Assembly: GCA_028710985.1 (NCBI GenBank) | Contig: JAQTTB010000001.1 | Location: 88,021 to 152,020 of the forward strand | Length of the DNA stretch: 64,000 nt | Direction of reading: 5' to 3' | Source of the DNA: Patescibacteria group bacterium | GTDB taxonomy: Bacteria > Patescibacteriota > Patescibacteriia > JAHJFT01 | Shown here: piece by piece, positions 1-64,000 of the stretch | How the letters are laid out: each line of letters opens with the position of its first letter | Position numbering within the stretch: position 1 is the first letter of the stretch | Notes under the pieces: model-generated | What the model was told of the DNA's origin: nothing | The model's database searches: none | The model's input: only the letters and a program-made list of their open reading frames with translations | Program-made: the position numbers and the translations under genes

Positions 1-1093
1 AAGGTCCGACCTCGCCCGAGCAGCTGCCCCAGCGACCCATGGCACAGGTCTGGACGCCGCGAGAGCACTCGCCGAGATCCGTTCCGCATGGCTGGGTACG
101 CCCGTCCGTGCATTCGCAGTTCTCGTCGATCGTGCCGTCGCAGTCGTTGTCCAGCGTGTCGCAGGATTCGGAGTCCGGCATGGTGCCGTCGCAGAGTTGC
201 CAGAACCCACCGAGGCAGGTCTGTTCACCCGTGGTGCAGACACCCATGTCTGTACCACACGGCATATGCGAACCATCGACACACCCGCAGTCCTCGTCGA
301 TAGATCCGTCACAGTCGTTGTCGAGCGCGTCGCATGTCTCGGAATCGGCCATCACGCCGGTGCACAGCTGCCAGAAACCGTCGATGCATTCCTGGCTGCC
401 GGTTGAGCAGATGCCGATATTCGAACCGCAGGGCCGTAGATCGCCCTCGCGGCACTCGCAGTCCTCGTCCACGTACCCGTCGCAGTTGTCGTCCAGGCCG
501 TTGCAGATCTCGGCTTCGGGCGCTATCCCGTCGCAGAGACCCCAGAGGCCGTCGTCCTGGCAGCGCTGCACACCAAAGGTGCACACGCCCTCGGACACGC
601 CGCAGGGTCGCTCCTGACCGAGAGCGCATACGCAACCATTGTCCACACTCCCGTCGCAGTTGTCGTCCACGCCGTTGCAGGCTTCCTCCATATCCGGGTT
701 GATGGACTCGCCCACGCCGGGGGTGTCGTTGCAGTCGTGCAATCCGGTGTAACCATCGCCATCCATGTCCAGAAATGGCAAACAGTCGGGGTCATACGCG
801 TCCGGCAGTCCGTCGTCGTCGTTGTCCAGTCCGTCCCAGCACTCGGCCTGCGTTTCCACGCAAGCGCCGGCTTCGTCCACCGCGATGTCGCAGTCGTTGT
901 CCACGCCGTCGCAGGTCTCGACCGCGGGCACACAGTTCGGGTTCACCACATCGGTGTTCCCGTCGGGCAGGATGCCATCGCCGATCACGTCGGCATCGGC
1001 ATCCGCGTTGCCCTTCTCCATCTGGATGCCGCCGCAGTTCACCGTGAACAGGGCAGCAAGACACAAGCACAGGGTCCGATTGTTTCCCAGCAT
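1..1093 (-). CDS. Secreted/lipoprotein-like Cys- and Asp-rich repeat protein, partial (3' end runs off the window). About 57-aa tandem repeats of the type C-[ND]-G-[LV]-D-[DN]-[ND]-C-D-G-x-[VI]-D-E-x-C...PCG...G.C..G.Q.C..G.W..C, MopE-like putative metal-binding motif.
   Basis: I hand-translated the minus strand from the ATG at 1091-1093 (AAGGAGGA Shine-Dalgarno 5 nt upstream) down to position 2 without meeting a stop. The N-terminus MLGNNRTLCLCLAALFTVNCGG reads as a signal or lipoprotein peptide. The ORF is absent from the track because no stop codon lies inside the window. At least four degenerate repeats are visible; GC3 is about 85%. Confidence 0.6.
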   Translation of the reverse strand, partial: MLGNNRTLCLCLAALFTVNCGGIQMEKGNADADADVIGDGILPDGNTDVVNPNCVPAVETCDGVDNDCDIAVDEAGACVETQAECWDGLDNDDDGLPDAYDPDCLPFLDMDGDGYTGLHDCNDTPGVGESINPDMEEACNGVDDNCDGSVDNGCVCALGQERPCGVSEGVCTFGVQRCQDDGLWGLCDGIAPEAEICNGLDDNCDGYVDEDCECREGDLRPCGSNIGICSTGSQECIDGFWQLCTGVMADSETCDALDNDCDGSIDEDCGCVDGSHMPCGTDMGVCTTGEQTCLGGFWQLCDGTMPDSESCDTLDNDCDGTIDENCECTDGRTQPCGTDLGECSRGVQTCAMGRWGSCSGEVGP

Positions 1094-1420
1094 AGCATCC
1101 TCCTTGTGGTTGTTGCTGGCGTTGAAGCACATCCCGCTACGGGATTGATCGCTCGTCACTCTCTCCATCTTCTTCTCCCTTTCTGGAGTTTATTGCCGTT
1201 TCAGAATTTACAAAATAAAAACACTAGAAGTTTATGTGAAACCCTAGTCAGGCCGCAAAGGTTTGTTGTAATGAACAGATCTTTGCCTGATGAACCATTC
1301 CCTCTCCCGTTTTTCCTCCTATTTCCTCCCAAAACGGTTCATCAAGCTCAAATCTGCCTTATTCTAGCCAAAAATTAAGTCTATAGTATTAACGCAAAAC
1401 CTACATTAATTTAACACCCT

Positions 1421-1449
1421 ATTTTAGCGCAAAATGGCCTTTTTGTCAA
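1421..1449 (-). promoter_or_regulatory. Sigma70-like promoter on the minus strand: TTGACA, 17-nt spacer, TAAAAT. It sits about 320 nt upstream of the gene-1 start.
   Basis: The reverse complement of 1415-1455 reads tgcctcTTGACAaaaaggccattttgcgcTAAAATaggg. A paralogous block lies at 5080-5108. Confidence 0.45.
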
Positions 1450-1615
1450 GAGGCAGACAGGTGAATTATTTTCGCTAATTTAAGCCAAAATAATTTTATC
1501 AAAATTTTTGAGATTTGAGATTTGATTTTTAAGATAAAAAAGTGCCCGCCAAAGTATTGATTTCTCAATAACTTTGACGGGCCTTGTCGCAGGGGTCCCG
1601 GAGGACCCAGAAAGA

Positions 1616-3061
1616 TCAGTCGAAGTCGCTTCTCCAGTCACAGCCGTTACTACCGTAGTTGCGACCGTGATCGCTTCCGAGCGTAGACTTGGACACCACG
1701 TGTCCATCCGGGTAGGTTATGTCCCACTCCAGGATGGGCGACAGGATGTCGGTGTGCACTCCGCTGTCCCACCGGCAGCCCCACATGGAGCCGTCGGACA
1801 CGAGGCTGTAGAAGAAGTTGATGTTGGTGAAGTCCGCGCTGTATGGCAGGCGGAGCTCGCACGTGAACTCGCTCCGGCCGTCGGTGTACCGGCAGTGATG
1901 TCCTGCCGTATCCGAGAGACCGGTCGAGTCGGAGTAGTAGACTCCCGTGGTTCCGAGTCCGGCCGGCCAGATCGTGCCGGTCGCCACGAAGAGCGTCGTG
2001 CGGTCCGAGGTAGACAGGCGGGCGTGAATGCGGAAGGTGTAGAGGTCGCCGGGCTCCGAGCAATCGGGATCCGACATGTCGGTTGAGCCGTCGCAGTCCT
2101 CGTCCAGTCCGCTGGAGCAGACTTCGGACGAAGGGAAGACCGCGCCTTCGCAGTCTCCCGACCAGTCGCCGCTCTCGCAGTACTCGCGGCCGAACTGGCA
2201 CACGCCGAGGTCGCTCGCGGGTCCGCAGTCGCGGTAATCCCCGCTCTCGCACTCGACGTCGCAGTCCGGATCGCCGTCGCAGTCCGGATCTACGCAGTCG
2301 ATGAGCGTGTCGCCATCGTTGTCCACGTGGTCGTCGCAGTCCTCGGGGTCTGTCTCGCACGCCGGGTCGCCATTGCAGTCCGGGTCTACGCAGTCGATGA
2401 GCGTGTCCCCGTCATTGTCGGCGTGATCGTCGCAGTCCTCGTGGCCGCATTCCAGGTCGCGCGTATCGCAGTCCTGGTCGATGCCGTCCTCGCACACTTC
2501 GGTTGCGCCCGGGTGAACCGACGCGTCGGTATCCAGGCAATCGTCGCCGTCTCCGGATCCGATTGCGCAGTGTCCGTCGCCGTCCGCGTCCACGCATTCG
2601 CACTCCGAGTCTTCGCTGTCCACGTCACCGTCGCAGTCATCATCGCGACCGTTGTCGCAGATTTCATTCGCTCCGGGGTGGACGCTCGCGCGCGAGTCGT
2701 CGCAGTCATCGCCGCCATCGTCCTCGCTGCAGTAACCATCGCCGTCCGCGTCGTCGCACTCGCATTCGAGATCGCGGCCGTCGCAGTTCTGGTCGATCAG
2801 GTCATCGCAGACCTCGGTCGCGCCCGGGTGGATGTCCGCCCGGCTGTCGTTGCAGTCGTCGCCTTCCGGCTTGCGGAAGTGTCCGTCGCCGTCGGCATCG
2901 ATGCAACCACAATCGGGGTCGTCGCAGTCCGCGAGCCCGTCGCCGTCGTTGTCGTAGCCGTCGGTGCAGATCTCCTCGTCCGGACCGTGGCCCGGCTCGA
3001 GCATGATATCCTGGCATCCCATGAGGCAGAGAGCAAGGCACACCGTTATGAGCTTCTTCAT
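1616..3061 (-). CDS. Lipoprotein with about eight MopE-like putative metal-binding repeats (C-x-D-x-D-N-D-G-D-[GT]-L-x-D-C-x-D-P-D-C), followed by a roughly 200-aa C-terminal beta-rich domain of unknown function.
   Basis: Track ORF 1616..3250. The internal start MKKLITVCLALCLMGCQD has a lipobox (LMGC) and is preceded by GGAGAAGGAGGACAGG. Motifs such as DDCDDSRASVHPGATEVCDDLIDQNCDGRDLEC recur. The start coordinate is plus or minus 1 nt, taken from the track frame. Confidence 0.65.
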   Translation of the reverse strand: MKKLITVCLALCLMGCQDIMLEPGHGPDEEICTDGYDNDGDGLADCDDPDCGCIDADGDGHFRKPEGDDCNDSRADIHPGATEVCDDLIDQNCDGRDLECECDDADGDGYCSEDDGGDDCDDSRASVHPGANEICDNGRDDDCDGDVDSEDSECECVDADGDGHCAIGSGDGDDCLDTDASVHPGATEVCEDGIDQDCDTRDLECGHEDCDDHADNDGDTLIDCVDPDCNGDPACETDPEDCDDHVDNDGDTLIDCVDPDCDGDPDCDVECESGDYRDCGPASDLGVCQFGREYCESGDWSGDCEGAVFPSSEVCSSGLDEDCDGSTDMSDPDCSEPGDLYTFRIHARLSTSDRTTLFVATGTIWPAGLGTTGVYYSDSTGLSDTAGHHCRYTDGRSEFTCELRLPYSADFTNINFFYSLVSDGSMWGCRWDSGVHTDILSPILEWDITYPDGHVVSKSTLGSDHGRNYGSNGCDWRSDFD

Positions 3062-3300
3062 CCTGTCCTCCTTCTCCTCATTGGAGAAAAATGGTTGATT
3101 TCGGTCATGATTTCGGTCGCAAGATATAAAAAATCCCTCCAATTTTTTTAAACCCTGCGACCGAAACCAGATGCTTGTAAAGAACGCTTTCTTAAGAAAA
3201 TCAATCTTGATTTGCTTGAGGAAGCGGGCGGGAGAGCACGAGATGTGCAACTCCCGCCAAGCTATGTTATTGGGTTGAAGGAACGAACAATGAGGTGGGA

Positions 3301-4833
3301 TTAGAAGAAGAGGATAATCTCGACCCCGACGCTGGCCTGCACGATGCCGGTCCAGCCGCGCACCCCCTGGGGTGTAGTCGGCTCGCTCTCGTCCGCGTTG
3401 ATATTGTACTCGTAGTGATCGAGTCCAATACCCAGAGTTCCGCCGAACCGGACGTATCCCGACACCTTTGCCGGTTTGTTAGGGTCCTTTCCGAAGGGCC
3501 ACGACTTACCGACATCGATGCCGATGAGCGCAATATCGTCCTTGCGCTTCGGGTCCGGGTGGTTCCTGAACCAGAGCTCCTCGTACCCGGTTGCGAGGTG
3601 GTCGTACCCTAGGAAGAATCCGAAGATTCCTTTCGTGCCCGGGAATATTTCCACTCGCCCTCCGGCCAGCATGCCGAAGTTCTCGTCCTCGGTCAGTCCT
3701 CCCATGGGCCCCAGGTGGGCCTTGAAGTTGACCGTGACATTCGATCCGCGGATCTGCAGTATGGTCCACTGCACGACCGCGCCGGCGAAGACTTCGCCGT
3801 TGAACGTCACCATGCCGAGGGCATGGAAGCCGGGACCGGAACCGAGGTTCTTGGCCTTTGCCTTCTTGAGCTCCTCGACGTCGCTCTCCACCTTCGCGAG
3901 GCGCTTCTCCAAGTCAGCGATGCGATCTTCGAGATCGTCCAGTCGCTCTTCCACCTTGGCGAGGCGCTTGTCCAGTCCGTCGAGCCGGGCCTTGAGGGCC
4001 TTGACCTCGGCGGCGAGCGCGTCCAGCTCACCCTTGCTCGCCTTGTCAGCAAGCTGGGCCTGAAGATCGTTCACGATCTCCTGGAACCGCGCGCGGAATG
4101 CCGAGAGCTCCTTGCGAAGCATGTCCAGATCCGCCGGGCTCACACTGCACTCGCACGAAGAAGCCGGAGCCGAGTATGAGTAATCGTAGTGTATCTCACT
4201 CTCCTCGACCTTGGCAGCGCAGCACTTGCCCATCAGGGCTTCGAGCCCCTTGAGCGCGGCCGCGAGATCCTCGATGCGGGTGTCCGTATCCCATGCCCAG
4301 GCGTGAAACTGAACCAGGGTGAGACAGCGCCCGTCCATGGAGCCCTCGATGTCGCCCGGGAGTCCCACTCCATTGGGTACCCACCAGCCGTTCTTCTTGC
4401 CGCACTGGCACCGGTCATCGCACCCCTTGTGCTTCACCGGCTTGTCGTCCGCGACCTTGTCCTTCTTGCAGGACGAGTCCTTCTTGCACGCCGGATCGGC
4501 ACAGTCTTTCTTGCCGTCACCATCGTTGTCCACGCCGTCGTCGCAGTCTTCCACGCCCGGCAGTGAGGGCATGCTCGGAATCGGACACATGTCGTAGCAA
4601 GCACCGAGGTACGCAACGCAGGAATCGAGCTTGCTCTCGCATGCCTGCTTGCCGTTCTCGCAGTCCGCCACGCTGCCGTCGATCGACACGCTGGAAGTCG
4701 TGTTGGCGCACAACTTGCACGCGGCTTCGGGCTTCATCATCGGGATGTCCGATTTCTCGGCATCCTTCTGGCTGAAAGCCGGTGACGCGAACATGCACAT
4801 CGCACACCAGAGCACCATCGTGATCTTCTTCAT
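3301..4833 (-). CDS. Secreted protein with three parts: an N-terminal Cys-rich region carrying one MopE-like motif (DCDDGVDNDGDGKKDCADPAC), a central heptad coiled coil (LDALAAEVKALKARLDGLDKRLAKVEERLDDLEDRIADLEKRLAKVESDVEELKK), and a C-terminal roughly 180-aa domain of alternating-hydrophobic beta strands ending ...VGVEIILFF. The last part could be a beta-barrel, OMP-like.
   Basis: Signal peptide MKKITMVLWCAMCMFASPAFSQ. AGGAGA Shine-Dalgarno. Terminal aromatic Phe-Phe. High GC. Confidence 0.55.
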   Translation of the reverse strand: MKKITMVLWCAMCMFASPAFSQKDAEKSDIPMMKPEAACKLCANTTSSVSIDGSVADCENGKQACESKLDSCVAYLGACYDMCPIPSMPSLPGVEDCDDGVDNDGDGKKDCADPACKKDSSCKKDKVADDKPVKHKGCDDRCQCGKKNGWWVPNGVGLPGDIEGSMDGRCLTLVQFHAWAWDTDTRIEDLAAALKGLEALMGKCCAAKVEESEIHYDYSYSAPASSCECSVSPADLDMLRKELSAFRARFQEIVNDLQAQLADKASKGELDALAAEVKALKARLDGLDKRLAKVEERLDDLEDRIADLEKRLAKVESDVEELKKAKAKNLGSGPGFHALGMVTFNGEVFAGAVVQWTILQIRGSNVTVNFKAHLGPMGGLTEDENFGMLAGGRVEIFPGTKGIFGFFLGYDHLATGYEELWFRNHPDPKRKDDIALIGIDVGKSWPFGKDPNKPAKVSGYVRFGGTLGIGLDHYEYNINADESEPTTPQGVRGWTGIVQASVGVEIILFF

Positions 4834-5079
4834 GGCCTTTCTCCTTGTTTCTTTCTACCCCATCTCTGGGGATTTAGTGTTGTGTCAAAGATCATTTCCG
4901 CGCATATCAAAAATGCACGAGAATCATATTTCCAACACTTTTTTCCGGACAGGCAATGATCAAGTGTTGAGGTTGTTTGGTAAGGATCATGGAGCAAGGA
5001 GGAAATGCTCCAAATCCTTAACCAAACAGCCTCAAAACCCGCCAGACCTGCATGAAACCTATTTCATGAATAACAGGGT

Positions 5080-5108
5080 ATTTTAGCATAAATTTGCTTT
5101 TTTGTCAA
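5080..5108 (-). promoter_or_regulatory. Sigma70-like promoter on the minus strand: TTGACA, 17-nt spacer, TAAAAT. It sits about 240 nt upstream of the start of gene 3301..4833.
   Basis: The reverse complement reads ccTTGACAaaaaagcaaatttatgcTAAAATaccc. This block is roughly 75% identical to the one at 1415-1455. Confidence 0.45.
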
Positions 5109-5232
5109 GGGACGCAAGGCCAAGGCTGAATTTGCACTAGAATATAACGAAAAAAGACTGATGCTCTTTCAGTCTTCTTACCCAAAAAACTATGTTTTGT
5201 CAACCCCTCGACCTTGCTCGGGGCAGGCCTGC

Positions 5233-5859
5233 CTAGTAGCTCTCGGCCCCGAATTGCGGCTTGGCTTTCCAGACCGCGTAGACAAATCCGAGCACCAGGC
5301 CGAACGCAAAGCCCAATCCCGCATTCAGCGGAACATTCGGCTTCACTGGGAATCGGGATGAAAGCGGGTCATCCACGAGTTTTATCTGCACATCGCCGCC
5401 CACGTATTCACTCGATTCAGACGAGAGCGTTGCCGCGACCGCCTGCGCAAGCGCGAGCGACTGATTTTTGTCCGGATGATAAACCGCGATGGTTAAAAGT
5501 CCGGTGCCGCCTTCAACGTTGGAAGAAATCATGTCCGACCATTGCTTGCGGCGCTTTTCGTCATCCTGGTTGAAATAACTTTTATCAATCGCGTAATCCC
5601 CCTCCAGCATCTTGTTGAAAAAGGATGTGGTGTAAATTATTTCCGAAAGATTAATCGCCACCCGTTCCGAAGATTTCACGGCCGTGTACGGATCAAGCCC
5701 GAGCACGCTTTTTTGGATTACTAAAAATCTCACCGTGGTGCTGTACTTCAGTGGTTCAATGAAACTTAACGCCCCGGCAAAAATCATCACCAGGAGCCCG
5801 AATAGAAAAATCTTTTTCCAGTTATATTGAATGAGTTTTAAATAATTTGGACGCATCAT
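5233..5859 (-). CDS. Membrane protein with N- and C-terminal transmembrane helices and a periplasmic-type loop. Wzz/chain-length-determinant-like topology; function unclear.
   Basis: Hydrophobic segments IFLFGLLVMIFAGALSFI and GLGFAFGLVLGFVYAV flank a soluble domain. No diagnostic motif. Confidence 0.35.
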   Translation of the reverse strand: MMRPNYLKLIQYNWKKIFLFGLLVMIFAGALSFIEPLKYSTTVRFLVIQKSVLGLDPYTAVKSSERVAINLSEIIYTTSFFNKMLEGDYAIDKSYFNQDDEKRRKQWSDMISSNVEGGTGLLTIAVYHPDKNQSLALAQAVAATLSSESSEYVGGDVQIKLVDDPLSSRFPVKPNVPLNAGLGFAFGLVLGFVYAVWKAKPQFGAESY

Positions 5860-5888
5860 ACATTAATTCAAAATTAAAAATTCAAAAT

Positions 5889-7061
5889 TCAAAATTTTTC
5901 TTCACTCTCACCCAGGGTCACTGATACTATTTCAGTCTTCCCATCTCGCAATATCCCTAAGCTTATTTTATCACCTGGCGCGTATTCAAGCAAAAGATAC
6001 GCGAGCGAACCACGGCTGTTCAAGATTACGTCATTGAGCGATAAAATAATATCGCCCTCCCGAATTCCGGCGGCCTCGGCCGGAGAATCCGCCACAACCG
6101 CCGGCGGCACATCATCCTTGCCCGGCCATACGAGCGCGCCCTCTTTCTGCCCGGCCGTAATCTCGTCGTCAATTCCGGAAATCCTTGCAAGGTCGAGGTA
6201 CCGGACTCCGAGAAGAGGCCGCGTAATCCTTCCCTCCTTCAACATACTCTTCATCGCCGGAGTCAAGAGTTCGAACGAAAGACCAATCCCGCCCTCGGCA
6301 TCCTTGCCCCAAACGAGACCGATGACTTCGGCTTCGTAATTCAAGATCGGCGCGCCGAGCGGCGCGCCTCCCGCCGCAATAAGCAGCCGATTCGCCGGCG
6401 TGTCAGAATTCTGAAGATAAGTCGTTACGCCTGACGGATCATAGAACTTGCTTACGATATTTGATGAAATAAATTCATCCCGCCCGAACACGATCGCGAT
6501 CCGATCGCCGGAATCCATGAATTCTTCATCCGCAATCTGCACAACCGCGAGATTTTGAGCTGTAATTTTTACAAAAGCTGCGCCGGTTGTTTTATCGATC
6601 AGCATGCTGTCCAATGAATAAATGCTGCCTCCGATTTTGGCGAGTGCATTTCCAATTTTGGTATTTTTAAAAATTTCACCCGGCGCGATTAGCCATCCGT
6701 CCGAAGTAAAAACAACGCCATATCCAAGAATGTCGGTATCAAAATAAATTCCATCTTCAACCGCCTTGCCCGATTTCGTGGTATAGAAAACCGCGAGCGC
6801 CGGTATCACCCTCTCTCTGGCATTCTCTACCGCCGATTCAAAAGTCCCGGGCGAAACAAGCCGCGCCGTCGGGCTCGTAACGCGGGCAACCGGCTGCTCT
6901 ACCAGGCTGGAAAAATAATCTGATAAATACCCAAACGCCAAAAGCGCCCCGGCCGCACCTGCCACAATGCCGATTATCGCAAAAAGCGCCGTCCGGAACG
7001 TAAAGTGCCACAAACTCGGCTTTGTCGCCGCGGCTTCAGGTTCTTTTTTGACTTCATCCAT
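5889..7061 (-). CDS. HtrA-like trypsin-fold plus PDZ protein with an N-terminal transmembrane anchor. All three catalytic-triad positions appear substituted (LIAPGEIF where the His motif sits; AGGAPLGAP where GNSGGPL sits), so it is a probable pseudoprotease.
   Basis: Collinear with the bona fide HtrA at 18216..19496. PDZ segment: GIREGDIILSLNDVILNSRGSLAYLLLEYAPGDKISLGIL. Confidence 0.55.
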   Translation of the reverse strand: MDEVKKEPEAAATKPSLWHFTFRTALFAIIGIVAGAAGALLAFGYLSDYFSSLVEQPVARVTSPTARLVSPGTFESAVENARERVIPALAVFYTTKSGKAVEDGIYFDTDILGYGVVFTSDGWLIAPGEIFKNTKIGNALAKIGGSIYSLDSMLIDKTTGAAFVKITAQNLAVVQIADEEFMDSGDRIAIVFGRDEFISSNIVSKFYDPSGVTTYLQNSDTPANRLLIAAGGAPLGAPILNYEAEVIGLVWGKDAEGGIGLSFELLTPAMKSMLKEGRITRPLLGVRYLDLARISGIDDEITAGQKEGALVWPGKDDVPPAVVADSPAEAAGIREGDIILSLNDVILNSRGSLAYLLLEYAPGDKISLGILRDGKTEIVSVTLGESEEKF

Positions 7062-7126
7062 ATTTTTATATATTTTAATCTATAACCTACAAGCTACAAG
7101 CTAACTTCCTACAAGCTAATTCCTCG

Positions 7127-7888
7127 TCACGTCCAGCGCGCCGTTACGGCCACCAGGAAAAAAATTAATCCGCCAATAAGCGCGTAACGCTTGACCATTC
7201 GCGCATCAAGCTCATGAGAGAAGTGATAGCGCAGCAGGCCGGCTGTAAAATAATATAGTATGGTAAGCATTGCGCCGGAAACCACGAAAGCGGTCGGCAG
7301 CAGCATCAGGACGTAAAAAAATTCAAAAACCGTGAGCGTCAAAACCAGATTATAGGGCCAGCTTTCCCAAAAATTTACTTTCATAATTCGAAAAAGCTGA
7401 TAATTTAAAATCAGCGTAAGTGCGGCGATAATCGCAAGTAGCAGCGGTTTTGGCGCATGAAGAAAAATGTAAAAACCAAAAAGACTCGCTGAAAAAAGAA
7501 ACACCGAAAGAACAGTAAAGTAAAAACAAAGATTTTCCAACGCCCCCTCCTGATATCTTTTTTCCAGATAACCGTGATAAAAAAGATGCTCGGTGTATAG
7601 AAAGATCAAAAAACCTATCAATGCCGCCGCCACGATCTTGATTATCTGACTTTCAAGAAAAAGATTAAAGGCGAATCCGGACAGAAAAAGAAAAAGCGGA
7701 GTAATCAGATTGTGAAAAAAACTGGCGCTGAACCGCAGGTCGTTAAGTAAAAAAACCGCAGCCGCAATCAATAAACTCAAAAAAACAAGAAGCGGCCAAA
7801 TGAGCACCGGCGCCGCGAGAATAATGAGAAATCCGAAAACCGTGATTGTTCCAAGAATATACGGGCAGAAACGCCGTAATAGTAACAT
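7127..7888 (-). CDS. Polytopic integral membrane protein with about eight transmembrane helices; function unknown.
   Basis: Almost entirely hydrophobic 253-aa ORF in the same operon as its neighbours. Confidence 0.4.
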   Translation of the reverse strand: MLLLRRFCPYILGTITVFGFLIILAAPVLIWPLLVFLSLLIAAAVFLLNDLRFSASFFHNLITPLFLFLSGFAFNLFLESQIIKIVAAALIGFLIFLYTEHLFYHGYLEKRYQEGALENLCFYFTVLSVFLFSASLFGFYIFLHAPKPLLLAIIAALTLILNYQLFRIMKVNFWESWPYNLVLTLTVFEFFYVLMLLPTAFVVSGAMLTILYYFTAGLLRYHFSHELDARMVKRYALIGGLIFFLVAVTARWT

Positions 7889-7890
7889 AT

Positions 7891-8658
7891 TTATTTTTTG
7901 AAAGTTGTATATTCTATCGTGCCGTACAAAACTATTTTTTCACGAACAAGATCCATGCGCTCCAAATTAACAAAGCCAATGAGCGGTAATTTCAGGGCCT
8001 TAAGAACCGAATCCAGGAATGTGCCGAATATTGCATCCGCGATCCAAACCGGAACTTTCAAATCACCGAACTTTGCGCTCGTTACATTGAGCCGAATGTC
8101 GTTTTCAACCACTTCGGGCACCGCATTTATGGTGATATAGAATGATTTATCACCGCGCTTAATATGGCCGTACAATTCCATCCCGGCAGTTTCAACCGCC
8201 ACCTGCGCTTTCTCCACTGTAAACCCGCTCTGTTCGGCCAATGGAATAATATTTTGCAGGATAAAGGCCGTGATTGCCGATTCCGGAAGCGAAACACTAG
8301 CCGATGACGCTTGCAATTTCCCCGGATATTCAGTCTCCATCAAATTATTAATGTCGCTGCGCATGCTCTCCAAGAAATCAAACTTACGATAATCTTCTTC
8401 CAGCCTTACCTCGTGCACCGGCTCGGGAACATGAAACGCCCAGCTTGAAATAAAGGGTATATCATAAATTCCGGTCTTAGCGACTCCCCATGCCGCGAGA
8501 AAGGCGACCCCTCCGCCCAAAATCAAAAAAATAACCAGGCATGAACAGCAACGGAACATTTTCCGCCGCTTTGCCTCTTTGTGAATATCTACTTCAACCT
8601 GCTTGCGAATTTCTTTTTTTACGTCCTCCGGATCTTGGGCGGTTTCAACGCGCGTCAT
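7891..8658 (-). CDS. Membrane-anchored hypothetical protein with a cytoplasmic basic N-terminus, one transmembrane helix and an extracytoplasmic domain.
   Basis: KKEIRKQVEVDIHKEAKRRK, then transmembrane CCSCLVIFLILGGGVAFLAAWGV. Confidence 0.4.
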   Translation of the reverse strand: MTRVETAQDPEDVKKEIRKQVEVDIHKEAKRRKMFRCCSCLVIFLILGGGVAFLAAWGVAKTGIYDIPFISSWAFHVPEPVHEVRLEEDYRKFDFLESMRSDINNLMETEYPGKLQASSASVSLPESAITAFILQNIIPLAEQSGFTVEKAQVAVETAGMELYGHIKRGDKSFYITINAVPEVVENDIRLNVTSAKFGDLKVPVWIADAIFGTFLDSVLKALKLPLIGFVNLERMDLVREKIVLYGTIEYTTFKK

Positions 8659-8673
8659 ATATTATTATCGGAA

Positions 8674-9120
8674 TTATTCGGCTAACCACTGATTTTCTTC
8701 AAGCAATTGTTTAAACATGCCGCGGCCCTCGTCGAGATCCTCCGCGCTCCCGCCGAATCCTTTTTCCAAAAAATTCAGAGCAATCACGAAATCCAGATGC
8801 ATTGACTTTGCCTCTTCCGGCACCGCGAGCTCCAAGGCCGTCACTTTTATTTCCGAAGTCAAACCAAGATACGGCGAACGAACCGTAAGCTTATCCAAAT
8901 CCCCTATTTTGCCTGAATAATCACTGACTAATTCTTTTATCGCTTTGTCATACCGCGCTTTTACAACTTCTCGGCTCAAAGAAGCCGGCACCTCGGTACC
9001 GTTTTCGTCCGCCGAAGGCGCCGGCGACGTCATTGAAACGGCAATAACTAAAATGAGCGCCAGGCTTACGCCCGAAAGAAGCAGCCAAAATGAAAATTTT
9101 GATAAATCAAATTTATGCAT
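8674..9120 (-). CDS. Small N-terminally anchored hypothetical protein.
   Basis: Signal or transmembrane segment FWLLLSGVSLALILVIAV. No known motif. Confidence 0.35.
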   Translation of the reverse strand: MHKFDLSKFSFWLLLSGVSLALILVIAVSMTSPAPSADENGTEVPASLSREVVKARYDKAIKELVSDYSGKIGDLDKLTVRSPYLGLTSEIKVTALELAVPEEAKSMHLDFVIALNFLEKGFGGSAEDLDEGRGMFKQLLEENQWLAE

Positions 9121-10180
9121 CTTTTCGTTTCGAATCGTTTGACCAGTCGTCGAGCATGTCCTGGATAAAAACGCTCACCACCGTGGCGATCGGTATTGCA
9201 AGTATGGCCCCGGCGATACCGCCGAGCTTGGCGCCGATCAAAAGCGCGGCGATGCTCACAATGGGGTTCAGGCCCACGGTTTTTTGAGTAATCTTTGGCG
9301 TTAGTACATTATTCTCAAGCTGCTGAATCAAAATATAAACTATCAATACCAAAAGCGCCTTGACCGGCGATTGCACGAATGCGAGAAATATCGCTGGCAC
9401 GGAGGCGAGAACCGGACCGAGATACGGCACGAATTCAGCCGCTGCTGCGATAAGCGCTAGCATTAAAGCATAATGCACGCCCAAAATGGTAAGAGCAATA
9501 TATACAAGCAGCCCGACTAAAAAACTGATCAAAATCTGACCGCGCAGCCAAAGTCCGATTTTGACTTTCATGCGAGAAATCAGTTGAGCGACGTACGGCT
9601 GGTATTTCACTGGTGTTATATTATGGAAGGTGCGCTTCGCTGAGCTCTCCTCCGCAACCATATAGAAAGTCAATACTAATATAAGCACGATTGCCGCAAG
9701 GCCTCCAAAAAATCCGGTAATTGTGCCAAAGAGGCCGCTCATCGCACCGGTTAACCATTCTCCGGCCGCCACGAGCCCGCGCTCTACTCCGGATTCAATT
9801 CCGCGGGAATAGGCATATCCCTTAACGACATTAAAGCCGGATGTAATTTTTTCCCAATAATGCTCAAAATTCGCAGCAAGCTGTCCAATTTCTTCCACGA
9901 GCGGTGGAATAAGCAGAAATAGAATAACCGCGAGAAGCGCCAGAAGCACTACATAAATAAATATTACGGCGAGCGAGCGCGGAATCCGGTGTCTTTGAAA
10001 CCAGTCTGCAAAAGGATCAATCAAGGCGGCGAGGATCAATGCCACGAAAAATATGGCCAAGATATCCCTGATTATCCATAAAAAAACCAGGGTGAGCGCG
10101 ACTAACGCCACTTTGATTATTGTCATCGTGGAGATACCCACGACTCCCTGCCCCGAATGTGGAAATTTTTCAACTGTCAT
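9113..10180 (-). CDS. AI-2E family transporter (PerM/YdiK-like permease).
   Basis: About 350 aa with eight transmembrane helices and the conserved EFVPYLGPV ... QQLENNVLTPKI block typical of PF01594. Confidence 0.8.
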   Translation of the reverse strand: MTVEKFPHSGQGVVGISTMTIIKVALVALTLVFLWIIRDILAIFFVALILAALIDPFADWFQRHRIPRSLAVIFIYVVLLALLAVILFLLIPPLVEEIGQLAANFEHYWEKITSGFNVVKGYAYSRGIESGVERGLVAAGEWLTGAMSGLFGTITGFFGGLAAIVLILVLTFYMVAEESSAKRTFHNITPVKYQPYVAQLISRMKVKIGLWLRGQILISFLVGLLVYIALTILGVHYALMLALIAAAAEFVPYLGPVLASVPAIFLAFVQSPVKALLVLIVYILIQQLENNVLTPKITQKTVGLNPIVSIAALLIGAKLGGIAGAILAIPIATVVSVFIQDMLDDWSNDSKRKDA

Positions 10181-10219
10181 AGCGATTTTTTACTTATTAT
10201 TAATATATAGTATACCAAT

Positions 10220-10249
10220 TTTACAACATGCCGGTCAAACCACTATAAT
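10220..10249 (+). promoter_or_regulatory. Candidate sigma70 promoter (TTTACA, 18-nt spacer, TATAAT) ending about 8 nt before the smpB ATG. This implies a leaderless or near-leaderless smpB mRNA.
   Basis: ttTTTACAacatgccggtcaaaccacTATAATataacggtATG. Confidence 0.35.
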
Positions 10250-10257
10250 ATAACGGT

Positions 10258-10707
10258 ATGCCCGCCATCAGTATCAACAAAAAAGGCCTGCACAATTACG
10301 AAATCCTGGAACGCTTCGAGGCCGGCATTGTTTTATCCGGCCAGGAGGTTAAATCCGTAAAAGGCGGCCAGATGCACCTGGACGGCGCCTATGTCCGCGT
10401 CCGCGGCGGCGAGGCCTGGCTCGTTGGCGCCGAAATCCCAAAATACCGCTTCGCCGGCCCTCTGCCGGATTACGACGCCCAGCGCACCCGCAAGCTCCTG
10501 TTCCGCAAGCGGGAAATCCGTTATTTAACCGGAAAAACCCAAGAAAAGGGGTTGACACTCGTGCCGGTTTCAGTGTATACTTCACGAAGTAAAATTAAGT
10601 TGGAAATCGGGCTGGCGCGTGGCCGGCAAAGCCATGATAAGCGCGATGTAATGAAAGAACGCGATGTCAAGCGCCAAATTGCCCGAGCCCTTAAAAGGGG
10701 GATGTAA
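10258..10707 (+). CDS. smpB: SsrA-binding protein SmpB.
   Basis: GQEVKSVKGGQMHLDGAYV ... RTRKLLFRKREI ... KIKLEIGLARGRQSHDKRD. It lies directly upstream of the tmRNA gene. Confidence 0.9.
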   Translation: MPAISINKKGLHNYEILERFEAGIVLSGQEVKSVKGGQMHLDGAYVRVRGGEAWLVGAEIPKYRFAGPLPDYDAQRTRKLLFRKREIRYLTGKTQEKGLTLVPVSVYTSRSKIKLEIGLARGRQSHDKRDVMKERDVKRQIARALKRGM

Positions 10708-11087
10708 AAGAATCGATAGGAGATCCTTTCATTGGATGCGAACCAAGGGCGGCCCGAACCTTGCAAATCCTCGGCCAATCAACAAATGCCAATTTCATGG
10801 CGAGAGTGAAGAGCGCTTTCAGCGTTCCTTCATTCCAAATGGCTATCGCATAAAATCGATGGCCCATCCGACCCGGTTAAGCTTGCTCACCGGGAGCCGG
10901 GTGTCATATCTGCAAGCTCGGCTCCTGCCGCTGCTCGCGGCCGGAACTTAAACAACCCAGAGCTCGTTTCGGTGTAATTTTGTCGGATTTCCTACCATCG
11001 AAATTAAAAAATCAAATCCGGACATGTTCGTAGAATTCCAATGGATCGGCTCACTAGACAGGGGTGCGATTCCCCTCATCTCCACCA
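10698..11087 (+). ncRNA. ssrA: tmRNA (ssrA), standard one-piece form.
   Basis: 5' end GGGGAUG...GAAUCGAUAGG is tRNA-like. 3' end GGGGUGCGAUUCCCCUCAUCUCCACCA gives a T-arm plus acceptor strand. The acceptor pairs GGGGAUG with CAUCUCC, including a G3-U70 Ala identity pair. Length about 390 nt, adjacent to smpB; the 5' end overlaps the smpB stop. Confidence 0.65.
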
Positions 11088-11217
11088 AACAGTTCATGCA
11101 GCCAAGAGTATTCAATATTTATCGATCGGGGTATTAATAGTAGTCCAAGGAATCGCACGGGCGCGAGAGTCCCGACGAAATGTCGGGACGGTGCGCAGCG
11201 CCCCGGACCCCGAGCGG

Positions 11218-11250
11218 AGCGAGGGGCGATTCCCCTCATCTCCACCAATT
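11218..11250 (+). repeat. Direct duplicate of the tmRNA T-arm, 3' acceptor strand and CCA (23 nt identical: GCGATTCCCCTCATCTCCACCAA). It lies 135 bp downstream of the intact 3' end, the arrangement expected for an att site.
   Basis: Compare 11066-11088 with 11226-11248. Confidence 0.6.
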
Positions 11251-11262
11251 CCAATAATACCG

Positions 11263-11814
11263 ATGAGAATATCAAGAAAAAGATACAAAAAACCGGTTAA
11301 TATCGAACCCCAGTATTTTTATAACGAAAAAATCCGCGTGCCCGAAATCATGGTCATCGCGGAAGACGGCCAGAACCTCGGCGTCATGCCAACCCATGAA
11401 GCAATCCGCATCGCCGCCGAACGGGAACTCGATGTTGTGGAGGTTAATCCCAAGGCCGTTCCGCCGATTGCGAAAATAATGGATTACGGCCAATTTAAAT
11501 ACCAAAAAGAAAAAGAATTCAGAAAACTGCGCGCCGGAGCCCACCGCGTGGAAGTAAAAGGTATCCGCCTTTCCGTGCGCATCAGCGACCATGACCTTGC
11601 CATACGGTGCGAACAGGCAAAAAAATTTCTTGACTCCGGCGACCGCGTAAAAATTGAGATACTTCTGCGCGGACGCGAGAAACAGCATCCCGAACTCGCC
11701 TTTGAGCAGGTCAGCGAATTTATCAATCAGCTTTCGAACGTAATAAAATTAAAAATTGAACAACCGGCGACGCGCCAGGGAGGAATGGTAACCGCGCTTG
11801 TTACAAAAACTTAA
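11263..11814 (+). CDS. infC: Translation initiation factor IF-3.
   Basis: NEKIRVPEIMVIAEDGQNLGVM ... KGIRLSVRISDHDLAIRCEQAKKFL ... IKLKIEQPATRQGGMVTALV. The track ORF 11041.. reads through the tmRNA 3' end, so its first 74 codons are rejected. A non-AUG start further upstream is possible. Confidence 0.8.
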   Translation: MRISRKRYKKPVNIEPQYFYNEKIRVPEIMVIAEDGQNLGVMPTHEAIRIAAERELDVVEVNPKAVPPIAKIMDYGQFKYQKEKEFRKLRAGAHRVEVKGIRLSVRISDHDLAIRCEQAKKFLDSGDRVKIEILLRGREKQHPELAFEQVSEFINQLSNVIKLKIEQPATRQGGMVTALVTKT

Positions 11815-11818
11815 ATCT

Positions 11819-12010
11819 ATGAAACCGAAAACAAAAAAAGCCTATTCCAAAAGATTTACCATCACTAAATCTGGAAAAGTCTTGAAACGCTATTGCGGAC
11901 AGGATCATTTTAACGCCCGCGATTCTGGAAATCAGACCCGAAAAAAACGCCGCGATACCAGCGTTTACAAGGCCTGGGGGAAATTAATTAAAGCATCCGT
12001 AAGTAAATAA
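11819..12010 (+). CDS. rpmI: Ribosomal protein bL35.
   Basis: MKPKTKKAYSKRFTITKSGKVLKR... Follows infC in the classic infC-rpmI-rplT order. Confidence 0.85.
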   Translation: MKPKTKKAYSKRFTITKSGKVLKRYCGQDHFNARDSGNQTRKKRRDTSVYKAWGKLIKASVSK

Positions 12011-12012
12011 AT

Positions 12013-12357
12013 ATGCCAAGAGTAAAACGAGGCACAACTCATTTAAAAAGACGGCATAAAATTCTCGCGCAGGCCAAAGGCTACCGCTGGGGCCGCAAAA
12101 ACCGAATCAAACTTGCGAAAACCGCTATCACAAAAGCCGGCGCCCATGCCTACCGCGACCGCAAGAATAAAAAAAGGCTGAACCGCGGTCTATGGCACAT
12201 CAAGATAAACGCCGCCGTCCGTCCACTCGGATTATCCTACAGCCGATTTATGAACGCACTGAAGAAAAAGAAAATTGAACTGGACCGCAAGGTTCTTGCC
12301 GATCTCGCGGAAAACGAACCCAAAATATTTGAAGCAATTGTAAAAGCCGTAAAATAA
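12013..12357 (+). CDS. rplT: Ribosomal protein bL20.
   Basis: MPRVKRGTTHLKRRHKILAQAKGYRWGRKN... Confidence 0.9.
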   Translation: MPRVKRGTTHLKRRHKILAQAKGYRWGRKNRIKLAKTAITKAGAHAYRDRKNKKRLNRGLWHIKINAAVRPLGLSYSRFMNALKKKKIELDRKVLADLAENEPKIFEAIVKAVK

Positions 12358-12371
12358 TCAATTTGTAAAAA

Positions 12372-12421
12372 CATTCCGACCGCGACCTGCCTGCCGGCAG
12401 GCAGGATCGGAATGTTTTTTA
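12372..12421 (+). terminator. Rho-independent terminator after rplT.
   Basis: cattccga...cctgcctgccggcaggcagg...atcggaatg followed by TTTTTT. Confidence 0.6.
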
Positions 12422-12515
12422 TTCTAATTCAGCCATTGACATGCGGCAATCCGTGTGATAAATCAACATAATAAGTCCTTTGACCCAAACCAAACCTCAG
12501 AAGGAGGAAGCGATA

Positions 12516-13190
12516 ATGTCGGATGACGAAAAGAAAGAAGATAAAAAGGCCTCGGCTGGGACACTGATCGGAATCAAAAACCCTCCGGCCGTCCCGCCGG
12601 CCGCACCAGCGCCCGCGCCCGAACCCACGCACCTCACCCTGAAGGAAGTCGCGGACGACCCGGCTCCGGTCCGGCCAGTCACCCAGCCTCAACCCCTGGA
12701 ACCCGTCATGCCCGCGCCAACCGAAGCCCAGGTACAAGAGGCGCTGAACCGCGTCGCCACACCCGCGCCCTCGGCCAAGGCCGCCGCGCCGCCGAAAGCA
12801 GAGGAAAAGCGGCGCCTCATCCGAATCGCCGGCCAGGATCACGACCTGCTCCATCTCGTCACCGGAGCCATTATCGTGCTCTTTGTTTCGGTGATACTCG
12901 TTGCCATGATCGCCGCACTGGTGAACGATTCTATTTCTCACCACCACCCTCACCTAGCGGCTCCGATTCCGACGCACCTGACGCGCCTACTGCCCGCACC
13001 GCCGGTACTGATCTGTGACGAGCAAAGCGTCAAGACCGTCACCGCCGGCCGCATAGAATACACCGGCTGCCACTGGTTCCCACCCCGGCCCGCCGGCACC
13101 GTTCCAAAAACCCTGTACTGCGATGACAGCAATCATCCGACTGATATGCCGAACGGTAAAATCTGGTTCACTGACTGCAAACCCAAATAG
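12516..13190 (+). CDS. Pro/Ala-rich membrane protein: a low-complexity N-terminal half (PAVPPAAPAPAPEP...), one transmembrane helix and a Cys-containing C-terminal domain. Hypothetical.
   Basis: GAAGGAGGA Shine-Dalgarno before the ATG at 12516. Transmembrane segment LVTGAIIVLFVSVILVAMIAALV. GC higher than its surroundings. Confidence 0.5.
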   Translation: MSDDEKKEDKKASAGTLIGIKNPPAVPPAAPAPAPEPTHLTLKEVADDPAPVRPVTQPQPLEPVMPAPTEAQVQEALNRVATPAPSAKAAAPPKAEEKRRLIRIAGQDHDLLHLVTGAIIVLFVSVILVAMIAALVNDSISHHHPHLAAPIPTHLTRLLPAPPVLICDEQSVKTVTAGRIEYTGCHWFPPRPAGTVPKTLYCDDSNHPTDMPNGKIWFTDCKPK

Positions 13191-13202
13191 CCTCTCCTCT
13201 TC

Positions 13203-13234
13203 CAGGACCCTCTCGGGTCCTTTTGTTTTTGTTT
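13203..13234 (+). terminator. Rho-independent terminator.
   Basis: aggaccctctcgggtcct followed by tttgtttttgttt. Confidence 0.5.
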
Positions 13235-13252
13235 AAATAAAAAAATTCCACT

Positions 13253-13292
13253 GCGGACCGTACGGGATTCGAACCCGTGGTCTCCTCCGTGA
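13253..13292 (-). repeat. Copy of the 3' 40 nt of tRNA-Asp (anticodon-stem 3' half through acceptor 3' strand). It is flanked by a CTGCGG/CCGCAG inverted repeat and followed by a U-run on the minus strand.
   Basis: Identical to 13361-13400 of the intact tRNA and about 68 nt away from it. Confidence 0.55.
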
Positions 13293-13359
13293 TCCCGCAG
13301 CTCGCTCGCTTCGCTCGCGAGTGCAGGACAGGCAGGAAGGCGCAAAATAAAAAAATCTC

Positions 13360-13439
13360 AGCGGACCGTACGGGATTCGAACCCGTGGTCTCCTCCGTGA
13401 CAGGGAGGCGTGTTAAACCAGGCTACACCAACGGTCCGC
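13360..13439 (-). tRNA. tRNA-Asp (anticodon GUC).
   Basis: Reverse complement: GCGGACCGTTGGTGTAGCCTGGTTTAACACGCCTCCCTGTCACGGAGGAGACCACGGGTTCGAATCCCGTACGGTCCGCT. Cloverleaf with anticodon loop CUGUCAC. No encoded CCA. Confidence 0.85.
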
Positions 13440-13497
13440 TGAGATTTTTTTAAAGAACTAGGTTAGCGTGCTTGTCCCGCACCCTTGCGGTGCGGGA

Positions 13498-13524
13498 TTA
13501 AACCAGGCTACACCAACGGTCCGC
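13498..13524 (-). repeat. 27-nt copy of the tRNA-Asp 5' half (acceptor 5' strand plus D-arm), fused to a GC hairpin (TCCCGCACC-GCAAG-GGTGCGGGA).
   Basis: ttaaaccaggctacaccaacggtccgc is identical to 13413-13439. Confidence 0.45.
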
Positions 13525-13620
13525 GATGGAATTTTTTATGTCCATAGTTTATCAAAACAGCATCAAATTGACAAGGGGTCGGGAATAAAAAAACGCACCA
13601 AGGGGTGCGTTCTGAAGAAC

Positions 13621-14244
13621 CTAGAGGAACATGCTTCCGATGAAAGGAAACCGTCCGGCCCGCTTCAGGGTCTTAACGATGTGCAGTCCGAACATCCACG
13701 GACAGTGGTTCTCGAACCGCAGGCCGGTCCGCGCGAGAATTGACGCCGTCTCTCCGCCCAGTATGAGATGGATTGGCCCGTTCTCGTCCCGGGTAAAAAG
13801 AGAACCTTCGAGCGAACTGAAGACATTGCCCCGCAGGCCGAGAGACCAGCAGGCAAGCTGGTTCAGGTCCCACATCCAGGTCACCGGATCAAGCGCGGCG
13901 CAGGGTTCGTCGCCCATGCGGCCGGTTGGCGCGCCCGGGCACGAGAGCATCTCGTAGCACCCGCTCTTCAGTGACGCAACCAGCCACTCGACGATTTCCC
14001 AAATGTCGCGGGATTTCTTGACGATAACTCTGCCTCCCTCCTCCGGCCGCAAATAGAAACGGTAGAATCCCGGTGAAAGCAATGACCGCGGATCTGCCAC
14101 CCATTCTATCGGCGGATCGCCTAGATACCCGGCGCAGCCAAGCATGGCTTTCATGAAATTGATCGCCATATCCGCTTCGCCGCACTCGCTTTCCCTTCGC
14201 AGCCTCGCTGTGCTGCTCGCCACCGTACCCAAGATCTCTTCCAT
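13621..14244 (-). CDS. Hypothetical protein of 207 aa; no recognisable motif.
   Basis: GGAGG Shine-Dalgarno 7 nt before ATG (MEEILGTVASS...). GC-rich relative to its flanks. No similarity I can assign. Confidence 0.45.
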   Translation of the reverse strand: MEEILGTVASSTARLRRESECGEADMAINFMKAMLGCAGYLGDPPIEWVADPRSLLSPGFYRFYLRPEEGGRVIVKKSRDIWEIVEWLVASLKSGCYEMLSCPGAPTGRMGDEPCAALDPVTWMWDLNQLACWSLGLRGNVFSSLEGSLFTRDENGPIHLILGGETASILARTGLRFENHCPWMFGLHIVKTLKRAGRFPFIGSMFL

Positions 14245-14341
14245 CTCGCCTCCTGTTTTCTCTCTTTTTCTAGGTTGAGGTTCAAGGAACAAAAAAGATG
14301 TATACAACGATACATCCATCTGCGGGCATTGTCAATATTTA

Positions 14342-16732
14342 TCAGCGCCCTTTGCCTTTGCTCCGTTCCATCTCCGCCACCCGCCGCCGTGTCGCGAGTA
14401 CGGTATCCGGATTCAACGAAATACTGTCAATCCCCTCTTTTACCAAAAAATCCGTGTATTCTGGATAATCCGACGGCGCCTGGCCGCAGATGCCGACTTT
14501 ACGGCCCGCGCGGTGGGCTTCGCGGATGACCTGGCGGATCAGAATTTTTACCGCCTCGTTGCGCTCGTCGTAGATATGGCTCACGAGCTCGGAATCGCGG
14601 TCAACACCGAGCGCGAGCTGTGTCAGATCATTGGAGCCAATGCTGAACCCGTCAAAAATTTTCGCGAACTCGCGGGCGAGTATCACGTTTGAGGGAATCT
14701 CGCACATCACATAAACCTCGAGCCCGCCCTCGCCCCGCCGGAGGCCGGACTTGGCCATTTCCGCCAAGACCCGCTCGCCTTCTCTGGGCGTGCGGCAAAA
14801 TGGTATCATCATGATAATATTTTTAAGCCCCCACTTTTCCCGCGCCCGCTTAATCGCCCGGCATTCCAAGCCAAAGGCTTGTTTGAATTTTTGATCATAG
14901 TATCGGCTCGCGCCGCGCCAGCCGAGCATGGGATTATTTTCTTTCGGCTCGAAATATTTTCCACCAATAAGACTCACGTATTCATTGGTTTTAAAATCCG
15001 AAAGCCGCACGATCACCGGCTTGGGATAAAAAGCCGCGGCAATACGCGCGATTCCTTCGGCAAGCTTTGCCACCACGTACTCGCTTTTATCCGGCCAGCC
15101 GCGGGTGAGCCGCGCGATCGCCCGCCGCGAGGCGGCGTCTTTTATTTTACCCGGATTGAGAATGGCAAGCGGATGTATTTTTATAAAATTCGTAAAAATA
15201 AATTCTTCGCGCGCCAGCCCCACTCCGTCATTCGGTAAAAATGAAAATTCAAACGCAAGCTCGGGCTCGCCCACGTTCATCATAATTTTAGTTTTCGTGC
15301 GCGGTATGTTTTTTAAAGCCGTACTACGGCGGATAAACGCGAGAATTCCGTTATAGACATAGCCGGTCTCGCCCTCGCAGCAGCTTACGGTCACGCTCTG
15401 TCCCGAACGGATAACTTTTGTCGCGTCTCCGGTGCCGACCACGCACGGAATGCCGAGCTCGCGCGACACAATTGCCGCGTGCGAAGTTTTGCCGCCCTGT
15501 TCGGTTACAATCGCGCTCGCGATTCTCATCAGCGGCTCCCAGTCCGGATCCGTAATACGCGTTACAAGCACTTCGCCCGGATGAAACTTTTTCATGTCGC
15601 GCGGATCGCGGATTATTCTTGCCCTGCCCTGGCCGATGCGCGACCCGATGCTCGAGCCGGCTGTTATGACCCGCCCTCTTTTTTTAAGCCGGTATTCGTA
15701 AATCACATTCTTGTTCTTTTGCGACTGCACGGTTTCCGGCCGCGCCTGCACAATAAAAATTTCACCGGTCCGGCCGTCTTTTGCCCATTCGATATCCTGC
15801 GGCCGACCGTAATACTTTTCAATTCTTATTGCCCATCGCGCGAGCTTCAGGATATCCGCGTCCGAAAGCACCAGGCGGTCCCGGAGGGCCGCCGGCATTT
15901 TCGCCTGGCGCGTCCCGCCCTTCGCGTAAACAAGCTTCACATCCTTTGTGCCGATAATCTTGCTGATAATCGCCGGAAATCCCTTGGCGAGCGTGGGTTT
16001 AAAAACATAATACTGGTCCGGCGTCACGCGCCCCTTTACTACATATTCGCCGAGACCCCAGGAGGCATTAACCAAAACCACGTCCGAAAATCCGCTTTCC
16101 GTATCCAGCGTGAAAATGACCCCGGCCGACCCCAAATCGCTGCGCACCATTTTTTGCACCCCGATCGAAAGATAAGTGCCCATGTGGCTAAAGCCCTGGT
16201 CCTCGCGATACGAGATCGCACGGTTGGTAAAAAGCGAAGCAAAGCACATCTTGCAGCGCTGCACCAAATTTTCGGCTCCGCGCACGTTAAGATATGTCTC
16301 CTGCTGGCCGGCAAATGACGCGCTCGGCAAATCCTCGGCCGTTGCGGACGAACGGACTGCCACGTCGGTAAACGCCTCACCGTATTCGCGGGAGAGTTTG
16401 ACATAAGCCGTTTTGATTTCATGTGCAAGGTCTGCCGGCATTTCCGAATCGAGCATGAGCCGGCGGATCTCTTCACCGCATTTTGCGAGGGCGCGGACAT
16501 CATGGCTCCGCAAGCCGCCGAGAATCAGCCGGATTTTTCTATCAAGCTTGTTGCTTTTCAAAAAATGCTGATATGCGTACGCCGTCACCGCGAATCCGTT
16601 TGGAATTTTTATGCCCCCCGGCGTAAGCGAATGGTACATCTCGCCAAGCGACGCGTTTTTCCCGCCAACAAAAGAAACATCCTTCGCGCGGATGTCTTTA
16701 AACCACAAAATAAACCTCCTCTTTTTTTTCAT
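14342..16732 (-). CDS. ppsA: Phosphoenolpyruvate synthase (pyruvate, water dikinase).
   Basis: 796 aa. PEP-utilising motif GGKTSHAAIVSRELGIPCVVGTGDAT. ATP-grasp N-domain and C-terminal PEP-binding TIM domain. Confidence 0.9.
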   Translation of the reverse strand: MKKKRRFILWFKDIRAKDVSFVGGKNASLGEMYHSLTPGGIKIPNGFAVTAYAYQHFLKSNKLDRKIRLILGGLRSHDVRALAKCGEEIRRLMLDSEMPADLAHEIKTAYVKLSREYGEAFTDVAVRSSATAEDLPSASFAGQQETYLNVRGAENLVQRCKMCFASLFTNRAISYREDQGFSHMGTYLSIGVQKMVRSDLGSAGVIFTLDTESGFSDVVLVNASWGLGEYVVKGRVTPDQYYVFKPTLAKGFPAIISKIIGTKDVKLVYAKGGTRQAKMPAALRDRLVLSDADILKLARWAIRIEKYYGRPQDIEWAKDGRTGEIFIVQARPETVQSQKNKNVIYEYRLKKRGRVITAGSSIGSRIGQGRARIIRDPRDMKKFHPGEVLVTRITDPDWEPLMRIASAIVTEQGGKTSHAAIVSRELGIPCVVGTGDATKVIRSGQSVTVSCCEGETGYVYNGILAFIRRSTALKNIPRTKTKIMMNVGEPELAFEFSFLPNDGVGLAREEFIFTNFIKIHPLAILNPGKIKDAASRRAIARLTRGWPDKSEYVVAKLAEGIARIAAAFYPKPVIVRLSDFKTNEYVSLIGGKYFEPKENNPMLGWRGASRYYDQKFKQAFGLECRAIKRAREKWGLKNIIMMIPFCRTPREGERVLAEMAKSGLRRGEGGLEVYVMCEIPSNVILAREFAKIFDGFSIGSNDLTQLALGVDRDSELVSHIYDERNEAVKILIRQVIREAHRAGRKVGICGQAPSDYPEYTDFLVKEGIDSISLNPDTVLATRRRVAEMERSKGKGR

Positions 16733-16755
16733 ACGTCCTAATATATTTTTTGTAC

Positions 16756-16775
16756 GGGTCGCATATATGCGACCC
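16756..16775. repeat. Palindromic 20-mer GGGTCGCATATATGCGACCC (first copy), lying 1 nt from the pyk stop.
   Basis: The same core recurs at 47249-47268 and 52328-52349. Confidence 0.6.
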
Positions 16776-16776
16776 T

Positions 16777-18219
16777 CTATACCTCGCGAATTTCCACCAA
16801 ATTTACCCTCCCCGAGCGTCCAACCGGCTCGCCGGCGATCACAATGATGCTTTCTTCTTTTTTTACAAATTTATTTTTCTTGAGATATCCGAGCGAACGG
16901 TCAACCAGCTCCTCGATACTGCGACAGGACGGCAGCATAAACGGACGCACCGCCCAGGAAAGATTGAGCTGGTGCATTACCCTCTCGTCGTCGGTGGTGA
17001 CAAAAATCGGCAGTTCCGGCCGGTAGCGACTGACGAGTCGCCCAGCGCTTCCGGAAAGCGATGCCACGAGTATGAGCCGCGCGCCAACGCTTGCCGCCAG
17101 GAGATGCGCGCTCTGTGAAATCGCCTCCTCGATGGGCTGCAATTTTTTGACATACTTCTTAAAAACCAAATCGTCATAATGCGACGCCTCGGTCTCAACG
17201 ATAATCTTTGCCATGGTTTCCACGGTTTTCACCGGATAGGCGCCGTTCGCCGTCTCGCCGGAGAGCATAACCGCGTCGGTATGGTCAATCACCGCGTTCG
17301 CCACGTCCGAAACTTCGGCGCGCGTCGGCCGCGGATTGCGGGTCATTGATTCAAGCATCTGCGTCGCCACAATCACGGGCTTGGCCGCGTCCAGGCACTT
17401 TTCGATAATTCGCTTTTGCGCGAGCGGCACGTCTTCGGCCGGAGTCTCGATTCCCAAATCGCCACGCGCCACCATGATCGCGTCCGCCGCTTCAATTATC
17501 TCATCAATATGTTTTAGTGCCTCATGCTTTTCAATCTTGGCAATAATGCGGATCGGATGGTCCGGCGAATTCTTGAGCCGTTTCTCCGAGTCGCGGATCA
17601 TATATCTCAAATCATAAACATCCTTGGCGCTCTTTACGAACGAAAGCGCCATATAATCAACGCCGAGCGAAACCGCGAGTTTCATGTCTTTTTTATCCTT
17701 ATCCGTGATCGCCGGCACGCTCAAAGTGGCGGTTGGAAGATTAATCCCCTTGTGCGACGTCAAGAGCCCGCCGACCGTGACACGCGTCTTTATTACGCGC
17801 CCGGCCACGGCCTGGACTTCGAGTTCAATTAAGCCATCATCAAGCAAAATTGCATCCCCGGGTCCCACATCCTTATGCAAATTTTTATAACCAACCGGGA
17901 TAATTCTGTCCCGGTATTTATCCGTGGCCGTGGAAAGCGCTATTGTATCGCCCGGCCGGAGATTCACTCCCTTCCCTGGCACTTCACCAATGCGGATTTT
18001 GGGTCCGGATAAATCCGCGACAATTGCCACCGGCTCGCCGGCGCGCTTTGCGGCCGCGCGGATTGTTTTGTACAGCCGGCGGTGTTCGCTGTGGGTTCCG
18101 TGAGAAAAATTAAGACGGGCAACATTCATGCCCGCTTTTATCATCGCCTCAAGCACGGCCGGTTTTTCCGAAGCCGGACCAATGGTGCAAACTATCTTGG
18201 TTCTCTTTACTTTTTTCAT
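16777..18219 (-). CDS. pyk: Pyruvate kinase.
   Basis: MKKVKRTKIVCTIGPASEKPAVLEAMIKAGMNVARLNFSHG... MVARGDLGIE. Confidence 0.9.
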   Translation of the reverse strand: MKKVKRTKIVCTIGPASEKPAVLEAMIKAGMNVARLNFSHGTHSEHRRLYKTIRAAAKRAGEPVAIVADLSGPKIRIGEVPGKGVNLRPGDTIALSTATDKYRDRIIPVGYKNLHKDVGPGDAILLDDGLIELEVQAVAGRVIKTRVTVGGLLTSHKGINLPTATLSVPAITDKDKKDMKLAVSLGVDYMALSFVKSAKDVYDLRYMIRDSEKRLKNSPDHPIRIIAKIEKHEALKHIDEIIEAADAIMVARGDLGIETPAEDVPLAQKRIIEKCLDAAKPVIVATQMLESMTRNPRPTRAEVSDVANAVIDHTDAVMLSGETANGAYPVKTVETMAKIIVETEASHYDDLVFKKYVKKLQPIEEAISQSAHLLAASVGARLILVASLSGSAGRLVSRYRPELPIFVTTDDERVMHQLNLSWAVRPFMLPSCRSIEELVDRSLGYLKKNKFVKKEESIIVIAGEPVGRSGRVNLVEIREV

Positions 18220-19496
18220 TGATTATTCTCCTGTTTATATTCTTCGAGCGTCACGATGACCTCTTTTTCTTCGCCTTTATGCGATATTTTAAGTTTAATC
18301 TCATCTCCGGGATTATATTTCGCAATAAGCCGGGCAAGCGTATTATCTTCATCAATACGCTGCCCATCAATCTCTAGTATTATATCATTTTCAACGATTC
18401 CTGCCTTATCCGCCGGACTGCCGGGCACAATCGCGATTTCGGTTTCATTCTCCCCGCGCACCACGAGCGCGCCGTAATCGAATGCGAGATTATTTTCTTT
18501 GGCCATCTCGCTATCCACGATCACGTATCTCACTCCGAGCCACGGACGCACGATTCGGCCGTTTATTTTCACGCTCTCAACGATTTTTTTCACTGAATTC
18601 GCCGGAATGGCGAAACCGACCAATTGGCCGCGCTGGCTTACCGCTGTATTCACTCCGATGACCCGGCCGGCGAGATCCAGGAGCGGACCGCCTGAATTTC
18701 CCGGGTTGATAGCCGCGTCCGTCTGAATCGCCTCTTCGATTACCTCGCTCTGCCCAAAATTATCTCCAGCCACCACGCGCCGGTTAATGCCCGATATTAC
18801 GCCTTTGGTGACCGTGTTGCTGTATTCCGAAAGTGCGTTGCCGATGGCAATCACCGTCTGCCCGATTTTCAGATTGTCCGAATCGCCGAATTCAAGCGTC
18901 GGTAAATTCACGGCATCAATCTTAAGAACCGCGATGTCAAAGAATGTGTCCATTGCCTGAACCTTGGCATCATATTTTGCACCGTCATTCATCACTATGG
19001 AATATTTCGCTTCCTCGTCAGACACCACGTGACGATTTGTGACGATCAGGCCGTCCGGAGTTACGATAAATCCGGTTCCGCCGCCGATTTCCTGTTCCAC
19101 CGGTTCCGCGTTTTCTCCGCTGTCTTCCGGCACGGTGATGCCCGGCCACTCAAAACCGAAAAAATCAAACGGAAAAATATCTTCGCCGGTCGCGCTGGAA
19201 ACCGAAACCTTTTTTGAAATTATAATACTGACCACGGCCGGACTCGCCGCCTCAACCGTGCTCACAGTGGCCGAATCTTCCGCTAGGATCAATGAGCCCG
19301 GGCCCGAATCAGCCGAATTTTCACCGCCCAAAACGAGATTCAAATTTCTCTCAGCCCAAGGAATAATATATTTTATTGAAAACGCGCCAGTCACCGCGCC
19401 GGAAATCCCGCCAAAGATAATTCCAACCGCCAGAGCGATCGTGGCCGTTGTCAATATCAATTTAGTTCTCATATTGACTGTTTGATTTGTGGCCAT
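18216..19496 (-). CDS. htrA: HtrA/DegP-family serine protease (trypsin domain plus PDZ) with an N-terminal transmembrane anchor.
   Basis: TNRHVV ... DIAVLKI ... GNSGGPLLDLAGRVIGVNTAV. PDZ segment: GIVENDIILEIDGQRI. Confidence 0.85.
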   Translation of the reverse strand: MATNQTVNMRTKLILTTATIALAVGIIFGGISGAVTGAFSIKYIIPWAERNLNLVLGGENSADSGPGSLILAEDSATVSTVEAASPAVVSIIISKKVSVSSATGEDIFPFDFFGFEWPGITVPEDSGENAEPVEQEIGGGTGFIVTPDGLIVTNRHVVSDEEAKYSIVMNDGAKYDAKVQAMDTFFDIAVLKIDAVNLPTLEFGDSDNLKIGQTVIAIGNALSEYSNTVTKGVISGINRRVVAGDNFGQSEVIEEAIQTDAAINPGNSGGPLLDLAGRVIGVNTAVSQRGQLVGFAIPANSVKKIVESVKINGRIVRPWLGVRYVIVDSEMAKENNLAFDYGALVVRGENETEIAIVPGSPADKAGIVENDIILEIDGQRIDEDNTLARLIAKYNPGDEIKLKISHKGEEKEVIVTLEEYKQENNQ

Positions 19497-19508
19497 ATAT
19501 AAACTATT

Positions 19509-19979
19509 TTATTTCACGGATTTTTTCTTTTTCGCCATTAATTTATTGAGCTCGCGCTGAAAAGTCTGCACATCCTCAAACTGCCGGTAAACCGAGGCAA
19601 AACGGATATAAGCGACCTTGTCAAAACCCTTTAGCCGATTCATCACAATTTCGCCGATTTCCTTGCTCGTGAGCTCTCCCCGTTTCTTTTTCTGGATATC
19701 GCGCTCAATATTGTGCACCAGCTTTTTAAATTCCGCTTCGGTGTACGAACGCTTCTCCAGGGCCTTTTTCAGGCCGCGGATTATTTTTTCCCGCGAATAA
19801 GTCTCGCGCCGGCCGTCGCTTTTTACTACCGTCAAATCCAAAAGTTCCACTTCCTCAATGGTGGAAAAGCGGTAATTGCATTTTTCACACTCCCGCCGCC
19901 GGCGAATGCTCAAACCGTCCGTGGAAATACGCGAATCCACGACTTTTGTGTCTTTTGATTTACAAACCGGACAGTTCAT
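19509..19979 (-). CDS. nrdR: Transcriptional repressor NrdR.
   Basis: MNCPVCKSKDTKVVDSR ... CEKCNYRFSTIE zinc ribbon plus ATP-cone. The track's TTG-extended start is rejected. Confidence 0.85.
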   Translation of the reverse strand: MNCPVCKSKDTKVVDSRISTDGLSIRRRRECEKCNYRFSTIEEVELLDLTVVKSDGRRETYSREKIIRGLKKALEKRSYTEAEFKKLVHNIERDIQKKKRGELTSKEIGEIVMNRLKGFDKVAYIRFASVYRQFEDVQTFQRELNKLMAKKKKSVK

Positions 19980-20058
19980 AAGATGCCCATATTCTACCAA
20001 ATTTTTTACATAAAATAAAGTAGGGATCGCCGATTTGCGATCCCTACTAAAAATATTT

Positions 20059-21252
20059 TTACATCATTTTCTTCCGGATAAACGCCGGTATCTCCAAATC
20101 CTCTTCTTCTTGAGCCGGCGTCGGTTGAGCCACGTCGGCGCGCGCCGGACGCTTGGCAAACGGGAACTTACGTCCGCCCGCCGCGTCATCCGCCTTTTTC
20201 GCCTCTGACTTTCTTTCCTCAACTTCTTTGGTTTTTACGAAACTCGTCGGCTCATAGCTTGCTTTGGGCTGGCTCGGCGCCGTGTTAATCGACTTGAAGC
20301 GCTTATCAAATCCGGTCGCAATAACCGTCACCTTTACCTCGTCCTTGAGCGCCTCATCAATAATTGCGCCAAAAATGATGCGCGCATCCGGATCCGCCGA
20401 GGCGGTAATGGTCTCCGCGGCTTCGGACACCTCATGCATGCTCATATTCGGCCCGCCGGCAATGGTAAAGAGCACGCCCTTGGCGCCGTCAATCGAAAGC
20501 TCAAGGAGCGGGCTGGAAATCGCCGCTTTGGCCGCGTCCACGGCTCGGTTTTCACCCGATGCCCGGCCAATGCCCATCAAGGCCGACCCGGCGGATTCCA
20601 TGATTGACCGGATATCCGCGTAATCAAGGTTAATGAGCCCGGGCACGGTTATCACCTCGGTAATGCCCTGCACGCCCTGGCGCAATACATCGTCAACGAT
20701 GTCAAATGCGTCAAGCAAACTGGTCTTTTTGTCGATAATTTGCAAAATACGGTCATTCGGAATCGTGATAATTGTATCAACATACTCGGAAATGCGGTCC
20801 AGCGCGTCCTCGGCAATGCGCAAACGCTGTGTTCCCTCAAAGCTGAAAGGCTTTGTCACGACCGCAACCGTGAGCGCGCCCAATTCTTTGGCGATCTGCG
20901 CCACCTTTGGTCCGGCACCGGATCCCGTGCCGCCGCCCATGCCCGCGGTAATAAATACCATGTCCGCGCCTTTCAGTATCTCCCTTATTTCGTTCTGGCT
21001 CTCATCCGCGCTCTGCGAACCCAAATCCGGATTCATGCCCGCGCCTAAGCCCCGCGTAGTCGTTTTACCGATATGCAGCTTGGTCGGTGCGGATGAATAA
21101 TGCAGAGCCTGAACATCGGTATTGACGGCAATGAAATCAACGCCGCGTATCTTTGATTGAATCATGCGATTTACCGCCGATGAACCTCCGCCGCCCACGC
21201 CAACGACTTTTATCTTGGCGAACGACTCAACGTCAGGTTTAATCTCTGGCAT
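20059..21252 (-). CDS. ftsZ: Cell division GTPase FtsZ.
   Basis: [35 protein letters not shown]. Confidence 0.95.
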
Positions 21253-21426
21253 AAAATTTGTTGAATAAATTATTTATGCAATCTGCTATCTTCAAACCGC
21301 TATCCCTTATAGGATATAATTATCAAAATTCAATGTCAAGCTAATATAAACACGTAGGGGGCGCCCCGACGGATCGTCGGGGCGCCCCCTACATAATAAT
21401 ATAATAATAATTTTTTTATCAACCGC

Positions 21427-22680
21427 CTAGGGAATCAGTGATTTAAACCATTTTTTAACCTGGCCGGAAATTTTACCCACTGCCTTATATTTATTCAGAA
21501 TATTGCCGAATGATTTTGATTTCTGCCCCACGATCTCTCCCCCCCATTGCACGAGTCCGATCGCGGTCGCAAATGCCAAATCCTGGGTTTTATCCGTAAC
21601 GCTCGTGATTCCCATGGGATATCCGAGCGAAGCCGGCAACCGAAGCCTCCCCTTAGCCACGTCGATCACGCCCTTAAGCTTTGCCCCTCCGCCGGTAAGC
21701 ACCGCGCCGGCTGGCAACATACCGCTCCGGTCGATCTTTTTAAGCTCAACATCAATTTTTTCCATTATCTCTTCAACGCGCGCTTCAATTATCTCGGCAA
21801 CATATTTCAATGAAACCATTTCCTCGTCCGCGGCTCCGTAATCGGCCAGATTAATCTCCTCTTTTTTACTGATTCCGGCCGGCAGCGCCGTACCGCGCTC
21901 GATTTTTACCTGTTCAGCCACGTCAATTGAGGTGCGAAGTCCGATCGCGATATCCGAAGTGATATGATCGCCGCCAATCGGTACAATTACGGTATGAATA
22001 ACATCCCCCTCTTCGAAAACAATAAGACTCGTAGTGCTCGCTCCGATATTGATGAGCGCCACCCCCAACTCCTTCTGCCGCGGCGTAAGCACCGCCTCGG
22101 CGCACGCCAGGACCGAGAGCACCAGATCGTCAATATCCAAACCGGTGCGATAAACGCATTTTGTAATATTTTTTATTTGTGAAGTCAGCCCCTGGATAAT
22201 TTCCGCATCCACCTCGAGCCGGATGCCGGTCATACCGACCGGATCCTTGATTCCGCCCTGTCCGTCGATGGTAAAGCTTTTGGGCAAAACATGAAGTATT
22301 TCATAGTTCGAAGGGGTCGCCACGGTCCGCGCCGCTTCAATCGAGCGCTCAACGTCTTCTTCTTTGACTTCCCCATCCGAACGCGATACGCCGACCACAC
22401 CGCGACTTTCCTGAGCAATAATGTGGCTCCCGGAGATTCCCACCCAGGCGCTTGAGATCGGCACGCCGGTCACGCGCTCCGCCTGCTCCAATGCCGCGGA
22501 AACCGAAGAGACCGCGTCTTCAATGGACGTGATTGAACCCTTGGAAATGCCCTCGGACGGCACTTCAACCGCTCCGATGATATGGGTTTCTCTTTTTTCT
22601 TCGCTCGGGATTATCTGCCCCACCGCAATTCTTATGTGGGACGAACCGATATCCAAGCCGGTGATTATTTGATCAGACAT
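21427..22680 (-). CDS. ftsA: Cell division protein FtsA.
   Basis: Actin-like ATPase: ITGLDIGSSHIRIAVGQ ... Lies directly upstream of ftsZ. Confidence 0.9.
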   Translation of the reverse strand: MSDQIITGLDIGSSHIRIAVGQIIPSEEKRETHIIGAVEVPSEGISKGSITSIEDAVSSVSAALEQAERVTGVPISSAWVGISGSHIIAQESRGVVGVSRSDGEVKEEDVERSIEAARTVATPSNYEILHVLPKSFTIDGQGGIKDPVGMTGIRLEVDAEIIQGLTSQIKNITKCVYRTGLDIDDLVLSVLACAEAVLTPRQKELGVALINIGASTTSLIVFEEGDVIHTVIVPIGGDHITSDIAIGLRTSIDVAEQVKIERGTALPAGISKKEEINLADYGAADEEMVSLKYVAEIIEARVEEIMEKIDVELKKIDRSGMLPAGAVLTGGGAKLKGVIDVAKGRLRLPASLGYPMGITSVTDKTQDLAFATAIGLVQWGGEIVGQKSKSFGNILNKYKAVGKISGQVKKWFKSLIP

Positions 22681-22729
22681 AATCTAACAAAGCACATTAT
22701 ATTATAGAACAAAATCGCAATAAATGAAA

Positions 22730-23098
22730 TTATTTTATCCAAAGACCACGGATATGCGGAAAAAAAATCATTATGCCGATCACGAGCGCGCCGACTGAGG
22801 CAATAAGCACAGCCGCGGCCATCATGTCCTTAATGTCCCGGACATACGGATTCAGTCGCGGCTTGTAAATGTCAACAATGCGCTCAAAGATACTGTTGAT
22901 TATTTCAAGCACCAAGACCGCGATACAAAGCATTATGATGATAAGCCGCTCAATCAGACCGAGCGGAAAAATCATCATCAAAACAAGTGCCACAAGCGCG
23001 GCCGCGAGCTGAATACGGAAGCTCTGTTCTTCTTGAAAGACCTGGCTAATCCCCTGCCCCGCAAAAATGAAACTCTTTGTCAGTTTTTTGAAACCCAT
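22730..23098 (-). CDS. dgkA: Diacylglycerol/undecaprenol kinase family protein (DgkA).
   Basis: 122 aa with three transmembrane helices. Conserved E..N..E.. layout of prokaryotic DAGK. Confidence 0.65.
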   Translation of the reverse strand: MGFKKLTKSFIFAGQGISQVFQEEQSFRIQLAAALVALVLMMIFPLGLIERLIIIMLCIAVLVLEIINSIFERIVDIYKPRLNPYVRDIKDMMAAAVLIASVGALVIGIMIFFPHIRGLWIK

Positions 23099-23099
23099 A

Positions 23100-23528
23100 T
23101 TATATATTCTTCAGTATTTTATCCTGCAAATTAAACATTTTTTTTGATTCGGCATTCCGCGCGTGCCGGTATCCCAAAAGATGAAGAACGCCATGCGCCA
23201 GAAGATACTGCATTTCCCGAACCGTGGAGTGGCTGGCCGCCTTCGCGCCGGATGCCGCCACCGCCGGTGAAATAAAGATTTCTCCGAGCAAATTCACTCC
23301 TTTTTGATTTTTTAATTCAATCGTGGTGAAGGAAAGCACGTCAGTCGGCTTGTCCTTGCCCCGGTATCGCCGGTTAAACGCCCTCATCCGCGCCGGTGAA
23401 AGAAGCGCGACCGAGACCAAATAATCTTTTTTAATTTTCAAAACGCGATTTATTGCGCGCTCGGCAGAACGAATCCACCCCTCACCGAAGCGCTTCCCGA
23501 TGACGGGATTTAATTCGAATTTAATCAT
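23100..23528 (-). CDS. ybeY: rRNA maturation endoribonuclease YbeY.
   Basis: HGVLHLLGYRHARNAESKKM matches the H-x-x-x-H-x-x-x-x-x-H zinc motif. Confidence 0.85.
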   Translation of the reverse strand: MIKFELNPVIGKRFGEGWIRSAERAINRVLKIKKDYLVSVALLSPARMRAFNRRYRGKDKPTDVLSFTTIELKNQKGVNLLGEIFISPAVAASGAKAASHSTVREMQYLLAHGVLHLLGYRHARNAESKKMFNLQDKILKNI

Positions 23529-24565
23529 TGCTGCCCGAATTTAAAACTGTTAAGCATCATCTCGTATGTCCGCCGGAATTCAATCACCGTTTTTGCGCCG
23601 AGATTGAGCGAAATCACAAAAATCCGGCTGTCCTTTTTGAAATACGCGGTCAAGCGATCCGGACTCTGCAAACCGACGAGACCGGCCTTGTTGGTAAATG
23701 TTTTTAATTCCTCGGCATTTACTCCCGGTGCCTGGGCCAAATACCAGTCTTCAAGAGACAAATCCTGCGGATTGTCTTGCGCCAAAACCTGCAGAAACTC
23801 ACCCGACGCCGCTGAAAGAAGCACCGTGTCCGCACCTTTTTCAACATTTGCATTCCAAACCGCGGGATAATAAATCTGATAATCAAAATCTGCGTTTTGA
23901 TAATTTTTCACCAAACCGGATTCGAGCAGAGTAACCGGCGCCGTTCCGCCCGGATTATATAAATGATAAACCTCATTGCCGTCCAAAAATCCATCTTGAT
24001 CAGTATCCGGAATGCGCGAATCGGTTCCGTAGAGCGCCTCTTCAATGTCGGTCAAACCGTCGCTGTCCGCGTCCACTCCTCCGACAATCTCTTCCACAAG
24101 CGGCGGCAAAGTCACTTCCACCGTGGCCGGGAGCGAGATCTCAGCAGTGGCCGGAATGGTAACCTCACGCGTCGCAATCGGCTGTTCAACCGGCTTCGTT
24201 ACTACGGGCGTCGTGGGCTGGGTTTGCTGAACTATGGGCTTCGACGCCGGGACCCGAAGTCCCTGCAAAACGAAAAATATTGAAGCCCCCAGCGCTGCTA
24301 CTATTACAAATATTAAAATAACCCAAAACCACGGGAATTTCTTTTGTTCGCCCGGAGCGGTGGGCTTCCCCGGCTCGAGTCTTGACTCCGAAGGGCGCGC
24401 CGCCGGCACACTCATCTCCGGAATTTTCGCCTCAAGCGTGACGCCGCGAAATTTTTCCGGCATTACGCTGATTTCCGGCTCGCCCGCGCCCCCGACCGCG
24501 ATCGGGGTGACGCTTTTTGGCTTCTCAAATTGCTGCATCTCTGGCTGATCCATAAATTTAAACAC
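23525..24565 (-). CDS. Membrane-anchored, Pro/Thr-rich surface protein with thrombospondin-type-3-like Ca-binding motifs (DSDGLTDIEE...DTDQDGFLDGNE).
   Basis: Transmembrane segment FPWFWVILIFVIVAALGASIFFVL. P/T-rich linker. D-x-D-x-D-G motifs. Confidence 0.4.
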   Translation of the reverse strand: MFKFMDQPEMQQFEKPKSVTPIAVGGAGEPEISVMPEKFRGVTLEAKIPEMSVPAARPSESRLEPGKPTAPGEQKKFPWFWVILIFVIVAALGASIFFVLQGLRVPASKPIVQQTQPTTPVVTKPVEQPIATREVTIPATAEISLPATVEVTLPPLVEEIVGGVDADSDGLTDIEEALYGTDSRIPDTDQDGFLDGNEVYHLYNPGGTAPVTLLESGLVKNYQNADFDYQIYYPAVWNANVEKGADTVLLSAASGEFLQVLAQDNPQDLSLEDWYLAQAPGVNAEELKTFTNKAGLVGLQSPDRLTAYFKKDSRIFVISLNLGAKTVIEFRRTYEMMLNSFKFGQQ

Positions 24566-25200
24566 TATAATCCACTCGGCAGGGCCGGCAATTTGCCTTC
24601 GCCATTTGGATTATAACCATTATCGACTTCGGCTTTATCCGTATAGGTATCACCGTCAGTATCAATATTCAAAGGATTGGTTTTAAAAATAATCACCTCT
24701 TCGCTATCTGAAAGCCCGTCGCCGTCCGTATCCGCGAGATTGGGGTTGGTGCCGGCGATCGCTTCTTCGGTGTCCTCAAGGCCATCTCTATCCGTGTCAA
24801 CCGGCGCGACCGGTTCCCCAGTCCCTTCTTCGGCCGCTGGAATCGTCTCTTCAACCCCCTCTTCAACTATCGGAGCCTGTTCTTCGGCCTCTTCCTCAGG
24901 AGTAATAATCGGCTCTTCTTTGGCCGGTGTAACCTCGATCGGGGTTGAACTCGGAGCAATCAAGAAATACCACGCACCCACACCCGCCGCAACCGCAATT
25001 AAAGTCACCACAAGAATCGTAACGATGGTTTTTCTCGCTCCCCCACTGCTCCGCGGAGCAACCGGCGGCATGGCGCCCGGCGCGACCGCGCGAAGCACCG
25101 GCCGGCCCATTTCGGTCCCCACTGACGGCGCCGACGGCTCAATTTTTTCAAAAATGTCCTCCGTGTCCTGTGGTTGATTTTCGAAAATCATATATTTCAA
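24565..25200 (-). CDS. Membrane-anchored protein with repeated D-x-D-x-D-G-x-x-D Ca-binding-type motifs (DTDRDGLEDTEE, DTDGDGLSDSEE, DTDGDTYTDKAE).
   Basis: Transmembrane segment TIVTILVVTLIAVAAGVGAWYFLI. Start overlaps the stop of the gene upstream. Confidence 0.4.
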   Translation of the reverse strand: MKYMIFENQPQDTEDIFEKIEPSAPSVGTEMGRPVLRAVAPGAMPPVAPRSSGGARKTIVTILVVTLIAVAAGVGAWYFLIAPSSTPIEVTPAKEEPIITPEEEAEEQAPIVEEGVEETIPAAEEGTGEPVAPVDTDRDGLEDTEEAIAGTNPNLADTDGDGLSDSEEVIIFKTNPLNIDTDGDTYTDKAEVDNGYNPNGEGKLPALPSGL

Positions 25201-25226
25201 AATTATTAATGAATTTTATTTTCAAA

Positions 25227-25688
25227 TTAAGACTGCGCCGCTGTCCGCTCCGCGTTGCACAAATTCCGAAATTCTTCGGAACTAAGATACCGGCAATAAT
25301 TAACATTAAGTTCTATCCCGAGATTCGTGTAACAGTCGTCGCGCAGCGCCGGCGTAAAAATCGCCCGGCAGAGATCAATATTTTTATCTTCATACGCGAT
25401 TCCCAGATTTATTTTGTCCCCGCAGTCGCGCCGCGCCGCCAGGTCGGAAATGGACTCGCACTTCGCCGCGTCGCGCGCCCGCCGCGCTTCCATAAATATC
25501 GTTGACCATTCTTCGGTATAAGTAATTTCCGCGGCCGGCGGCTCTTGGGTTTGATTTGTAACTTGAACCTCCGCCGGCAGCTCAACGCTTGCGGCTTTTT
25601 GTTTTAAATAAAATCCCACGCTAAAAGCCAAAAATCCAAAAGCCAGCGCCAGAACCGCGATTATAATAATATTTTTATAATTCATCAT
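25227..25688 (-). CDS. Small N-terminally anchored Cys-containing hypothetical protein.
   Basis: ATGATGA overlap with the stop of the giant gene. Transmembrane segment IIIIAVLALAFGFLAFSVGFYL. Confidence 0.35.
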   Translation of the reverse strand: MMNYKNIIIIAVLALAFGFLAFSVGFYLKQKAASVELPAEVQVTNQTQEPPAAEITYTEEWSTIFMEARRARDAAKCESISDLAARRDCGDKINLGIAYEDKNIDLCRAIFTPALRDDCYTNLGIELNVNYCRYLSSEEFRNLCNAERTAAQS

Positions 25689-28600
25689 AGGCAGATTGGC
25701 GCTGAACAGGCGCAGTTGTTCTCACAGAATATTGAATTAAATACATTTCTAAGAACCGTCCGCGCCTCGGTTTCATTAGAATAATAATTCGCAATCGCGC
25801 CACTTCCCCAACTATCCCCAAAACTTATGAGACTACCATAGCTATAGATTGAATCTTCGAGTCGTGTCCAATTGCTAGGAGCTGACGTGCTGCGCGAGCA
25901 GTTTGAACTTTCTTCTCGTTTGGAAATTAAATAAAGTCTCGGTTTTTCATTTTGAGGAAATTCTTTAAAATAAACCTTGAGGGCGTTCATCGCGTCATTG
26001 TCAGCGTTCGTCCATTGCCCATTCAATGGTGTATTGCTATCAATCACCACCACGAGCCGCAACGCGCCGGTCCGCCATTCATGACCGGCCACCACGTCCA
26101 CGACCGCGCGCGCCCATGACGGCGTTTCATTTAATCCGGTAAAATGCCCGTCGGCCTGACAGTTGCCCAAATCGGACGCCCATTCCCTGCCGCACAAATC
26201 ATGGCTCGAAAGCCCCCCATAGGGTTCCAGCTCGACACTATGGAAATCTTTAAGTTTTCCGCCGATTGGAATTATGTTATCAATACAGCCTTCGATTTCG
26301 GCGGCCACGTCAGATTCATATAAAATATATTTAAAAGAGTTATTTTCATTTGCCAGATAGAATGTTTTTTTAATATCATAGTAAGGAAATCCAGAAATCG
26401 TATAATCAATCAACGGACAAATCATCTTTACATTATTCATAGTATCGCATGTCTTAACGTCAACTGAGTAGCTGGTCATGGTTGTGATAAAGACCGCATC
26501 AACTTTTCCGTCAAAATTTGCGATTCCCCAATCGCATTTTTCTCCATCGGCCTGGTCTTGGTTGCCGTCGCCACAGTATGGTGCATAAGCCGTGCAGGAA
26601 GCATTGCAATAGCGGTCAAACATATCGTTGTAATCGGGCGTGTTGTTCACCCCGGAATCGCAAACCTCGCCCTCGTTTTCAATTACCTTGACGCAACGGC
26701 TGCGCGTCGCGGGGTCTTCACAACGGTAGCAATACCCCAATGACAGCGTGCTATCGCCGGATTGTGCGCAGACTTGATCACCCGGACATGAGGCATCGGA
26801 AACACATGCCTGTAATGGATGTTCAAGCCCCCAATAAGCCTCTCCTTCTTCAGTCCCCGGCACCGGCGGATAAGGAATGCTCTGAATAATCGCATCGCCG
26901 CAGCGCGGACTCTCGCGCTTGGCAATGTGGCAGGTTGAATCGCAATACTCGGCGTTATAACCATAATCACCCGGCGCCTTTGGTGCGATGGCCGGCACAT
27001 GCCTATAAGAAATATTCTGCCCCTGGCAGACTCCTTCGTCATAACCCAAACCTGAAGTCGGTGCCATGCCTTCCCCATAAACAAACCCGCCCGGAGTAAT
27101 TGAGGTTAAAACATTAGGACACGCGTCCGCAGCATATGGATCGCATGATATATAGCCTTCCATTGGGTGATAATTGCCCGAGGTCCCCAGGGTCGGATAC
27201 CAGCAGGCAATCGGACCCTCGTCGCATTCCTCAATTCCCTCTTCTTTTATTCCGTCGCCGCAATAATCACCGGTCACGGTCGCAAATCCGCAATAGTCGG
27301 TGCAGAACGTGCAGGTATCGCCGTAGCGCGGCGTGCACGCTGTGCCATTTGCCGAACCCGCGTCGCAGGCTTCAATGCCCGCGTACTGATAACCGTCGCC
27401 GCAGCGCGATACGCGGCAGGAAACCGCAGTATCGTTTTCCCGGCCCGAAATAATGATGCAGCCGTCGGTGTTATCCGTATTGCCGTCGTCGCACTGTTCA
27501 ACGCCCTCAAGTATGCCGTTGCCGCAAACCCCGTCCGTCACGCAGCTCATGCCCCACGAATTCCATTTACAAGCATCGCTCGCGCAGGTACGCACGTATT
27601 TTAACTGATAGCCAGTACTCGGGTCGATGCCACATGGCAGATTACAGGACGTAAACGATTGTTTGACGCGGTACTCGCAATCCCCATAAGTAATATGATG
27701 GCTGCCAAACGTACAGGTCTCAAGCGTTCCCGGCCAATAATAGCCGGCCGACGATCCGGGACAATTTTCATCCGTGGTACATTTCATCTCCGGATAATAG
27801 CGGCAAACACCATCAGTTGTTTCTTGATGGTCATCGCCTTCGCACTGTTCTTCAGGCTGTAAAATATCATCGCCGCACATCGGACCCGGCACGCGGCAAT
27901 CCCAGCTGCAGCCCGAATCATACTGCCCATTCAAAACTCCGCGGTCGCATTGTTCGGCTCCGGCCATCATTGCGTCGCCGCAATATGCCGCGCTGCCCGC
28001 GCAGTCCGCGCTGCAATGTCCGTATTTTCCGTTATTTGACCCCTCGTCGCACGCCTCGCTCATAAAACAGAATGCGCCCGGGCAGTCGGTATCGCGCTGG
28101 CAGAGCAGGCCGTCAGACGCACCGCCCATGCAGAATCCTTCGCGCACGCCGTTGCCGCAAGCCGGGAGTGAATCCGCGCATTCGCCGTATCCGGATTCGC
28201 CCGAGACCGCCCAGCGGCACGCGCTCCCCTCTTTGACGCAGGAAACCGGCCGCGAGCTCGCCCCGGTGCAGCTTACAAATTTTTTGTCGCCGAGTTCGCA
28301 CTCTTCATCCGGACCGCGCACGCTGTCGCCGCATAAATTATCGTTTGCAAAAGTATTATTCGCGCAGCCCTGGTTCAGAGTTAAATGCGCGGGCAAAGAT
28401 TCCGGAGTCCAGTAATTCGGAAATTCAAGCGATGCGAGCAGTTCGTAATCTCCGGCGCCAAGCGACCGGTATTGATATACCAGGGATTCGGCCGGGCAGA
28501 AGAACCGGAGGCCCGTCGCGTCAAAGCAAGTCGCGCTGTCATAGCCCTCGCCGCAGGCCGCGAATTTATTGACCGGATCAACCGGTAAAACCTGGCCAAG

Positions 28601-31600
28601 CGCGCCGCCGAGCTCAATCTTCCATGACGGCCAGAGACTCGTGGAAAGCGACCGGAGATACGAGCCCGACGCCAAGGCCGGCATGCCGCCGCTCATTGCT
28701 TTATATGATTCAAAACTCGCCTCTAGCGACATGAGATCCGTAATCCTCTTAGTGTCGCGCCGCAGTTTGTCTTTATCCGCGTCGCAGGCCGAACGCGGAT
28801 TTGTCGCAAGACAGTCCAGATTACTGGTGCAGGAAATTATCTTTCCGTCCTCGCTCCGCAAAAAATCGCCGAATTCGTTGCGGCAAACGCGCGCATTATT
28901 TACATTGTCATAGTTCAATACGAAATTATTAAGCATCTGATTAAAAATGCCGACTGTCATTTCGTTCGCGCCTTCGTTGCGCGATAGTATATAAATATTA
29001 GTGAAAAGCGCCGGATCGCCGAATTTATTTGCTGCATTAATATACACGCTCGTGCCGACGCGCACTGCCGGATAACCGTCAACCTCCATTACCTCCGGTT
29101 CGCCGCCAAAGCCCTGGCTCCGATACCACTCTTCAGCCGAAAGATGGCTGGGATTCGGCATAACGCGGAGACCGATGGCGTCGCGCGCCCAAGCCGCGGC
29201 TGGATCCGAATTTTTATAAACCAAAAGATAATCTCTAAGCACCCCGGCCGGCGGAGATTCAACCCTCTTCACCTCCAGCTCGGGCAAAAGTTCGGGCGCG
29301 CTGTCGCGACAATAAGTAGTGGCGAAATGAAAATCAGTCGGATCTGCAAAAATCAGCCACGGATTTTCGCAAAGATTGACCATCGCGGTTACCGAATCGG
29401 TCACCGTCTCGCCGGCGCAGCGGCCCGGCGCAATTTCCGACTCCCCAACGCATAAATTTCGCGGGCAGTCCGAATCACGGGCGCATGCTTTTCCAAAAAA
29501 ATTATTAATTGTAACCTTAGCCTGCGCGCTCACCTGCTCTTCGCCGTTTAGTCCGGCCGGCGTCACCATCTGATCCGCGGCGTCGCTTGTTGTAACGTTG
29601 ACTATATTTTTATCAGTCGTCGTATCGTCTGGAATTGCCGAAGCCCAGCTCCATTCCCATTCGTATTGGCCGGGCGTTTCCTGAATCGCCGTAGGTGAAA
29701 GTCCGGCGCGCCGGCTCACTGCGAGCGCGGAAAAACTCCGCGCGCCATGCGGCTCTTCGAGGCTCGCCGCGTCTTTGGTGTCAAAGAAAAAATCTTCTTC
29801 CGGATCGGCGATGTAAACATAATCAAGTTTGCAAATTTCCGTGCCCGTGCCGAAATAACTGGCGTAATAATTATTCAACGCCACGCCGTCAACCGATTCA
29901 ACGGCTTCTAAAACCCTAATTTGGTACCATGTATCCGATTCTAAAGTTCCTTTATATCTATAATAAACCGATTTACCATCGGCCGAGAGCTCAACTGCGC
30001 CGTCAACGATATCTCCCTCGCAATAATTCAGCGTTTCCGGATCCGGCGTTTCCGGCGCCCGCGCCTGGGCAAATCTGCCCGTAATACCCGCGAATAAATT
30101 TTTAAAACTCTGCCATACGGCACGCCACCACGGCAGATAAGCATCGGCGCGCGTCACAAGCACGGATGTATAATTCACTTCTCCGGCATTACAATTTTGC
30201 GTTTTACCTTTTAACAAAATTATCCGGTTTTTTGTCGTCCCGCCTTGATCGTATTTTAACGAAGCGGCATTCAAAGCCTGCGAAAAATCAATTTTCACCG
30301 CGGCGTTGCGGCATTGATCGTTTGAACTGTTCGCCGGAATCACGGCCGAAACCCGCGGCATGGGATAACAACATGAATTATCCGCAAGTCCGAGCTCCGG
30401 ATCGATGGCGCGGCATTCAGCATCAGTCGTGAATCCGCAAAGAATTGTAAAATTAGCAGTTCCGGTTTTTTCCTCAGTCGCTGCGAAAATTTCCGTTGCC
30501 TGATTGCCCTGTTCATTAACTTCCCCGCGGCCAACCGCCTCGGCGACCTGAACCGGATCAGCGAGTCCGTCACCGTCCACGCTCTCGCAACCCGCCTCTT
30601 CGCCCGTCCCAACCACGCCGTCGCCGCAAAATGACGACATCGCGTATTCTCCCGATGAACCGAGCGCCAAACAATTTTTGCCGCATCCCTGCCTACCGGC
30701 AGGCAGGCTTTCGCCGCCGTCGCAATCCTCTCCCTGTTCCTTGAGGCCGTTGCCGCAGCAATTTGCGACCGTCGGATCGGAGCAGGGATAGGTACCTTCA
30801 TTCAGACACTTATCCGAACAGCCGTCGCCCGAACGCGGCCGGCATTGAGAGTCGCCGATACCCGCGCATTCAAGATTGGAACGGCACGTGGTTCTCATGT
30901 CCGCGCAAATTTTTCCGTTGTCGCAATCCTCACCGAGTTCGCGCTCCGCCGTACCGTTGCCGCAAACTGCGAGCGGTCCAGAATCCGAACCTTCGTTCAA
31001 GCATTCACTTGAGCAGCCGTCGCCGTTCCGACGGTTCATATCGTCGCAATCCTCACCGTCTCCCAAATCCCCGTTGCCGCAAACCGAACCGGCGAGCGTC
31101 GCTCCCTCATTCTGGCAGCCTTCGGAGCAGCCGTCGCCGGAAATATTATTGCCGTCATCGCATTCTTCGTGGCCCGTAATCCAGACGTTGCTCCATGGTG
31201 AAATATATGTCGGATCGTCAATATCTGCGTTTCCACAGGTGCCGCCCGACGCAACCGTCTCCACCGCTTCCCTGAGACACCGCGCCGAACAACCGTCGCC
31301 AACCAAAATATTTTTATCATCGCATTCCTCACCCATCGATATTTCGACATTGCCGTTGCCGCAAACCGCGATATTCATTCTTGAACCCAAGTGCAAACAA
31401 TTTGACTTGCCGCACCATGCCGAAACGCTTGCCGGCGCCGTATCAATCATTCCGGCCGCAAGCAACCGCCCGACATCCTCGTCTCCCGACGACCAGCCCC
31501 AGTTGTAGCCCCACGGATCCAGGCTCTGGCCCTTGGCACTGCATTCATCCGCTTCGCCATAAGGCACGGCCGAATACTGTACTCGCTCCCCCTGGCCACG

Positions 31601-34600
31601 CGTTATTCCGTTGACCGGCGCGACTTCAACACGATCAATGGCGCAAAGCTCAGGCGTATCCTTTGTCCTAAATATCCACGAAAAACTCTCGCCGTAATTT
31701 AAACCCGTCAGGCTCGTGTCGGTATAACTCTTAATTTGATCTGACAAAATTACCCGGTAATACGTTTTTTGTTTGAATACGGCATGATTCACCACAATTT
31801 CTTCCCAGGTTGACATGTCAACCGCGGACACGCCGGTTACGAGATTGCCGCCCGCGAATGAACGGCAATTTTCATTCTCGCATTCCAGAATCTGAATGTT
31901 TCCCGGAGCCATGAGCGAATCCGCGTCCATAAGTGTATTAAAACCAATGCGCACCCCGGCGTTGCGGCAAGCCTCGGTGCAGTTCGGTTCGTAGAAAATC
32001 ACCGTCGGATCAGTAAAATCGATCACCAGCTCTCCGACGCCACTCTTACCCTCCGCTTCCGCGGAGATCGAAACCGGTTCGCCGCGCGTTTCGGTGAGCG
32101 GCAAAACTTCCGCGAGCCAATCACTTATCGGATCCGGCACCGCAATCTGCGCTTTTAAAATATCACTTGCCGACCAGAGCCAGTCATAACCGCTCGGATT
32201 TAGGACAAGACAAATATCATCTGATGAAACCGCGGCCGCGGCATACGGAATCGAATCCTTGGATTTCGCAATTTTGTAATCCGGCGTAACCGCGACTTGT
32301 CCCAAAGCGCACGGCTCACTCGTCGCGCGGGTCTTCCATGAATAGCAATATGCAAAACCCTCACCGCACGCCGAACGCTCTTCCATATTTAAGTTTCCGA
32401 CACTCGCATCACCGCGAAGCGCGGTCGCGAGCTTAACCTCATAAACGCTTGATGAATCAAGCGCCGACGCGGGCAAAATCTGGAAACCCCGGTTGTCGCC
32501 AAGCGCGTTAATTTTTGACGTTTCAACATCAACCGTGGCTGAACATGGATCATCCGCGCCAGCTACGCATTTATAAAATTTAATATTTTCGGTCGTAAAC
32601 CTCGCCGTATCCATGGGCACATTAAATCGCACTGTCGGTACGGCATTGACGCAGGCCTCGCCGCTCCGCGCATCCCAGGGCGACGGCGATGCCGGCAAAT
32701 CCTCGGCCGCGCAGGATTCAATTACCTGCGGCGTAATCGGGATAATTCCGGTTGAAAAACGCCACACGAAAGACGCCTCGCGCGGGCCGACCGCGCATTC
32801 CTCATCCGCGCCGCGGCAGGTGCCGTCGGCGCAGCACTGTTGATCCGCGTCGCAGGCCGCCGGCTCGTCAAGACAGTTCTCAACCCGGAAATTTATGCCG
32901 TTTGACGGCAATCCTCCGGATGAAGTCGCGACCACCGGACCGGTCGCCGCGCCAGCGGGCACAACGGATGATATTTCAGTGTTTGACCATGCATTGATTT
33001 GCGCGTTTTTCAAATTATAAAACATTACCGAACCGGCCGAGCCGCCGAGCCGTTCGCCAAAAATAACAACCGCGGTTCCCGCCGGACCGGCGCTTGGCGA
33101 AATTCGGCAGACTCCCGGCGCGAGCGCCGCTGTCGTCACCGTGAACGCGGCCGCGTCGCTTGTTTTGGCGTCAGAACGCGTCACGCGTATTTCATGCGCG
33201 CCGGCCGATACCGCTCCGCCGTCCGCGTATGCGGCCGGCACTTTAACCGTAATGCTGTCCGCCATCCAAAAATCCGTGCCGCAGGCTTCGGGAAAATTAA
33301 AATCCCCGAGCGCTGATTGGCCCGTGGATGTATTTATAAAAGTCACTTTACCGACCGACGAACCAAAATTACTGCCGCGCAGCGTCACATACTCGCCGAT
33401 CGGACCCATAGCCGGACTCACTTCCGCGATCACCGGTTTGCCGCTGAGCCCCCGCTCGACAACTTGAAAATCTACTCCATTTGAAGAAACTCCCCCGACC
33501 GAAACGCGCACCGGATATTCACCTTCCCCCATCGGCGGAATAGTCGCGCGCACGGCTCCGGCCGCCCACGACTCAATCCGGCCGGCCGGCACTTCGCCGA
33601 CCGTTACCGCGCCTTCAGCCTCACCGAATCCCGAACCCGAAATTGAAATCGCATCGCCGGCTTCTCCCTGGTTCGGATTTATTTCACAGATGCCCGGACG
33701 CGCTATCGTATTCACGAGAAAATCCGCCACCACCGGTCCGCGGGTATTGTCCGTGGTGTCTGCTTCGCCGGCCAATGATACAACTTCAATCGGGCCGCTT
33801 GGCGCTGCCGCCGGGACAGTTATAATAATTTGATTATTTGACCAGACGCTCGTGCATGCCGCAAGCGGAGCTTCAATCTCATCCCCTTCGGCAGCGGCTC
33901 CCAAAAATCTTACTGTTCCGCGCGCAACTCCAAAATATTGACCCGCAATCGTGACAAGCGTACCGGGTGCGCCGTCCAGGGGATCAACACCTTCAATGAG
34001 CGGAAGCGCAACGCAAATTCCGCCCTCGCAATAACCGGATGAACATTCTTCGCTCATAGTGCAGGTTCCACCGGCGCAGGAACCGCAGTATTCCGCGCTC
34101 CCCGAATCCTCACCGCAATCAATGCCGGTCTCTTCGCTATCACGCACGCCATTAAAACAATGTTCAGCCCGAGCAACTACGGAAACCGATTCCGATGTTC
34201 CGCTATTGTCGTCAATATCATAGGCCCGCGCCTGAACCGAATGCCGCGAACCGAGCTCAAGGCCGGTCGTATCCCAGTCAACCTCGGCAGTAAAATTCAT
34301 GGGCGTCGGCGAAGGCGGCCCGTCGCTTGACCAAAGCGCGCCATCAACATCAAAATCCACGACCGAAACCCCGGCATCGTCCGTGGCCTCGGCCTGAAAA
34401 GTTATTATTGAATTTACCGGAATGCCCTGACCGTTATCTGGATAATTTAAAACAACATTCGGACCGGTTACGTCCACGAGATTGCCGGTTGAAAATGAAC
34501 CTTCGCATATCGCGCCGAATCCGCTGCAGCTCACATACATTCCGCCCGAACTCCGAAGTCCGGTCGCTATCGAAACGCGGTATTCAGTATCCGCGTCAAA

Positions 34601-35302
34601 GCATTTTTTACTCTGGTTCGGATCCGGGCACGCCGCGTCCGGCACAAAAATCACCTTGTTTCCCGCCGCGCTGAACGCACCTTCAACGCGCGTGCCATCT
34701 GCTGCGCGCGCGACTGTAATATTCCGCTCAATCGTTCCCGCGTCAACCGCGGCGTTGAATAAAATTCTGATCGCAACATTGCGGATTGGCACCGCGCCCT
34801 GCGGACTCATGCTTTCAACCTGAAATGTTCTTGTTACGCCGCCGGGGATTCCGCCTCCGCCCGGACCGGTCGGACCGGCACCCTCCTCAACCCCGGTTGC
34901 CCGGAGCAATGAATTCAGTACAAACTGAGAAATCGCAAAAGATGTCAGAATGATCGCAAGCCCGATCACCGCATTGGTCAAAACCTTTTTCGCGTTTCCA
35001 ACCTTTTCTTCGTCTCCGCCGGCCGTCATCCACAAAAATCCGCCATAAAGCACAAAGATCAGCGCGATAATACCGAGTAGACCAAGAGCGATGTTGATAA
35101 TTCTCGCGACAATCACGCGGATATCTCCGCCGCCGAGCTGGATCTCCTCTGCCACCGGCTCAATCCCCACGTCTACCGCCAAAACCGCATGCATGAACGA
35201 CAAAATGCTAACCGCAGTTATCAAAAAAATACCCGCCAAAACAAAACTTTTGACTTTTGACTTAGACTTTTGACTTTTGACTTTTGACTTTTGACTTTTC
35301 AT
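25685..35302 (-). CDS. Giant (3205 aa) cell-surface protein. It has an N-terminal signal/transmembrane segment plus a two-helix pilin-like membrane module, a Gly-rich linker, and then Ig-like domains, IPT/TIG-like domains and many Cys-rich repeats of the CGNGxxExGEECDDGNxxxGDGCSxxC type.
   Basis: Single uninterrupted ORF. N-terminus MKSQKSKVKSQKSKSKVKSFVLAGIFLITAVSIL...DIRVIVARIINIALGLLGIIALIFVLYGGFLWMTAGG...KKVLTNAVIGLAIILTSF. Repeated V-x-P-x-x-G...FS.PMD Ig-like blocks. At least 15 CxxGxxxxGEECD repeats. Confidence 0.8.
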   Translation of the reverse strand: MKSQKSKVKSQKSKSKVKSFVLAGIFLITAVSILSFMHAVLAVDVGIEPVAEEIQLGGGDIRVIVARIINIALGLLGIIALIFVLYGGFLWMTAGGDEEKVGNAKKVLTNAVIGLAIILTSFAISQFVLNSLLRATGVEEGAGPTGPGGGGIPGGVTRTFQVESMSPQGAVPIRNVAIRILFNAAVDAGTIERNITVARAADGTRVEGAFSAAGNKVIFVPDAACPDPNQSKKCFDADTEYRVSIATGLRSSGGMYVSCSGFGAICEGSFSTGNLVDVTGPNVVLNYPDNGQGIPVNSIITFQAEATDDAGVSVVDFDVDGALWSSDGPPSPTPMNFTAEVDWDTTGLELGSRHSVQARAYDIDDNSGTSESVSVVARAEHCFNGVRDSEETGIDCGEDSGSAEYCGSCAGGTCTMSEECSSGYCEGGICVALPLIEGVDPLDGAPGTLVTIAGQYFGVARGTVRFLGAAAEGDEIEAPLAACTSVWSNNQIIITVPAAAPSGPIEVVSLAGEADTTDNTRGPVVADFLVNTIARPGICEINPNQGEAGDAISISGSGFGEAEGAVTVGEVPAGRIESWAAGAVRATIPPMGEGEYPVRVSVGGVSSNGVDFQVVERGLSGKPVIAEVSPAMGPIGEYVTLRGSNFGSSVGKVTFINTSTGQSALGDFNFPEACGTDFWMADSITVKVPAAYADGGAVSAGAHEIRVTRSDAKTSDAAAFTVTTAALAPGVCRISPSAGPAGTAVVIFGERLGGSAGSVMFYNLKNAQINAWSNTEISSVVPAGAATGPVVATSSGGLPSNGINFRVENCLDEPAACDADQQCCADGTCRGADEECAVGPREASFVWRFSTGIIPITPQVIESCAAEDLPASPSPWDARSGEACVNAVPTVRFNVPMDTARFTTENIKFYKCVAGADDPCSATVDVETSKINALGDNRGFQILPASALDSSSVYEVKLATALRGDASVGNLNMEERSACGEGFAYCYSWKTRATSEPCALGQVAVTPDYKIAKSKDSIPYAAAAVSSDDICLVLNPSGYDWLWSASDILKAQIAVPDPISDWLAEVLPLTETRGEPVSISAEAEGKSGVGELVIDFTDPTVIFYEPNCTEACRNAGVRIGFNTLMDADSLMAPGNIQILECENENCRSFAGGNLVTGVSAVDMSTWEEIVVNHAVFKQKTYYRVILSDQIKSYTDTSLTGLNYGESFSWIFRTKDTPELCAIDRVEVAPVNGITRGQGERVQYSAVPYGEADECSAKGQSLDPWGYNWGWSSGDEDVGRLLAAGMIDTAPASVSAWCGKSNCLHLGSRMNIAVCGNGNVEISMGEECDDKNILVGDGCSARCLREAVETVASGGTCGNADIDDPTYISPWSNVWITGHEECDDGNNISGDGCSEGCQNEGATLAGSVCGNGDLGDGEDCDDMNRRNGDGCSSECLNEGSDSGPLAVCGNGTAERELGEDCDNGKICADMRTTCRSNLECAGIGDSQCRPRSGDGCSDKCLNEGTYPCSDPTVANCCGNGLKEQGEDCDGGESLPAGRQGCGKNCLALGSSGEYAMSSFCGDGVVGTGEEAGCESVDGDGLADPVQVAEAVGRGEVNEQGNQATEIFAATEEKTGTANFTILCGFTTDAECRAIDPELGLADNSCCYPMPRVSAVIPANSSNDQCRNAAVKIDFSQALNAASLKYDQGGTTKNRIILLKGKTQNCNAGEVNYTSVLVTRADAYLPWWRAVWQSFKNLFAGITGRFAQARAPETPDPETLNYCEGDIVDGAVELSADGKSVYYRYKGTLESDTWYQIRVLEAVESVDGVALNNYYASYFGTGTEICKLDYVYIADPEEDFFFDTKDAASLEEPHGARSFSALAVSRRAGLSPTAIQETPGQYEWEWSWASAIPDDTTTDKNIVNVTTSDAADQMVTPAGLNGEEQVSAQAKVTINNFFGKACARDSDCPRNLCVGESEIAPGRCAGETVTDSVTAMVNLCENPWLIFADPTDFHFATTYCRDSAPELLPELEVKRVESPPAGVLRDYLLVYKNSDPAAAWARDAIGLRVMPNPSHLSAEEWYRSQGFGGEPEVMEVDGYPAVRVGTSVYINAANKFGDPALFTNIYILSRNEGANEMTVGIFNQMLNNFVLNYDNVNNARVCRNEFGDFLRSEDGKIISCTSNLDCLATNPRSACDADKDKLRRDTKRITDLMSLEASFESYKAMSGGMPALASGSYLRSLSTSLWPSWKIELGGALGQVLPVDPVNKFAACGEGYDSATCFDATGLRFFCPAESLVYQYRSLGAGDYELLASLEFPNYWTPESLPAHLTLNQGCANNTFANDNLCGDSVRGPDEECELGDKKFVSCTGASSRPVSCVKEGSACRWAVSGESGYGECADSLPACGNGVREGFCMGGASDGLLCQRDTDCPGAFCFMSEACDEGSNNGKYGHCSADCAGSAAYCGDAMMAGAEQCDRGVLNGQYDSGCSWDCRVPGPMCGDDILQPEEQCEGDDHQETTDGVCRYYPEMKCTTDENCPGSSAGYYWPGTLETCTFGSHHITYGDCEYRVKQSFTSCNLPCGIDPSTGYQLKYVRTCASDACKWNSWGMSCVTDGVCGNGILEGVEQCDDGNTDNTDGCIIISGRENDTAVSCRVSRCGDGYQYAGIEACDAGSANGTACTPRYGDTCTFCTDYCGFATVTGDYCGDGIKEEGIEECDEGPIACWYPTLGTSGNYHPMEGYISCDPYAADACPNVLTSITPGGFVYGEGMAPTSGLGYDEGVCQGQNISYRHVPAIAPKAPGDYGYNAEYCDSTCHIAKRESPRCGDAIIQSIPYPPVPGTEEGEAYWGLEHPLQACVSDASCPGDQVCAQSGDSTLSLGYCYRCEDPATRSRCVKVIENEGEVCDSGVNNTPDYNDMFDRYCNASCTAYAPYCGDGNQDQADGEKCDWGIANFDGKVDAVFITTMTSYSVDVKTCDTMNNVKMICPLIDYTISGFPYYDIKKTFYLANENNSFKYILYESDVAAEIEGCIDNIIPIGGKLKDFHSVELEPYGGLSSHDLCGREWASDLGNCQADGHFTGLNETPSWARAVVDVVAGHEWRTGALRLVVVIDSNTPLNGQWTNADNDAMNALKVYFKEFPQNEKPRLYLISKREESSNCSRSTSAPSNWTRLEDSIYSYGSLISFGDSWGSGAIANYYSNETEARTVLRNVFNSIFCENNCACSAPICL
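35271..35298. repeat. Heptanucleotide tandem repeat (TGACTTT on the plus strand, AAAGTCA in the coding sense), four perfect units plus imperfect flanking units. It starts within codons 2-10 of the giant gene.
   Basis: gacttttgacttttgacttttgacttttgacttttcat. The unit length is not a multiple of 3. Confidence 0.7.
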
Positions 35303-37105
35303 CTATCGTTGCTTTACCGGAAAACTCTGACAGGCTCCGGTTGAACGTGAATTTGACGGCTGTTCATCGCAACACCACGGTGCTCCATCCCGATCCTTGG
35401 GACAACCGGGCGTCGCGGCCGGGCTGAAACAATTTTGATAAACATCTTTAACGTCAGAAAATATTTCCGGATAATATTCGGTTTCTTCAAGGAATAAACC
35501 GTGGCGCATACTGGTCAGCGTATGATGAGGAACAAGTTCTCCTTCGGCCGCAAGACCGTCTTCAGTCAAATTCTCGGAATCAAATGAATACCAGATCGCA
35601 AACTCATCTTCCTGATTATCTCCGAGCAGAATATTGGATGAATTCAAACCCGAAAAACTCATGAGCGTATCCCAGATAATTTCAACCGGCAAATCCGGCG
35701 CTACCACGCCTTCGCCGGCTGAAGGATTTACCGACACCACCGACGGCGGTTCAATCAGCACGTTATCCGTCGTTCTGAAAGTCCAAAGATAATTGTCCGT
35801 TGATGGCCCTTCGGCCGTGCCGTTGCCGTTTCCGTCAAGAGAATTGCCCGCCATATCAACCACGCCGTTATACGGGAATATCGCGGCCGGCGCCTCATCC
35901 GACGCCATGCTTGCCGCCTTGACCGTCACGCCAATGTCCGCGTTCCCCGGCAGGCAGAATACCTCTCCACCGCATGAATTAGTGCCGCAAGACTCATCCG
36001 ATAAAAATTCCACAGTTTTGTATTCATTGGAAATGCTGAATGTGCCGAGAATAATTCCGCCGCCCTCGGCCATGAGATTGCTGAAGCGACTCGTATGGCC
36101 GGTCGCGGATGTCGGGTCCACCGGTTCGGAAAAATTAATCTGAATAACCACGTTTTTGGGATATTCCTCGCTCGCGCGCGGGAATACGCTTCTTACTTCC
36201 GGCGGCGTCAAATCCACAAAAGTGCTCACCTGAAAATTCCACTGGTAACCGTCGCTCATTGAGCCCTGAAACGCATCATCACCCTCTGCATCTTTGATAT
36301 TCGGCCCGAGCGAAACGGTATAGGAAACATTTTCACTCGCCGAACCGAGCCACTCGACGGGCTGAAAAACAAAAGTTTTCAAATCGTCCGTGAACCGCAC
36401 GCACGCGCCGGTTTCGCGAAGCGCGCTTCCCTCTCCGTCGGCCGTCCTGTATATCTTGACGTTCGCGCCGTTAAGCAAGTCACTCGCCGTGTCGTCGCTC
36501 ACATCAAGCGGCGTATCATTGTCATCGTAGCCGGAAATAAACGATTCAATGGACATTTCTTTTTTAAAAGTCACGAGTATCCTGGTATTTCGCGGAATAT
36601 CGGTCGCCCCGCGCGCCGGATAATGATAGCTGATCACGCCGTTGCCAAGCGCGCTTGAGAACTGCTCGTATGTCGCCGGCGGCCCGGACGGCCCGCCTCC
36701 GGGACCAAAAATTCCGCCCTCACCCAAGAGCGCGGAAAATACAAAATAGGTAATCGCCCAGGACATAAGAATGATTGCAAGCCCGATCGCCGCGTTGGTC
36801 AAAACCTTTTTCGCTTTTTCTACCCTTTCTTCAACTCCGCCGGCCGTCATCCATAAAAATCCTCCGTACAGCGTGAGAGACAAAGCGATCACCGCGAGCA
36901 AACCGAGAGCGACATTGATAATCCGCGCGACAATCACCCGGATATCGGTCTGCGACGCGCCGATGGCTTCGCCGACCGGCTCCAAACCCACATCAACCGC
37001 TCCGACTATCGTCGGAGTCGCGAAAATAAAAAAGAACGCAAAGCTTATTACTAAAACAAATATAAGCCTCGCGTTCTTCTCGAAATTTTGTTTTCCTTTC
37101 CGCAT
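35303..37105 (-). CDS. 600-aa paralog of the giant protein's N-terminal region: the same pilin-like two-helix module and Gly-rich linker, followed by about three Ig-like domains.
   Basis: AVDVGLEPVGEAIGASQTDIRVIVARIINVALGLLAVIALSLTLYGGFLWMTAGG...KKVLTNAAIGLAIILMSW aligns residue-for-residue with the giant protein's N-terminus. Its stop codon abuts the giant gene's ATG. Confidence 0.75.
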   Translation of the reverse strand: MRKGKQNFEKNARLIFVLVISFAFFFIFATPTIVGAVDVGLEPVGEAIGASQTDIRVIVARIINVALGLLAVIALSLTLYGGFLWMTAGGVEERVEKAKKVLTNAAIGLAIILMSWAITYFVFSALLGEGGIFGPGGGPSGPPATYEQFSSALGNGVISYHYPARGATDIPRNTRILVTFKKEMSIESFISGYDDNDTPLDVSDDTASDLLNGANVKIYRTADGEGSALRETGACVRFTDDLKTFVFQPVEWLGSASENVSYTVSLGPNIKDAEGDDAFQGSMSDGYQWNFQVSTFVDLTPPEVRSVFPRASEEYPKNVVIQINFSEPVDPTSATGHTSRFSNLMAEGGGIILGTFSISNEYKTVEFLSDESCGTNSCGGEVFCLPGNADIGVTVKAASMASDEAPAAIFPYNGVVDMAGNSLDGNGNGTAEGPSTDNYLWTFRTTDNVLIEPPSVVSVNPSAGEGVVAPDLPVEIIWDTLMSFSGLNSSNILLGDNQEDEFAIWYSFDSENLTEDGLAAEGELVPHHTLTSMRHGLFLEETEYYPEIFSDVKDVYQNCFSPAATPGCPKDRDGAPWCCDEQPSNSRSTGACQSFPVKQR

Positions 37106-37137
37106 GGGAAGAAAGGATTAATTTTTATAAAGCCTAT

Positions 37138-37596
37138 TTACTTTGCAATTTCTTCTTCGACTAGGCGTTTTACTGTTCCTCCGTCGGCCCGGCCGCCGGT
37201 CTCTTTCATCACTGCGCTCATAATACGTCCAAAGTCCGCAGCCGTTACCTCGCCGGCTTCCATAATTTTATTCTTGATAATCTTTTTGAGCTCTTCTTCT
37301 CCCATTTCTTCAGGAAGATATACCGAAAGTATATCAATTTCTTTTTGATTCTTTTCCACTAAATCATCACGGCCGCCGGCCTTAAATTCCGCCATTGCCT
37401 CTTTGAGTTGCTTAACCTGCATCTTTATTATTTTCATCACCCCGTCATCCGAAAGTGCGGCGTTGCGGTCAAGCCGCTCGGCGATTATCGCGTTTTTAAT
37501 CGCGGAATTTAAAAAACGAAGAGTAGAAAGACGCTCCTCGTTCTTTTCTTTTAACGCGGCTACCAAATCCTGATTTATTTTTTCATGGAGAGACAT
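37138..37596 (-). CDS. yqeY: GatB/YqeY domain protein.
   Basis: LKEAMAEFKAGGRDDLVEKNQKEIDILSVYLPE... is typical of YqeY. Confidence 0.75.
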   Translation of the reverse strand: MSLHEKINQDLVAALKEKNEERLSTLRFLNSAIKNAIIAERLDRNAALSDDGVMKIIKMQVKQLKEAMAEFKAGGRDDLVEKNQKEIDILSVYLPEEMGEEELKKIIKNKIMEAGEVTAADFGRIMSAVMKETGGRADGGTVKRLVEEEIAK

Positions 37597-37612
37597 GCGC
37601 CTGAATTAAAGA

Positions 37613-37861
37613 TTAGCGATATCGGCGATACGCCTTTTCCAGTTCTTCTCTAATCTGGCCGGTCTTGATGAGATAATCTCTTTTTTTGCGCAGAGACTCG
37701 CGCCGTAGCGCGCTCGCCTTTCTTTTTGTGTAGCTCTTATTTTCCGGCCTAAATCTGACCTTCTTTGCCTGAAGAATCTTTCCGCTCTGTTGAACACGGC
37801 GCGAGAAACGCCGAACTAGCGTTTCGAAGCTTTCGCCCCGCCGCCTTTTAACTTCTGCCAC
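37613..37861 (-). CDS. rpsU: Ribosomal protein bS21.
   Basis: Basic 82-aa protein: VRFRPENKSYTKRKASALRRESLRKKR. Confidence 0.8.
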   Translation of the reverse strand: MAEVKRRRGESFETLVRRFSRRVQQSGKILQAKKVRFRPENKSYTKRKASALRRESLRKKRDYLIKTGQIREELEKAYRRYR

Positions 37862-37920
37862 AAATTTTCACCTTCCTTTCACGATTATTTTAGTAATTTT
37901 AGCCCAAAAAGTCAAACGAC

Positions 37921-39270
37921 TTATTCAGTTCCCTGCCCGAGCTTTTTCAGAACCTCGCGGACCGCCTTTTTCTGGTCAACGATTTCCTGGATGCCAGCCT
38001 CCATGTCCCGAATTAGAATTGTGCCGTCCAACACCTCTTTTTGACCTAAGATTAGCGAAAATTTAACTCCGAGACGATTGGCAACTTCAAGCTGGGCTTT
38101 GAGCGAATCCTTGGAAAAAGCTTCAGACAACTTGATGCCTGCCCGGCGAAAATCTTCAAAAAGGCTGATTGCCTTGATACGCGCCTGTTCGCCAAGCTGG
38201 GCAAAAAATATTTTGGGCACTTCATACTCAGGAACCGGGATATTTTTGTCTTTGAGATGACTCACCACTCTCTCCACCCCGATCGCGAATCCGCAGGCCG
38301 GGGTTGGCCGACCGCCCAGAGTTTCAACCAATAAATCGTATCGCCCGCCGCCGCCCAACGCCGACTGGCGCAATTCCTCATCTTCATCCTCAGACCATAT
38401 TTCAAAAACCGTACGGGTATAGTAATCCAGTCCGCGAACTAAGAATGGGTTAAGAATATACGGAACTTCGGCCTCATCCAGGCATTCAAGCACTTTCATG
38501 AAATGATTTTTACTATCCTCGTCCAGCCAATCCACGATCTGAGGCGCCTCGCCCCTAATCCCCTGGCAGCCGGGCTCCTTGCAGTCCAAAAGACGCAACG
38601 GATTTTTGTTCAGCCGTTTCTTGCATTCCTCGCACAACTGGCCGCGGTGCGCCCGGTAATAATTAACCAGCTCAACCTTGAACGCCTGCCTTGACTCCGG
38701 CATGCCCAGGCTGTTTATCTGCACCGTTACCGGCAGGCCCAGTTCTTTAAAAAAATTGTAAGCAATGACAATAAGTTGGGCATCAACCACCGAACTCGCT
38801 TCGCCGACTGCCTCAAGCCCAAACTGGTGAAATTCCCGATAGCGACCGGACTGCGGCCGGTCGTGGCGGAACATCGGCCCCCAATACCATAGTTTGACCG
38901 GCTGCGGCAAATTGAGCATGCCGTGATTGACGTACGCCCGGACGATTGAAGCCGTTGCCTCGGGACGCAATGAAACGTTGTCTCCGCTCATATCTTGAAA
39001 AGAATATAGTTCTTTTTCCACAATATCCGTATCGCGGCCCACCGAACGGATGAATAAAGTCGTTTCCTCCAAAACCGGGGTCTCAATTCGGCCATATGAA
39101 TAATCCCGCGCCAATTTACTTATTATATTATAAATGTGGCTCCAGTATTTTTCTTCAGCGGGCAGAACATCCTTCATGCCGCGCAAAAGCTGAGGCATGT
39201 GGCTCTGCCGTTTTGCCGGCACCGCCTTTGGCTTAGCCGGTCCTTTATCAATTTTTGCTTTTTTGACCAT
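37921..39270 (-). CDS. hisS: Histidyl-tRNA synthetase.
   Basis: LRGMKDVLP ... LRPEATASIVRAY ... GGGGRYDLL. An alternative start exists at 39198 (MPQLLRG). Confidence 0.85.
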   Translation of the reverse strand: MVKKAKIDKGPAKPKAVPAKRQSHMPQLLRGMKDVLPAEEKYWSHIYNIISKLARDYSYGRIETPVLEETTLFIRSVGRDTDIVEKELYSFQDMSGDNVSLRPEATASIVRAYVNHGMLNLPQPVKLWYWGPMFRHDRPQSGRYREFHQFGLEAVGEASSVVDAQLIVIAYNFFKELGLPVTVQINSLGMPESRQAFKVELVNYYRAHRGQLCEECKKRLNKNPLRLLDCKEPGCQGIRGEAPQIVDWLDEDSKNHFMKVLECLDEAEVPYILNPFLVRGLDYYTRTVFEIWSEDEDEELRQSALGGGGRYDLLVETLGGRPTPACGFAIGVERVVSHLKDKNIPVPEYEVPKIFFAQLGEQARIKAISLFEDFRRAGIKLSEAFSKDSLKAQLEVANRLGVKFSLILGQKEVLDGTILIRDMEAGIQEIVDQKKAVREVLKKLGQGTE

Positions 39271-39284
39271 ATCCTTGGAAATAT

Positions 39285-39893
39285 TTATATATTATACTCC
39301 GGTGATTGAAACATCTTGAGCTTATTGACCGGCCAGCCGCGCAGCCAAACCCGCCCGACGATATAATCGCGGTTTACCGGCCCGAAACTCCGCGAGTCAA
39401 GGCTCGAACCGCGGTTATCACCCAACACATAATATTCATCGCCTCTTAGTTTTACCTTCTTCTGACCGGCAGTATAGACATTTTCAAGATATTCTTCCTG
39501 CATTTCTGTGCCTTCGGCGTTACCTTCATTATAGACAAATACCTGGCCGTCTTTGATTTCGATTGTTTCATTCGGCAATCCAATCACCCTTTTTATAAAA
39601 TACTGCTTCGGATCGGCCGGATACCGAAAAACAATAATGTCACCGCGATCCGGATCGCCGAGGCGGTAACTCAATTCATCGATAATCAAATATTCGTGAT
39701 CATAAAAATTCGGCTCCATGGAAGCGCCCTTCACGTAAAAAGGCTGTATCAAAAAGTAGCGGATCGGAATAATAATTGCGAGCGAAATCGCCACGACCTG
39801 GACAATCTCAAAAATAAAACCAACTGCAACCGCGGCCGTGCTCTTTGGCCTAAGAATTTCCTCTTCCGGCTTATTTTTCTTAAAAAATCCCAT
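39285..39893 (-). CDS. lepB: Signal peptidase I (LepB, S26 family).
   Basis: GASMEPNF ... GDNRGSSLDSRSFGPV. Start taken at MGFFKKNK; the upstream in-frame segment overlaps tRNA-derived repeats and is rejected. Confidence 0.8.
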   Translation of the reverse strand: MGFFKKNKPEEEILRPKSTAAVAVGFIFEIVQVVAISLAIIIPIRYFLIQPFYVKGASMEPNFYDHEYLIIDELSYRLGDPDRGDIIVFRYPADPKQYFIKRVIGLPNETIEIKDGQVFVYNEGNAEGTEMQEEYLENVYTAGQKKVKLRGDEYYVLGDNRGSSLDSRSFGPVNRDYIVGRVWLRGWPVNKLKMFQSPEYNI

Positions 39894-39935
39894 AAAGTAA
39901 TTTTGATATTTGTTATTCTCGGGCTCGCTCCATGG

Positions 39936-40053
39936 TGGGCAACGTCCCGACCCGTCGGGACGACCTTTCCGAATGATTTTAGACAATGGGCAACGCTGGA
40001 CTCTCCGCCCGAGGCGGACCCGCCCCTGGCGGGGAACCAGCGACCTTTCCGAA
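39936..40053 (-). repeat. Two tandem degenerate copies of the tRNA-Val 3' half (anticodon-stem 3' side through GTTGCCCA). Each follows a 13-nt linker TTGTCTAAAATCA. In each copy the T-arm is replaced or interrupted by a GC-rich hairpin.
   Basis: An 80-nt periodic repeat: cgacctttccgaatgattttagacaatgggcaacgctggactc occurs at 39961-40002 and again at 40041-40082. Confidence 0.6.
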
Positions 40054-40066
40054 TGATTTTAGACAA

Positions 40067-40140
40067 TGGGCAACGCTGGACTCGAACCAGCGACCTTTCC
40101 GATGTGAACGGAACGCTCTAACCAGCTGAGCTAGTTGCCC
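40067..40140 (-). tRNA. tRNA-Val (anticodon CAC).
   Basis: Reverse complement: GGGCAACTAGCTCAGCTGGTTAGAGCGTTCCGTTCACATCGGAAAGGTCGCTGGTTCGAGTCCAGCGTTGCCCA. Confidence 0.85.
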
Positions 40141-40282
40141 GGACGATTATTCCCCAATATATCACGCCGTGAGCTAAAAATCAAGCCGTAAAATATCAGG
40201 AAATTAAGCCATCCGCCACTACTGGAAAAATATCCGGAAATGTACTATAATTTACCCAAAACAACATAATATCCACAAAGCA

Positions 40283-41758
40283 ATGAGCGTCGACCTCCTC
40301 CCGGACAACAAACTCTCCGAATCCAGAAAGGGATTATTTTTTTTCGGCAGAATATTCATTATCGTGCTGATAATCTTTGCAGTAACGGCCGGAGTTTTTT
40401 CTTATAAAATCGTCGCCTCCGAACAAGCGGCCGACGAGGGCATCATGAGCCGCATTTCCCGTTTGCCGGTGTTTAGCGGCCTCAAATTCCTGACCGGCAC
40501 AGCCGAGCGCGGCCTGCGCGGTCAGAACGAAAATCGCATTAATTTTCTTCTGCTCGGAATCGGCGGCGCCGGCCACGAAGGCCCGGATCTCACCGATACG
40601 ATCATCATGGCGAGCCTCCGCCCCTCCGACGGCCGTGTCTCAATGCTTTCCATACCGCGCGATCTTTCCGTGGATATCCCCGGATACGGATGGCGGAAAA
40701 TCAATCATGCCAATGCGTTCGGCGAATGGGACAAAGAAGGCCAGGGCCCGATCCTCGCAAGTCAGGTCGTTTCCAATATCACTGGCCAGCCAATACATTA
40801 CTACGTTCGCGTAGATTTTGACGGCTTCGTTGAATTCATTAACGAAATCGGCGGCATTGATGTTTATGTGGAAAAAAGCTTCACCGATTATTCTTACCCT
40901 AACGGCGATAATAAATACCAGGTTGTATCCTTTGAGGAGGGCCTGCAAAATATGGACGGCGAAGCGGCTTTAAAATTCGTGCGGTCGCGCCATGGCACCA
41001 ACGGCGAGGCTTCGGATTTTGCGCGAAGCCGCCGCCAGCAGCTCGTCATCGCCGCGGTAAAAAACAAAATACTGACGCCGTCGGTTATGCTGAATCCAAA
41101 AAAAATCTTAAGCCTTTATGAATCCGTACAAAAAAGCGTTGAAACGAATCTGACTACCCGCGAAATCTTGCTTCTTGCAAACATTGGATTGCGCGTCGAT
41201 GCGAATAATATCGACAACATCGTACTCGATGCCGGTCCGTCAAGTCCGCTCTACGCCACAAGCATCGACGGCGCCTACATGATATTGCCGCGGGGCGGGA
41301 CCTGGGACAATGTGCGCGCGATCGCCGCCAATATGTTTGAAAAAAATTCCGACGGATCCGCACAGACTTCAACCGGAGCGGCCGGAACCGGAGAGCCGGA
41401 AAAAATCCGCGTTGAAATCCAGAACGGCACTGCTCTTTCCGGCCTCGCCTACTCGGCATCCATGCTGCTCAAAGAAAATAATTTTGAAATCGTAAAAATC
41501 GGCAATGCCGAAAAGCGAGATTTCGCAAAAAGCGTCGTTTTTGATCTGACCCAGGGAAAAAAATCCGAAGATCTTGCCCTTCTGCGCTCGCTACTCGCGG
41601 CCGATGTCTCCATCTCTACCTCGGGCTGGATATTCACATCAACTATCGTACCGAGCGAGGTGACGCTCACTGACGAAAATTCAAAGATTAAAACCACGGC
41701 CGAAAATGTTGATTTTCTGGTTATCCTCGGCATGGAAAGTAAAAATATTCTACAATGA
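40283..41758 (+). CDS. LytR-CpsA-Psr (LCP) family cell-envelope phosphotransferase.
   Basis: N-terminal transmembrane helix. NFLLLGIGGAGHEGPDLTDTIIMASL ... LSIPRDLSVDIPGYG ... FVRSRH. Confidence 0.85.
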   Translation: MSVDLLPDNKLSESRKGLFFFGRIFIIVLIIFAVTAGVFSYKIVASEQAADEGIMSRISRLPVFSGLKFLTGTAERGLRGQNENRINFLLLGIGGAGHEGPDLTDTIIMASLRPSDGRVSMLSIPRDLSVDIPGYGWRKINHANAFGEWDKEGQGPILASQVVSNITGQPIHYYVRVDFDGFVEFINEIGGIDVYVEKSFTDYSYPNGDNKYQVVSFEEGLQNMDGEAALKFVRSRHGTNGEASDFARSRRQQLVIAAVKNKILTPSVMLNPKKILSLYESVQKSVETNLTTREILLLANIGLRVDANNIDNIVLDAGPSSPLYATSIDGAYMILPRGGTWDNVRAIAANMFEKNSDGSAQTSTGAAGTGEPEKIRVEIQNGTALSGLAYSASMLLKENNFEIVKIGNAEKRDFAKSVVFDLTQGKKSEDLALLRSLLAADVSISTSGWIFTSTIVPSEVTLTDENSKIKTTAENVDFLVILGMESKNILQ

Positions 41759-43098
41759 AAAAAAATACAAAAAAGCCGTTGATCGCCATTGTCGGCCGGA
41801 CCAACGTCGGAAAATCCATGCTCTTCAATAAACTTTCCGAGAGCAATAAGGCTTTGGTTTCCGCCATACCCGGCACGACCCGCGACCGCAATTTTGCCGA
41901 CTGCCTCTGGAGAGGCCTCCTGATTCAGATTATTGACACCGGCGGATATGAGCATGGCGGAACCGGATCAATCACCGCGGGCATAAAAAAACAGATTGAA
42001 TCCGCTCTGCGCGATGCGGATCTGATTTTTTTCGTCGCGAGCATTCAGGACGGAGTTTTGCCCGAAGATATAGAATTCGCAAAACTGGTAAAAAAATTCA
42101 ATAAAAAAGTAATCTTTCTTGCCAATAAGTCCGATAATCAGATGCTGTCCGTGCGGGTTCATGATCCCGAATGGCGCCGCCTCAACCTTGGCGTGCCGCG
42201 TCCGATTTCCGCCGCTTCCGGCGTCGGTCTCGGCGACGCGCTGGATGAGGCCTATGCGGTTTTAAAAAAAATAAAACATCCGCCCCAGCCGATTGATAAA
42301 ATCCAGGCCCTGAAGATTGCCGTCATCGGCAAACCGAATGTGGGAAAATCTTCGCTCACGAATTCCCTGCTCGGCGAAGAACGCATGATTGTGTCGGATA
42401 TCGCGTTTACTACCCGCGAACCGCAGGATACGTTCCTCTCGCTTGAGGGAAAAAATTATCTCATCGTTGACACGGCCGGCATCCGCAAACACGCAAAGAT
42501 ACAAAAAGGCCTTGAAACAAAGGGTGTGGAAAAAACCAAAACCGTTGCCGATATTGTTGACATAATTCTTTTTGTTCTGAATATTTCCGAGCCGATCGGA
42601 GTTCAGGACAAAATGCTCGCGAAACTGGTTGCCGAGTCCGGCAAGGGAGTCATCGTCATCGCGAACAAGTGGGATCTGCTCGAGCGCCACGAAGAAATTG
42701 GCGCCCGGATGAACGAATATATTCACGCCCATCTCCCCCATCTCGCCTGGGCGCCGATTAGTTTTATTTCCGCGAAGTCCGGCCGTAATGTACAAAAAAT
42801 ATTATCAATCGCTGAAACGATTCAAAAAGAACGCGAGCGCACGATTCCGGCCGAAGAGCTTGAATCATTTCTTCGGTCCGCGCTCAAACATTCGCGCCCC
42901 ATCGGCGGCGAAGGCATGACCGTCCCCCCGAAAATCTACGGCATGGCGCAAATCGGCATCGCCCCGCCGGAATTTGAAATAGTTGTAAAAACCAAACACG
43001 TCATCCATCCGAATTATCTCAAATACATAGAAAAACGAATGCGCGAAAAATTCGGTTTTCAAGGAACCCCAATTATAGTAAAATCAAGAAGCAGATAG
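41755..43098 (+). CDS. der: Ribosome-associated GTPase Der (EngA).
   Basis: Two G domains (GRTNVGKSMLFNKL; GKPNVGKSSLTNSL) plus a KH-like C-terminal domain. ATGA overlap with the LCP gene's stop. Confidence 0.9.
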   Translation: MKKNTKKPLIAIVGRTNVGKSMLFNKLSESNKALVSAIPGTTRDRNFADCLWRGLLIQIIDTGGYEHGGTGSITAGIKKQIESALRDADLIFFVASIQDGVLPEDIEFAKLVKKFNKKVIFLANKSDNQMLSVRVHDPEWRRLNLGVPRPISAASGVGLGDALDEAYAVLKKIKHPPQPIDKIQALKIAVIGKPNVGKSSLTNSLLGEERMIVSDIAFTTREPQDTFLSLEGKNYLIVDTAGIRKHAKIQKGLETKGVEKTKTVADIVDIILFVLNISEPIGVQDKMLAKLVAESGKGVIVIANKWDLLERHEEIGARMNEYIHAHLPHLAWAPISFISAKSGRNVQKILSIAETIQKERERTIPAEELESFLRSALKHSRPIGGEGMTVPPKIYGMAQIGIAPPEFEIVVKTKHVIHPNYLKYIEKRMREKFGFQGTPIIVKSRSR

Positions 43099-43100
43099 CT

Positions 43101-43652
43101 ATGATTCTTCTCATCGGCCTGGGCAACCCGGGCGCAAAATACAAAAATACTCCGCACAACCTCGGCTTTGACGCGCTCGACCGGCTGTGCCCGGATTTTA
43201 AATTGAATAAAAAATTCAAATCCCAAATCGCCAAAGGCATTTTTCTGGGCCGGGAGATGCTGCTTGCCAAGCCCCAAACATTCATGAACCTCTCCGGCGC
43301 GAGCGTCAGTGCAATTGCGAACTATTACAAAATAAAACCCAAGGATATCTGGGTTTTTCAGGATGATATTGATTTGCCGCTCGGTAAAATCCGGATCAGC
43401 CGAAACGCGTCGGCCGCCGGCCACCGCGGCGTGGAGAGCATTATTGACGCGCTCGGCACAAAGGATTTTGTCCGCTTCCGCCTGGGCGCCAAAACACCGG
43501 CTTCCGAAAAAATTCCGTCCGAGGATTTTGTGCTGAAAAAATTCTCCAAAGCCGACCGCATCAGGGCCGATAAAATGGTCGGCCTCGCGATTGAAGCGGG
43601 TGAAGCCGCGGCCCAATCCGGCCCTCCAGCGGCCATGAATAAATACAATTAA
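43101..43652 (+). CDS. pth: Peptidyl-tRNA hydrolase.
   Basis: MILLIGLGNPGAKYKNTPHNLGF... Confidence 0.9.
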   Translation: MILLIGLGNPGAKYKNTPHNLGFDALDRLCPDFKLNKKFKSQIAKGIFLGREMLLAKPQTFMNLSGASVSAIANYYKIKPKDIWVFQDDIDLPLGKIRISRNASAAGHRGVESIIDALGTKDFVRFRLGAKTPASEKIPSEDFVLKKFSKADRIRADKMVGLAIEAGEAAAQSGPPAAMNKYN

Positions 43653-43659
43653 AAACGCC

Positions 43660-43757
43660 CGCGGTCCTGCCAACAGAAGCCATTTCTTGTAGCTGGATAG
43701 GAGGGGTGCCCAGCACAAGAAAGACCAGTCGGCAGGAACGCGGGAATTTTTTTATTA
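43660..43757 (+). terminator. Long, imperfect nested hairpin (about 90 nt) followed by a T-run; probable pth terminator.
   Basis: cccgcggtcctgcc...ggcaggaacgcggg, then aatttttttatt. Confidence 0.4.
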
Positions 43758-43884
43758 TCGAACCTTAGCACGAATAGCCGTAATTTGTCAAGACCAGCGC
43801 CTCTCTTGACCAACCCGCGCATATACTATAATATATATAATCAAACCGCAATTTTGAATTTTTAATTTTGAATTTTTAATTTTT

Positions 43885-44982
43885 GTGTCTCTTCCCGAAA
43901 AAGCCTACTGGGTCGCTTTTGGCCAAATTTCACGCCTCACGCCCGTAAGGTTCAAAAAAATTATTTCCTACTTCCCGTCGCTTGAAACCGCCTGGTTTGC
44001 AAGCCGCGACGAATTTCATCGCGCCGGCCTGGATCAGGAGGCGGTGGATGATTTTTTTATTAAACGCTCCACCCTGAATCCGGCCGAACTCTGGCAAAGG
44101 GTGGTTGACGAGGATATCGCCGTCGCGACAATTAATGATCCAAATTATCCGGCCATACTTAAAGAAATCTATGATCCGCCGCCGTTTCTTTATTACCGCG
44201 GCAATCTTGAAAATCCGGACGAATTCCGCCTTGCCGTGGTCGGCACAAGAAAAACCTCGCCCTACGGACGACAGGTCGCCGAAGAACTAGTGCGCGATCT
44301 CGCGGTGCAAAAACTCTGCATCGTGAGCGGGCTCGCCCTTGGCATCGATTCTCTTGCCCATGAAGCCGCTCTTTCGACCGGTGGCCGCACCATCGCCGTG
44401 CTCGGCTCAGGCCTGGACCGCGCAAGCATCTATCCGCATACCAACCGTCGCTTAGCTGAACGCATCGTTGATTCCGGCGGCGCGGTCGTCTCCGAGCTGC
44501 CGCTTGGTAGCCTCGCGCTCAAGCATCATTTTCCGGCGCGCAACCGCATCATCTCCGGGCTTGCGCTCGGCACGCTCGTGGTTGAAGCCGGCGAAGAATC
44601 CGGTTCGCTCATCACCGCCCGCGCCGCTCTTGACCAGGGACGCGAAGTTTTTGCGGTTCCGGGTCCGATTCATTCCCCGACCGCCGCCGGCCCGAACGCG
44701 CTTATTAAAATGGGCGCCCACCCGGTCACCGAATGGCGCGATATATTGGAAGCGCTGAATTTGAATCAGGTCAAAAATTATATTGAAAACCAGAAAATTC
44801 TCCCAGCCTCGTCCGAAGAGGAAAAAATCCTCGCCCTACTCACCCGCGAGCCAACTCACATTGATGCAATTATCAAACAATGCGGCATCCCGGCCGCCGC
44901 CGTGGCGGGCGCGCTTTCACTCATGGAAATGAAAGGCAAGGTGCGCAATCTCGGCGGAATGAATTACGTACTCGGGAGATAA
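43885..44982 (+). CDS. dprA: DNA-processing protein DprA (Smf).
   Basis: Rossmann block GTRKTSPYGRQVAEELVRDLA ... VVEAGEESGSLITA. GTG start. Confidence 0.85.
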   Translation: MSLPEKAYWVAFGQISRLTPVRFKKIISYFPSLETAWFASRDEFHRAGLDQEAVDDFFIKRSTLNPAELWQRVVDEDIAVATINDPNYPAILKEIYDPPPFLYYRGNLENPDEFRLAVVGTRKTSPYGRQVAEELVRDLAVQKLCIVSGLALGIDSLAHEAALSTGGRTIAVLGSGLDRASIYPHTNRRLAERIVDSGGAVVSELPLGSLALKHHFPARNRIISGLALGTLVVEAGEESGSLITARAALDQGREVFAVPGPIHSPTAAGPNALIKMGAHPVTEWRDILEALNLNQVKNYIENQKILPASSEEEKILALLTREPTHIDAIIKQCGIPAAAVAGALSLMEMKGKVRNLGGMNYVLGR

Positions 44983-45036
44983 TATTTGCCAAACTCATAC
45001 AAAAAAATATATAATGCATAAAAATAATCATACTCC

Positions 45037-47229
45037 ATGAAACTTCTCATCGTTGAGTCGCCGACAAAAGCAAAAACAATCTCGCGTTTCTTAGGGAGCG
45101 GATTCAATGTCCAGTCTTCTTTTGGACACCTGCGCGATTTGCCGAAAAGCAAAATGGGCGTTGACGTTGAAAATAATTTTGCTCCTTCCTACGTAATTCC
45201 GGCCGATAAACGCAAACAGGTAACGATTCTCAAAAAAGAAGCGGAAAAATCCGATGAAATATATTATGCGACTGACGAAGACCGCGAAGGCGAAGCCATT
45301 GCCTGGCATCTGGCGCAGATCCTGGGCGACGATCCCGCAAAATCCAAAAGAATAACCTTTCACGAGATAACAGAAAGCGCGCTCAAAGAAGCACTCGAAA
45401 ATCCGCACCATATTGATATGAATATGGTTGATGCCCAGCAGGCGCGCCGGATTCTCGACCGCTTGGTCGGCTACGAACTTTCACCATTCTTATGGCGCAA
45501 GGTCGCCAAGGGTTTATCTGCCGGCCGCGTCCAATCCGTGGCCGTCCGCCTCATCGTTGAACGCGAGCGCGAGATCCTGGCTTTTAAACCCGAGGAATAC
45601 TGGACTATCGAAGCCATGCTCGCGAAAATAGGCGGAAAAGGCGATTTCACCGCCCGGCTGAATAGAATCGACGGTAAAACTTTGAACAAGCTCGCTTTAA
45701 AAAATAAAGACCAAGTGCTTCCAATATTGAAAGATCTCCGGTCTGCCGATTATCTGATTAACGACGTGATAAAGAAAGAAATTAAGCGGAATCCCCTGCC
45801 GCCTTACACCACCTCAACGCTCCAGCAGGATGCGAACCGCCGGCACGGATTTTCGGCCAAACAAACCATGATGCTCGCCCAGCAGCTTTACGAAGGCGTG
45901 GAGCTCAGCGGCCGCGGACAAGTCGGTCTTATCACATACATGCGTACCGATTCGGTGAACCTCGCAGAAAAATTCATCGGTCAAGCCAAGGATTTTATAC
46001 AATCCGAATTTGGAAAAGAATATCTGCCTCCGACAACGCGGCGCTTCAAGACAAAGAGCAAACTCGCCCAGGAAGCCCATGAAGCCATCCGTCCGACCGA
46101 CCCGGCTAACCGCCCGAACGATGTAAAAAAATTCTTAAACGCAAACCAATATCGGCTTTACGACCTCATCTGGCGCCGCTCCTTGGCTTCGCAAATGGAG
46201 TCCGCCCATCTCTCGCAAACCACGGCCGATATCAGCGCCGGACGCTTCGAATTGCGCGCCACCGGCTCGGTAATTGATTTCCCCGGGTTTCTCAAAGCCT
46301 ACGGCGAATATAGCGAAACAAATATTCTACCCCCGCTTGAAAAAGGTGAGAAGCTTAATCTCAAAGAACTTCTGGACAAACAGCACTTTACCGAACCAGC
46401 CGCCCGGTATTCCGACGCCACGCTCGTCAAGGCCCTGGAAGAATATGGCATCGGCCGGCCTTCAACCTACGCTCCGACCATCGCCACCATCATTGAAAGA
46501 AACTACGTGACGCGCGATGAAAAAAAACGGCTCGCACCCACAGAAATGGCTTTTATCGTGAACGACATACTCTGCGAACATTTTCCGCAAATTGTTGATT
46601 TTAAATTCACTGCCGAAATGGAAGAAAACCTTGACGGAATCGCCGAGGGCAAAAAAGGCTGGACGCCAGTATTGAAAGAATTCTACGTTCCATTCCATAA
46701 AAACCTTCTGGAGAAAGAAAAAGAACTTACGAAAAAAGAATTAACCGAAGAGCCGACCGGAGAAGCTTGTGAAAAATGCGGCAAACCGATGATTAAAAAA
46801 ATCGGCCGATTTGGCGCGTTCCTCGCCTGTAGCGGATTTCCCGAATGTCGCAACACCAAACCGATTGGCGGCGAATCCGAAATTCCGGCGACCGACGAAA
46901 AATGCGAGCAGTGCGGCGCGCCGCTCGTGACGAAGCACGGCCGGTTTGGCGCGTTCCTCGCCTGCTCGCGTTATCCAGATTGCAAGTACATCAAAAAAAC
47001 CCAAAAATCAACCGGAGTAAAATGTCCGTCATGCAAAGAGGGAGACATAATTTCTCGGCGCTCCAAGCGCGGCAAAATTTTCTACGGCTGCAGCCGCTAC
47101 CCAAAATGCGACTTTGCCCTGTGGCAAAGGCCGACCGGCGAGATCTGTCCTAAGTGCAGCTCTCTTATCGTTCAAAAAAATCAAAAGCAAGTCGCCTGCT
47201 CCAATAAAGACTGCGATTTTATAAAATAA
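45037..47229 (+). CDS. topA: DNA topoisomerase I with C-terminal zinc ribbons.
   Basis: Toprim MKLLIVESPTKAKTI. Three C4 ribbons: CEKCGKPM..C, CEQCGAP..C, CPSC..C..C. Confidence 0.9.
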   Translation: MKLLIVESPTKAKTISRFLGSGFNVQSSFGHLRDLPKSKMGVDVENNFAPSYVIPADKRKQVTILKKEAEKSDEIYYATDEDREGEAIAWHLAQILGDDPAKSKRITFHEITESALKEALENPHHIDMNMVDAQQARRILDRLVGYELSPFLWRKVAKGLSAGRVQSVAVRLIVEREREILAFKPEEYWTIEAMLAKIGGKGDFTARLNRIDGKTLNKLALKNKDQVLPILKDLRSADYLINDVIKKEIKRNPLPPYTTSTLQQDANRRHGFSAKQTMMLAQQLYEGVELSGRGQVGLITYMRTDSVNLAEKFIGQAKDFIQSEFGKEYLPPTTRRFKTKSKLAQEAHEAIRPTDPANRPNDVKKFLNANQYRLYDLIWRRSLASQMESAHLSQTTADISAGRFELRATGSVIDFPGFLKAYGEYSETNILPPLEKGEKLNLKELLDKQHFTEPAARYSDATLVKALEEYGIGRPSTYAPTIATIIERNYVTRDEKKRLAPTEMAFIVNDILCEHFPQIVDFKFTAEMEENLDGIAEGKKGWTPVLKEFYVPFHKNLLEKEKELTKKELTEEPTGEACEKCGKPMIKKIGRFGAFLACSGFPECRNTKPIGGESEIPATDEKCEQCGAPLVTKHGRFGAFLACSRYPDCKYIKKTQKSTGVKCPSCKEGDIISRRSKRGKIFYGCSRYPKCDFALWQRPTGEICPKCSSLIVQKNQKQVACSNKDCDFIK

Positions 47230-47230
47230 A

Positions 47231-47281
47231 AAATCGCCCCGGCGTACGGGTCGCATATATGCGATGCCCCGAGGCGATTTT
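47231..47281. terminator. Bidirectional rho-independent terminator between convergent topA and 47283..47804. It carries the GGGTCGCATATATGCGA palindromic core.
   Basis: AAAAATCGCCCCGG...GGGTCGCATATATGCGATGCCCCGAGGCGATTTTTTT. Confidence 0.6.
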
Positions 47282-47282
47282 T

Positions 47283-47804
47283 TTATTTCTTTTTTCCAGT
47301 CTCCAGGATATCAGCGATGCCGCCAAGATATTTCTTAAGCCAATGATCCCAAATCGTTGCCTTTATAACTTTATACGCACCGTAAATCAAAACCCCGGCC
47401 GCAATAAACGGCGCGGCAGCCAATCCCTTGCCATACCCGGAAATAACTGAGCCTCTTTTTATATCCTTGCGCACTTTTTTTTCTTCCGCCTTATCAAATC
47501 TTTGCTCAGCGTCATTTTCTCTTACCGGAAGCGCTTCAATCTGCTTTTTTACTTTAGCAACCCCTTCTTCAACCGCTTTCTCTTCAGCCTTGGCCCGTTG
47601 TTTCTTCTCTTTATTTGACTCTCCCGCAGCTTCTTTCTCCTCCCGTTCTTTCTCGCCGGATTCCTTGGCGCGCGCCAAAACATCAACCGACTCCTCCGGA
47701 GTCCCCGGTGTTTTACTTTCTTGACGCTCTTTTTCACCAGCCGCTTTGGCGCTGGCCAGGACATCAACCGACTCCTCCGGAGTCCTTGGATAACCCTCTG
47801 GCAT
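47283..47804 (-). CDS. Lys/Glu-rich protein with a C-terminal transmembrane helix (tail-anchored). It contains an internal tandem duplication of roughly 75 nt / 25 aa (PGTPEESVDVLA[RS]AK..GEKER). Hypothetical.
   Basis: Repeat visible at both DNA and protein level. C-terminal hydrophobic segment AAAPFIAAGVLIYGAY. Confidence 0.4.
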   Translation of the reverse strand: MPEGYPRTPEESVDVLASAKAAGEKERQESKTPGTPEESVDVLARAKESGEKEREEKEAAGESNKEKKQRAKAEEKAVEEGVAKVKKQIEALPVRENDAEQRFDKAEEKKVRKDIKRGSVISGYGKGLAAAPFIAAGVLIYGAYKVIKATIWDHWLKKYLGGIADILETGKKK

Positions 47805-47930
47805 AAAAATTAGAATAATTATTTATTTATATAAGTATTACATGATAAGGGTCAGTTTGTCAAAAAAATTCCCGCCCGAGAGGGGTGTGGACATTTTATC
47901 AAATCGCGGTATATAATAAAAAATACCTCT

Positions 47931-49412
47931 ATGACCATCAATGATTTGCTGAAAATCGCCAAAGAGAACAACCCCAAAGCCGATTTGGACTCAATCCGGC
48001 TCGCTTTTGATTTTGCCGAGCAAGCTCATCATGGCCAAACCCGCCTCTCCGGAGAACCTTATATTGAACACTCTCTTGAAACCGCGAAAACCCTGGCCGA
48101 AATGAAACTCAATGTTCCGATTATCCAGGCCGGCCTACTGCACGACGTGCCGGAAGATACGGACACCACTCTTGAAGAAATTGAAAAAAATTTCGGCGCC
48201 GATGTCGCCCAGATGGTTATGGGGATTACCAAGCTCGGTAAAATCAAATACCGCGGTATGGACCGCTATATCGAAAATCTGCGCAAGATGTTCATCGCCA
48301 TGGCAAGCGACGTGCGCGTAATCTTTATTAAATTCGCCGACCGCATCCATAATCTCCGCACCCTCGACGTTCATTCGCCAAAAAAACGCTACCGAATCGC
48401 TCTAGAGTCTCTTGAAATTTACGCGCCGATCGCCAACCGACTCGGCATGGGTGAAATAAAGGGCACCCTTGAAGATTTATCATTCAAGTATGTATATCCA
48501 AAAGAATATCAATGGACAATCGGACTCATGACCGAACGGCGTGAGGTTAAGGAAAAATCCCTCAAGGATATAATAAAAAAAGCGCGCCACGAAATTGAAC
48601 AATCCGGCTTTAATATTATTGATATACACGGCCGCGCCAAGCATATCTATTCGCTTTATAAAAAACTACTCCGCTACGACCGCGACATTAATATGATTCA
48701 CGATCTGGTTGCCGTCCGCATCATCGTAGAAGACATCGCCGATTGCTACGGCGTGCTTGGTATTATCCACTCAAAATGGCCGCCAATGAAAGCGCGAATT
48801 AAAGATTACATCGCCCAGCCGAAACCCAACGGATATAAATCCCTGCACACCACGGTTTTCTGCGATAACGGAGAAATCGTTGAATTCCAAATCCGCACCG
48901 AAGGAATGCACGACGAAGCCGAACTTGGTATCGCCGCGCACTGGAACTATGAAGAGTCAATAAAATCCAAACGCCGCAGCGAAAAACAAATTCAGTGGGT
49001 GAATGAACTCGCCCAAATCCAGGAACAGCTCCAGTCCCGCACGCAGTATTTAAGAAATCTCGAGGACCTGAAGATTGATGTTTTCCAGACCCATATCTTT
49101 GTTATTACCCCAAAGGGCGATGTCATCGACCTGCCCGAAGATTCCACGCCGGTTGATTTTGCGTACGCGATTCACTCGGAAATCGGCGACAAATGCGTCG
49201 GCGTAAAAATCAACGGCGAAATGACGAATCTTGATACCCGGCTAAAGAGCGGCGACCTTGTGGAAATTATTATTGATAAAAAACGCAAAGGACCGAATCC
49301 CGATTGGTTAAAATTCGCCAAGACCTCCAGCGCCAAGGCGAAAATCCGCACCAAAACAAAAATAAAAATCACGGACTGGTTAAAATCCGTGATCCCTCCG
49401 ATGAAAAAATAG
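47931..49412 (+). CDS. RelA/SpoT-homolog (p)ppGpp synthetase/hydrolase, short form: HD + synthetase + TGS, no ACT/RRM.
   Basis: HD block HHGQTRLSGEPYIEHSL...LLHDVPEDT. Synthetase block RIKDYIAQPKPNGYKSLHTTV. TGS block VITPKGDVIDLPEDSTPVDFAY. The protein is 493 aa and ends shortly after the TGS domain. Confidence 0.8.
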   Translation: MTINDLLKIAKENNPKADLDSIRLAFDFAEQAHHGQTRLSGEPYIEHSLETAKTLAEMKLNVPIIQAGLLHDVPEDTDTTLEEIEKNFGADVAQMVMGITKLGKIKYRGMDRYIENLRKMFIAMASDVRVIFIKFADRIHNLRTLDVHSPKKRYRIALESLEIYAPIANRLGMGEIKGTLEDLSFKYVYPKEYQWTIGLMTERREVKEKSLKDIIKKARHEIEQSGFNIIDIHGRAKHIYSLYKKLLRYDRDINMIHDLVAVRIIVEDIADCYGVLGIIHSKWPPMKARIKDYIAQPKPNGYKSLHTTVFCDNGEIVEFQIRTEGMHDEAELGIAAHWNYEESIKSKRRSEKQIQWVNELAQIQEQLQSRTQYLRNLEDLKIDVFQTHIFVITPKGDVIDLPEDSTPVDFAYAIHSEIGDKCVGVKINGEMTNLDTRLKSGDLVEIIIDKKRKGPNPDWLKFAKTSSAKAKIRTKTKIKITDWLKSVIPPMKK

Positions 49413-49414
49413 TA

Positions 49415-50281
49415 TCACTCCGTCAGCCGCAATATCAAATTATTGAACTCCTCGTCCGAATAATACTCAATGATAATCTGCCCGCCGTCGCGGCGTTTTT
49501 TTATTTCAACCTTGGTGCCGAGCGCGGTGCGCAGCGCGTCTTCCTTGGCCGCGAGATTCGGATCGCTCGCCGCCTCGGCCGAAACCCGGCCCATGCCGAC
49601 ACGCTTCTCCGTATCCCGAACCGTCATTTTATCGCGGATAATTTTCTTGAAAAGCTTGAGCTGAGCCCGCGGCGAATCGAGCGCGAGCAGGGTGCGGGCC
49701 TGCGTGTATGGCATCTCGCCGCTTGCCACCGCTTCCTGAATTTCAAGCGGCAGATCCAGGAGCCGGACAAAATTCGCGACCTGCGGCCGGCTCTTGCCCA
49801 CGCGCTTTGCCACCTCTTCCTGCGTCAGGCTGAATTCATCAATCAGACGCTTATAAGCCTTTGCCTCTTCCATGGGATTTAAATCCTGGCGCTGGATGTT
49901 CTCAATAAGCGCGAATTCCAGTTTTTGCTGGTCCTTGACCGTGCGCACAACTGCCGGCACGGTGCGGAGTCCGGCCATCTTTGCGGCGCGCCACCGGCGC
50001 TCGCCGGCAATAAGTTCATATTTATCATCCTTGGGGCTCAAAATCAGGGGCTGGAGGATGCCATGCTCCTTGATTGACGCAATAAGATCCTCCATTTCGT
50101 CATGATGGAAGCTTTCGCGCGGCTGGTGCGGATTGGGAACAATATCTTCAATCAAAATTTCCGCGATTTCCCGTCCCGTCGCCACCGGCCGCTTTGCATC
50201 ACCCGCCGCCTCAGCGGACGGTGAGCTAGATGGAATAAGCGAACTGAGTCCGCGTCCGAGTCCTCCTTTGCCTAGCATCAT
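49415..50281 (-). CDS. parB: Chromosome partitioning protein ParB (Spo0J).
   Basis: GLGRGLSSLIP ... ELIAGERRWRAAKMAGL. Confidence 0.85.
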   Translation of the reverse strand: MMLGKGGLGRGLSSLIPSSSPSAEAAGDAKRPVATGREIAEILIEDIVPNPHQPRESFHHDEMEDLIASIKEHGILQPLILSPKDDKYELIAGERRWRAAKMAGLRTVPAVVRTVKDQQKLEFALIENIQRQDLNPMEEAKAYKRLIDEFSLTQEEVAKRVGKSRPQVANFVRLLDLPLEIQEAVASGEMPYTQARTLLALDSPRAQLKLFKKIIRDKMTVRDTEKRVGMGRVSAEAASDPNLAAKEDALRTALGTKVEIKKRRDGGQIIIEYYSDEEFNNLILRLTE

Positions 50282-50299
50282 AAAATATTAAACAAGATA

Positions 50300-51091
50300 T
50301 TAAAATGAGTTTTGATTTCCTTCTCCGCCGCGCTCCTGAAGCAAAAACTCTTTTGCGAGTCTTTCGTACGCGCGCGCTCCCCGGCTCGTTGGATCATAAT
50401 GCAGGATTGAACGGCCGTAGCTCGGCGCTTCGGCCAAGCGCACGGACCGGGGAATTACGGAACGATAAATTTTATTTGGAAAATACTTGTACAATTCCTG
50501 AAAAACCTCGTTAGAGAGGTTGGTCCGCGGGTCAAACATGGTCACCACCGCGCCGCGCACATTAAGATTTGGCTGGAGATGCTCCTTGACGAGGTTCACG
50601 GTGTTCAGGAGCTGGCCCAAACCCTCAAGCGCGTAATATTCTGACTGCACCGGTATGAGCACCTGGTCGGCGGCCGAAAGGCCGTTGATGGTTAAGAGCC
50701 CGAGCGACGGCGGACAATCAATCAAAATATAATCATAGTCATTCCGGATCTCAAGCAAGGCGTCGCGCAGGCGGTATTCACGATTTTCCGCGTTTACAAG
50801 TTCCACGCTCGCGCCCGCGAGATTAAGATTTGCCGGCGCCACGCGGTAACCCTCCTGCTCGGTCGGCTTGATTACGTCCCTGACTTTATGCTCGCCGATC
50901 AAAACTTCATAAATGCCCTTGTCCAGATTTTGATAATCAATGCCCAGCCCCGAGGTCGCGTTGGCCTGCGGGTCCATATCCACGAGCAAAATAAATTTGC
51001 CCATTGCCGCAAGATACGCGCCGAGGTTTACGGCCGTCGTTGTCTTTCCGACTCCCCCTTTTTGATTCACCACGGTAATAATTTGCGCCAT
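50300..51091 (-). CDS. parA: Chromosome partitioning ATPase ParA (Soj).
   Basis: Deviant Walker A: VNQKGGVGKTTTAVNLG. Start taken at MAQIITVV. Confidence 0.85.
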   Translation of the reverse strand: MAQIITVVNQKGGVGKTTTAVNLGAYLAAMGKFILLVDMDPQANATSGLGIDYQNLDKGIYEVLIGEHKVRDVIKPTEQEGYRVAPANLNLAGASVELVNAENREYRLRDALLEIRNDYDYILIDCPPSLGLLTINGLSAADQVLIPVQSEYYALEGLGQLLNTVNLVKEHLQPNLNVRGAVVTMFDPRTNLSNEVFQELYKYFPNKIYRSVIPRSVRLAEAPSYGRSILHYDPTSRGARAYERLAKEFLLQERGGEGNQNSF

Positions 51092-51181
51092 ATTGCTTAA
51101 AGTATAGCCAAAACCGCCGAATTTGGCAAGCATTGACTTTTATGTAAAAATAGGCTATAATCGCAAACATACTGGCACGAA

Positions 51182-51268
51182 GCCGGAGTGGTGGAATGGT
51201 AGACACGCACGACTCAAAATCGTGTGAGGTAACCCCTCATGAGGGTTCAAGTCCCTCCTCCGGCACCA
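51182..51268 (+). tRNA. tRNA-Leu (anticodon CAA), class II with a long variable arm. CCA is encoded.
   Basis: GCCGGAG...CUCAAAA...GGTTCAAGTCCC...CTCCGGCACCA. Confidence 0.85.
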
Positions 51269-51311
51269 TGATTGACAATACGACGTAAATATAATAGAAT
51301 TCAAACTACAT

Positions 51312-51387
51312 CGCGGGGTAGAGCAGTTGGCAGCTCGCCAGGCCCATAACCTGGAGGTCGCTGGTTCAAGTCCAGCCCCCGCAACCA
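51312..51387 (+). tRNA. Initiator-type tRNA-Met (anticodon CAU) with the C1·A72 mismatch.
   Basis: CGCGGGGTAGAGCAGTTGGCAGCTCGCCAGGCCCATAACCTGGAGGTCGCTGGTTCAAGTCCAGCCCCCGCAACCA. Very close to E. coli tRNAfMet. Position 33 reads C rather than U. Confidence 0.75.
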
Positions 51388-51452
51388 AAAATATCTCATC
51401 CCCATGATGGGATTTTTTTGATAAAAAATACTCCGAATCAAGTTAGATCCGG

Positions 51453-51623
51453 AGCCGGTCAGTCGTCACTCTTATTTCCCCACCTGCTTATGGCGTAAAT
51501 GTAGCCTGTGAAGATGATTGCCATGATGCCGAGGACGCTCCCCGCGATCGCCAGGTCTTTCGCCGATATTTCTGTACAGCCAGTAGTGAGAAGGGAGAAA
51601 AGAGCAATTATCCGCCCTCTCAT
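51453..51623 (-). CDS. Possible small (56 aa) membrane or lipoprotein-like peptide.
   Basis: MRGRIIALFSLLTTGCTEI... followed by one transmembrane helix. Short and unsupported beyond its hydrophobicity pattern. Confidence 0.2.
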
Positions 51624-51760
51624 GTTTTCCTCCTTTGAAAATCATTGCTGACTTTCAAGGACATAATATACCACTTTAATGGTTTTTTGTCAATTGCCCC
51701 TTCTCCCCCATTTCTTGCAAAAAATAGCCAATTTTGCTATCATTTTATTGTAATTTTTAC

Positions 51761-51837
51761 GGCGGGGTAGCTCAGTTGGTTAGAGCGAAGGACTCATAAG
51801 CCTTAGGTCGTGGGTTCGATCCCCACCCCCGCTACCA
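51761..51837 (+). tRNA. tRNA with CAU anticodon: elongator Met or lysidine-modified Ile2.
   Basis: GGCGGGGTAGCTCAGTTGGTTAGAGCGAAGGACTCATAAGCCTTAGGTCGTGGGTTCGATCCCCACCCCCGCTACCA. Confidence 0.75.
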
Positions 51838-51847
51838 ATATTTTTCT

Positions 51848-52315
51848 ATGCTTATCGTCACTCATGCGATCACCGGCGCGGTTGTCGGCCAATTGGTAAA
51901 AAATTCATATATAAGTTTTCTCGCAAGCCTGGTCTTGCATTTTTTGATGGATATTATTCCGCACGGCGACACCGAAGAGTGCCGCCATTATCGCGAAACC
52001 AACCGCGTTTCAAAAAAACTTTTCTACCAGCTCGCCTTCGATATCATCATCATGACTGCCCTTGCCGCCTACTTGTTAATTTTTAAAATACAGGGCTATT
52101 GGTGGCCCACGCTTGCCGGAATCTTGGGCGGCATCCTTCCGGACATGATCGTTGCTTTTCATGAATATAAACCGAATCGCATTACCGCGCCGATCCACTG
52201 GATCCACTTCTGGTGTCATAACATCATCACCGACCGGGCAAAAGACATTCGGCTTCGTTACGCAATAATCCTGCAGCTCGTTGCCATCACGGTCATAATC
52301 GCCCAATTTTTATAA
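51848..52315 (+). CDS. Small polytopic membrane protein, possibly a YdjM/DUF457-like membrane-bound metal-dependent hydrolase.
   Basis: Four hydrophobic helices. HFLMDIIPHGD motif. Low certainty. Confidence 0.35.
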   Translation: MLIVTHAITGAVVGQLVKNSYISFLASLVLHFLMDIIPHGDTEECRHYRETNRVSKKLFYQLAFDIIIMTALAAYLLIFKIQGYWWPTLAGILGGILPDMIVAFHEYKPNRITAPIHWIHFWCHNIITDRAKDIRLRYAIILQLVAITVIIAQFL

Positions 52316-52362
52316 AAATAAAAACGCAGGGGTCGCATATATGCGACCCCTGCGTTTTTTTA
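52316..52362. terminator. Bidirectional terminator built on the GGGGTCGCATATATGCGACCCC palindrome.
   Basis: aaaaacgcaggggtcgcatatatgcgacccctgcgttttttt, between convergent genes. Confidence 0.65.
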
Positions 52363-53553
52363 TTGCAATTTTCTATAAACCTCAACCGTTTTTATTGCCG
52401 CGGTCTTCCAGCTGAATTCCAGCGCCTTGGCTCTGCCGAGCTCCGAATACCGGTTGCGCAATTCCTTATCTCTCAAATAATCGGTTAATGCCTTTTTCAT
52501 CTCGCCGATATCCTCCGGATTGGTGAGCACTGCCGCGCCGGCCGCGACTTCCGGAATTGACGAAACATTGGATGATATTACCGGAACCCCGAGTTTCATG
52601 GCCTCGAGCACCGGCAGGCCGAAGCCCTCGTACAGAGAAGGAAACACAAAAAATAAACAGCACGCCATCAGCGGAAATTTATCTCCGTGCGGAACATATC
52701 CCAGGTACCGCACGAGGGGTGCTCCGATCTTCGCCTTTGCCAAAATATTTATTTCATCCATTTTGTCAAAAAGCTCCTGAAACTTCCATCCCTTGACGCC
52801 GGCAATCAGATATTCTTTGCCGCGCAAAAGTTCGGGCGTTTCTTCAAGCATGTTCTTCAGCGCATCAATAACTAAAATCAAATTCTTTCTCGGCTCAAGC
52901 GTTCCGAGGCTCAGAATATATTCGCTTTTAATATCGTATTTATTTTTTATGGGCTGGCTCAGCCGGCAAAGTCCGTCCTGGCCCATTTCTCCGGGAAGTT
53001 CAACGCCCTCATATATCACGTGAATAATTTCCGGATTAACATGAAAAAGTTGGATGAGATCGCGTTTCGTGGATTCGGAAACCGTGATTATCCGGCTTGC
53101 CGCGGCAACCGCCTTGGGCACGAGCATTTTCGTGGAAACGCTTTTTGAAACGCGCCCGTCCGGAAACCACTCCGGATGCTTGTATATCGCAAGATCATGC
53201 ACCGTGATTACCGTTTTCCCGCGGTAGGTATAGGGCATAATGCCCGACGGCGCGTGAAAAACATCAAGGCTGTCGCGGCCCAGAAAACCGGAAACCAGTA
53301 TATGGGAATACGCAAACGGCAAAAATTTCTTGTATTCATGAAAAGGAAAACGGCGCGTCTTAACATTCGGCGCGCCGCTCGTCACCTCCAGTATCGCGTC
53401 ATCGGTGATCAGATCGTCAAAATATAAAAAATACTCGTTTTCCTGGTCAATCCTCAATATATTTTTTACCAGATAATACGTATAATGGCCGACTCCGGCG
53501 CCTTCGCCGAAACCGGGATTAAGTATTGTCCGGCAATCAATGCCGATTCTCAT
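52360..53553 (-). CDS. Glycosyltransferase, family 4 (GT-B, group 1).
   Basis: MRIGIDCRT N-terminus. EGFGLPVLEAMKLGVPVISSNVSSIPEV. The 47-codon upstream extension in the track is rejected. Confidence 0.8.
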   Translation of the reverse strand: MRIGIDCRTILNPGFGEGAGVGHYTYYLVKNILRIDQENEYFLYFDDLITDDAILEVTSGAPNVKTRRFPFHEYKKFLPFAYSHILVSGFLGRDSLDVFHAPSGIMPYTYRGKTVITVHDLAIYKHPEWFPDGRVSKSVSTKMLVPKAVAAASRIITVSESTKRDLIQLFHVNPEIIHVIYEGVELPGEMGQDGLCRLSQPIKNKYDIKSEYILSLGTLEPRKNLILVIDALKNMLEETPELLRGKEYLIAGVKGWKFQELFDKMDEINILAKAKIGAPLVRYLGYVPHGDKFPLMACCLFFVFPSLYEGFGLPVLEAMKLGVPVISSNVSSIPEVAAGAAVLTNPEDIGEMKKALTDYLRDKELRNRYSELGRAKALEFSWKTAAIKTVEVYRKLQ

Positions 53554-54047
53554 AATAAGAACCTTAAAAAAGAAAACACGCCGAGATAAATAAGCGTCAC
53601 GATTATTGCCGCGCCGAGCGCTCCGAGCGAAAGCAGCAAAATTGCTCGCGTCTTCGGGATGCCGAAAATAAATGCCGCCACCGCGCCGGTCCAAACGCCG
53701 GTAACTGGAAGCGGGATTGCCACGAACACCACGAGCGCGAGGGATCCGAGTTTTTCGTGCTGCCCCCAGAATTTCTCATGCGTTCTCCGGAAAAGCCATT
53801 CAAAAAATTTTTTAAATGCTTTTGAATGAGCGGAGAGTGTGCGCGAAACGAAATTCAGGGCAAAAACCCAGAAGATTCCCGGAATAATATTGCCGAGCCA
53901 GGCCCAGAAAAATGCGGATGGCACCGAAAGGTTAAAAACTCCCAGGGCAATCGGGATCGCGCCGCGGAGTTCGGCAATCGGCGTCATCGCGATAAAAAAA
54001 GTGATCAGCTCCGGCGGGATATTTAAATTCAAAAACCATTCAATCAT
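53550..54047 (-). CDS. Small membrane protein of the COG2426 / putative small multidrug export family.
   Basis: ELRGAIPIA motif near the N-terminus. Four transmembrane helices. Confidence 0.5.
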   Translation of the reverse strand: MIEWFLNLNIPPELITFFIAMTPIAELRGAIPIALGVFNLSVPSAFFWAWLGNIIPGIFWVFALNFVSRTLSAHSKAFKKFFEWLFRRTHEKFWGQHEKLGSLALVVFVAIPLPVTGVWTGAVAAFIFGIPKTRAILLLSLGALGAAIIVTLIYLGVFSFLRFLL

Positions 54048-54048
54048 C

Positions 54049-55029
54049 TTATTCCTGCCATTTATAATTACTGAACGTCCACCAGGCGAGAGACTTCACG
54101 TCCTGGAATCTCGAATCGTCATCGCGGCTGCCGAGAGATACGATTATTATGGCATTGCCTTCATTCTCCACTGCCATGGCAAGGCAGTAGCCGGCGGCCG
54201 GAAGCGAACCGGTTTTTGCCGCCACGATTGAGTAAGGCGGCTGGTTAATAAATGACGACAAGAGTTCATCCGTATTTTTTATATAATGATATTTCCCGCT
54301 CGTCGAATAGAATTCATAACTTTTTATTTTTGCGGCCTGACGAATGTCGTCATAATCGAAAGCTTCTTTTAAAATTTTCGTTACCTCGAGCGCCGTGGAT
54401 CTATTTCCCGAGCCAAGCCCGACCGGATCGGCAAAATGCGTTTTTTCAAGGCCCATCTCGGCCGCTTTCGCGTTCATCGCCTCAACAAATTCATCCTTGC
54501 TCATCTCGAGAGAAAGCGCGAGATTTTCCGCGGCCGTATTATCCGACCCGATGAGGGCGGAATATAAAAGATCCTTCGCCCCAACCTTCTCGCCGGCATA
54601 AAAATCATTATTTCCGATGTCCAGACGGTTTTTGATCTCCAGGACCCGGTACATATCCTGATTTTTTTCCAGAAAAATCAGCGCCGTCATAAGTTTGGTA
54701 ATACTCGCAATCGACCGAACATTGTCAGGATTTTTTTCAAAAAGTATTTTGCCGCTTGCCAAATCCGCGACGATCGCGCTCGGCGCCGTAATGACAACGC
54801 CAAGACTCTGGTCGCCAGTCCTTTGCGGCGCCCTGACGCTTGCCGCCTGGGGCAGTGCCGCGGCCGCAACATCCTTGGCCGCCGGCAGCTCATTTTCCCA
54901 TGAAATAACGCCGCTCACAATCTCGACGGTTGCCGTACCGGGATGCACCGCCACCTCGGTCCAGGCGCCCGGCACGAGCTGAAAAGCCACGGCCGCAATG
55001 ATTAAATTTCCGATTGCCTTAAATATCAT
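54049..55029 (-). CDS. Serine-type D-Ala-D-Ala carboxypeptidase (PBP5/DacA-like, S11).
   Basis: Signal peptide. SxxK motif SIASITKLMTA. SDN-like YSALIGSDNTAAE. KTG. Confidence 0.7.
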   Translation of the reverse strand: MIFKAIGNLIIAAVAFQLVPGAWTEVAVHPGTATVEIVSGVISWENELPAAKDVAAAALPQAASVRAPQRTGDQSLGVVITAPSAIVADLASGKILFEKNPDNVRSIASITKLMTALIFLEKNQDMYRVLEIKNRLDIGNNDFYAGEKVGAKDLLYSALIGSDNTAAENLALSLEMSKDEFVEAMNAKAAEMGLEKTHFADPVGLGSGNRSTALEVTKILKEAFDYDDIRQAAKIKSYEFYSTSGKYHYIKNTDELLSSFINQPPYSIVAAKTGSLPAAGYCLAMAVENEGNAIIIVSLGSRDDDSRFQDVKSLAWWTFSNYKWQE

Positions 55030-55031
55030 AA

Positions 55032-55580
55032 TTATTTTTCTTCCTGAAGCGCTTCCAGGGCTTTTTCAACAAATTCATGATGCCGCAAATTTTCATAATC
55101 CGGCAGCCCGCTCATGCTTGAAATTCCCAGAAAACGCATAAAATCAAAAGTCACCGAATATACCGTGGACTGGCGCTCGGCGTCCTCCTGGGCCTCAATC
55201 AGGCCGCGCGTCAAAAGATTCCGCAAAATCAAACTGCAATTCACGCCGCGGATCTGTTCAATCTCCGGCTTGGTCAGCGGACCACGATAAGCGATTATGG
55301 CGAGGGTTTCAAGCGACGGCCGGGTCAGCTCGCCGGTCGCCTCATCCTGCAAATAAGCCTGAACCGATTTTGCGTTATCCGGACTGGACATCATCTGGTA
55401 TTCCTTGCCCTTTTTTAAAACATGCACGCCGCTTTCCGCCGAGTTGTATCTTTCCATGATATTCGGCATTTCCTCCTCAATTTTTTCCGGCTCGACGCCC
55501 AAAACCTGCGCGAGCCGCGTTGCCGTAATCGGCTTATTGGTGACAAAGAGAATTGATTCGATTTGCGACGAAAGACTCAT
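55032..55580 (-). CDS. scpB: Segregation and condensation protein B.
   Basis: Tandem winged-helix protein: ESILFVTNKPIT ... IAYRGPLTKPEIEQIRGV. Confidence 0.8.
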   Translation of the reverse strand: MSLSSQIESILFVTNKPITATRLAQVLGVEPEKIEEEMPNIMERYNSAESGVHVLKKGKEYQMMSSPDNAKSVQAYLQDEATGELTRPSLETLAIIAYRGPLTKPEIEQIRGVNCSLILRNLLTRGLIEAQEDAERQSTVYSVTFDFMRFLGISSMSGLPDYENLRHHEFVEKALEALQEEK

Positions 55581-55583
55581 ATA

Positions 55584-56282
55584 TTATATTTTTTGAATGG
55601 TTATGTCTTCAAAAATTTTTTCCTGGGATGTCTGCACGACGCGCTGTTTTATGAGTTCAAGCAGGGCAAGAAAACTGACGATGACCTCGGTTTTATTCCT
55701 CGCCGATTTCAAAACCTGGCTGAAACTCGCCCTTACCGCGTTTGAAATAAGATTCCTGATGTGCTCGATCTTTTCGGTGATGGAAATTGTTTTCTTCAAA
55801 GCCTCGTTCGGCAAAGAAATAAACGGTTCAAGCTTTCGCGCGATTTTTTCAAACATTTCGCAAAGCATGCCGGCGTTAATATCATTGGGCGGGAAAAAGC
55901 CGATGACTTCATTTGCCGCGAGTCTCTCGCGGCCGTACGACCAGCGCCCCGAGCGGATCATTGAGTTAATTTTTTTGGATGCTTCGACAAACTCCCGGTA
56001 CATTTTAAGCTGCGTTTCCAGGTCCAGGCCGTCATCGTCGTCAAATACGAGATTCGGCATCAGGAGTTTTGATTTGACGAGTATCAACTTCGCCGCAATA
56101 ACTAAAAAATCCGCCAGCTCCTCCGGATGAATAGCCGGCGAATTATTAATGTGCTGCAAATAATCGTCCGTCACCTTTGCGAGCGAAACCTTTGTAATAT
56201 CCAGCTCTTCTTTCTCAATCAGCTGCAGAAGCAAATCAAGCGGCCCTTCAAACTGTTCAATTTCTACTTTATATTCGTTCAT
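55584..56282 (-). CDS. scpA: Segregation and condensation protein A.
   Basis: FEGPLDLLLQLIEKEELDITKVSLAKVTDDYL. Confidence 0.8.
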   Translation of the reverse strand: MNEYKVEIEQFEGPLDLLLQLIEKEELDITKVSLAKVTDDYLQHINNSPAIHPEELADFLVIAAKLILVKSKLLMPNLVFDDDDGLDLETQLKMYREFVEASKKINSMIRSGRWSYGRERLAANEVIGFFPPNDINAGMLCEMFEKIARKLEPFISLPNEALKKTISITEKIEHIRNLISNAVRASFSQVLKSARNKTEVIVSFLALLELIKQRVVQTSQEKIFEDITIQKI

Positions 56283-56285
56283 GTC

Positions 56286-56789
56286 TTATTTCTTCTTTTT
56301 CTTTTTTTGCGCCTTGCGGACTTCAATCAGTTTGCCGAACGCGCCGACTGCCGCGTCTTCAAGCTCCTTAATGTCTTTAATTTTCATGCGGAGCGATTCC
56401 GTATAACTGCCGGCGCGCACCACCGCATTATCCGCCCGCGCGATTCCCTTATCAATCGCCACATCAATTTTATGAAGAGCGCCGAAAGGCGTGAGCGTCC
56501 CGGGCTCAAAACCGAACAGTTTTTTCATTACGCCTTCTTTGGCAATCTCCGCGGTCTTTGCCTTGTAAAATTTCTTCACGGCCGCAAGATCGAGCTTAAA
56601 ATGGGCCGGCAGGACAATCAGCACGTATCTCTTATCAACCTTGACGAGAAGCGTCTTGGCGATATTTTTCATTTTCTCTTTTAACGTGGCCGCGAGATCA
56701 TACGCCGTAAATACGGTCTTATGCGCCAGCACCTCGTATTTTATCTTTGCCTTGTCCAGATAATTCGTTACCTTCTTTGGGATTGCCAT
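56286..56789 (-). CDS. YbaK/ProX-like aminoacyl-tRNA deacylase domain protein.
   Basis: About 160 aa. KYEVLAHKTVFTAYDLA ... LIVLPAHFKLDL. Lys-rich tail. Confidence 0.5.
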   Translation of the reverse strand: MAIPKKVTNYLDKAKIKYEVLAHKTVFTAYDLAATLKEKMKNIAKTLLVKVDKRYVLIVLPAHFKLDLAAVKKFYKAKTAEIAKEGVMKKLFGFEPGTLTPFGALHKIDVAIDKGIARADNAVVRAGSYTESLRMKIKDIKELEDAAVGAFGKLIEVRKAQKKKKKK

Positions 56790-56790
56790 A

Positions 56791-57099
56791 TTATTTATTA
56801 TTAATATTTATCGGAAGCCGCTGCTGCGAGCCGAATATGCTCTTTGCCGCGCGGCGGCCGCCCGGTGTCAACACGATTGTTTTAATGAAAAATTTTTCCG
56901 CGGTCCTGGCTCCGTTTCCGACAATCAGCGACTCGGCGATCATTTTTTCCAGCGCCTTGGTAATCGCGTTGATTTTATCTTCAAGACTCGGCGCTCCTTT
57001 CTTGCCCTTGTAATAGTCAAAAAACACGTCGCGCGATACCGGACCCCGCCGCGAACGGCAGACGATCAGAATATATTTTTGCAGAGGCCCGAGCCGCAT
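56791..57099 (-). CDS. Hypothetical 102-aa basic protein.
   Basis: No recognisable motif. Confidence 0.3.
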   Translation of the reverse strand: MRLGPLQKYILIVCRSRRGPVSRDVFFDYYKGKKGAPSLEDKINAITKALEKMIAESLIVGNGARTAEKFFIKTIVLTPGGRRAAKSIFGSQQRLPININNK

Positions 57100-57102
57100 A
57101 TA

Positions 57103-58506
57103 TTATTTTTTTCCTTTTTTTATTGAAATATGAGCCTCGTCAAGCTGCTCTTTCGAAATCGGGCTCGGCGCCCCGACCGTAAGATCGCGCGCATCGCCGG
57201 TTTTGGGAAACGCGATTGCTTCACGCAGGCTTTCTTCGCCGATTAGCGCCATAAGAAGCCGGTCAATGCCCGACGCGATGCCGCCATGGGGCGGCGCGCC
57301 GTAGCGGAAAGCCTCAAGCATGTGATTGAAATATTCCTTGTCGCTTTTGCTGAAACCGATAAGGTCGAAAATCTTGGTCTGCATCGCCGGATCATGAATG
57401 CGCAGGCCTCCCCCGCCGACTTCAAATCCGTTGAGTACCAAATCCATCTGATAGGATTTTACGCGTTCCGGATTCTTGTCCAGCATGGTTATATCTTCGT
57501 CTTTCGGGCGCGTAAACATGTGATGAGCCGGCGCGAAATGTCCGTTTTCCTTCTCCGGCTCAAAGAGCGGCCAATCCACCACCCATGTAAAGGCAAGTTC
57601 TTGCGGATTTTCTTTGTTCGTGCGCAAATCCGGCTTGTCGGATTTATATTTTTTCATGCACTCCTCCCAGGTCAGCCTGGGAAATTTATCAAATGTTAAT
57701 TTTTTGTCCGGAAAAACCTTTTTCACGAGCCCGAGCATCAGCTCTTCCACGAGATCCATGATTTCATCCTGCTGCACAAAAGACATTTCCATATCAAGCT
57801 GATAGAATTCCCCCGGGCTGCGGTCGGCACGCGCATCTTCGTCGCGCAGGCAAAGCGCGACCTGATAGTAGCGCTCCATTCCGGCCACCATCAGAAGCTG
57901 TTTGTACTGCTGCGGCGACTGCGGCAGCGCGTAAAATTCTCCGGCGTGCAGGCGCGACGGCACGATAAAATCCCTCGCCCCCTCCGGAGTGGATTTCGTG
58001 AGAATCGGCGTCGCGATCTCAATAAAATCGCACGCGTTCAAAAACTCGCGCATGTAAGTGATCGCTTGGTGGCGTTTTTTGATATTTTTTGCCATGCGCT
58101 CGCTCCGCAGATCCAAATACCGGTATTTAAGGCGCAGTTCCTCGTTCACGCCGCGCGTGTCTTTATCAACCTCAAACGGCGGAGTTTCCGAGGCATTCAA
58201 AATCTTCAGGTTTTTAGCCAAAATTTCAACATTCCCGGTCGCCAGATTCGGATTTTTATTTTTTTCATTTCTCTCCTGAACCACGCCTTCGATCGTAATC
58301 ACATATTCCGGCCGAAGATCGCCGACGGATTTTTTTGAATCCTCATCGAGCTCGGAAGGCACGAAAACAACCTGAATTATCCCCTTTCGGTCGCGAAGAT
58401 CGATGAAAGTAATTTTTCCCAAATCGCGGCGCGCATTCACCCAGCCGCATAGCGTTATGCGTTCACCGATAAGTTTTGCCGCATCGGCCGACAATATTCT
58501 TGCCAT
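57103..58506 (-). CDS. aspS: Aspartyl-tRNA synthetase, short (archaeal/eukaryal-type) form.
   Basis: OB-fold N-terminus. Motif 2: LRDEDARADRSPGEFYQLDMEMSF. Motif 3: GGIASGIDRL. Confidence 0.85.
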   Translation of the reverse strand: MARILSADAAKLIGERITLCGWVNARRDLGKITFIDLRDRKGIIQVVFVPSELDEDSKKSVGDLRPEYVITIEGVVQERNEKNKNPNLATGNVEILAKNLKILNASETPPFEVDKDTRGVNEELRLKYRYLDLRSERMAKNIKKRHQAITYMREFLNACDFIEIATPILTKSTPEGARDFIVPSRLHAGEFYALPQSPQQYKQLLMVAGMERYYQVALCLRDEDARADRSPGEFYQLDMEMSFVQQDEIMDLVEELMLGLVKKVFPDKKLTFDKFPRLTWEECMKKYKSDKPDLRTNKENPQELAFTWVVDWPLFEPEKENGHFAPAHHMFTRPKDEDITMLDKNPERVKSYQMDLVLNGFEVGGGGLRIHDPAMQTKIFDLIGFSKSDKEYFNHMLEAFRYGAPPHGGIASGIDRLLMALIGEESLREAIAFPKTGDARDLTVGAPSPISKEQLDEAHISIKKGKK

Positions 58507-58584
58507 ATTTTTATTTTATTAGTGGCCCCGATGACTATCGGGGCAATTATGTTTGATAAGGTCGGCGGAGCCGACACTTTGTCT

Positions 58585-58630
58585 AAAAAACCCGCCCTGA
58601 TACCCTGCGGCCCTGCCGCAGGGGCGGGTT
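58585..58630 (-). terminator. Rho-independent terminator of asnS.
   Basis: Minus strand: acccgccc...gggcgggt then UUUUUU. Overlaps the stop codon. Confidence 0.55.
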
Positions 58631-59925
58631 TATGGATTGAGTCTGTTTATCATTCTTGGGAAGGGAATCGTCTCTCTCACGTGCTTGAGCCCGCAAATCC
58701 ACGCCACGACCCGTTCAAGCCCGAGTCCAAAGCCCGAGTGCGGCACCGATCCGTACCGGCGCAAATCCAGATACCATTCAAAATCCTTGCGCGATAATTT
58801 ATATTCTTCCAGCCTTTTCACGAGTGTTTCGTAATCCTCTTCGCGCTCCGACCCGCCGATTATCTCGCCGTAGCCTTCCGGCGCAAGCAAATCCGAGCAC
58901 AATACCCTTTCCGGATCCTCGGGATCACGCTTCATGTAGAACGCCTTGACCGCGGCCGGATATTTTTCAATAAAAACCGGCTTGTCGTATTTTTCGGATA
59001 ATTTTGTCTCATCATCGCCGCCCAAATCCGCGCCCTCGGCAATGTCCGAACCAAGTTCGCGGACGCGCGCCACCGCCTCTTTATGCGTCAACCGGTAAAA
59101 TGGCGCCTCCACTTTTCGCAACGGCTCAATATCGCGTTCAAGTATGGCAAGTTCCGGGCTGTTTGTCTCAATCACTCTCTGCACGATGTGGCTCAGAAGT
59201 TTTTCCTGAATTTCCATGCTTCCGGCATGATGCACCCAGGCCATCTCCGCGTCCATCATCCAGAATTCGGTAAGATGGCGGCGGGTCTTGGATTTTTCGG
59301 CGCGGAAAACCGGGCCAAAATCGTAAACCGAACCGTGCGCGAAAATCGCCGACTCGCTATAGAGCTGTCCGGACTGCGAAAGATAGGCCTTGCCCAGATC
59401 GAAATAATCCATTTCAAAAAGCTCGGTCGTGTTCTCGCATGAAGTCGGGGTCAATATCGGGGAATCGATTTTTACAAACCCGTTATCATTAAGCCAGCCC
59501 ATCATGGCGTTGATTATCGTGTCGCGGATCCTCATCACCGCCCATTGCCGTTTTGACCGGAGCCAGAGGTGGCGGTTGTCCAGAAGAAAATCCGGGCCGT
59601 GTTCTTTTTTGGAAATGGGGTACTCTTCGGCAATCTGCACGATTTCAAGCTGGCTTGCATGCAGTTCAAATTCTCCGGCCCGCTTTGGATGAGCCGCGAC
59701 GCGGCCGCCGATCTTTAAGGATGTTTCAATGGTAATTTTTTCGGCCGCGTCCCAAACTTCAGCCGAAACGCTCCCCTTGTCAACAATTGCCTGGCAGAAT
59801 CCTGAACCGTCGCGCAGTTCCAGAAAAATCAAAGAACCGGACGAACGCAAATTCGCCGCCCAACCCCAAATTTCCACTTCTTTGTCGTTAAAATCCGAAA
59901 GTTGAAAAATTTTTACCAGTTCCAT
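58630..59925 (-). CDS. asnS: Asparaginyl-tRNA synthetase.
   Basis: Motif 2: FRAEKSKTRRHLTEFWMMDAEMAW. Motif 3: GFGLGLERV. Confidence 0.9.
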   Translation of the reverse strand: MELVKIFQLSDFNDKEVEIWGWAANLRSSGSLIFLELRDGSGFCQAIVDKGSVSAEVWDAAEKITIETSLKIGGRVAAHPKRAGEFELHASQLEIVQIAEEYPISKKEHGPDFLLDNRHLWLRSKRQWAVMRIRDTIINAMMGWLNDNGFVKIDSPILTPTSCENTTELFEMDYFDLGKAYLSQSGQLYSESAIFAHGSVYDFGPVFRAEKSKTRRHLTEFWMMDAEMAWVHHAGSMEIQEKLLSHIVQRVIETNSPELAILERDIEPLRKVEAPFYRLTHKEAVARVRELGSDIAEGADLGGDDETKLSEKYDKPVFIEKYPAAVKAFYMKRDPEDPERVLCSDLLAPEGYGEIIGGSEREEDYETLVKRLEEYKLSRKDFEWYLDLRRYGSVPHSGFGLGLERVVAWICGLKHVRETIPFPRMINRLNP

Positions 59926-59944
59926 ATCGAAAATTTATGCTTAG

Positions 59945-59973
59945 ATTATACATTTTTTTGCGTTTTTCGTCAA
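59945..59973 (-). promoter_or_regulatory. Near-consensus sigma70 promoter (TTGACG, 17-nt spacer, TATAAT) about 20 nt upstream of the asnS ATG; short leader.
   Basis: Minus strand: ttTTGACGaaaaacgcaaaaaaatgTATAATctaagcataaattttcgatATG. Confidence 0.5.
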
Positions 59974-60320
59974 AAATTGCCGTCCTCGCCCGCCACACCA
60001 AAATTTTGGCTAATTTTAGCAAAAAAAGACGGTTCTGCAAATAGACGGGGTTCTTCGCCAGAGGCGAATCTGCCTCAGGCATGACCCAATGCCTCCATGA
60101 ATAAAACTCGCTTGGATGAAAAAACGTAAATGTAGGAGCAGGTCTTGCGCCTGCCCCCATTCGTTTGTCATCATGTAGGGGTTGATTGCAATCAACCCCT
60201 ACGAAATGCGGTTGCTCCAAAATGCGCACACAAAAATAAAAAAAATTCCCGCGCAGACAGAATGTCCACGCAGGAAAAAGCGTACGCGTCCAAGGGCCAA
60301 GAGACCAAGGGACCGAGAGC

Positions 60321-60938
60321 CTACTCGCAGAAAGCAAGGAAACGGCAGGGCCCGTACCACCGGATGCCGCCCCAGCCCCAGTCCAGGTCGAGCTCGCGCC
60401 CGCCATCGCTCCCGCCAAGATACGGGAAGCGGCGGTAGCCGTCCGCACTGACCCACGAGGAGCCGAGGCCGACAATGGGGAACTTCCTCTGCTCATCCGG
60501 GTACGCAGCACCGAAGGCGAGAATGCCTTCTATATCTGCCGGCTTGAGGCCGCGGAGCTTCATCTCCACGAGCGCCTCGTCCGTGGTTGCCTCGCGGCCG
60601 AGGTGGACGAGAACGAGCTTGCGCAAGACTTTGCCCTTGCCCGAGATTGGGAAGTGCTCGGCCGTGATGTCCGAGTTCACGAAGTCGTAGTCGCCGACGG
60701 CGATCATCTCGGCGAGAGACTTGGAGTAGTCCACGGTGACCGAGAATGAATCGGCGACCGCAGCCACGGTCTTGCGCACGATGAGGCTGGCCATGCTCTC
60801 CACGAGCTCTGGCTCGTTGAGTATGCGCCGCAAGTCCTCATCGCCGCCGCCCTTCGCGAGCACGGCGTCTATGAGCTTCTTCAGCATCTCATAGCCCGTA
60901 CCTAATCCGCTCAAGAACTCGCTCTTTTTCCGTGCCAT
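60321..60938 (-). CDS. Hypothetical protein of 205 aa; no motif I can name. GC-rich.
   Basis: MARKKSEFLSGLGTGYEMLKK... Has its own candidate promoter (TTGACA-17-TATTAT) and a GAGGTG Shine-Dalgarno. Confidence 0.45.
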   Translation of the reverse strand: MARKKSEFLSGLGTGYEMLKKLIDAVLAKGGGDEDLRRILNEPELVESMASLIVRKTVAAVADSFSVTVDYSKSLAEMIAVGDYDFVNSDITAEHFPISGKGKVLRKLVLVHLGREATTDEALVEMKLRGLKPADIEGILAFGAAYPDEQRKFPIVGLGSSWVSADGYRRFPYLGGSDGGRELDLDWGWGGIRWYGPCRFLAFCE

Positions 60939-61083
60939 CTTACACCTCATGCTCCGTTTTCCTCCGGAGCTATCTTGGCCTACCCCTTATCCAACGCACC
61001 ATGCGCCAGACCTAAGGCTTGCCGTGCAAAGAACAAATAATACGCAATAATATCATGGTTTAGCCAAATTGTCAAGACCTTTA

Positions 61084-61662
61084 CGTCATTCCCTCCCCCG
61101 CTTTCGCGAGGGTAAACTCCAGCGGGAATCTTGCTAAAAAATCTTGGTGTCATCTGTCATTCCCGCGAAGGCGGGAATCCAAGTTCAATATACCGGGGGA
61201 ATCCTATTGAATATTATCGTACAAATCGCTCCAGAGAGGATTAAAATCTTCAATTATTCTAATTTTCCAATTACGTTTCCATTTTTTTAATTGTTTTTCC
61301 CGTAATATGGCCTCCTCAATATTATCGAATATTTCATAATAGACAAGTTTGTGCACGCCATATTGAGCCGTGAATATGCTATCTTCTCCTTGCTTATGCT
61401 CAAGAACTCGGCGCTTAAGATTATTCGTTACACCGATATAAAGAGTACCGTTTCTGTCGCTTGCGAGGATATAAATATAGAATTGTCGATAATCGGGCAT
61501 TTGTGCGATTGATGTATCTTGGCGGCTTATAGTATCTGGATTCCCGCCTTCGCGGGAATGACGGATGTGCGGTTTATTTTTATCCGTTGCAACTAAATAA
61601 ATTACCATGGGCATGGATTCCCGCTGGAGTTTACCCTCGCGAAAGCGGGGGCGGGAATGACG
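61084..61662. mobile_element. Candidate miniature mobile cassette: a GIY-YIG gene framed by nested inverted repeats. Outer 47-bp pair (46/47 identical) at 61084-61130 and 61616-61662. Inner 25-bp pair (25/25 identical) at 61156-61180 and 61538-61562.
   Basis: cgtcattccctcccccgctttcgcgagggtaaactccagcgggaatc versus its reverse complement. gtcattcccgcgaaggcgggaatcc versus its reverse complement. Extra GGGAATGAC motifs extend to 61738. Confidence 0.45.
61204..61500 (-). CDS. Small GIY-YIG nuclease-domain protein (UPF0213/YhbQ-like).
   Basis: FYIYILASDRNGTLYIGVTNNLKRRVLEHKQG ... EKQLKKWKRNWKIRII. Confidence 0.75.
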   Translation of the reverse strand: MPDYRQFYIYILASDRNGTLYIGVTNNLKRRVLEHKQGEDSIFTAQYGVHKLVYYEIFDNIEEAILREKQLKKWKRNWKIRIIEDFNPLWSDLYDNIQ

Positions 61663-61772
61663 ATAGGTTGAATAGTGTTTCTACCGTCTAAATTCCCGCC
61701 GGAGCCTGTAGTACATATGCGAATGGGGCGGGAATGACAGAGAGATGCGTTCCAATATACTCCCTTCCCACC

Positions 61773-62546
61773 CTAAGCAAACACCTCGTAAAAATATGCC
61801 TCGCTCTTGAGCTCGCGGTCCAGATGATATTTTAAGAATTCATCAATCGCTAAGTCCAAAACCCGGGCGGTTTGCGGCATAATATACGACTCAAGCGTGG
61901 CCGTAAAGCCCTGGCAGGTGAATTCGCGGAGAGTATTGATCGCCTCCCCGCTTATCGCGATCTGCCCCAGTATGCGTCCGCCGAGCCGCTCGGAACAAAC
62001 CGGACAAACAACGCCGCCGCGGGCCGCATTGAAAAAATATCCCTCTCCTTCCGCTTCCTTGCGGCAATCCAGGCAGCGCGAAAGCTCGGGTTCATAGCCC
62101 AGAAAACCGAGCAGCTTCAGGGAAAAAATCCGCGCCACCATAAAACTTCGTTCCCGGAGCAGATGGTTCTGCTCCACGATTTCCATGAGCTCGCGCGTGA
62201 GGTTAAAAATGCGCTCATCCGGCTGGCCGGCGCTTATGAGCTTATCCAGCACCTCAAAACAATACGTCATGAGCGCGATGCCCTCGAGCCGTGCGTGCGT
62301 TGCCGTAAAATTATGAATTCGTTCGCTCCCGGCAAGCTTGTCAATCTGGCGGCCGCGCGCGATCATTACATCCGTGATAATAAACGGCTCAAGATGCGCC
62401 GCCATGCGGCTCTGGAAACGCCGCGACCCGCGCGCCACGGCCTGGATCTTTCCGGCTTCGCGCGTATACAAAGTATAGAGCCGGTCGTATTCGCGCCACG
62501 GCTCTTTTTTTATCACGATTGATTCGGTGCGGAAAGTTGATGGCAT
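61773..62546 (-). CDS. recO: DNA repair protein RecO.
   Basis: OB-fold N-terminus. C-terminal zinc motif CLDCRK...VCPVCSE. Confidence 0.8.
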   Translation of the reverse strand: MPSTFRTESIVIKKEPWREYDRLYTLYTREAGKIQAVARGSRRFQSRMAAHLEPFIITDVMIARGRQIDKLAGSERIHNFTATHARLEGIALMTYCFEVLDKLISAGQPDERIFNLTRELMEIVEQNHLLRERSFMVARIFSLKLLGFLGYEPELSRCLDCRKEAEGEGYFFNAARGGVVCPVCSERLGGRILGQIAISGEAINTLREFTCQGFTATLESYIMPQTARVLDLAIDEFLKYHLDRELKSEAYFYEVFA

Positions 62547-62950
62547 TAAATTTTATCAAGATATCCCTGCAGAATCAGCATTGCCGCGACCGCGTCCTTT
62601 TTTTCTTTTGGGTATTTTTGCCCGGCTAATAATTTTTCAACCTGAGCCGATGTAAACCGCTCATCCTGCTCACGGACCGGTACGGGAGATGCGGCGCCAA
62701 GCCGCGCGATGAAATCCGAAATAATTTTTTCCTGCTCGCCGGGCGCGCCCGTGTCTTCTCCGAGCGAATACGGCATGCCGACCACGATCTCGCCGATATC
62801 TTCGTCCTTAATAATTCGCGTTAATTTATCAAGCACTGCTTCCACGCCCGGATTATCCAGAACCGTAAAAGGAACCGCGATTTTTGTTTCGCTGTCCCCG
62901 AACGCAAGCCCGATTCTTTTTCCCCCGTAATCAATCCCCAGGTATCGCAT
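62546..62950 (-). CDS. ruvX: Holliday-junction resolvase-like protein RuvX/YqgF.
   Basis: MRYLGIDYGGKRIGLAFGD. Confidence 0.8.
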   Translation of the reverse strand: MRYLGIDYGGKRIGLAFGDSETKIAVPFTVLDNPGVEAVLDKLTRIIKDEDIGEIVVGMPYSLGEDTGAPGEQEKIISDFIARLGAASPVPVREQDERFTSAQVEKLLAGQKYPKEKKDAVAAMLILQGYLDKI

Positions 62951-62955
62951 ATATG

Positions 62956-63738
62956 TTAATCGATAAATGGCGTAATCACTTTTCTGCCGCGCTCCGTCAC
63001 CACAACCGTCACTTCCGCGTGGGCCGATAAATTTCCGTCCGCCGCCACGATTGTCCATCCGTCCGGCCGGGTTTTAATCCTATGGTCGCCCATCGTAAGC
63101 ATGGGCTCAATGGCGAGGCACATGCCCGGCTCAAGCAAAATGTCGGAAAGCGACGGATCATCGTAATTCGGTACGCGCGGCGACTCATGCACCGCGTATC
63201 CCACGCCATGGCCGGTCAAATCGCGCACGATTCCAAATCCGTATCTCGTGGCATGTCTTTCAATCGTACGGCCGATATCGCCGAGATAGGCGCCCGGACG
63301 CACTGTCTTTACCGCGCGCCGGAGCGCCTGGCGCGTCGCGGCAATAAGCCGGCGAACCGATTGCGGCGGCCGTCCCAGATAAAACGTAACGGCCATGTCC
63401 GTAAAAAGCCCTTTATATTTTGCGCCGAAATCCAGGCTGACAAGATCGCCTTTCCGGAGAACGCGGTTCGGCACCGACAGGCCGTGCACAATTTCTTCGT
63501 TGATGGAAATGCAGATTGCGCCCGGATATCCTTCGCGCTCGCCGGACGGCCGGTAATTTAAAAAAGACGGCTCCGCGCCGCGCTTCGCGAGCTCGGCGCG
63601 GGCGAACATCTCGAGATCCTCTGTTCCGGATCCGGGCACCGCGCGCTCCCTGATCGCTTTAAGCGCCTCCGAAAGAATGCGGCCGCCCTCGGCCAATATC
63701 GCGATCTCTTCCGCCGATTTTTTAGTTACGTATGCCAT
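62956..63738 (-). CDS. map: Methionine aminopeptidase type I.
   Basis: DLVSLDFGAKYKGLFTDMAVTF ... HGVGYAVHESP ... EPMLT. Confidence 0.9.
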   Translation of the reverse strand: MAYVTKKSAEEIAILAEGGRILSEALKAIRERAVPGSGTEDLEMFARAELAKRGAEPSFLNYRPSGEREGYPGAICISINEEIVHGLSVPNRVLRKGDLVSLDFGAKYKGLFTDMAVTFYLGRPPQSVRRLIAATRQALRRAVKTVRPGAYLGDIGRTIERHATRYGFGIVRDLTGHGVGYAVHESPRVPNYDDPSLSDILLEPGMCLAIEPMLTMGDHRIKTRPDGWTIVAADGNLSAHAEVTVVVTERGRKVITPFID

Positions 63739-64000
63739 GCTTCTTTAACTTTGAAACAATTTCCTGAAAAACTTTTGCAATGCTCTGTTCGCCGTCTATC
63801 TTAATAAGCACGCCGCGCTTTTCGTAAAAATCAATCAGCGGCTCGGTCTGCAGGTGGTACACGGCAAGCCGTGTTTTAATCACCTCGGGCGTACTGTCTT
63901 CGCGCTGGATAAGCTTGCCGCCGCATTTATCGCAAAGCCCGGCCGACTTGGGTTTTTTATAAACAATATTGTAGGTTGCGCCGCAGCCGCGGCAGACCCG
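63722..64000 (-). CDS. adk: Adenylate kinase, C-terminal part (the gene continues beyond the window). Zinc-lid type.
   Basis: Reverse-complement translation gives ...CRGCGATYNIVYKKPKSAGLCDKCGG...LIDFYEKRGVLIKIDGEQSI...KLKKHGIRN*. The stop overlaps the map start region. Absent from the ORF track because it is truncated at the edge. Confidence 0.75.
   Translation of the reverse strand, partial: RVCRGCGATYNIVYKKPKSAGLCDKCGGKLIQREDSTPEVIKTRLAVYHLQTEPLIDFYEKRGVLIKIDGEQSIAKVFQEIVSKLKKHGIRN

What the first reader, a model, noticed from the sequence alone, without database searches (positions are those of the whole stretch)
1..4833. Compositionally distinct block of three Cys/Asp-rich secreted lipoprotein genes with MopE-like metal-binding repeats
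Three consecutive minus-strand genes run at about 65-70% GC with GC3 near 85%, against roughly 50-55% GC (GC3 about 65%) for housekeeping genes in the same window. All three start with a signal or lipoprotein peptide and a strong Shine-Dalgarno. They are built from C-x-D-x-D-N-D-[CG]-D-G...D-C-x-D-P-x-C repeats. These resemble the 'putative metal-binding motif' of MopE-type copper-binding proteins and the Myxococcus-type cysteine-rich repeat. Such repeat proteins are typical of high-GC diderms. Here they sit in what otherwise looks like a reduced, probably monoderm genome, flanked by AT-rich host-like intergenic DNA. Horizontal acquisition is one reading; native genes whose GC is driven by D/C/G-rich composition is another.
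Basis: partly seen in the sequence, partly recalled or inferred. Interest (0 to 1): 0.65.

Follow-up and report, generated by a model that had tools for sequence, protein, structure and literature searches.

The report
Conserved CPR envelope genes, C-ending codons
Three neighbouring surface-protein genes of a tiny Patescibacteria bacterium look foreign because they use C-ending codons, but they are an old inherited part of that lineage, and one is predicted to form an outer-membrane-type beta-barrel in a phylum thought to have no outer membrane.

Summary
The compositional anomaly is real: GC3 is 0.80-0.83 in the three genes against 0.56±0.07 in 47 other ORFs.

- **Not an assembly artefact.** Two independent single-run assemblies match the window 100% across both borders.
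- **Not amino-acid composition.** Composition predicts a GC3 of 0.57-0.60.
- **Not recent transfer.** The same C–B–A gene order sits beside the same housekeeping genes in related Patescibacteria genomes, and gene fragments from further relatives show the same pattern. GC3 is raised in all of them, although synonymous sites are saturated between them.
- **A codon effect, not a GC effect.** The rise is in C-ending codons only (C3 0.28→0.52, G3 unchanged). It stops at the CDS borders.

This points to selection on synonymous codons in a few genes. The agent is unknown.

The genes themselves:
- A and B are signal-peptide or lipobox proteins. They are built from PF11617 motifs and teneurin-type Ca2+-binding acidic disulfide motifs.
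- C's family has five relatives among 1.84 billion protein clusters.

I read the block as a native, probably abundantly expressed envelope or adhesion module.

The parts
1..1093 (-). Gene A (5' part only; frame 2..1093). Signal peptide ending ...LFTVNC|GG, possibly a lipoprotein. Then one acidic double-disulfide motif, one PF11617 motif and about 57-aa Cys-rich modules (CxxLDxxCDGxxDE...RPCG..G.C..G.Q.C..G.W..C).
   Evidence: The L004 homologue is at least 756 aa, and every assembly breaks inside it.
1286..1346 (-). Inverted repeat in the leader of A, with a GGAGG-rich loop.
   Evidence: fold of -18.2 kcal/mol. It is aligned with the L004 A-leader. Its function was not tested.
1421..1449 (-). 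Promoter-like site of A, TTGACA-17-TAAAAT (11/12). It is part of a 31-nt module shared with the C promoter.
   Evidence: 2 matches in 64 kb, 0 in shuffles; also present before the A homologue in L004.
1528..1585 (-). Intrinsic-terminator-like hairpin plus U-run downstream of B.
   Evidence: -39.4 kcal/mol, followed by UUUUUU.
1616..3061 (-). Gene B, 481 aa. It is a lipoprotein (MKKLITVCLALCLMGC). It carries 4 teneurin-type acidic motifs and 3 PF11617 motifs. A conserved orphan C-terminal domain (aa 338-481, nt 1619..2050) follows. NCBI calls it from an upstream TTG as the 544-aa MDD4994920.1.
   Evidence: The C-terminal domain has no PDB or Pfam relative.
3062..3300 (-). C-B spacer, 44% GC. 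It has no consensus promoter and no U-tailed terminator, so C and B are probably co-transcribed.
3301..4833 (-). Gene C, 510 aa (MDD4994921.1). Signal peptide aa 1-21. Cys-rich region with a single acidic motif at aa 97-116 (nt 4486..4545). Long helix or coiled coil at aa 233-325 (nt 3859..4137). Eight-stranded beta-barrel at aa 329-509 (nt 3307..3849), ending ...ILFF.
   Evidence: (pLDDT 80-90 in the barrel).
4958..5043 (-). Conserved 35-bp hairpin in the C leader, with invariant loop UUUCCUCCUU (4996..5005).
   Evidence: 10 pairs have compensatory changes across 4 genomes. No Rfam family matched.
5080..5108 (-). Promoter-like site of C, TTGACA-17-TAAAAT with a TG extension. The leader is about 245 nt.
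   Evidence: It is conserved upstream of the C homologues in L004, L007 and L011.

Best explanation
The block is a native, vertically inherited cell-envelope gene cluster of a small Patescibacteria (CPR) clade. It is not a foreign island.

**Layout (shown).** A conserved near-consensus promoter and a structured leader drive C-B. A second copy of the promoter drives A.

**A and B (inferred from homology).** They are exported and held at the membrane by an N-terminal lipid anchor. This is clear for B and probable for A. They consist of disulfide-bonded acidic modules. By homology to the teneurin C-rich domain these bind Ca2+, not copper, and would make stiff extracellular stalks. B ends in a lineage-specific beta-rich domain that is probably a binding head.

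**C (predicted).** It is exported through a cleavable signal peptide. It consists of a Cys-rich, Ca-motif N-terminal part, a coiled-coil rod of about 14 nm, and a C-terminal 8-stranded beta-barrel with a hydrophobic outer face and a terminal aromatic residue. This is the layout of an outer-membrane anchor or tether.

**Function (inferred).** Together they most likely form an abundant surface or attachment layer.

**Composition.** The high GC is a C-ending-codon regime, with G-ending codons for Lys, Glu and Gln. It is confined to the coding sequences and held in place by selection on synonymous sites. I propose that selection acts on translation or mRNA performance of these heavily used genes. 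That selection is acting is shown indirectly. What it acts on is inferred.
For: **Native and vertically inherited**
- L004 has the same order: L20-IF3-SmpB-AI-2E-...-PDZ protease-Wzz-like | C | B | A. L007 has the part from the PDZ protease to B. L010-L012 show the C-B pair, and L011 also has the Wzz-like gene upstream of C.
- Flanking orthologues between the window and L004 are 53-79% identical. A is 48%, B 35% and C 23% by BLASTP. Local alignment gives 55%, 54% and 30%.
- Independent Logan contigs from two runs are 100% identical over 484..13278 and 887..5896.
- C's barrel domain has only 5 relatives in 1.84e9 clusters. Those whose contigs were fetched lie next to B-like lipoprotein genes. 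C, the barrel and B's tail have no viral relatives.

**Composition maintained, not inherited from a donor**
- Block against host GC3 is 0.74-0.81 vs 0.36-0.50 in L004. It is 0.76-0.84 vs 0.48 in L010-L012. It is 0.67-0.68 vs 0.56-0.58 in L007.
- Codon identity at conserved residues equals random expectation (0.53 vs 0.52-0.53). Synonymous sites have therefore turned over.

**Selection on codons rather than GC pressure**
- C3 rises from 0.28 to 0.52 while G3 goes from 0.29 to 0.30.
- Tyr, Phe, Asn, His, Asp and Ile use 76-96% C-ending codons, against 32-41% in the host.
- Gly keeps host-like usage, with GGG at or below 0.12.
- Leader and spacer DNA stays at 40-44% GC.

**Expression signals**
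- Conserved promoter-like sites and a conserved leader hairpin, plus a terminator-like hairpin after B.

**Protein function**
- PF11617 and NF033662 hits.
- The match to the teneurin-4 C-rich domain keeps all acidic Ca ligands (PMC9058538).
- The AF2 barrel has pLDDT 80-90.
- Strand positions alternate hydrophobic with Gly/Ser/polar across the family, and aromatic residues sit at the strand ends.
Against: - Ribosomal-protein and IF3 genes in the window show no shift toward C-ending codons (GC3 at A/T-second-position codons 0.23-0.40). An ordinary expression-linked gradient of translational selection is therefore not seen.
- Near-consensus promoters also precede ordinary genes.
- No expression data were available.
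- The barrel is a prediction from a 5-sequence alignment. It has no sequence match to any Pfam OMP family or PDB chain.
- Patescibacteria are regarded as monoderm (PMC12857230), so there is no obvious membrane for the barrel.
- The B model is poor (pLDDT 50).
- Gene A is incomplete and its left flank is unseen.
- MopE-type genes in two unrelated CPR genomes are also raised in GC3 or C3. One lies beside a transposase, so some mobility of such genes in CPR cannot be excluded.
Confidence: 0.7

Rival explanations
1. Recent horizontal acquisition of the three genes from a high-GC diderm such as Myxococcota. On this view the high GC is un-ameliorated donor composition.
For: PF11617 proteins are most numerous in Myxococcota and other high-GC diderms. 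A Kerfeldbacteria MopE gene with GC3 of 0.91 lies next to a Y1 transposase.
Against: - Related CPR genomes share synteny at the same locus, with flanks 53-79% identical.
- Synonymous sites are saturated, yet the contrast persists in every relative examined.
- Only C3 is raised, not G3, and Gly codons are host-like.
- Gene C and B's C-terminal domain exist only in this clade.
- No integrase, tRNA or flanking repeat was seen on the visible side.
Confidence: 0.04
2. Ancient transfer of the repeat-protein architecture (A and B only) into the clade ancestor. Lineage-specific elaboration followed, and the present codon usage is maintained by selection.
For: The motif families are shared with many phyla. 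MopE-type genes occur patchily in other CPR genomes with raised C3.
Against: Nothing in the sequences dates or directs such a transfer. Similarity outside the clade is limited to the short repeats (28-50% coverage). This view does not explain C or orf209. It is compatible with the main explanation rather than opposed to it.
Confidence: 0.2
3. GC-biased gene conversion at a recombination hot spot. Surface genes under diversifying selection would recombine often, and this would raise GC3.
For: A, B and C evolve faster than their neighbours. Repeats could promote conversion.
Against: - The shift is strand-asymmetric: C3 rises and G3 does not.
- Gly GGG and the NCG codons do not rise.
- The 239-bp C-B spacer and the leaders remain at 40-44% GC.
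- Non-repetitive C and the unrelated orf209 show the same regime.
Confidence: 0.08
4. The GC excess is a by-product of Asp/Cys/Gly-rich amino-acid composition in native genes.
For: A and B are 16-21% Asp and 9-12% Cys. GC1 and GC2 are somewhat raised.
Against: - Expected GC3 from composition is 0.57-0.60, against 0.80-0.83 observed.
- Every two-fold amino acid switches preference, for example Lys AAG 92% vs 33%.
- Gene C has ordinary composition.
- The D-rich TSP3 protein at 24565..25200 is host-like.
Confidence: 0.02
5. Chimeric assembly that joins a high-GC organism's contig to a CPR contig.
For: There are sharp composition steps at 4834-5232, and contigs tend to end inside gene A.
Against: - Two separate single-run Logan assemblies reproduce both borders at 100% identity.
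- The same junctions exist in JGI, ENA and NCBI assemblies of related genomes.
- The spacers carry promoters conserved in those relatives.
Confidence: 0.01

Closest known systems
SlpA/OmpM-type outer-membrane tethers of diderm Terrabacteria (N-terminal SLH domain, periplasm-spanning coiled coil, C-terminal beta-barrel; PMC10160955)
   Same: Gene C has the same order of parts: an exported N-terminal domain, a long coiled coil, then a C-terminal lipid-facing beta-barrel. The chain termini sit on the side with the short turns.
   Different: C has no SLH domain. Instead it has a Cys-rich region with one Ca-type acidic motif. Its barrel has 8 strands, whereas OmpM/SlpA barrels are much larger (from my own knowledge). 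There is no sequence similarity. The host phylum is regarded as monoderm.
Small 8-stranded outer-membrane barrels (NspA, OmpW, OmpA/OprF N-domain, Ail/OmpX, Thermus TtoA)
   Different: There is no detectable sequence relationship. The barrel is fused to a coiled coil and a Cys-rich domain. It occurs in a genome fragment with no outer-membrane biogenesis genes in view.
Teneurin C-rich domain / NCBIfam NF033662 acidic double-disulfide repeat
   Same: The motif CxDxxDNDGDxLxDCxDPDC aligns with teneurin-4 residues 838-868, and all acidic Ca2+ ligands are kept. The crystal structure shows three Ca2+ ions (PMC9058538).
   Different: The bacterial copies have 4-5 Cys rather than 6. They are tandemly combined with PF11617 motifs. 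Ca2+ binding was not tested here.
MopE of Methylococcus capsulatus (PF11617 'putative metal-binding motif')
   Same: A and B pass the PF11617 cut-off. B aa 53-98 aligns with MopE* residues 4-46.
   Different: Nothing aligns to the rest of MopE*. That is where its copper site (His/His/kynurenine, Helland et al. 2008) lies, according to my own knowledge. These genes are not MopE orthologues, and a copper function is not implied.
Myxobacterial TraA-type cysteine-rich repeat stalks (PMC3325183)
   Same: Secreted, lipid-anchored proteins in which tandem Cys-rich repeats are proposed to form a rigid stalk that presents a terminal binding domain for cell-cell contact.
   Different: The repeat family is different (TIGR04201 in TraA). 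A and B have no PA14 domain and no MYXO-CTERM tag. The anchor is at the N-terminus rather than the C-terminus.

Membership tests
PF11617 Cu-binding_MopE motif proteins | Pfam HMM score above the gathering cut-off (27 bits) | tested here: met
   A scores 67.7 bits (4 stretches) and B scores 97.4 bits (4 stretches). C has no hit.
MopE copper-binding protein (orthologue) | Homology across the copper-site region of MopE*, not only the N-terminal motif | tested here: not met
   phmmer aligns only B 53-98 to 2vov residues 4-46. No other significant stretch was found.
NF033662 acidic double-disulfide repeat proteins | NCBIfam score above the cut-off (41 bits) | tested here: met
   B scores 60.8 bits. 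A (28.5) and C (33.3) have significant E-values (1e-6 and 3e-8) but fall below the cut-off.
Teneurin-type Ca2+-binding C-rich module | Conservation of the acidic/Asn Ca2+ ligands and the flanking cysteines | tested here: met
   The alignment to 7plp keeps the D/N/D/D/D/D/D positions and 3 Cys. The ligand list comes from PMC9058538.
Teneurin-type Ca2+-binding C-rich module | Actual Ca2+ binding | not testable with these tools
   This needs ITC, a thermal-shift assay or a structure of the recombinant modules.
TIGR02232 Myxococcus cysteine-rich repeat | HMM match | tested here: not met
   It is not among the NCBIfam hits at E<=0.01 for A, B or C.
SlpA/OmpM outer-membrane tether | N-terminal SLH domain | tested here: not met
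   There is no SLH hit in Pfam for C.
SlpA/OmpM outer-membrane tether | Central coiled coil followed by a C-terminal beta-barrel | tested here: met
   AF2 predicts a helix at 233-325 and 8 strands at 329-509. Coiled-coil families hit aa 230-330.
SlpA/OmpM outer-membrane tether | Resides in an organism with an outer membrane (BamA/Omp85 present) | not testable with these tools
   Only 64 kb of the 744-kb contig is held. No OM-biogenesis gene appears among the window ORFs scanned. The rest of the contig could not be fetched.
8-stranded OMP barrels (OmpA/OmpW/OmpX/NspA class) | Closed 8-stranded antiparallel barrel with a lipid-facing hydrophobic surface | tested here: met
8-stranded OMP barrels (OmpA/OmpW/OmpX/NspA class) | C-terminal aromatic beta-signal | tested here: inconclusive
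   Four of six members end in an aromatic residue...ILFF...FILF...FSFQW and ...YSITW. The other two end in ...FGFN and ...FMWRSK.
8-stranded OMP barrels (OmpA/OmpW/OmpX/NspA class) | Sequence membership of a known OMP family | tested here: not met
   No Pfam hit at E<=10 for five barrel domains. No PDB hit with a profile.
Genomic island / horizontally acquired block | Absence from, or different location in, close relatives; donor-like composition at all synonymous sites; mobility genes | tested here: not met
   The block is syntenic in the relatives whose flanks are visible. Only C3 is raised. No mobility gene was seen on the visible side.

The most novel reading that the evidence does not exclude
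Gene C is a genuine lipid-embedded beta-barrel tether. On this reading, this Patescibacteria clade either has an outer lipid layer of its own or plants the barrel in the outer membrane of its host cell. The former would be a remnant or re-invention of the OmpM-type diderm tether in a phylum held to be monoderm. In the latter case the Ca2+-stiffened lipoproteins A and B would form the symbiont-side part of the attachment. The private C-ending codon regime shared with orf209 would then mark a small regulon. Its translation could be tuned separately from housekeeping genes, for example through the decoding of NAC versus NAU codons by G34/queuosine tRNAs.
Probability: 0.2. Interest if true: 0.9.

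Novelty: new variant of a known kind. Interest (0 to 1): 0.6.

Why it matters
**Method.** The block is a clean case in which the standard signature of a genomic island is not due to transfer. That signature is a sharp GC3 step, repeat proteins typical of other phyla, and AT-rich borders. Comparing relatives at synonymous saturation, and counting C3 and G3 separately, separates maintained codon selection from donor composition. Two unrelated CPR genomes show raised C3 or GC3 in their MopE-type genes as well. Island callers may therefore mislabel this gene class in CPR systematically.

**Biology.** The cluster gives a concrete, testable candidate for the surface or attachment apparatus of an uncultured epibiotic lineage. 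It also contains a confidently predicted outer-membrane-type beta-barrel fused to a coiled coil, in a phylum regarded as monoderm. That bears directly on the debate about diderm-to-monoderm transitions in Terrabacteria and CPR.

Tried and rejected
**Searches that found nothing or were blocked**
- A word-index search with whole C found only itself and one weak, short match. A search with an alignment of the barrel domain found nothing. Relatives came only from the exhaustive HMMER search.
- GTDB-representative scans with B's C-terminal domain and with the Wzz-like neighbour found no relative.
- The metagenome scan gave one 1.7-kb fragment.
- Viral contigs gave nothing.
- The afdb50 fold library was unavailable.
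- The NCBI 744-kb contig could not be fetched through NCBI's 544-aa version of B. Gene A's 3' end, its left flank and the rest of the genome remain unseen.

**Analyses that were uninformative**
- The structure model of B was too poor to search (pLDDT 50).
- Rfam found no family in 1..5400.
- PHROGs and Pfam gave nothing for orf209.
- Wright's Nc against GC3s did not discriminate, because host genes also lie well below the curve.
- Promoter strength alone is not special. Eleven 11/12 matches occur in the window, several before ordinary genes.

**Readings considered and rejected**
- Phage or mobile-element origin: no viral relatives of C or of B's C-terminal domain, and no mobility genes in view.
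- Overlapping antisense genes: the long alternative-frame ORFs are the expected by-product of high GC3.
- A copper-binding role: only the non-copper part of MopE aligns.


Full report
**1. What is at 1..4833**

Three minus-strand genes lie here.
- A occupies 2..1093. Only its first 364 codons are in the window.
- B occupies 1616..3061 (481 aa). NCBI calls it from an upstream TTG as the 544-aa MDD4994920.1.
- C occupies 3301..4833 (510 aa, MDD4994921.1).

Each gene has a Shine-Dalgarno sequence and an N-terminal export signal. B has a canonical lipobox (LMGC). A ends its signal with TVNC|GG. C has an SPase-I type site.

The source is an NCBI MAG named 'Patescibacteria group bacterium', on a contig of 744,538 bp. 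The rest of the window fits a CPR genome. It holds FtsZ/FtsA, PpsA, pyruvate kinase, HisRS, two Asx-tRNA synthetases, TopA, DprA, RelA, ParAB, ScpAB, LytR-Cps2A-Psr, signal peptidase and two PF18895 T4SS-pilin proteins, one of them 3205 aa. Patescibacteria are described as monoderm epibionts (PMC12857230).

**2. The compositional observation is real**

- GC3 is 0.80, 0.83 and 0.81. The 47 other ORFs average 0.561±0.071 with a maximum of 0.70, so z = 3.4-3.8.
- The excess is uniform along each gene. It stops at the CDS ends: the A leader, the C-B spacer and the C leader are 40%, 44% and 43% GC.
- One further ORF, 60321..60950 (orf209, MDD4994971.1), has the same composition.

**3. Not a mis-join**

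Logan contigs assembled separately from SRR22315508 and SRR22315509 match window 484..13278 and 887..5896 at 100% identity with no gaps. They cross every GC step.

**4. Not amino-acid composition**

- With host codon usage, the three proteins would have GC3 of 0.57-0.60.
- Every two-fold amino acid flips preference (G/C-ending share, block vs host): Lys 92% vs 33%, Tyr 96% vs 35%, Phe 91% vs 32%, Asn 81% vs 33%, Asp 76% vs 41% and Glu 72% vs 39%.
- Gene C is not Asp/Cys-rich (9% D, 4% C), yet it is as shifted as A and B.
- A D-rich TSP3-repeat protein at 24565..25200 keeps host codons.

**5. Not recent transfer**

*Synteny.* B's only full-length relatives carry the same orphan C-terminal domain.
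- L004 is a 140-kb JGI contig that was also assembled by ENA and Logan. It has L20-L35-IF3-SmpB-AI-2E-...-PDZ protease-Wzz-like, then C-, B- and A-homologues.
- L007 (GCA_018813925.1, Patescibacteria) shows the part from the PDZ protease to B.
- L010, L011 and L012 show C followed by B.

*Divergence.* Between the window and L004, flanking orthologues are 53-79% identical. By BLASTP, A is 48%, B 35% and C 23%. Local alignment gives 55%, 54% and 30%.

*Composition contrast in the relatives*:

| Locus | Block GC3 | Neighbouring host genes |
|---|---|---|
| L004 | 0.74-0.81 | 0.36-0.50 |
| L010-L012 | 0.76-0.84 | 0.48 (spacers 41-44% GC) |
| L007 | 0.67-0.68 | 0.56-0.58 |

*Saturation.* At conserved residues, the fraction of identical codons equals that expected from independent draws. 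It is 0.53 vs 0.52-0.53 for B and C, and 0.40-0.47 vs 0.35-0.43 for most flanking genes. Synonymous sites are therefore close to saturated. A donor signature would have decayed. What is seen is an equilibrium maintained separately in each lineage.

**6. What kind of force**

- The rise is in C-ending codons only. C3 goes from 0.28 to 0.52 in the window and from 0.20 to 0.50 in L004. G3 stays at 0.29→0.30 and 0.25→0.28.
- In four-fold families, NNC gains while NNG does not (CCG 0.67→0.53, GCG 0.47→0.40, GGG 0.14→0.12). Gly usage is the same as the host's (GGC 0.47, GGA 0.23, GGT 0.18, GGG 0.12). GGG stays at or below 0.12 in all relatives.
- The index 'GC3 at codons with A/T in second position' separates A, B, C and orf209 (0.83-0.84) from all 47 other ORFs (0.23-0.62). 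No ORF falls between.
- A symmetric GC pressure, whether donor composition or biased gene conversion, should raise G3, GGG and the transcribed spacers. None of these rises.
- I therefore infer selection on synonymous codons within the reading frames.
- The agent is not established. L20, L35 and IF3 show no such shift, so this is not an ordinary expression gradient.
- MopE-type genes in two unrelated CPR genomes also stand out from their neighbours. In Kerfeldbacteria GCA_018500015.2, C3 is 0.65 vs 0.22 and G3 is 0.26 vs 0.23. In GCA_035290185.1, GC3 is 0.69 vs 0.48-0.58. The phenomenon may be general for this gene class in CPR.

**7. Expression signals**

- C and A are each preceded by the same 31-nt module, CTTGACAAAAA..GC.A.TTT..GCTAAAATA. 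This is TTGACA-17-TAAAAT, with a TG extension before C. It occurs twice in 64 kb and never in shuffles.
- Equivalent sites precede the C homologues of L004, L007 and L011 and the A homologue of L004. They leave leaders of roughly 200-330 nt.
- B has no such site. C lacks a U-tailed terminator, whereas B is followed by a strong one. The units are therefore C-B and A.
- The C leader contains a 35-bp hairpin (4958..5043). Ten of its pairs show compensatory changes across four genomes. Its loop UUUCCUCCUU is invariant and looks anti-Shine-Dalgarno-like. No Rfam family matches.
- Near-consensus promoters also precede ordinary genes, so this is supportive evidence only.

**8. The proteins**

*A and B.* Both pass PF11617, and B passes NF033662. 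Two motif types alternate.
- The acidic motif CxDxxDNDGDxLxDCxDPDC aligns to the teneurin-4 C-rich domain with all acidic ligands conserved. That domain binds three Ca2+ ions in a 1.5 A structure (PMC9058538).
- The PF11617 motif aligns only to residues 4-46 of MopE*. Nothing aligns to the region where, from my own knowledge, the copper site lies.
- 'Calcium-stabilised disulfide modules' is therefore the better description.
- TIGR02232 was not hit.
- B's last 144 residues form a conserved domain with no Pfam or PDB relative. Its model was too weak to interpret.

*C.* It has one acidic motif only.
- AlphaFold2, with a 5-sequence alignment, gives a long helix (233-325) and eight long strands (329-509) at pLDDT 80-90.
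- Across six family members, strand positions alternate between hydrophobic and Gly/Ser/polar. Aromatic residues sit at the strand ends. Four of the six chains end in an aromatic residue.
- The long loops lie opposite the termini, as in outer-membrane proteins.
- The barrel domain has five relatives among 1.84 billion cluster representatives. It has no Pfam or PDB sequence match.

**9. Interpretation**

- *Shown:* the cluster is native and syntenic in relatives, it uses a private codon regime, and it carries conserved promoter-like sites and a conserved leader hairpin.
- *Inferred:* A and B are membrane-anchored, Ca2+-stiffened stalks, and B carries a binding head. This is comparable in logic to the Cys-rich stalk proposed for myxobacterial TraA (PMC3325183). 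C is a coiled-coil rod ending in a lipid-embedded barrel. That is the part order of SlpA/OmpM tethers (PMC10160955), but without an SLH domain and with a small barrel.
- *Unknown:* which lipid layer holds the barrel. Candidates are an unrecognised outer layer or the host's outer membrane. This is the most interesting open point.

**10. Verdict**

The finding as proposed, a foreign island, is not supported. What is there is a lineage-specific envelope module with an unusual, conserved codon regime and an unexpected outer-membrane-type protein.

Noticed in passing
window 60321..60950 (-), promoter-like site 61047..61076: orf209 (MDD4994971.1, hypothetical) has no signal peptide and no Pfam or PHROG hit. 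It uses the same C-ending codon regime as the block (GC3 0.83, C3 0.49). It has its own TG-extended TTGACA-17-TATTAT site. It is the only other such ORF among about 50 in the window.
   Followed up: partly
window 4958..5043 (-), loop 4996..5005: A conserved 35-bp hairpin lies in the 5' leader of gene C. Its loop UUUCCUCCUU is invariant and looks anti-SD-like. Ten base pairs show compensatory changes across four genomes. No Rfam family matches. It is a candidate new cis-regulatory or stabilising leader RNA.
   Followed up: partly
window 1286..1346 (-): The leader of gene A carries an inverted repeat whose loop is rich in GGAGG. The loop is complementary to the CCUCC loop of the C leader. A possible interaction was not tested.
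   Followed up: no
L014 566..2317 (GCA_018500015.2, Candidatus Kerfeldbacteria) and L015 1..1795 (GCA_035290185.1): MopE-type genes in two unrelated CPR genomes also stand out from their neighbours. The first has GC3 of 0.91 vs 0.35-0.52, with C3 raised and G3 flat, and lies beside a Y1 transposase. The second has GC3 of 0.69 vs 0.48-0.58. The codon anomaly may be general for this gene class in CPR.
   Followed up: partly
window 5233..5859 (-): The Wzz/chain-length-determinant-like membrane protein next to the block is the best conserved gene of the neighbourhood. It is 79% identical to its L004 counterpart, more than ribosomal protein L20 (77%). It always sits directly upstream of C.
   Followed up: no
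window 1..1093; L003, L004, L006 ends: Every fetched independent assembly (Logan, JGI, ENA) breaks inside gene A or its homologue. The cause is probably its repeats of about 57 aa. The L004 homologue is already 756 aa and still incomplete.
   Followed up: partly
window 24565..37105 (-): This is a surface-protein cluster with ordinary host codon usage. It contains a TSP3_bac repeat protein, a 3205-aa protein and a 600-aa paralogue. The 3205-aa protein has an N-terminal T4SS-pilin domain plus TIG/Big domains. Not all secreted proteins share the C-ending regime.
   Followed up: partly
window 61085..61740: REP-like palindromes (GGATTCCCGC...GCGGGAATGAC) are clustered around and inside a GIY-YIG nuclease gene (61204..61614). 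That gene has the lowest GC3 of the region.
   Followed up: no
whole window (host genes): Host codon usage is itself split. Codons with G/C in second position have GC3 of about 0.75 (NCG-rich). Codons with A/T in second position have about 0.44. This is why host genes lie far below Wright's Nc curve.
   Followed up: partly
GTDB-representative scan: Neither B's C-terminal domain nor the highly conserved Wzz-like neighbour found any relative in one genome per 185,579 species. This clade appears to be missing from the species-representative set.
   Followed up: no

Follow-up and report, generated by a model that had tools for sequence, protein, structure and literature searches.

Genes for tRNA and tmRNA are, to our knowledge, the classic landing sites of integrative elements, and the occupants that are known are kilobase-sized and encode their own integrase. 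Among the closest described systems are the Dehalococcoides islands at ssrA, the gene of the tmRNA, which are bounded by a 20-bp repeat, have their insertion point in the T-loop and use a serine recombinase; a conserved motif is located just upstream of each repeat, and some of these islands occur without an integration module (PMC3146451). The second relevant class, the CIME, is defined by the keeping of attL and attR together with the loss of the genes for integration and transfer (PMC5704250).

The locus described here belongs to a stretch of DNA of 64,000 nucleotides from an uncultured Patescibacteria group bacterium (GCA_028710985.1 JAQTTB010000001.1:88021-152020), referred to as the window, and consists of an intact ssrA gene followed by an insert of 135 nt plus repeat, about 160 nt in all, with no conserved reading frame and no integrase gene inside. 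It is proposed that positions 11088-11248 represent a miniature, non-autonomous, CIME-like integrative element, which would target the T-loop-to-CCA segment of ssrA and be moved by a recombinase supplied in trans, a proposal to which we give about an even chance of being right.

The locus and anatomy of the insert

The gene order at the locus is smpB - ssrA - infC - rpmI - rplT, and the stop codon of smpB overlaps the first bases of ssrA. The Rfam model RF00023 is covered in full at 10698-11087, with a score of 96.2 bits and an E value of 2.9e-36; ARAGORN, a tool that fails on the tmRNA of this clade, missed the gene in the window. The T-arm of this tmRNA reads AGGGG-TGCGATT-CCCCT. Through a promoter scan, a sigma-70-like promoter (TTGACA-18-TATACT) was located at 10552-10581, inside smpB, and a promoter-like site was found at the homologous position in the smpB gene of L029, a contig from a relative that also carries an insert; the smpB-internal promoter presumably serves ssrA. 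The features of the locus are the following.

10258..10707, plus strand: smpB, by its Pfam SmpB match
10698..11087, plus strand: ssrA (tmRNA), intact, CCA encoded, by Rfam RF00023, with homologues present in all relatives
11063..11088, plus strand: repeat copy 1, attL-like, GGTGCGATTCCCCTCATCTCCACCAA, from T-stem/T-loop through CCA of the functional tmRNA
11088..11148, plus strand: AT-rich left part, 61 nt, without detectable conservation with the L029 insert
11149..11222, plus strand: GC-rich conserved structured module, 74 nt, delimited by comparison with L029 and by its fold
11149-11158, plus strand: 5' arm of the module, GGAATCGCAC, the reverse complement of the tmRNA T-loop segment GTGCGATTCC
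11159-11164 with 11198-11203, plus strand: outer stem of the module, GGGCGC with GCGCCC, in the predicted fold
11169..11189, plus strand: perfect 8-bp inner hairpin, GTCCCGAC-GAAAT-GTCGGGAC, from the hairpin scan
11223..11248, plus strand: repeat copy 2, attR-like, GGGGCGATTCCCCTCATCTCCACCAA, from the repeat search
11249..11263, plus strand: residual ancestral ssrA-infC spacer, by comparison with L025, L027, L032 and L036
11264..11814, plus strand: infC (IF-3), starting at ATG 11264 (MRISRK...) by comparison with relatives

The 23-mer GCGATTCCCCTCATCTCCACCAA is present in two exact copies, at 11066-11088 and 11226-11248, and its chance occurrence in 100 shuffles was zero even with three mismatches allowed. 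The repeat lengthens to 26 nt, of which 25 match, when 11063-11088 is compared with 11223-11248. It starts in the T-stem/T-loop (GGTGCGATT...) and ends at CCA(A), which is a canonical sublocation for such sites, and its two copies are spaced by 135 nt, from 11088, the base after the tmRNA CCA, to 11222. In both elements, that of the window and that of the L029 type, the sole mismatch between the copies falls within the leftmost 9 nt of copy 2, as expected were the crossover further right. A sequence-only reading of this stretch had described an intact ssrA ending at 11087, a 23-nt copy of its 3' end at 11226-11248, and 135 bp between the copies with a hairpin within; the Rfam and repeat searches confirm this description, and the hairpin was found to have eight perfect pairs at 11169-11189.

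The module has the features of a structured nucleic acid. The match of its 5' arm to the T-loop is 10 nt long in the window and 9 nt long in L029 (shuffle p of approximately 0.004 and 0.013, respectively), and in the minimum-energy fold the pairing of GGAATCGCAC with GTGCGATTCC closes the entire module. The consensus fold comprises the outer stem GGGCGC/GCGCCC around the 8-bp inner hairpin, a short CGG/CCG hairpin, and a minihelix-like GGAG-C-GAGG...CCTC-AT-CTCC with a 3' ACCA tail. This minihelix-like hairpin is predicted to form from copy 2 and the preceding GGAGCGA, and the module segment CGGAGCGA directly adjoins copy 2. As a whole, the fold of the module is weakly better than that of shuffles (z = -2.0). 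The scan found neither a promoter nor a terminator in the AT-rich left part or elsewhere in the insert, and since the insert is placed between the ssrA promoter and infC without such signals of its own, it should be transcribed. Rfam 15, including the L20 leader, tmRNA variants and ribozymes, returned only tmRNA matches in the region, and a search of 11149-11250 with E values up to 10 returned nothing except a chance GA-cis fragment; the identification of the insert as a known RNA family was rejected for want of any covariance-model match in Rfam.

Two coding interpretations of the insert were also discarded. The 257-aa ORF that starts at 11041 is not the true infC, its N-terminal extension being an artefact that runs through the insert, and the insert is not a coding extension of IF-3, as the reading frame through the identical module nucleotides is not the same in L029 as in the window. 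By this difference of frame the insert is non-coding, and it has the practical consequence that gene callers lengthen IF-3 by about 50-75 residues. A protein search carried out with all open frames of the translated module recovered only the extended IF-3 of the L029 type.

Occupied and empty alleles in related lineages

Syntenic contigs from nine related lineages or strains were reached via SmpB homologues. Contigs L029 and L030 carry a homologous insert of 154 bp with the architecture seen in the window, and in L031 and L032, which belong to one species with L029 and L030, the insert is precisely absent and the repeat is single-copy. The comparison of L030 with L032 is the most direct, the two being 99.83-99.93% identical over 10.3 kb that include both flanks, with the 154-bp insert as their sole structural difference; in BLAST alignments, the insert in L030 is bounded by a 25-nt repeat, and the repeat of L032 aligns to both L030 copies. 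One identical SmpB protein (P0010) is encoded on the occupied L030 and the empty L031. In this species the insert is a strain-level presence/absence polymorphism with its borders at the repeat. An assembly artefact is unlikely, since the contigs L029 to L032 come from four assemblies and two more (L001, L002) contain the window form without change.

The site is empty in six other related lineages, among them those most closely related to each occupied lineage. In L025/L026, L027/L028, L033, L035 and L036, the CCA of the tmRNA is followed by 11-43 nt and then by infC, with no second copy of the repeat; this spacer has a small hairpin in four of the five lineages, that of L033 being 11 nt long and without a hairpin. 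The hairpin of the ancestral spacer is missing from positions 11249-11263 of the window. An AT-rich ssrA-infC spacer of about 170 nt, without the repeat, was found in L023. A scan of GTDB genomes with SmpB reached only relatives that are at most 53% identical, in which the two tmRNAs called by ARAGORN each have a single-copy 3' end; Rfam located three further tmRNAs there. The only occupied form seen, in five contigs from two species, is a unit of about 155 nt, and no intermediate or full-size form of an island was present in these five occupied contigs or in the six empty lineages.

The distribution of the insert was set against the relationships of the lineages by using the identity of the concatenated SmpB, L20 and AI-2E transporter proteins. 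By this measure, the window and L029, both occupied, are 59% identical, and the window and L025 or L027, both empty, are 65-66% identical; L029 in turn shares 85% identity with L023, where the repeat is absent, and 100% with L032, whose site is empty. The occupied lineages, represented by the window and L029, are not mutual closest relatives and the distribution is patchy, so that vertical inheritance would require at least four independent losses. Two independent insertions at one site would be the simpler account.

The nucleotide identity between the window and L029 differs markedly along the locus.

smpB: 68%
tmRNA: 72.5%
infC: 67%
AT-rich left part (61 vs 59 nt): 53%
GC-rich module (74 vs 70 nt): 85%, and 96% outside one hairpin
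Repeat copy 2: 92%

The GC-rich module is better conserved than the tmRNA gene that hosts the insert. In the one hairpin that differs, the stem GTCCCGAC/GTCGGGAC of the window corresponds to GTCCTGC/GCAGGGC in L029 and the pairing is kept: both bases of one pair are replaced (C-G to U-A), and a second pair differs by a single base (U-A to U-G); with just two independent copies available, the evidence from covariation is limited to this hairpin. The conservation of the GC-rich part above that of the tmRNA, together with the covarying hairpin, argues that the insert is probably a discrete conserved miniature element and not a randomly decayed remnant. Homology of the two AT-rich left parts was considered and rejected, their similarity not being above that of shuffles (global p of about 0.17, local p of about 0.5). 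The left part of the window shows a marginal similarity to the spacer of L023 (p of about 0.02, uncorrected), which is not relied on.

These comparisons also bear on the history that the sequence-only reading had proposed for the locus. Its suggestion of a resting attB-like scar is contradicted by the empty sites, which hold a single copy of the repeat, and the alternative that it offered, the remnant of an excised or decayed island, is probably incorrect in the sense of a random remnant, given that occupied sites hold no form other than the unit of about 155 nt and that its module is conserved above the tmRNA. An attL/attR geometry left by an integrase had been put forward as well: the occupied and empty alleles support an insertion with att-like repeats, and the involvement of an integrase is what we infer. 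The comparison of strains and relatives, which had been recommended in order to find an occupied site with an integrase-bearing island, yielded the occupied L029/L030 against the empty L031/L032 and no such island. A second copy that is part of a conserved 3' trailer in all relatives had been named as the contrary finding; the six other lineages are empty.

Search for a helper element

A Pfam scan of the approximately 50 ORFs of the 64-kb window revealed no recombinase or transposase, and as the insert is itself geneless, any enzyme must act in trans. A covariance model of the module (R1) detected one copy in the window and the ssrA copies of L029 and L030 among 21 other loci, and nothing else; in particular, the tRNA-Asp and tRNA-Val loci have no copy of the module by this model. 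In IMG/VR, the exact 22-mer of the tmRNA 3' end and a 20-mer of the module had no matches. A looser 16-mer retrieved at least 120 loci from IMG/VR, all of which are canonical GGTTCGA T-loops of other bacteria and have the value of an analogy only. The same repeat boundary is seen in IMG/VR contigs with tmRNA or tRNA-Ala 3' fragments of other bacteria.

One scan of JGI metagenomes gave one match, which was dismissed as a chance occurrence inside a pilin-like gene of an unrelated contig, and the BLAST search of the insert against phage and plasmid collections gave short chance matches only. Over IMG/VR, the JGI metagenomes, the phage and plasmid collections and the translated search, no full-size relative carrying the module was found.

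Partial gene copies at other tRNA loci

Three of the six tRNA-type genes in the window (tmRNA, tRNA-Asp and tRNA-Val) carry partial copies of themselves. The features concerned, together with a GIY-YIG gene of the window, are the following.

13524-13498, minus strand: 5' fragment, 27 nt, of a split tRNA-Asp gene, 3' of the ancestral promoter and leader
13497-13475, minus strand: perfect hairpin between the 5' fragment and the complete tRNA-Asp
13361-13437, minus strand: complete tRNA-Asp, nested within the older, split tRNA-Asp gene
13343-13293, minus strand: GC-rich spacer between the complete gene and the 3' fragment
13292-13253, minus strand: 3' fragment, 40 nt, of the split tRNA-Asp gene, from the anticodon loop to the 3' end
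40067-40140, minus strand: tRNA-Val, then two further 3'-half copies
61204-61614: GIY-YIG gene, bracketed by 45-47-nt inverted repeats

At tRNA-Asp, the order along the minus strand is ancestral promoter and leader, 5' fragment, hairpin, tRNA-Asp, GC-rich spacer, 3' fragment and ancestral trailer. The complete gene has its own complementary leader and trailer of 14 nt, the ancestral trailer is complementary to the ancestral leader, and 12 nt of the old gene are missing; relatives have a plain tRNA-Asp gene at the homologous promoter. This nested arrangement cannot be produced by one att crossover, and for that reason a second process may act on tRNA-like genes in the clade.

At tRNA-Val, one of the 3'-half copies has a double hairpin of 30 nt inserted in its T-loop. 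In the other, fragment C, the T-arm is replaced by a hairpin at 39944-39960 that shares its 8-nt arms exactly with the hairpin in the tmRNA module (GTCCCGAC/GTCGGGAC), and this copy with the replaced T-arm is the sole one at the locus with an encoded CCA. The relative L158 has a plain tRNA-Val gene with an encoded CCA at its end. In a sister species (contig L157, LytR 91% identical), the tRNA-Val promoter is followed by 11 nt of tRNA-Val and then by an ORF with a GIY-YIG-like N-terminus. The inverted repeats around the GIY-YIG gene of the window are composed of GTCATTCCCGC...GCGGGAATCC palindromes, and TCCCG..CGGGA hairpins with at least eight pairs occur at four places only in the 64 kb, namely at the tmRNA, tRNA-Asp, tRNA-Val and GIY-YIG genes. 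Homology of the module with these GIY-YIG-flanking palindromic units was rejected, the similarity not being significant. The GCGAG clusters beside the fragments were set aside as uninformative, since this pentamer is common in the present genome.

With half of the tRNA-type genes of the window carrying partial self-copies and GC hairpins, the phenomenon may be common in the clade; such partial tRNA copies lead to breaks in short-read assemblies. The clade may thus harbour a family of tiny geneless hairpin elements that colonise tRNA and tmRNA genes, carry a replacement piece and are moved without a classical integrase, a tentative idea that we consider rather unlikely. The pieces carried would be the 3' end for ssrA and tRNA-Val and the whole gene for tRNA-Asp, and movement might proceed, for example, by a folded single-strand att via natural transformation, or by break repair triggered by a GIY-YIG nuclease of the kind encountered inside tRNA-Val in the sister species. 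The tmRNA insert would then be the cleanest member of the family, with its conserved structured core and an arm mimicking the T-loop of the target.

Proposed mechanism and alternative explanations

Under the proposal of a miniature integrative element at 11088-11248, the element would arrive with the last ~26 nt of the tmRNA, from T-loop to CCA, as part of its own sequence. Recombination inside this 26-nt segment would leave copy 1 to complete the tmRNA and place copy 2 beside the old trailer and infC, and loss of the unit would occur by recombination between copy 1 and copy 2. The GC-rich module may be what the recombination machinery recognises, whether in the form of arm or accessory sites or of a folded att structure, and the AT-rich portion of about 61 nt would be unconstrained. 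As recombinase we infer a tmRNA-specific tyrosine or serine integrase, which could be provided in trans by a full-size element elsewhere, so that the unit would spread as a CIME or MITE parasitising that enzyme. The circular or attP junction of the excised unit would be expected to read ...CGGAGCGAGG + core + AACAGTTCATG.... Excision and integration of a circle of about 155 bp are sterically demanding for a recombinase, which counts against this proposal, and the nested tRNA-Asp arrangement of the same window hints at another mechanism in this genome.

If the proposal is true, a tmRNA-targeting element would be seen here in its minimal form, reduced to an att core and one structured module within about 155 nt, and gained or lost between nearly identical strains in a Patescibacteria genome of 0.7 Mb. 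It would also define the cis requirements of a tmRNA-specific recombination system.

The reading that is nearest to this proposal takes the inserts as the separately arisen remains of two larger islands or prophages that had been integrated at the tmRNA gene; internal deletions would have left the att-proximal ends, now inert, and the module would have been conserved solely as the functional right end, with the arm sites, of related parent elements. It fits the att-like geometry and the fact that the right modules are similar between the inserts and the left parts are not significantly so, and decayed ssrA islands without an integrase are documented (PMC3146451), as is the corresponding definition of a CIME (PMC5704250). 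We nevertheless regard it as unlikely, because the two inserts have nearly equal size (160 vs 154 bp) and layout, because neither the five occupied contigs of two species nor the six empty lineages contain an intermediate or full-size form, and because the polymorphism in a 99.9%-identical background would demand either a very recent integration with near-total deletion or a very old relic that is still 96% conserved. Decidedly unlikely, in our estimation, is a break-repair or homing-type process that acts on tRNA-like genes, possibly with the involvement of GIY-YIG nucleases or hairpin palindromic units, for which the direct repeat would be a rescue copy, that is, a replacement piece of the gene, and not an att core. 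Such a process would explain the nested tRNA-Asp structure, impossible by one att crossover, the tRNA-Val locus with its two 3'-half copies in which GC hairpins break into the T-loop or take the place of the T-arm, and the sister species in which the tRNA-Val promoter and 11 nt of the gene run into a GIY-YIG-like ORF; it would also agree with the restriction of the TCCCG..CGGGA hairpins of at least eight pairs to three tRNA/tmRNA loci and the GIY-YIG surroundings, and with the identical 8-nt arms of the tmRNA-module and Val-C hairpins. However, the tmRNA module and the Asp and Val spacers are not significantly similar to the inverted-repeat units that flank the GIY-YIG gene, model R1 detects the module at neither Asp nor Val, the TCCCG motif is missing from the L029 hairpin, and the GIY-YIG-like ORF of L157 is visible for 20 codons, up to the contig end; moreover, a simple att crossover fully accounts for the tmRNA insert by itself.

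The insert could, alternatively, be a structured RNA of benefit to the host within the ssrA-infC transcript, acquired once or twice and kept by host selection, for example as a processing signal of the pre-tmRNA or the infC mRNA, or as an RNA whose arm pairs with the tmRNA T-loop. Its predicted transcription between the ssrA promoter and infC, the strong sequence conservation with a covarying hairpin, the arm of 9-10 nt complementary to the T-loop and the 3' end that can fold like a minihelix with ACCA would all be in keeping with such a role. This explanation is considered improbable, as the insert is missing from six related lineages and from same-species strains and is hence dispensable, as it matches neither the L20 leader nor any other Rfam family, as its fold is weakly above shuffles (z = -2.0), and as a useful RNA leaves the target-site repeat unexplained. 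Only a very slight probability attaches to replication slippage or unequal crossing-over as the source of the second copy, in which case the tmRNA 3' end would have been duplicated locally and the spacer would have drifted afterwards. The direct repeats do stand in tandem orientation at a short distance, but the 135-nt spacer is unrelated to the tmRNA or to the ancestral spacer, and a homologous insert occupies the same site in a lineage at 59% protein identity while nearer relatives are empty; a simple local duplication is excluded by this foreign spacer and the patchy phylogeny.

Comparison with known systems

The insert shares with the islands at the 3' ends of ssrA and tRNA genes an intact target gene and a direct repeat of the 3' end (20-26 nt) that runs from the T-loop/T-stem to CCA. 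As in the Dehalococcoides ssrA islands, a conserved motif is situated directly upstream of the displaced repeat and related strains have empty sites. Unlike the ssrA and tRNA islands, which measure kilobases and usually have their integrase beside attL, it has 135 nt plus repeat, no ORF and no integrase found nearby. With CIMEs it has in common the att-like flanking repeats, the absence of a recombinase of its own and the presumed dependence on the enzyme of a related element; the known CIMEs, in contrast, are kilobase remnants with recognisable cargo, and the present unit has about 155 nt and recurs at one size in two lineages that are far apart. The conserved structure of its core suggests propagation as a miniature in its own right.

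Like MITEs and REPs, the insert is tiny, non-coding, structured and GC-rich, has a closing stem made of inverted repeats, and would be mobilised in trans. Those elements, however, are multicopy, produce short target duplications and are not tied to a gene, whereas the module is single-copy in 64 kb, is found at ssrA only and comes with a 26-nt duplication that restores the gene end. The comparison with folded att sites, such as integron attC and the CTX-phi attP used by XerCD, rests on the inverted arm located 61 nt upstream, which can pair with the start of the core, on the predicted enclosure by this pairing (GGAATCGCAC with GTGCGATTCC) of a structured loop next to the attR-side junction, and on an inner hairpin that is conserved in structure more than in sequence; the target differs, being the tmRNA T-loop and not dif or attI, and the paired arm, with just 8-10 bp, covers part of the core and not all of it. 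Among all of these systems, the insert is best filed as a new, miniature variant among the known tmRNA-targeting integrative elements.

The tmRNA-infC region and its relatives

ssrA starts before smpB has ended, its 5' end covering the smpB stop codon (10698-10707), and a consensus-like ssrA promoter, conserved in the related species L029, lies within the smpB coding region (10552-10581). The T-loop of the window tmRNA reads TGCGATT, against the usual TTCGAAT. Among all loci scanned, ARAGORN reported a tmRNA only at two distant ones, L003 and L004.

Downstream, gene callers lengthen IF-3 to 257 aa in the window (11041-11814) and to 232 aa in L029 (5891-6589), compared with about 183 aa, because the insert at the ssrA 3' end is open in the infC frame. 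A real N-terminal extension of the protein was considered and rejected: the two inserts are read in different frames, so the added residues are an artefact.

In five relatives with empty sites (L025, L027, L032, L035 and L036), the spacer of 25-43 nt between the tmRNA CCA and the infC ATG forms a hairpin whose 3' arm adjoins or overlaps the infC start codon, and which could act in processing or in the control of translation. At another empty site, L033, the spacer is only 11 nt and carries no hairpin, and in the window the 5' half of the hairpin has been lost. L023, a near relative of L029, has an AT-rich spacer of about 170 nt 3' of the tmRNA (5861-6013) that is devoid of any repeat. Its first 50 nt or so show similarity to the left, AT-rich portion of the window insert (uncorrected p about 0.02 by local alignment), and this spacer may be an older insertion that has lost its second repeat.

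Composite tRNA loci

At 13253-13524 on the minus strand, an older split tRNA-Asp gene encloses a complete tRNA-Asp. The order of its parts is as follows:

13524-13498, minus: tRNA-Asp 5' fragment, 27 nt
13497-13475, minus: hairpin between the 5' fragment and the complete gene
13437-13361, minus: complete tRNA-Asp, flanked by a leader and a trailer of 14 nt that are complementary to each other
13343-13293, minus: GC-rich spacer
13292-13253, minus: tRNA-Asp 3' fragment, 40 nt

The outer leader and trailer of the split gene are complementary too, and the old gene is short of 12 nt. In relatives, the same promoter leads to a plain tRNA-Asp gene. L001 and L002, short-read contigs of the window form, both end within the 3' fragment.

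Another composite locus is found at 39933-40140 (minus), where tRNA-Val is followed by two extra copies of its 3' half. The first of these two comes with the 14-nt trailer. The copies, B and C, carry hairpins:

40004-40033, minus: copy B, 30-nt double GC hairpin within the T-loop
39944-39960, minus: copy C, hairpin TCCCGAC-GGG-TCGGGAC in place of the T-arm

Only copy C encodes the CCA; the relative L158 has one plain tRNA-Val gene, with CCA encoded.

Two adjacent giant surface proteins, of a kind typical of Patescibacteria, are also encoded in the window; in each, a T4SS-pilin-like domain at the N-terminus precedes Ig-like, TIG and Big domains:

25685-35302, minus: 3205-aa protein
35303-37105, minus: 600-aa protein

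Shared hairpins and the GIY-YIG gene

The same 8-nt arms, GTCCCGAC/GTCGGGAC, are found in both the hairpin of the tmRNA insert (11169-11189) and the one in tRNA-Val copy C. Throughout the 64 kb, hairpins of the TCCCG..CGGGA form with at least 8 pairs are confined to four places, namely the tmRNA, Asp and Val loci and the surroundings of a GIY-YIG gene located between recO and the next gene:

61204-61614: small GIY-YIG nuclease gene (Pfam E = 1.5e-17)
61084-61741: this gene together with long inverted repeats on both sides of it (47 nt, 98% complementarity; 45 nt, 84%)

These repeats are composed of GTCATTCCCGC...GCGGGAATCC palindromic units.

In the sister species L157 (LytR identity 91%), positions 1-215 hold a promoter homologous to that of the window tRNA-Val, then only the first 11 nt of the tRNA. 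After a further 22 nt an ORF begins with MHFVYLIKSKKDSSIYIGFT, a GIY-YIG-like N-terminus, where the 1.9-kb contig stops; a nuclease gene may have been inserted into the tRNA gene. The window's GIY-YIG gene with its bracketing repeats has a transposon-like layout.

Follow-up and report, generated by a model that had tools for sequence, protein, structure and literature searches.

A heptanucleotide repeat in the first codons of a giant gene of a Patescibacteria bacterium: possibly a tolerated slippage expansion with latent switching capacity

In the opa genes of Neisseria, a CTCTT repeat lies in the region that codes for the leader peptide, and switching occurs at about 1e-3 per generation (PMC3960869). 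Haemophilus influenzae carries heptanucleotides within open reading frames (ORFs) that shift the frame, such as (AATTTTG)14 in hmw1a and (AACAACC)8-13 (PMC2651432). The cut-off for a putatively phase-variable simple sequence repeat (SSR) has been placed at three or more repeats for units of 6-9 nt (PMC5953494). TAACTGA heptamers located just 5' of start codons in Beggiatoaceae, Cyanobacteria and Bacteroidetes have been proposed as translational regulators, and heptanucleotide repeats are, by a secondary account, the commonest class of long SSR in prokaryotes (PMC4679880, the latter point relayed from Mrazek 2007). For the Patescibacteria themselves our literature search found no report of SSR phase variation; all cultivated members of the CPR/Patescibacteria are described, in one account, as living attached to host cells (PMC11623550).

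The window, the whole stretch of 64,000 nucleotides that was analysed, contains a 3,205-aa ORF whose first codons are made up of tandem heptanucleotides (Table 1). CPR/Patescibacteria combine tiny genomes with giant surface proteins, and the product of this ORF, whose extent is as an earlier note on this DNA described it, has the look of a giant T4SS_pilin/Ig-domain surface protein anchored in the membrane. Its domains include T4SS_pilin (residues 62-127, with two TM helices), Big_5, Big_7 and four TIG stretches, while DUF4215 scores 24.4 bits, slightly under the Pfam gathering cut-off of 27. By inspection, the N-terminus has the properties of a Sec signal peptide, namely a positive n-region, a hydrophobic h-region of 15-25 residues and small residues at -3 and -1. 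The tract encodes MKSQKSKVKSQKSKSKVKS, with eight Lys, as the cationic n-region of this predicted signal peptide; the h-region is FVLAGIFLITAVSILSFMHAVLA, and a cleavage-type site, VLA↓VD, lines up with VLA↓LE and VMA↓LE of the orthologues. The upstream 600-aa paralogue and the giant ORF are in one frame with a single TAG between them, and because the ATG abuts this stop (TAGATG), the sequence suggests that the giant gene is translationally coupled to its neighbour. Prediction placed neither a promoter nor a terminator between them. Three other readings of the junction were rejected: a read-through fusion of the two ORFs, since spacers and frames vary among orthologues; a plus-strand promoter with the repeated TTGACT as -35 boxes, which has no matching -10 box and left the promoter scan empty; and a start downstream of the tract (TTG at +63, and others), which would drop the positive n-region found in every orthologue.

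On the minus strand the tract runs from 35299 to 35246 and is followed by TTTGTTTTGG. The run of five perfect AAAAGTC units, in codons 2-13, is the only part with enough length and purity for slippage. The degenerate TAAGTC that follows is 1 nt short, so that the total insertion comes to 48 nt, a multiple of 3, and its presence indicates a tract already in decay. Tandem Repeats Finder (TRF) reports period 7, 7.9 copies, 91% matches and a score of 94, in agreement with the 7-nt unit, not a multiple of 3, that the earlier note had read from the sequence. A three-unit probe matched this tract alone in the window and gave 0 matches in 100 dinucleotide-preserving shuffles. The at least four perfect AAAGTCA units with imperfect flanks noticed earlier are the same tract in another register, the AAAAGTC register giving five; codons 2-10 were correctly placed inside the repeat, but in translation the tract spans codons 2-19. 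The MAG assembly is the sole source of the exact count of five.

Table 1. Features of the giant-gene locus and the other heptamer tracts of the window
Feature	Position in window	Strand	Basis
Giant ORF, 3,205 aa	25685..35302	minus	domain search
Predicted Sec signal peptide, residues 1-42	35177..35302	minus	translation and orthologue alignment, by eye
Distal perfect AAAAGTC + AAAAGT	35246..35258	minus	sequence
Degenerate 6-nt unit TAAGTC	35259..35264	minus	sequence, frame simulation
Five perfect AAAAGTC units, 35 nt	35265..35299	minus	sequence, TRF
Start codon of giant ORF, ATG, no gap after upstream TAG (TAGATG)	35302-35300	minus	
Stop of upstream gene, TAG	35305-35303	minus	
Upstream 600-aa paralogue, T4SS_pilin + Big_5 (NCBI MDD4994946.1)	35303..37105	minus	
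A[AC]TTTT[GT]-type tract, before ATG 5859	5865-5896		
A[AC]TTTT[GT]-type tract, before GTG of dprA	43850-43884		

Simulation of different unit numbers shows how strongly the reading frame depends on the tract. The ORF stays open with 2, 5, 8 or 11 perfect units only, and every other number leads to a stop after 8-38 codons. Gain or loss of one unit places the stop after 15 or 24 codons, alleles of 3, 6, 9 or 12 units terminate at the TAA of the degenerate TAAGTC, and no alternative start rescues the off-frame alleles. In these simulations a one-unit change abolishes the full-length product and a restored number restores it, which bears out the earlier expectation that a single gain or loss would frameshift the whole 9.6-kb ORF.

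Orthologues of the giant gene, including one of 3,310 aa (L004/L005), occur in a conserved order of S26 peptidase, HisRS, YqeY, 600-aa gene and giant gene. Not one of the 11 distinct orthologous starts of the giant gene (17 related loci and fragment P0003) has the tract; conservation at the orthologous locus is usual in established contingency loci, although not strictly defining. These orthologues start 0-15 nt past the upstream stop (TAAATG in L130 and L132, a TGATG overlap in L134) and have short n-regions (MFNRRK, MLKKQR, MHKTYRK, MKNRANK and others), the N-terminus in the window being about 10 residues longer. At the same place in a related lineage (L152), degenerate CAAAAGT-like heptamers lie in the intergenic spacer. 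A DNA anchor just 3' of the tract had 0 matches in JGI metagenome contigs, a protein-guided scan for a second strain returned relatives of at most 70% identity, and a search for homologues of the first 400 residues reached a top identity of 66% with no same-species copy, so that there is no N-terminus with a different repeat number to compare. The 600-aa neighbour is the sole member of its own 90% cluster in a cluster look-up, and a related HisRS variant (P0084, from SRR12594517) sits on a 2.7-kb contig that ends short of the locus.

The same tract is found in many unrelated places. A scan of GTDB species representatives for (AAAAGTC)4-5 gave at least 120 loci, with Cyanobacteria and Bacteroidota also among the phyla that carry (AAAAGTC)n. 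Among the matches listed, the tract stands in frame within housekeeping genes of eight other CPR genomes, and the CPR genes that contain it are those for a GHMP kinase, a MiaB-like enzyme, MiaA, a PBP transglycosylase, YchF, LeuRS, DnaX and a P-type ATPase. In a Chloroflexi CcmH (L014) it forms the signal-peptide n-region or leader, MKNQKSKVKSQKSRPKILFLF.., and in a Parcubacteria pilin-like protein (L119) the leader, MIKSQKSKVKSQKFSVG↓FSLVETL. Its occurrence in loops and leaders of unrelated proteins points to hydrophilic loops and signal-peptide n-regions as recurrent permissive sites. Switching cannot be its purpose in essential housekeeping genes, and since a tract of equal length persists in LeuRS and DnaX, such a length is evidently neither very costly nor very unstable.

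With moderate confidence, the giant-gene tract is best read as a recent, lineage-specific slippage expansion that is tolerated in a permissive n-region and carries a latent ON/OFF capacity. Slipped-strand expansion would have inserted the 48 nt, as six 7-nt units and one 6-nt unit, at an AAAAGT seed in codons 2-3; this AAAAGT (ATG AAAAGT TTT...) is the probable ancestral sequence, judging from orthologues that begin, for instance, with MKDY.. or MKNR... The tract is translated, and AAAAGTC repeats give the Lys/Ser/Gln/Val heptad KSQKSKV whichever frame is read, so that the insertion just lengthens the positive n-region of the predicted Sec signal peptide. Low-complexity insertions are tolerated in Sec signal-peptide n-regions and in surface loops. 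Tolerance would be expected here because the n-region is among the most length-tolerant and charge-favourable sites and the peptide would be removed on export. As a by-product, the five perfect units would constitute a frameshift-prone site, at which 2, 5, 8 or 11 units would leave the gene ON and other numbers would silence all 9.6 kb of it, reversibly. The analysis shows the anatomy, the effect on coding, the lack of the tract in orthologues and its recurrence at permissive sites of unrelated proteins, whereas we infer the slippage origin of the tract, the cleavage of the signal peptide and the slippage rate, which for five units is probably low to moderate. Several observations sit less easily with a tolerated insertion. 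The position is exactly that of a classic translational contingency locus (the 5' end of a gene for a giant surface protein in a small genome), the group to which the organism belongs has episymbionts as its cultivated members, the tract passes a PhasomeIt-type cut-off, and k=31 contigs break at ATG+30, as an allele of at least six units predicts.

Could the tract be a true contingency locus, kept because stochastic gain and loss of units toggles the giant surface protein ON and OFF? We consider this possible but doubtful. The population would hedge between states of attachment or exposure, for example host binding versus recognition by phage or host defence, through an opa-type mechanism. The anatomy is suggestive: a tandem repeat inside the ORF, with a unit indivisible by 3, occupies the first codons of a 3,205-aa surface-protein gene, and a one-unit change would produce an early stop that no other start rescues. 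There are precedents in the CTCTT repeat of the opa leader peptide (PMC3960869) and in the frameshifting in-ORF heptanucleotides of H. influenzae (PMC2651432). Five units also exceed the mutability cut-off of at least three for units of 6-9 nt (PMC5953494), but LeuRS and DnaX from other CPR genomes would pass this cut-off too, so it is not specific here. The earlier note had seen in the locus the design of contingency loci for surface antigens, and its anatomy, the cut-off and the opa parallel agree with that description. The step from design to switch is not supported by the analyses made here: the orthologues do without the tract, only five perfect units are present (opa has 7-28, hmw 13-38), a degenerate unit interrupts the tract, and a tract of the same length persists in housekeeping genes such as LeuRS and DnaX.

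Independent assemblies bear on the same question. Logan assemblies of SRR22315506, SRR22315508 and SRR22315509 recovered the upstream flank with 29-30 nt of repeat, and those of SRR22315506 and SRR22315508 recovered 30 nt of repeat with the downstream flank. The k=31 contigs from the three runs stop at ATG+29/30 and start again 30 nt short of the far end of the tract; over about 25 kb these contigs, otherwise 100% identical, are interrupted nowhere else. In simulation, a break at ATG+30 is expected when an allele of at least six units is present, and a lone five-unit tract should not break; the breaks fall exactly where a longer co-existing allele would place them. They are equally compatible with periodic 31-mers shared with other loci or organisms, at least 120 loci having the tract. 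One contig end (L001) is a single base shorter, which hints at shared k-mers. Because k=31 cannot traverse the tract, the Logan contigs give no unit number, and a copy-number variant is not among the observations from these contigs.

We do not think that this evidence shows the tract to be selectively maintained as a switch, although a tract can be neutrally tolerated and serve as a switch at the same time. It is rather unlikely that the locus represents the first simple-sequence contingency locus in the CPR, as part of a small "phasome" that would also include the AATTTTG/T tracts before dprA and a Wzz-like gene, in a genome with a 744-kb main contig. If the switch were real, it would introduce a new regulatory principle for a large group, mark the giant protein as a target of fluctuating selection, for instance from host attachment or phage exposure, and give an ultra-small bacterium with few regulators a population-level heterogeneity of the cell surface. 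As the heptamer tract also stands in frame within LeuRS, DnaX and other essential genes, a surface gene that begins with a non-triplet repeat cannot on that ground alone be called a contingency locus when it comes from outside the classical pathogens. This is a caution for genome scans.

An improbable alternative would make the tract an element of translation initiation, whose A-rich, unstructured sequence after the AUG aids re-initiation at TAG-ATG and ribosome loading. RNA folding predicts a loop of about 66 unpaired nt for the tract, in the MFE and the centroid structure alike, but structure around the start is not significant and the fold energy is unremarkable (z = -1.08). A Shine-Dalgarno-like sequence is not evident upstream, where stop and start abut; orthologues with the same stop-start coupling nevertheless do without the tract. 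The window has three tracts of the A[AC]TTTT[GT] type, counting the giant-gene tract, and each touches a start codon, in keeping with the TAACTGA heptamers 5' of starts proposed as translational regulators elsewhere (PMC4679880). However, compact genomes place nearly any intergenic tract near a start codon, and the giant-gene repeat is on the coding strand, in the orientation opposite to both 5'-UTR tracts. These two lie in untranslated leaders a few nt 5' of their starts, whereas the giant-gene tract is translated and downstream of the ATG. The imperfect tract at 5865-5896 is passed through by a contig in SRR22315508 and broken inside in SRR22315509, the observed contig end being matched by none of six simple slippage variants in simulation; the break at the dprA tract fits an allele of +14 or +28 nt, or a shared k-mer.

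An assembly artefact is the weakest explanation and very improbable; under it the repeat would have been collapsed or invented in assembly, or the start codon would be misplaced and the repeat would lie in the 5' UTR. In its favour, a single MAG supplies the exact unit number, the tract is not traversed at k=31, and L152 has similar heptamers in the spacer at the same place. Against it, the assemblies of three independent runs have identical flanks, with at least 30 periodic nt upstream (29 in L001) and 30 downstream, which requires at least 35 nt of repeat; this makes the repeat real and settles the artefact that the earlier note had allowed for. The downstream in-frame starts would give a signal peptide that lacks a positive n-region, unlike that of every orthologue.

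Among described systems, the tract shares with opa a unit indivisible by 3 in the part that codes for a signal or leader peptide, translated when ON, at which slippage would shift the whole ORF. The opa repeat differs in that it forms the hydrophobic core, runs to 7-28 units and, conserved between species as well as among paralogues, switches at a measured rate of about 1e-3; here the repeat is the cationic n-region, with five perfect units in one lineage, and is known from sequence alone. The Haemophilus systems likewise associate 7-nt units with large adhesin or surface-protein genes, with (AATTTTG)14 inside hmw1a, (AACAACC)n in TonB-dependent receptor genes and 7-bp repeats in the hmw promoters, and the in-ORF versions frameshift, but their tracts have 6-38 units and vary between sequenced strains, against one MAG here (PMC2651432, PMC11475388). 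A further comparison is with TAACTGA-type repeats and the long prokaryotic SSRs of 5-11 nt, the latter as relayed from Mrazek 2007 (via PMC4679880). The TAACTGA-type repeats form short arrays (2-6 or more copies) at many loci, in phyla that also carry (AAAAGTC)n (Cyanobacteria, Bacteroidota), and often touch start codons, as do two further tracts of the window; they are intergenic, on the coding strand upstream of the AUG, whereas the giant-gene tract is translated inside the ORF. The closest likeness to a tolerated insertion is to permissive sites, a class that has no named family and is defined by the permissive-site argument only: a positive n-region of variable length precedes the h-region, and a KSQKSKV-coding tract recurs in the CcmH and pilin-like leaders.

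The 5' end of the giant gene, a 3,205-aa ORF on the minus strand, is a heptanucleotide tract that reads, 5' to 3' in the window sequence, ...CAACGA TAG ATG (AAAAGTC)x5 TAAGTC AAAAGTC AAAAGT TTTGTTTTGGCGGG.... Its 54 nt make up 18 codons, which specify residues 2-19 of MKSQKSKVKSQKSKSKVKS. TRF assigns it a period of 7, 7.9 copies and 91% matches, bearing out the 7-base tandem repeat that an earlier note had placed here; five of its units are perfect. A three-unit AAAAGTC probe has its sole match in the window at this tract (0 matches in 100 shuffles).

Positions of the tract, its neighbours and other features of the window
Feature	Position	Strand	Context
Stop TAG of 600-aa ORF	35305-35303	-	sequence
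ATG of 3,205-aa ORF	35302-35300	-	sequence; ORF 25685-35302
Five perfect AAAAGTC units	35299-35265	-	sequence
Degenerate 6-nt unit TAAGTC	35264-35259	-	sequence; followed by one perfect unit and terminal AAAAGT
600-aa paralogue (T4SS_pilin, Big_5)	35303-37105	-	immediately upstream of giant gene
Heptamer array, AATTTTG/AATTTTT type	43850-43884	+	untranslated leader; adjoins GTG (43885) of dprA
Heptamer array, AATTTTG/AATTTTT type	5865-5896	-	untranslated leader; adjoins ATG (5859) of 208-aa Wzz-like gene
96-nt tandem duplication	2259-2441		1.9 copies, 86% matches, nested 18-nt repeats; GC-rich (~61%) stretch, left end of window
tmRNA gene	10698-11087		96 bits; 3' end overlaps mechanical ORF 11041-11814
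Two tRNA-Met genes	51312; 51761		among five tRNA genes in the window

In any frame, AAAAGTC repeats encode a stop-free cyclic heptad, K-S-Q-K-S-K-V. When the locus was rebuilt in silico with 0-12 perfect units and ORF length read for each, 2, 5, 8 or 11 units left the ORF full-length; 3, 6, 9 or 12 ended it after 8-29 codons, the stop being the degenerate unit's TAA, and 1, 4, 7 or 10 after 17-38 codons. Upstream start codons in other frames offer the shifted giant gene no rescue, and the first in-frame starts downstream of the tract (TTG at +63 and others) give a signal peptide lacking positive charge. Given these stops and the lack of rescuing starts, the earlier proposal that a change of one unit frameshifts the whole ORF is correct. 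The present arrangement is open because the degenerate unit is one base short; seven perfect inserted units (49 nt) would put the gene out of frame.

The giant protein carries T4SS_pilin (residues 62-127, two hydrophobic helices), Big_5, Big_7 and four TIG stretches, plus a DUF4215 match slightly under Pfam's gathering cut-off. By inspection, its N-terminus looks like a Sec signal peptide, and the tract would encode the cationic n-region of this predicted signal peptide on a putative membrane-anchored surface protein, since it is followed by a hydrophobic segment, FVLAGIFLITAVSILSFMHAVLA, and by VLA|VDVGIEP, a region that aligns with orthologues. NCBI records for the neighbourhood are MDD4994944, MDD4994946 and MDD4994949 (locus tag PHW53_00495; 744,538-bp contig of a MAG). 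The giant protein had no record in the protein collection or contig index searched, where the neighbours MDD4994944 and MDD4994946 are present; the gap in the accession series suggests that it is MDD4994945. The 600-aa and 3,205-aa ORFs share a reading frame with only the TAG between them (35300-35305), and no promoter or terminator is predicted there. The adjoining stop and start suggest that the two genes may be co-transcribed and translationally coupled. Orthologues repeat the zero-spacer or overlapping junction (TAAATG at loci L130 and L132, TGATG at L134), which suggests that coupling of the two pilin-domain genes may be conserved.

Related Patescibacteria in JGI, ENA and Logan assemblies keep the order S26 signal peptidase, HisRS, YqeY, 600-aa gene, giant gene. 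Comparison of 17 such loci and fragment P0003 gave 11 distinct giant-gene starts, and the tandem repeat is absent from all 11. Their n-regions are short, with 2-5 positive charges each (MFNRRK.., MLKKQR.., MHKTYRK.., MKNRANK.., MKDYRTIFK.., MLFSRNK.., MFKRYSK.., MQKTKKK.. and MNKK.. among them), and the protein in the window has about 10 more residues at its N-terminus. The simplest history would be that an ancestral ATG AAAAGT TTT... gained 48 nt (6x7 + 6). In a related lineage, locus L152 holds degenerate CAAAAGT/CAAAAAT/TAAAATT heptamers (3899-3970) in the spacer between the two genes, the same place as the tract, though untranslated.

The same heptamer is widespread. When GTDB species representatives were scanned for (AAAAGTC)4, at least 120 loci matched; among the matches listed, most belong to Cyanobacteria and Bacteroidota, the part of the distribution that agrees with the one reported for TAACTGA heptamer repeats, and about 70% are probably intergenic because they fall in open frames of <150 codons. 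Arrays among the matches listed (L009-L128) reach about 20 units and abound in filamentous Cyanobacteria, Chitinophagaceae and Saprospiraceae, with many loci in Aerosakkonema sp. BLCC-F183 alone. Ten listed matches are from Candidate Phyla Radiation (CPR) genomes. Eight, each in a different genome, lie in frame within housekeeping enzymes: GHMP kinase, a MiaB-like radical-SAM enzyme, MiaA, PBP transglycosylase, YchF, LeuRS, DnaX and P-type ATPase (L015, L018, L022, L025, L026, L028, L055, L093), where (AAAAGTC)4-5 reads ..KSQKSKVKS..; another lies in the 5' leader of rpe (L103). One heptamer thus recurs in unrelated genes and lineages. Since single-copy essential genes keep 4-5 units, this length is not ruinously unstable, and a tract of this kind need not mean a switch. 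Two independent cases lie at the 5' end of exported proteins: in Parcubacteria (L119, 6902-7441, +), the tenth CPR match, the tract encodes a type IV pilin-like leader, MIKSQKSKVKSQKFSVG|FSLVETL, with an N_methyl match slightly under Pfam's cut-off, and in Chloroflexi (L014, 861-1496) the n-region of a CcmH signal peptide.

Does the tract vary in length? The species was not found in JGI metagenome contigs, nor a second strain in the protein collection. The organism is present in the Logan (k=31) assemblies of SRR22315506, SRR22315508 and SRR22315509, whose contigs are 100% identical for 4.4-4.7 kb on the upstream side and 13.9-20 kb on the downstream side (one mismatch). Independent assemblies thus agree exactly in both flanks, so an assembly artefact is very unlikely. 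Upstream contigs in all three runs terminate within the tract (ATG+30 in two, ATG+29 in one), downstream contigs from SRR22315506 and SRR22315508 begin TC(AAAAGTC)4T, and the 31-mers that are lacking are just those of pure periodicity. In de Bruijn simulations a 5-unit tract alone gave no break, a 4/5-unit mixture broke at ATG+28, which is not what the contigs show, and an allele of at least 6 units, alone or mixed, reproduced the break at ATG+30. A second locus that shares these periodic 31-mers produces that break too, and such loci are common in the GTDB scan, some genomes holding several; length heterogeneity would thus fit the breaks but is not proven by them.

On balance these results favour slippage having expanded the heptamer in one lineage, an expansion probably tolerated because it would lengthen a permissive n-region predicted to be cleaved off later. 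The n-regions of signal and leader peptides, whose many AAA/AAG codons act as seeds and which tolerate extra Lys/Ser, are recurrent landing sites for the repeat. The tract would carry an inherent but unproven potential for OFF/ON switching of the giant gene. A genuine, selected contingency locus, as the earlier note proposed, is a serious if rather unlikely rival: unit length, position, frameshift, kind of protein and lifestyle all fit, and the tract exceeds the standard SSR cut-off (PMC5953494), but no unit-number variant was observed, and the in-frame housekeeping tracts weaken the argument from design.

Each of the window's three A[AC]TTTT[GT] arrays, the giant-gene tract included, adjoins a start codon; the pattern matches 9 times where 0.13 would be expected. 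At the dprA leader a Logan contig (L158) ends where an allele longer by 14 or 28 nt, or else a shared k-mer, would put the break; the imperfect 5865-5896 tract is crossed by a contig in one run (L159) and ends one in another (L160), an end reproduced by none of six simple slippage variants simulated. That an unstructured A-rich tract aids translation initiation or coupling, as these two neighbours of start codons and the TAACTGA literature (PMC4679880) might suggest, is improbable given a fold z-score of -1.08, the opposite orientation of the giant-gene tract and orthologues that manage without it.

Lineage-specific expansion remains the preferred reading. Should switching be real, it would be new to this phylum as far as the literature found goes, no report of SSR phase variation there having been retrieved, but the mechanism itself, leader-peptide SSRs that give translational phase variation, is an established one. 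Both precedents favour that rival: heptanucleotide SSRs lie within ORFs in H. influenzae (PMC2651432), and Neisseria opa, like the giant gene, has its repeat in the coding sequence of the leader-peptide region (PMC3960869).
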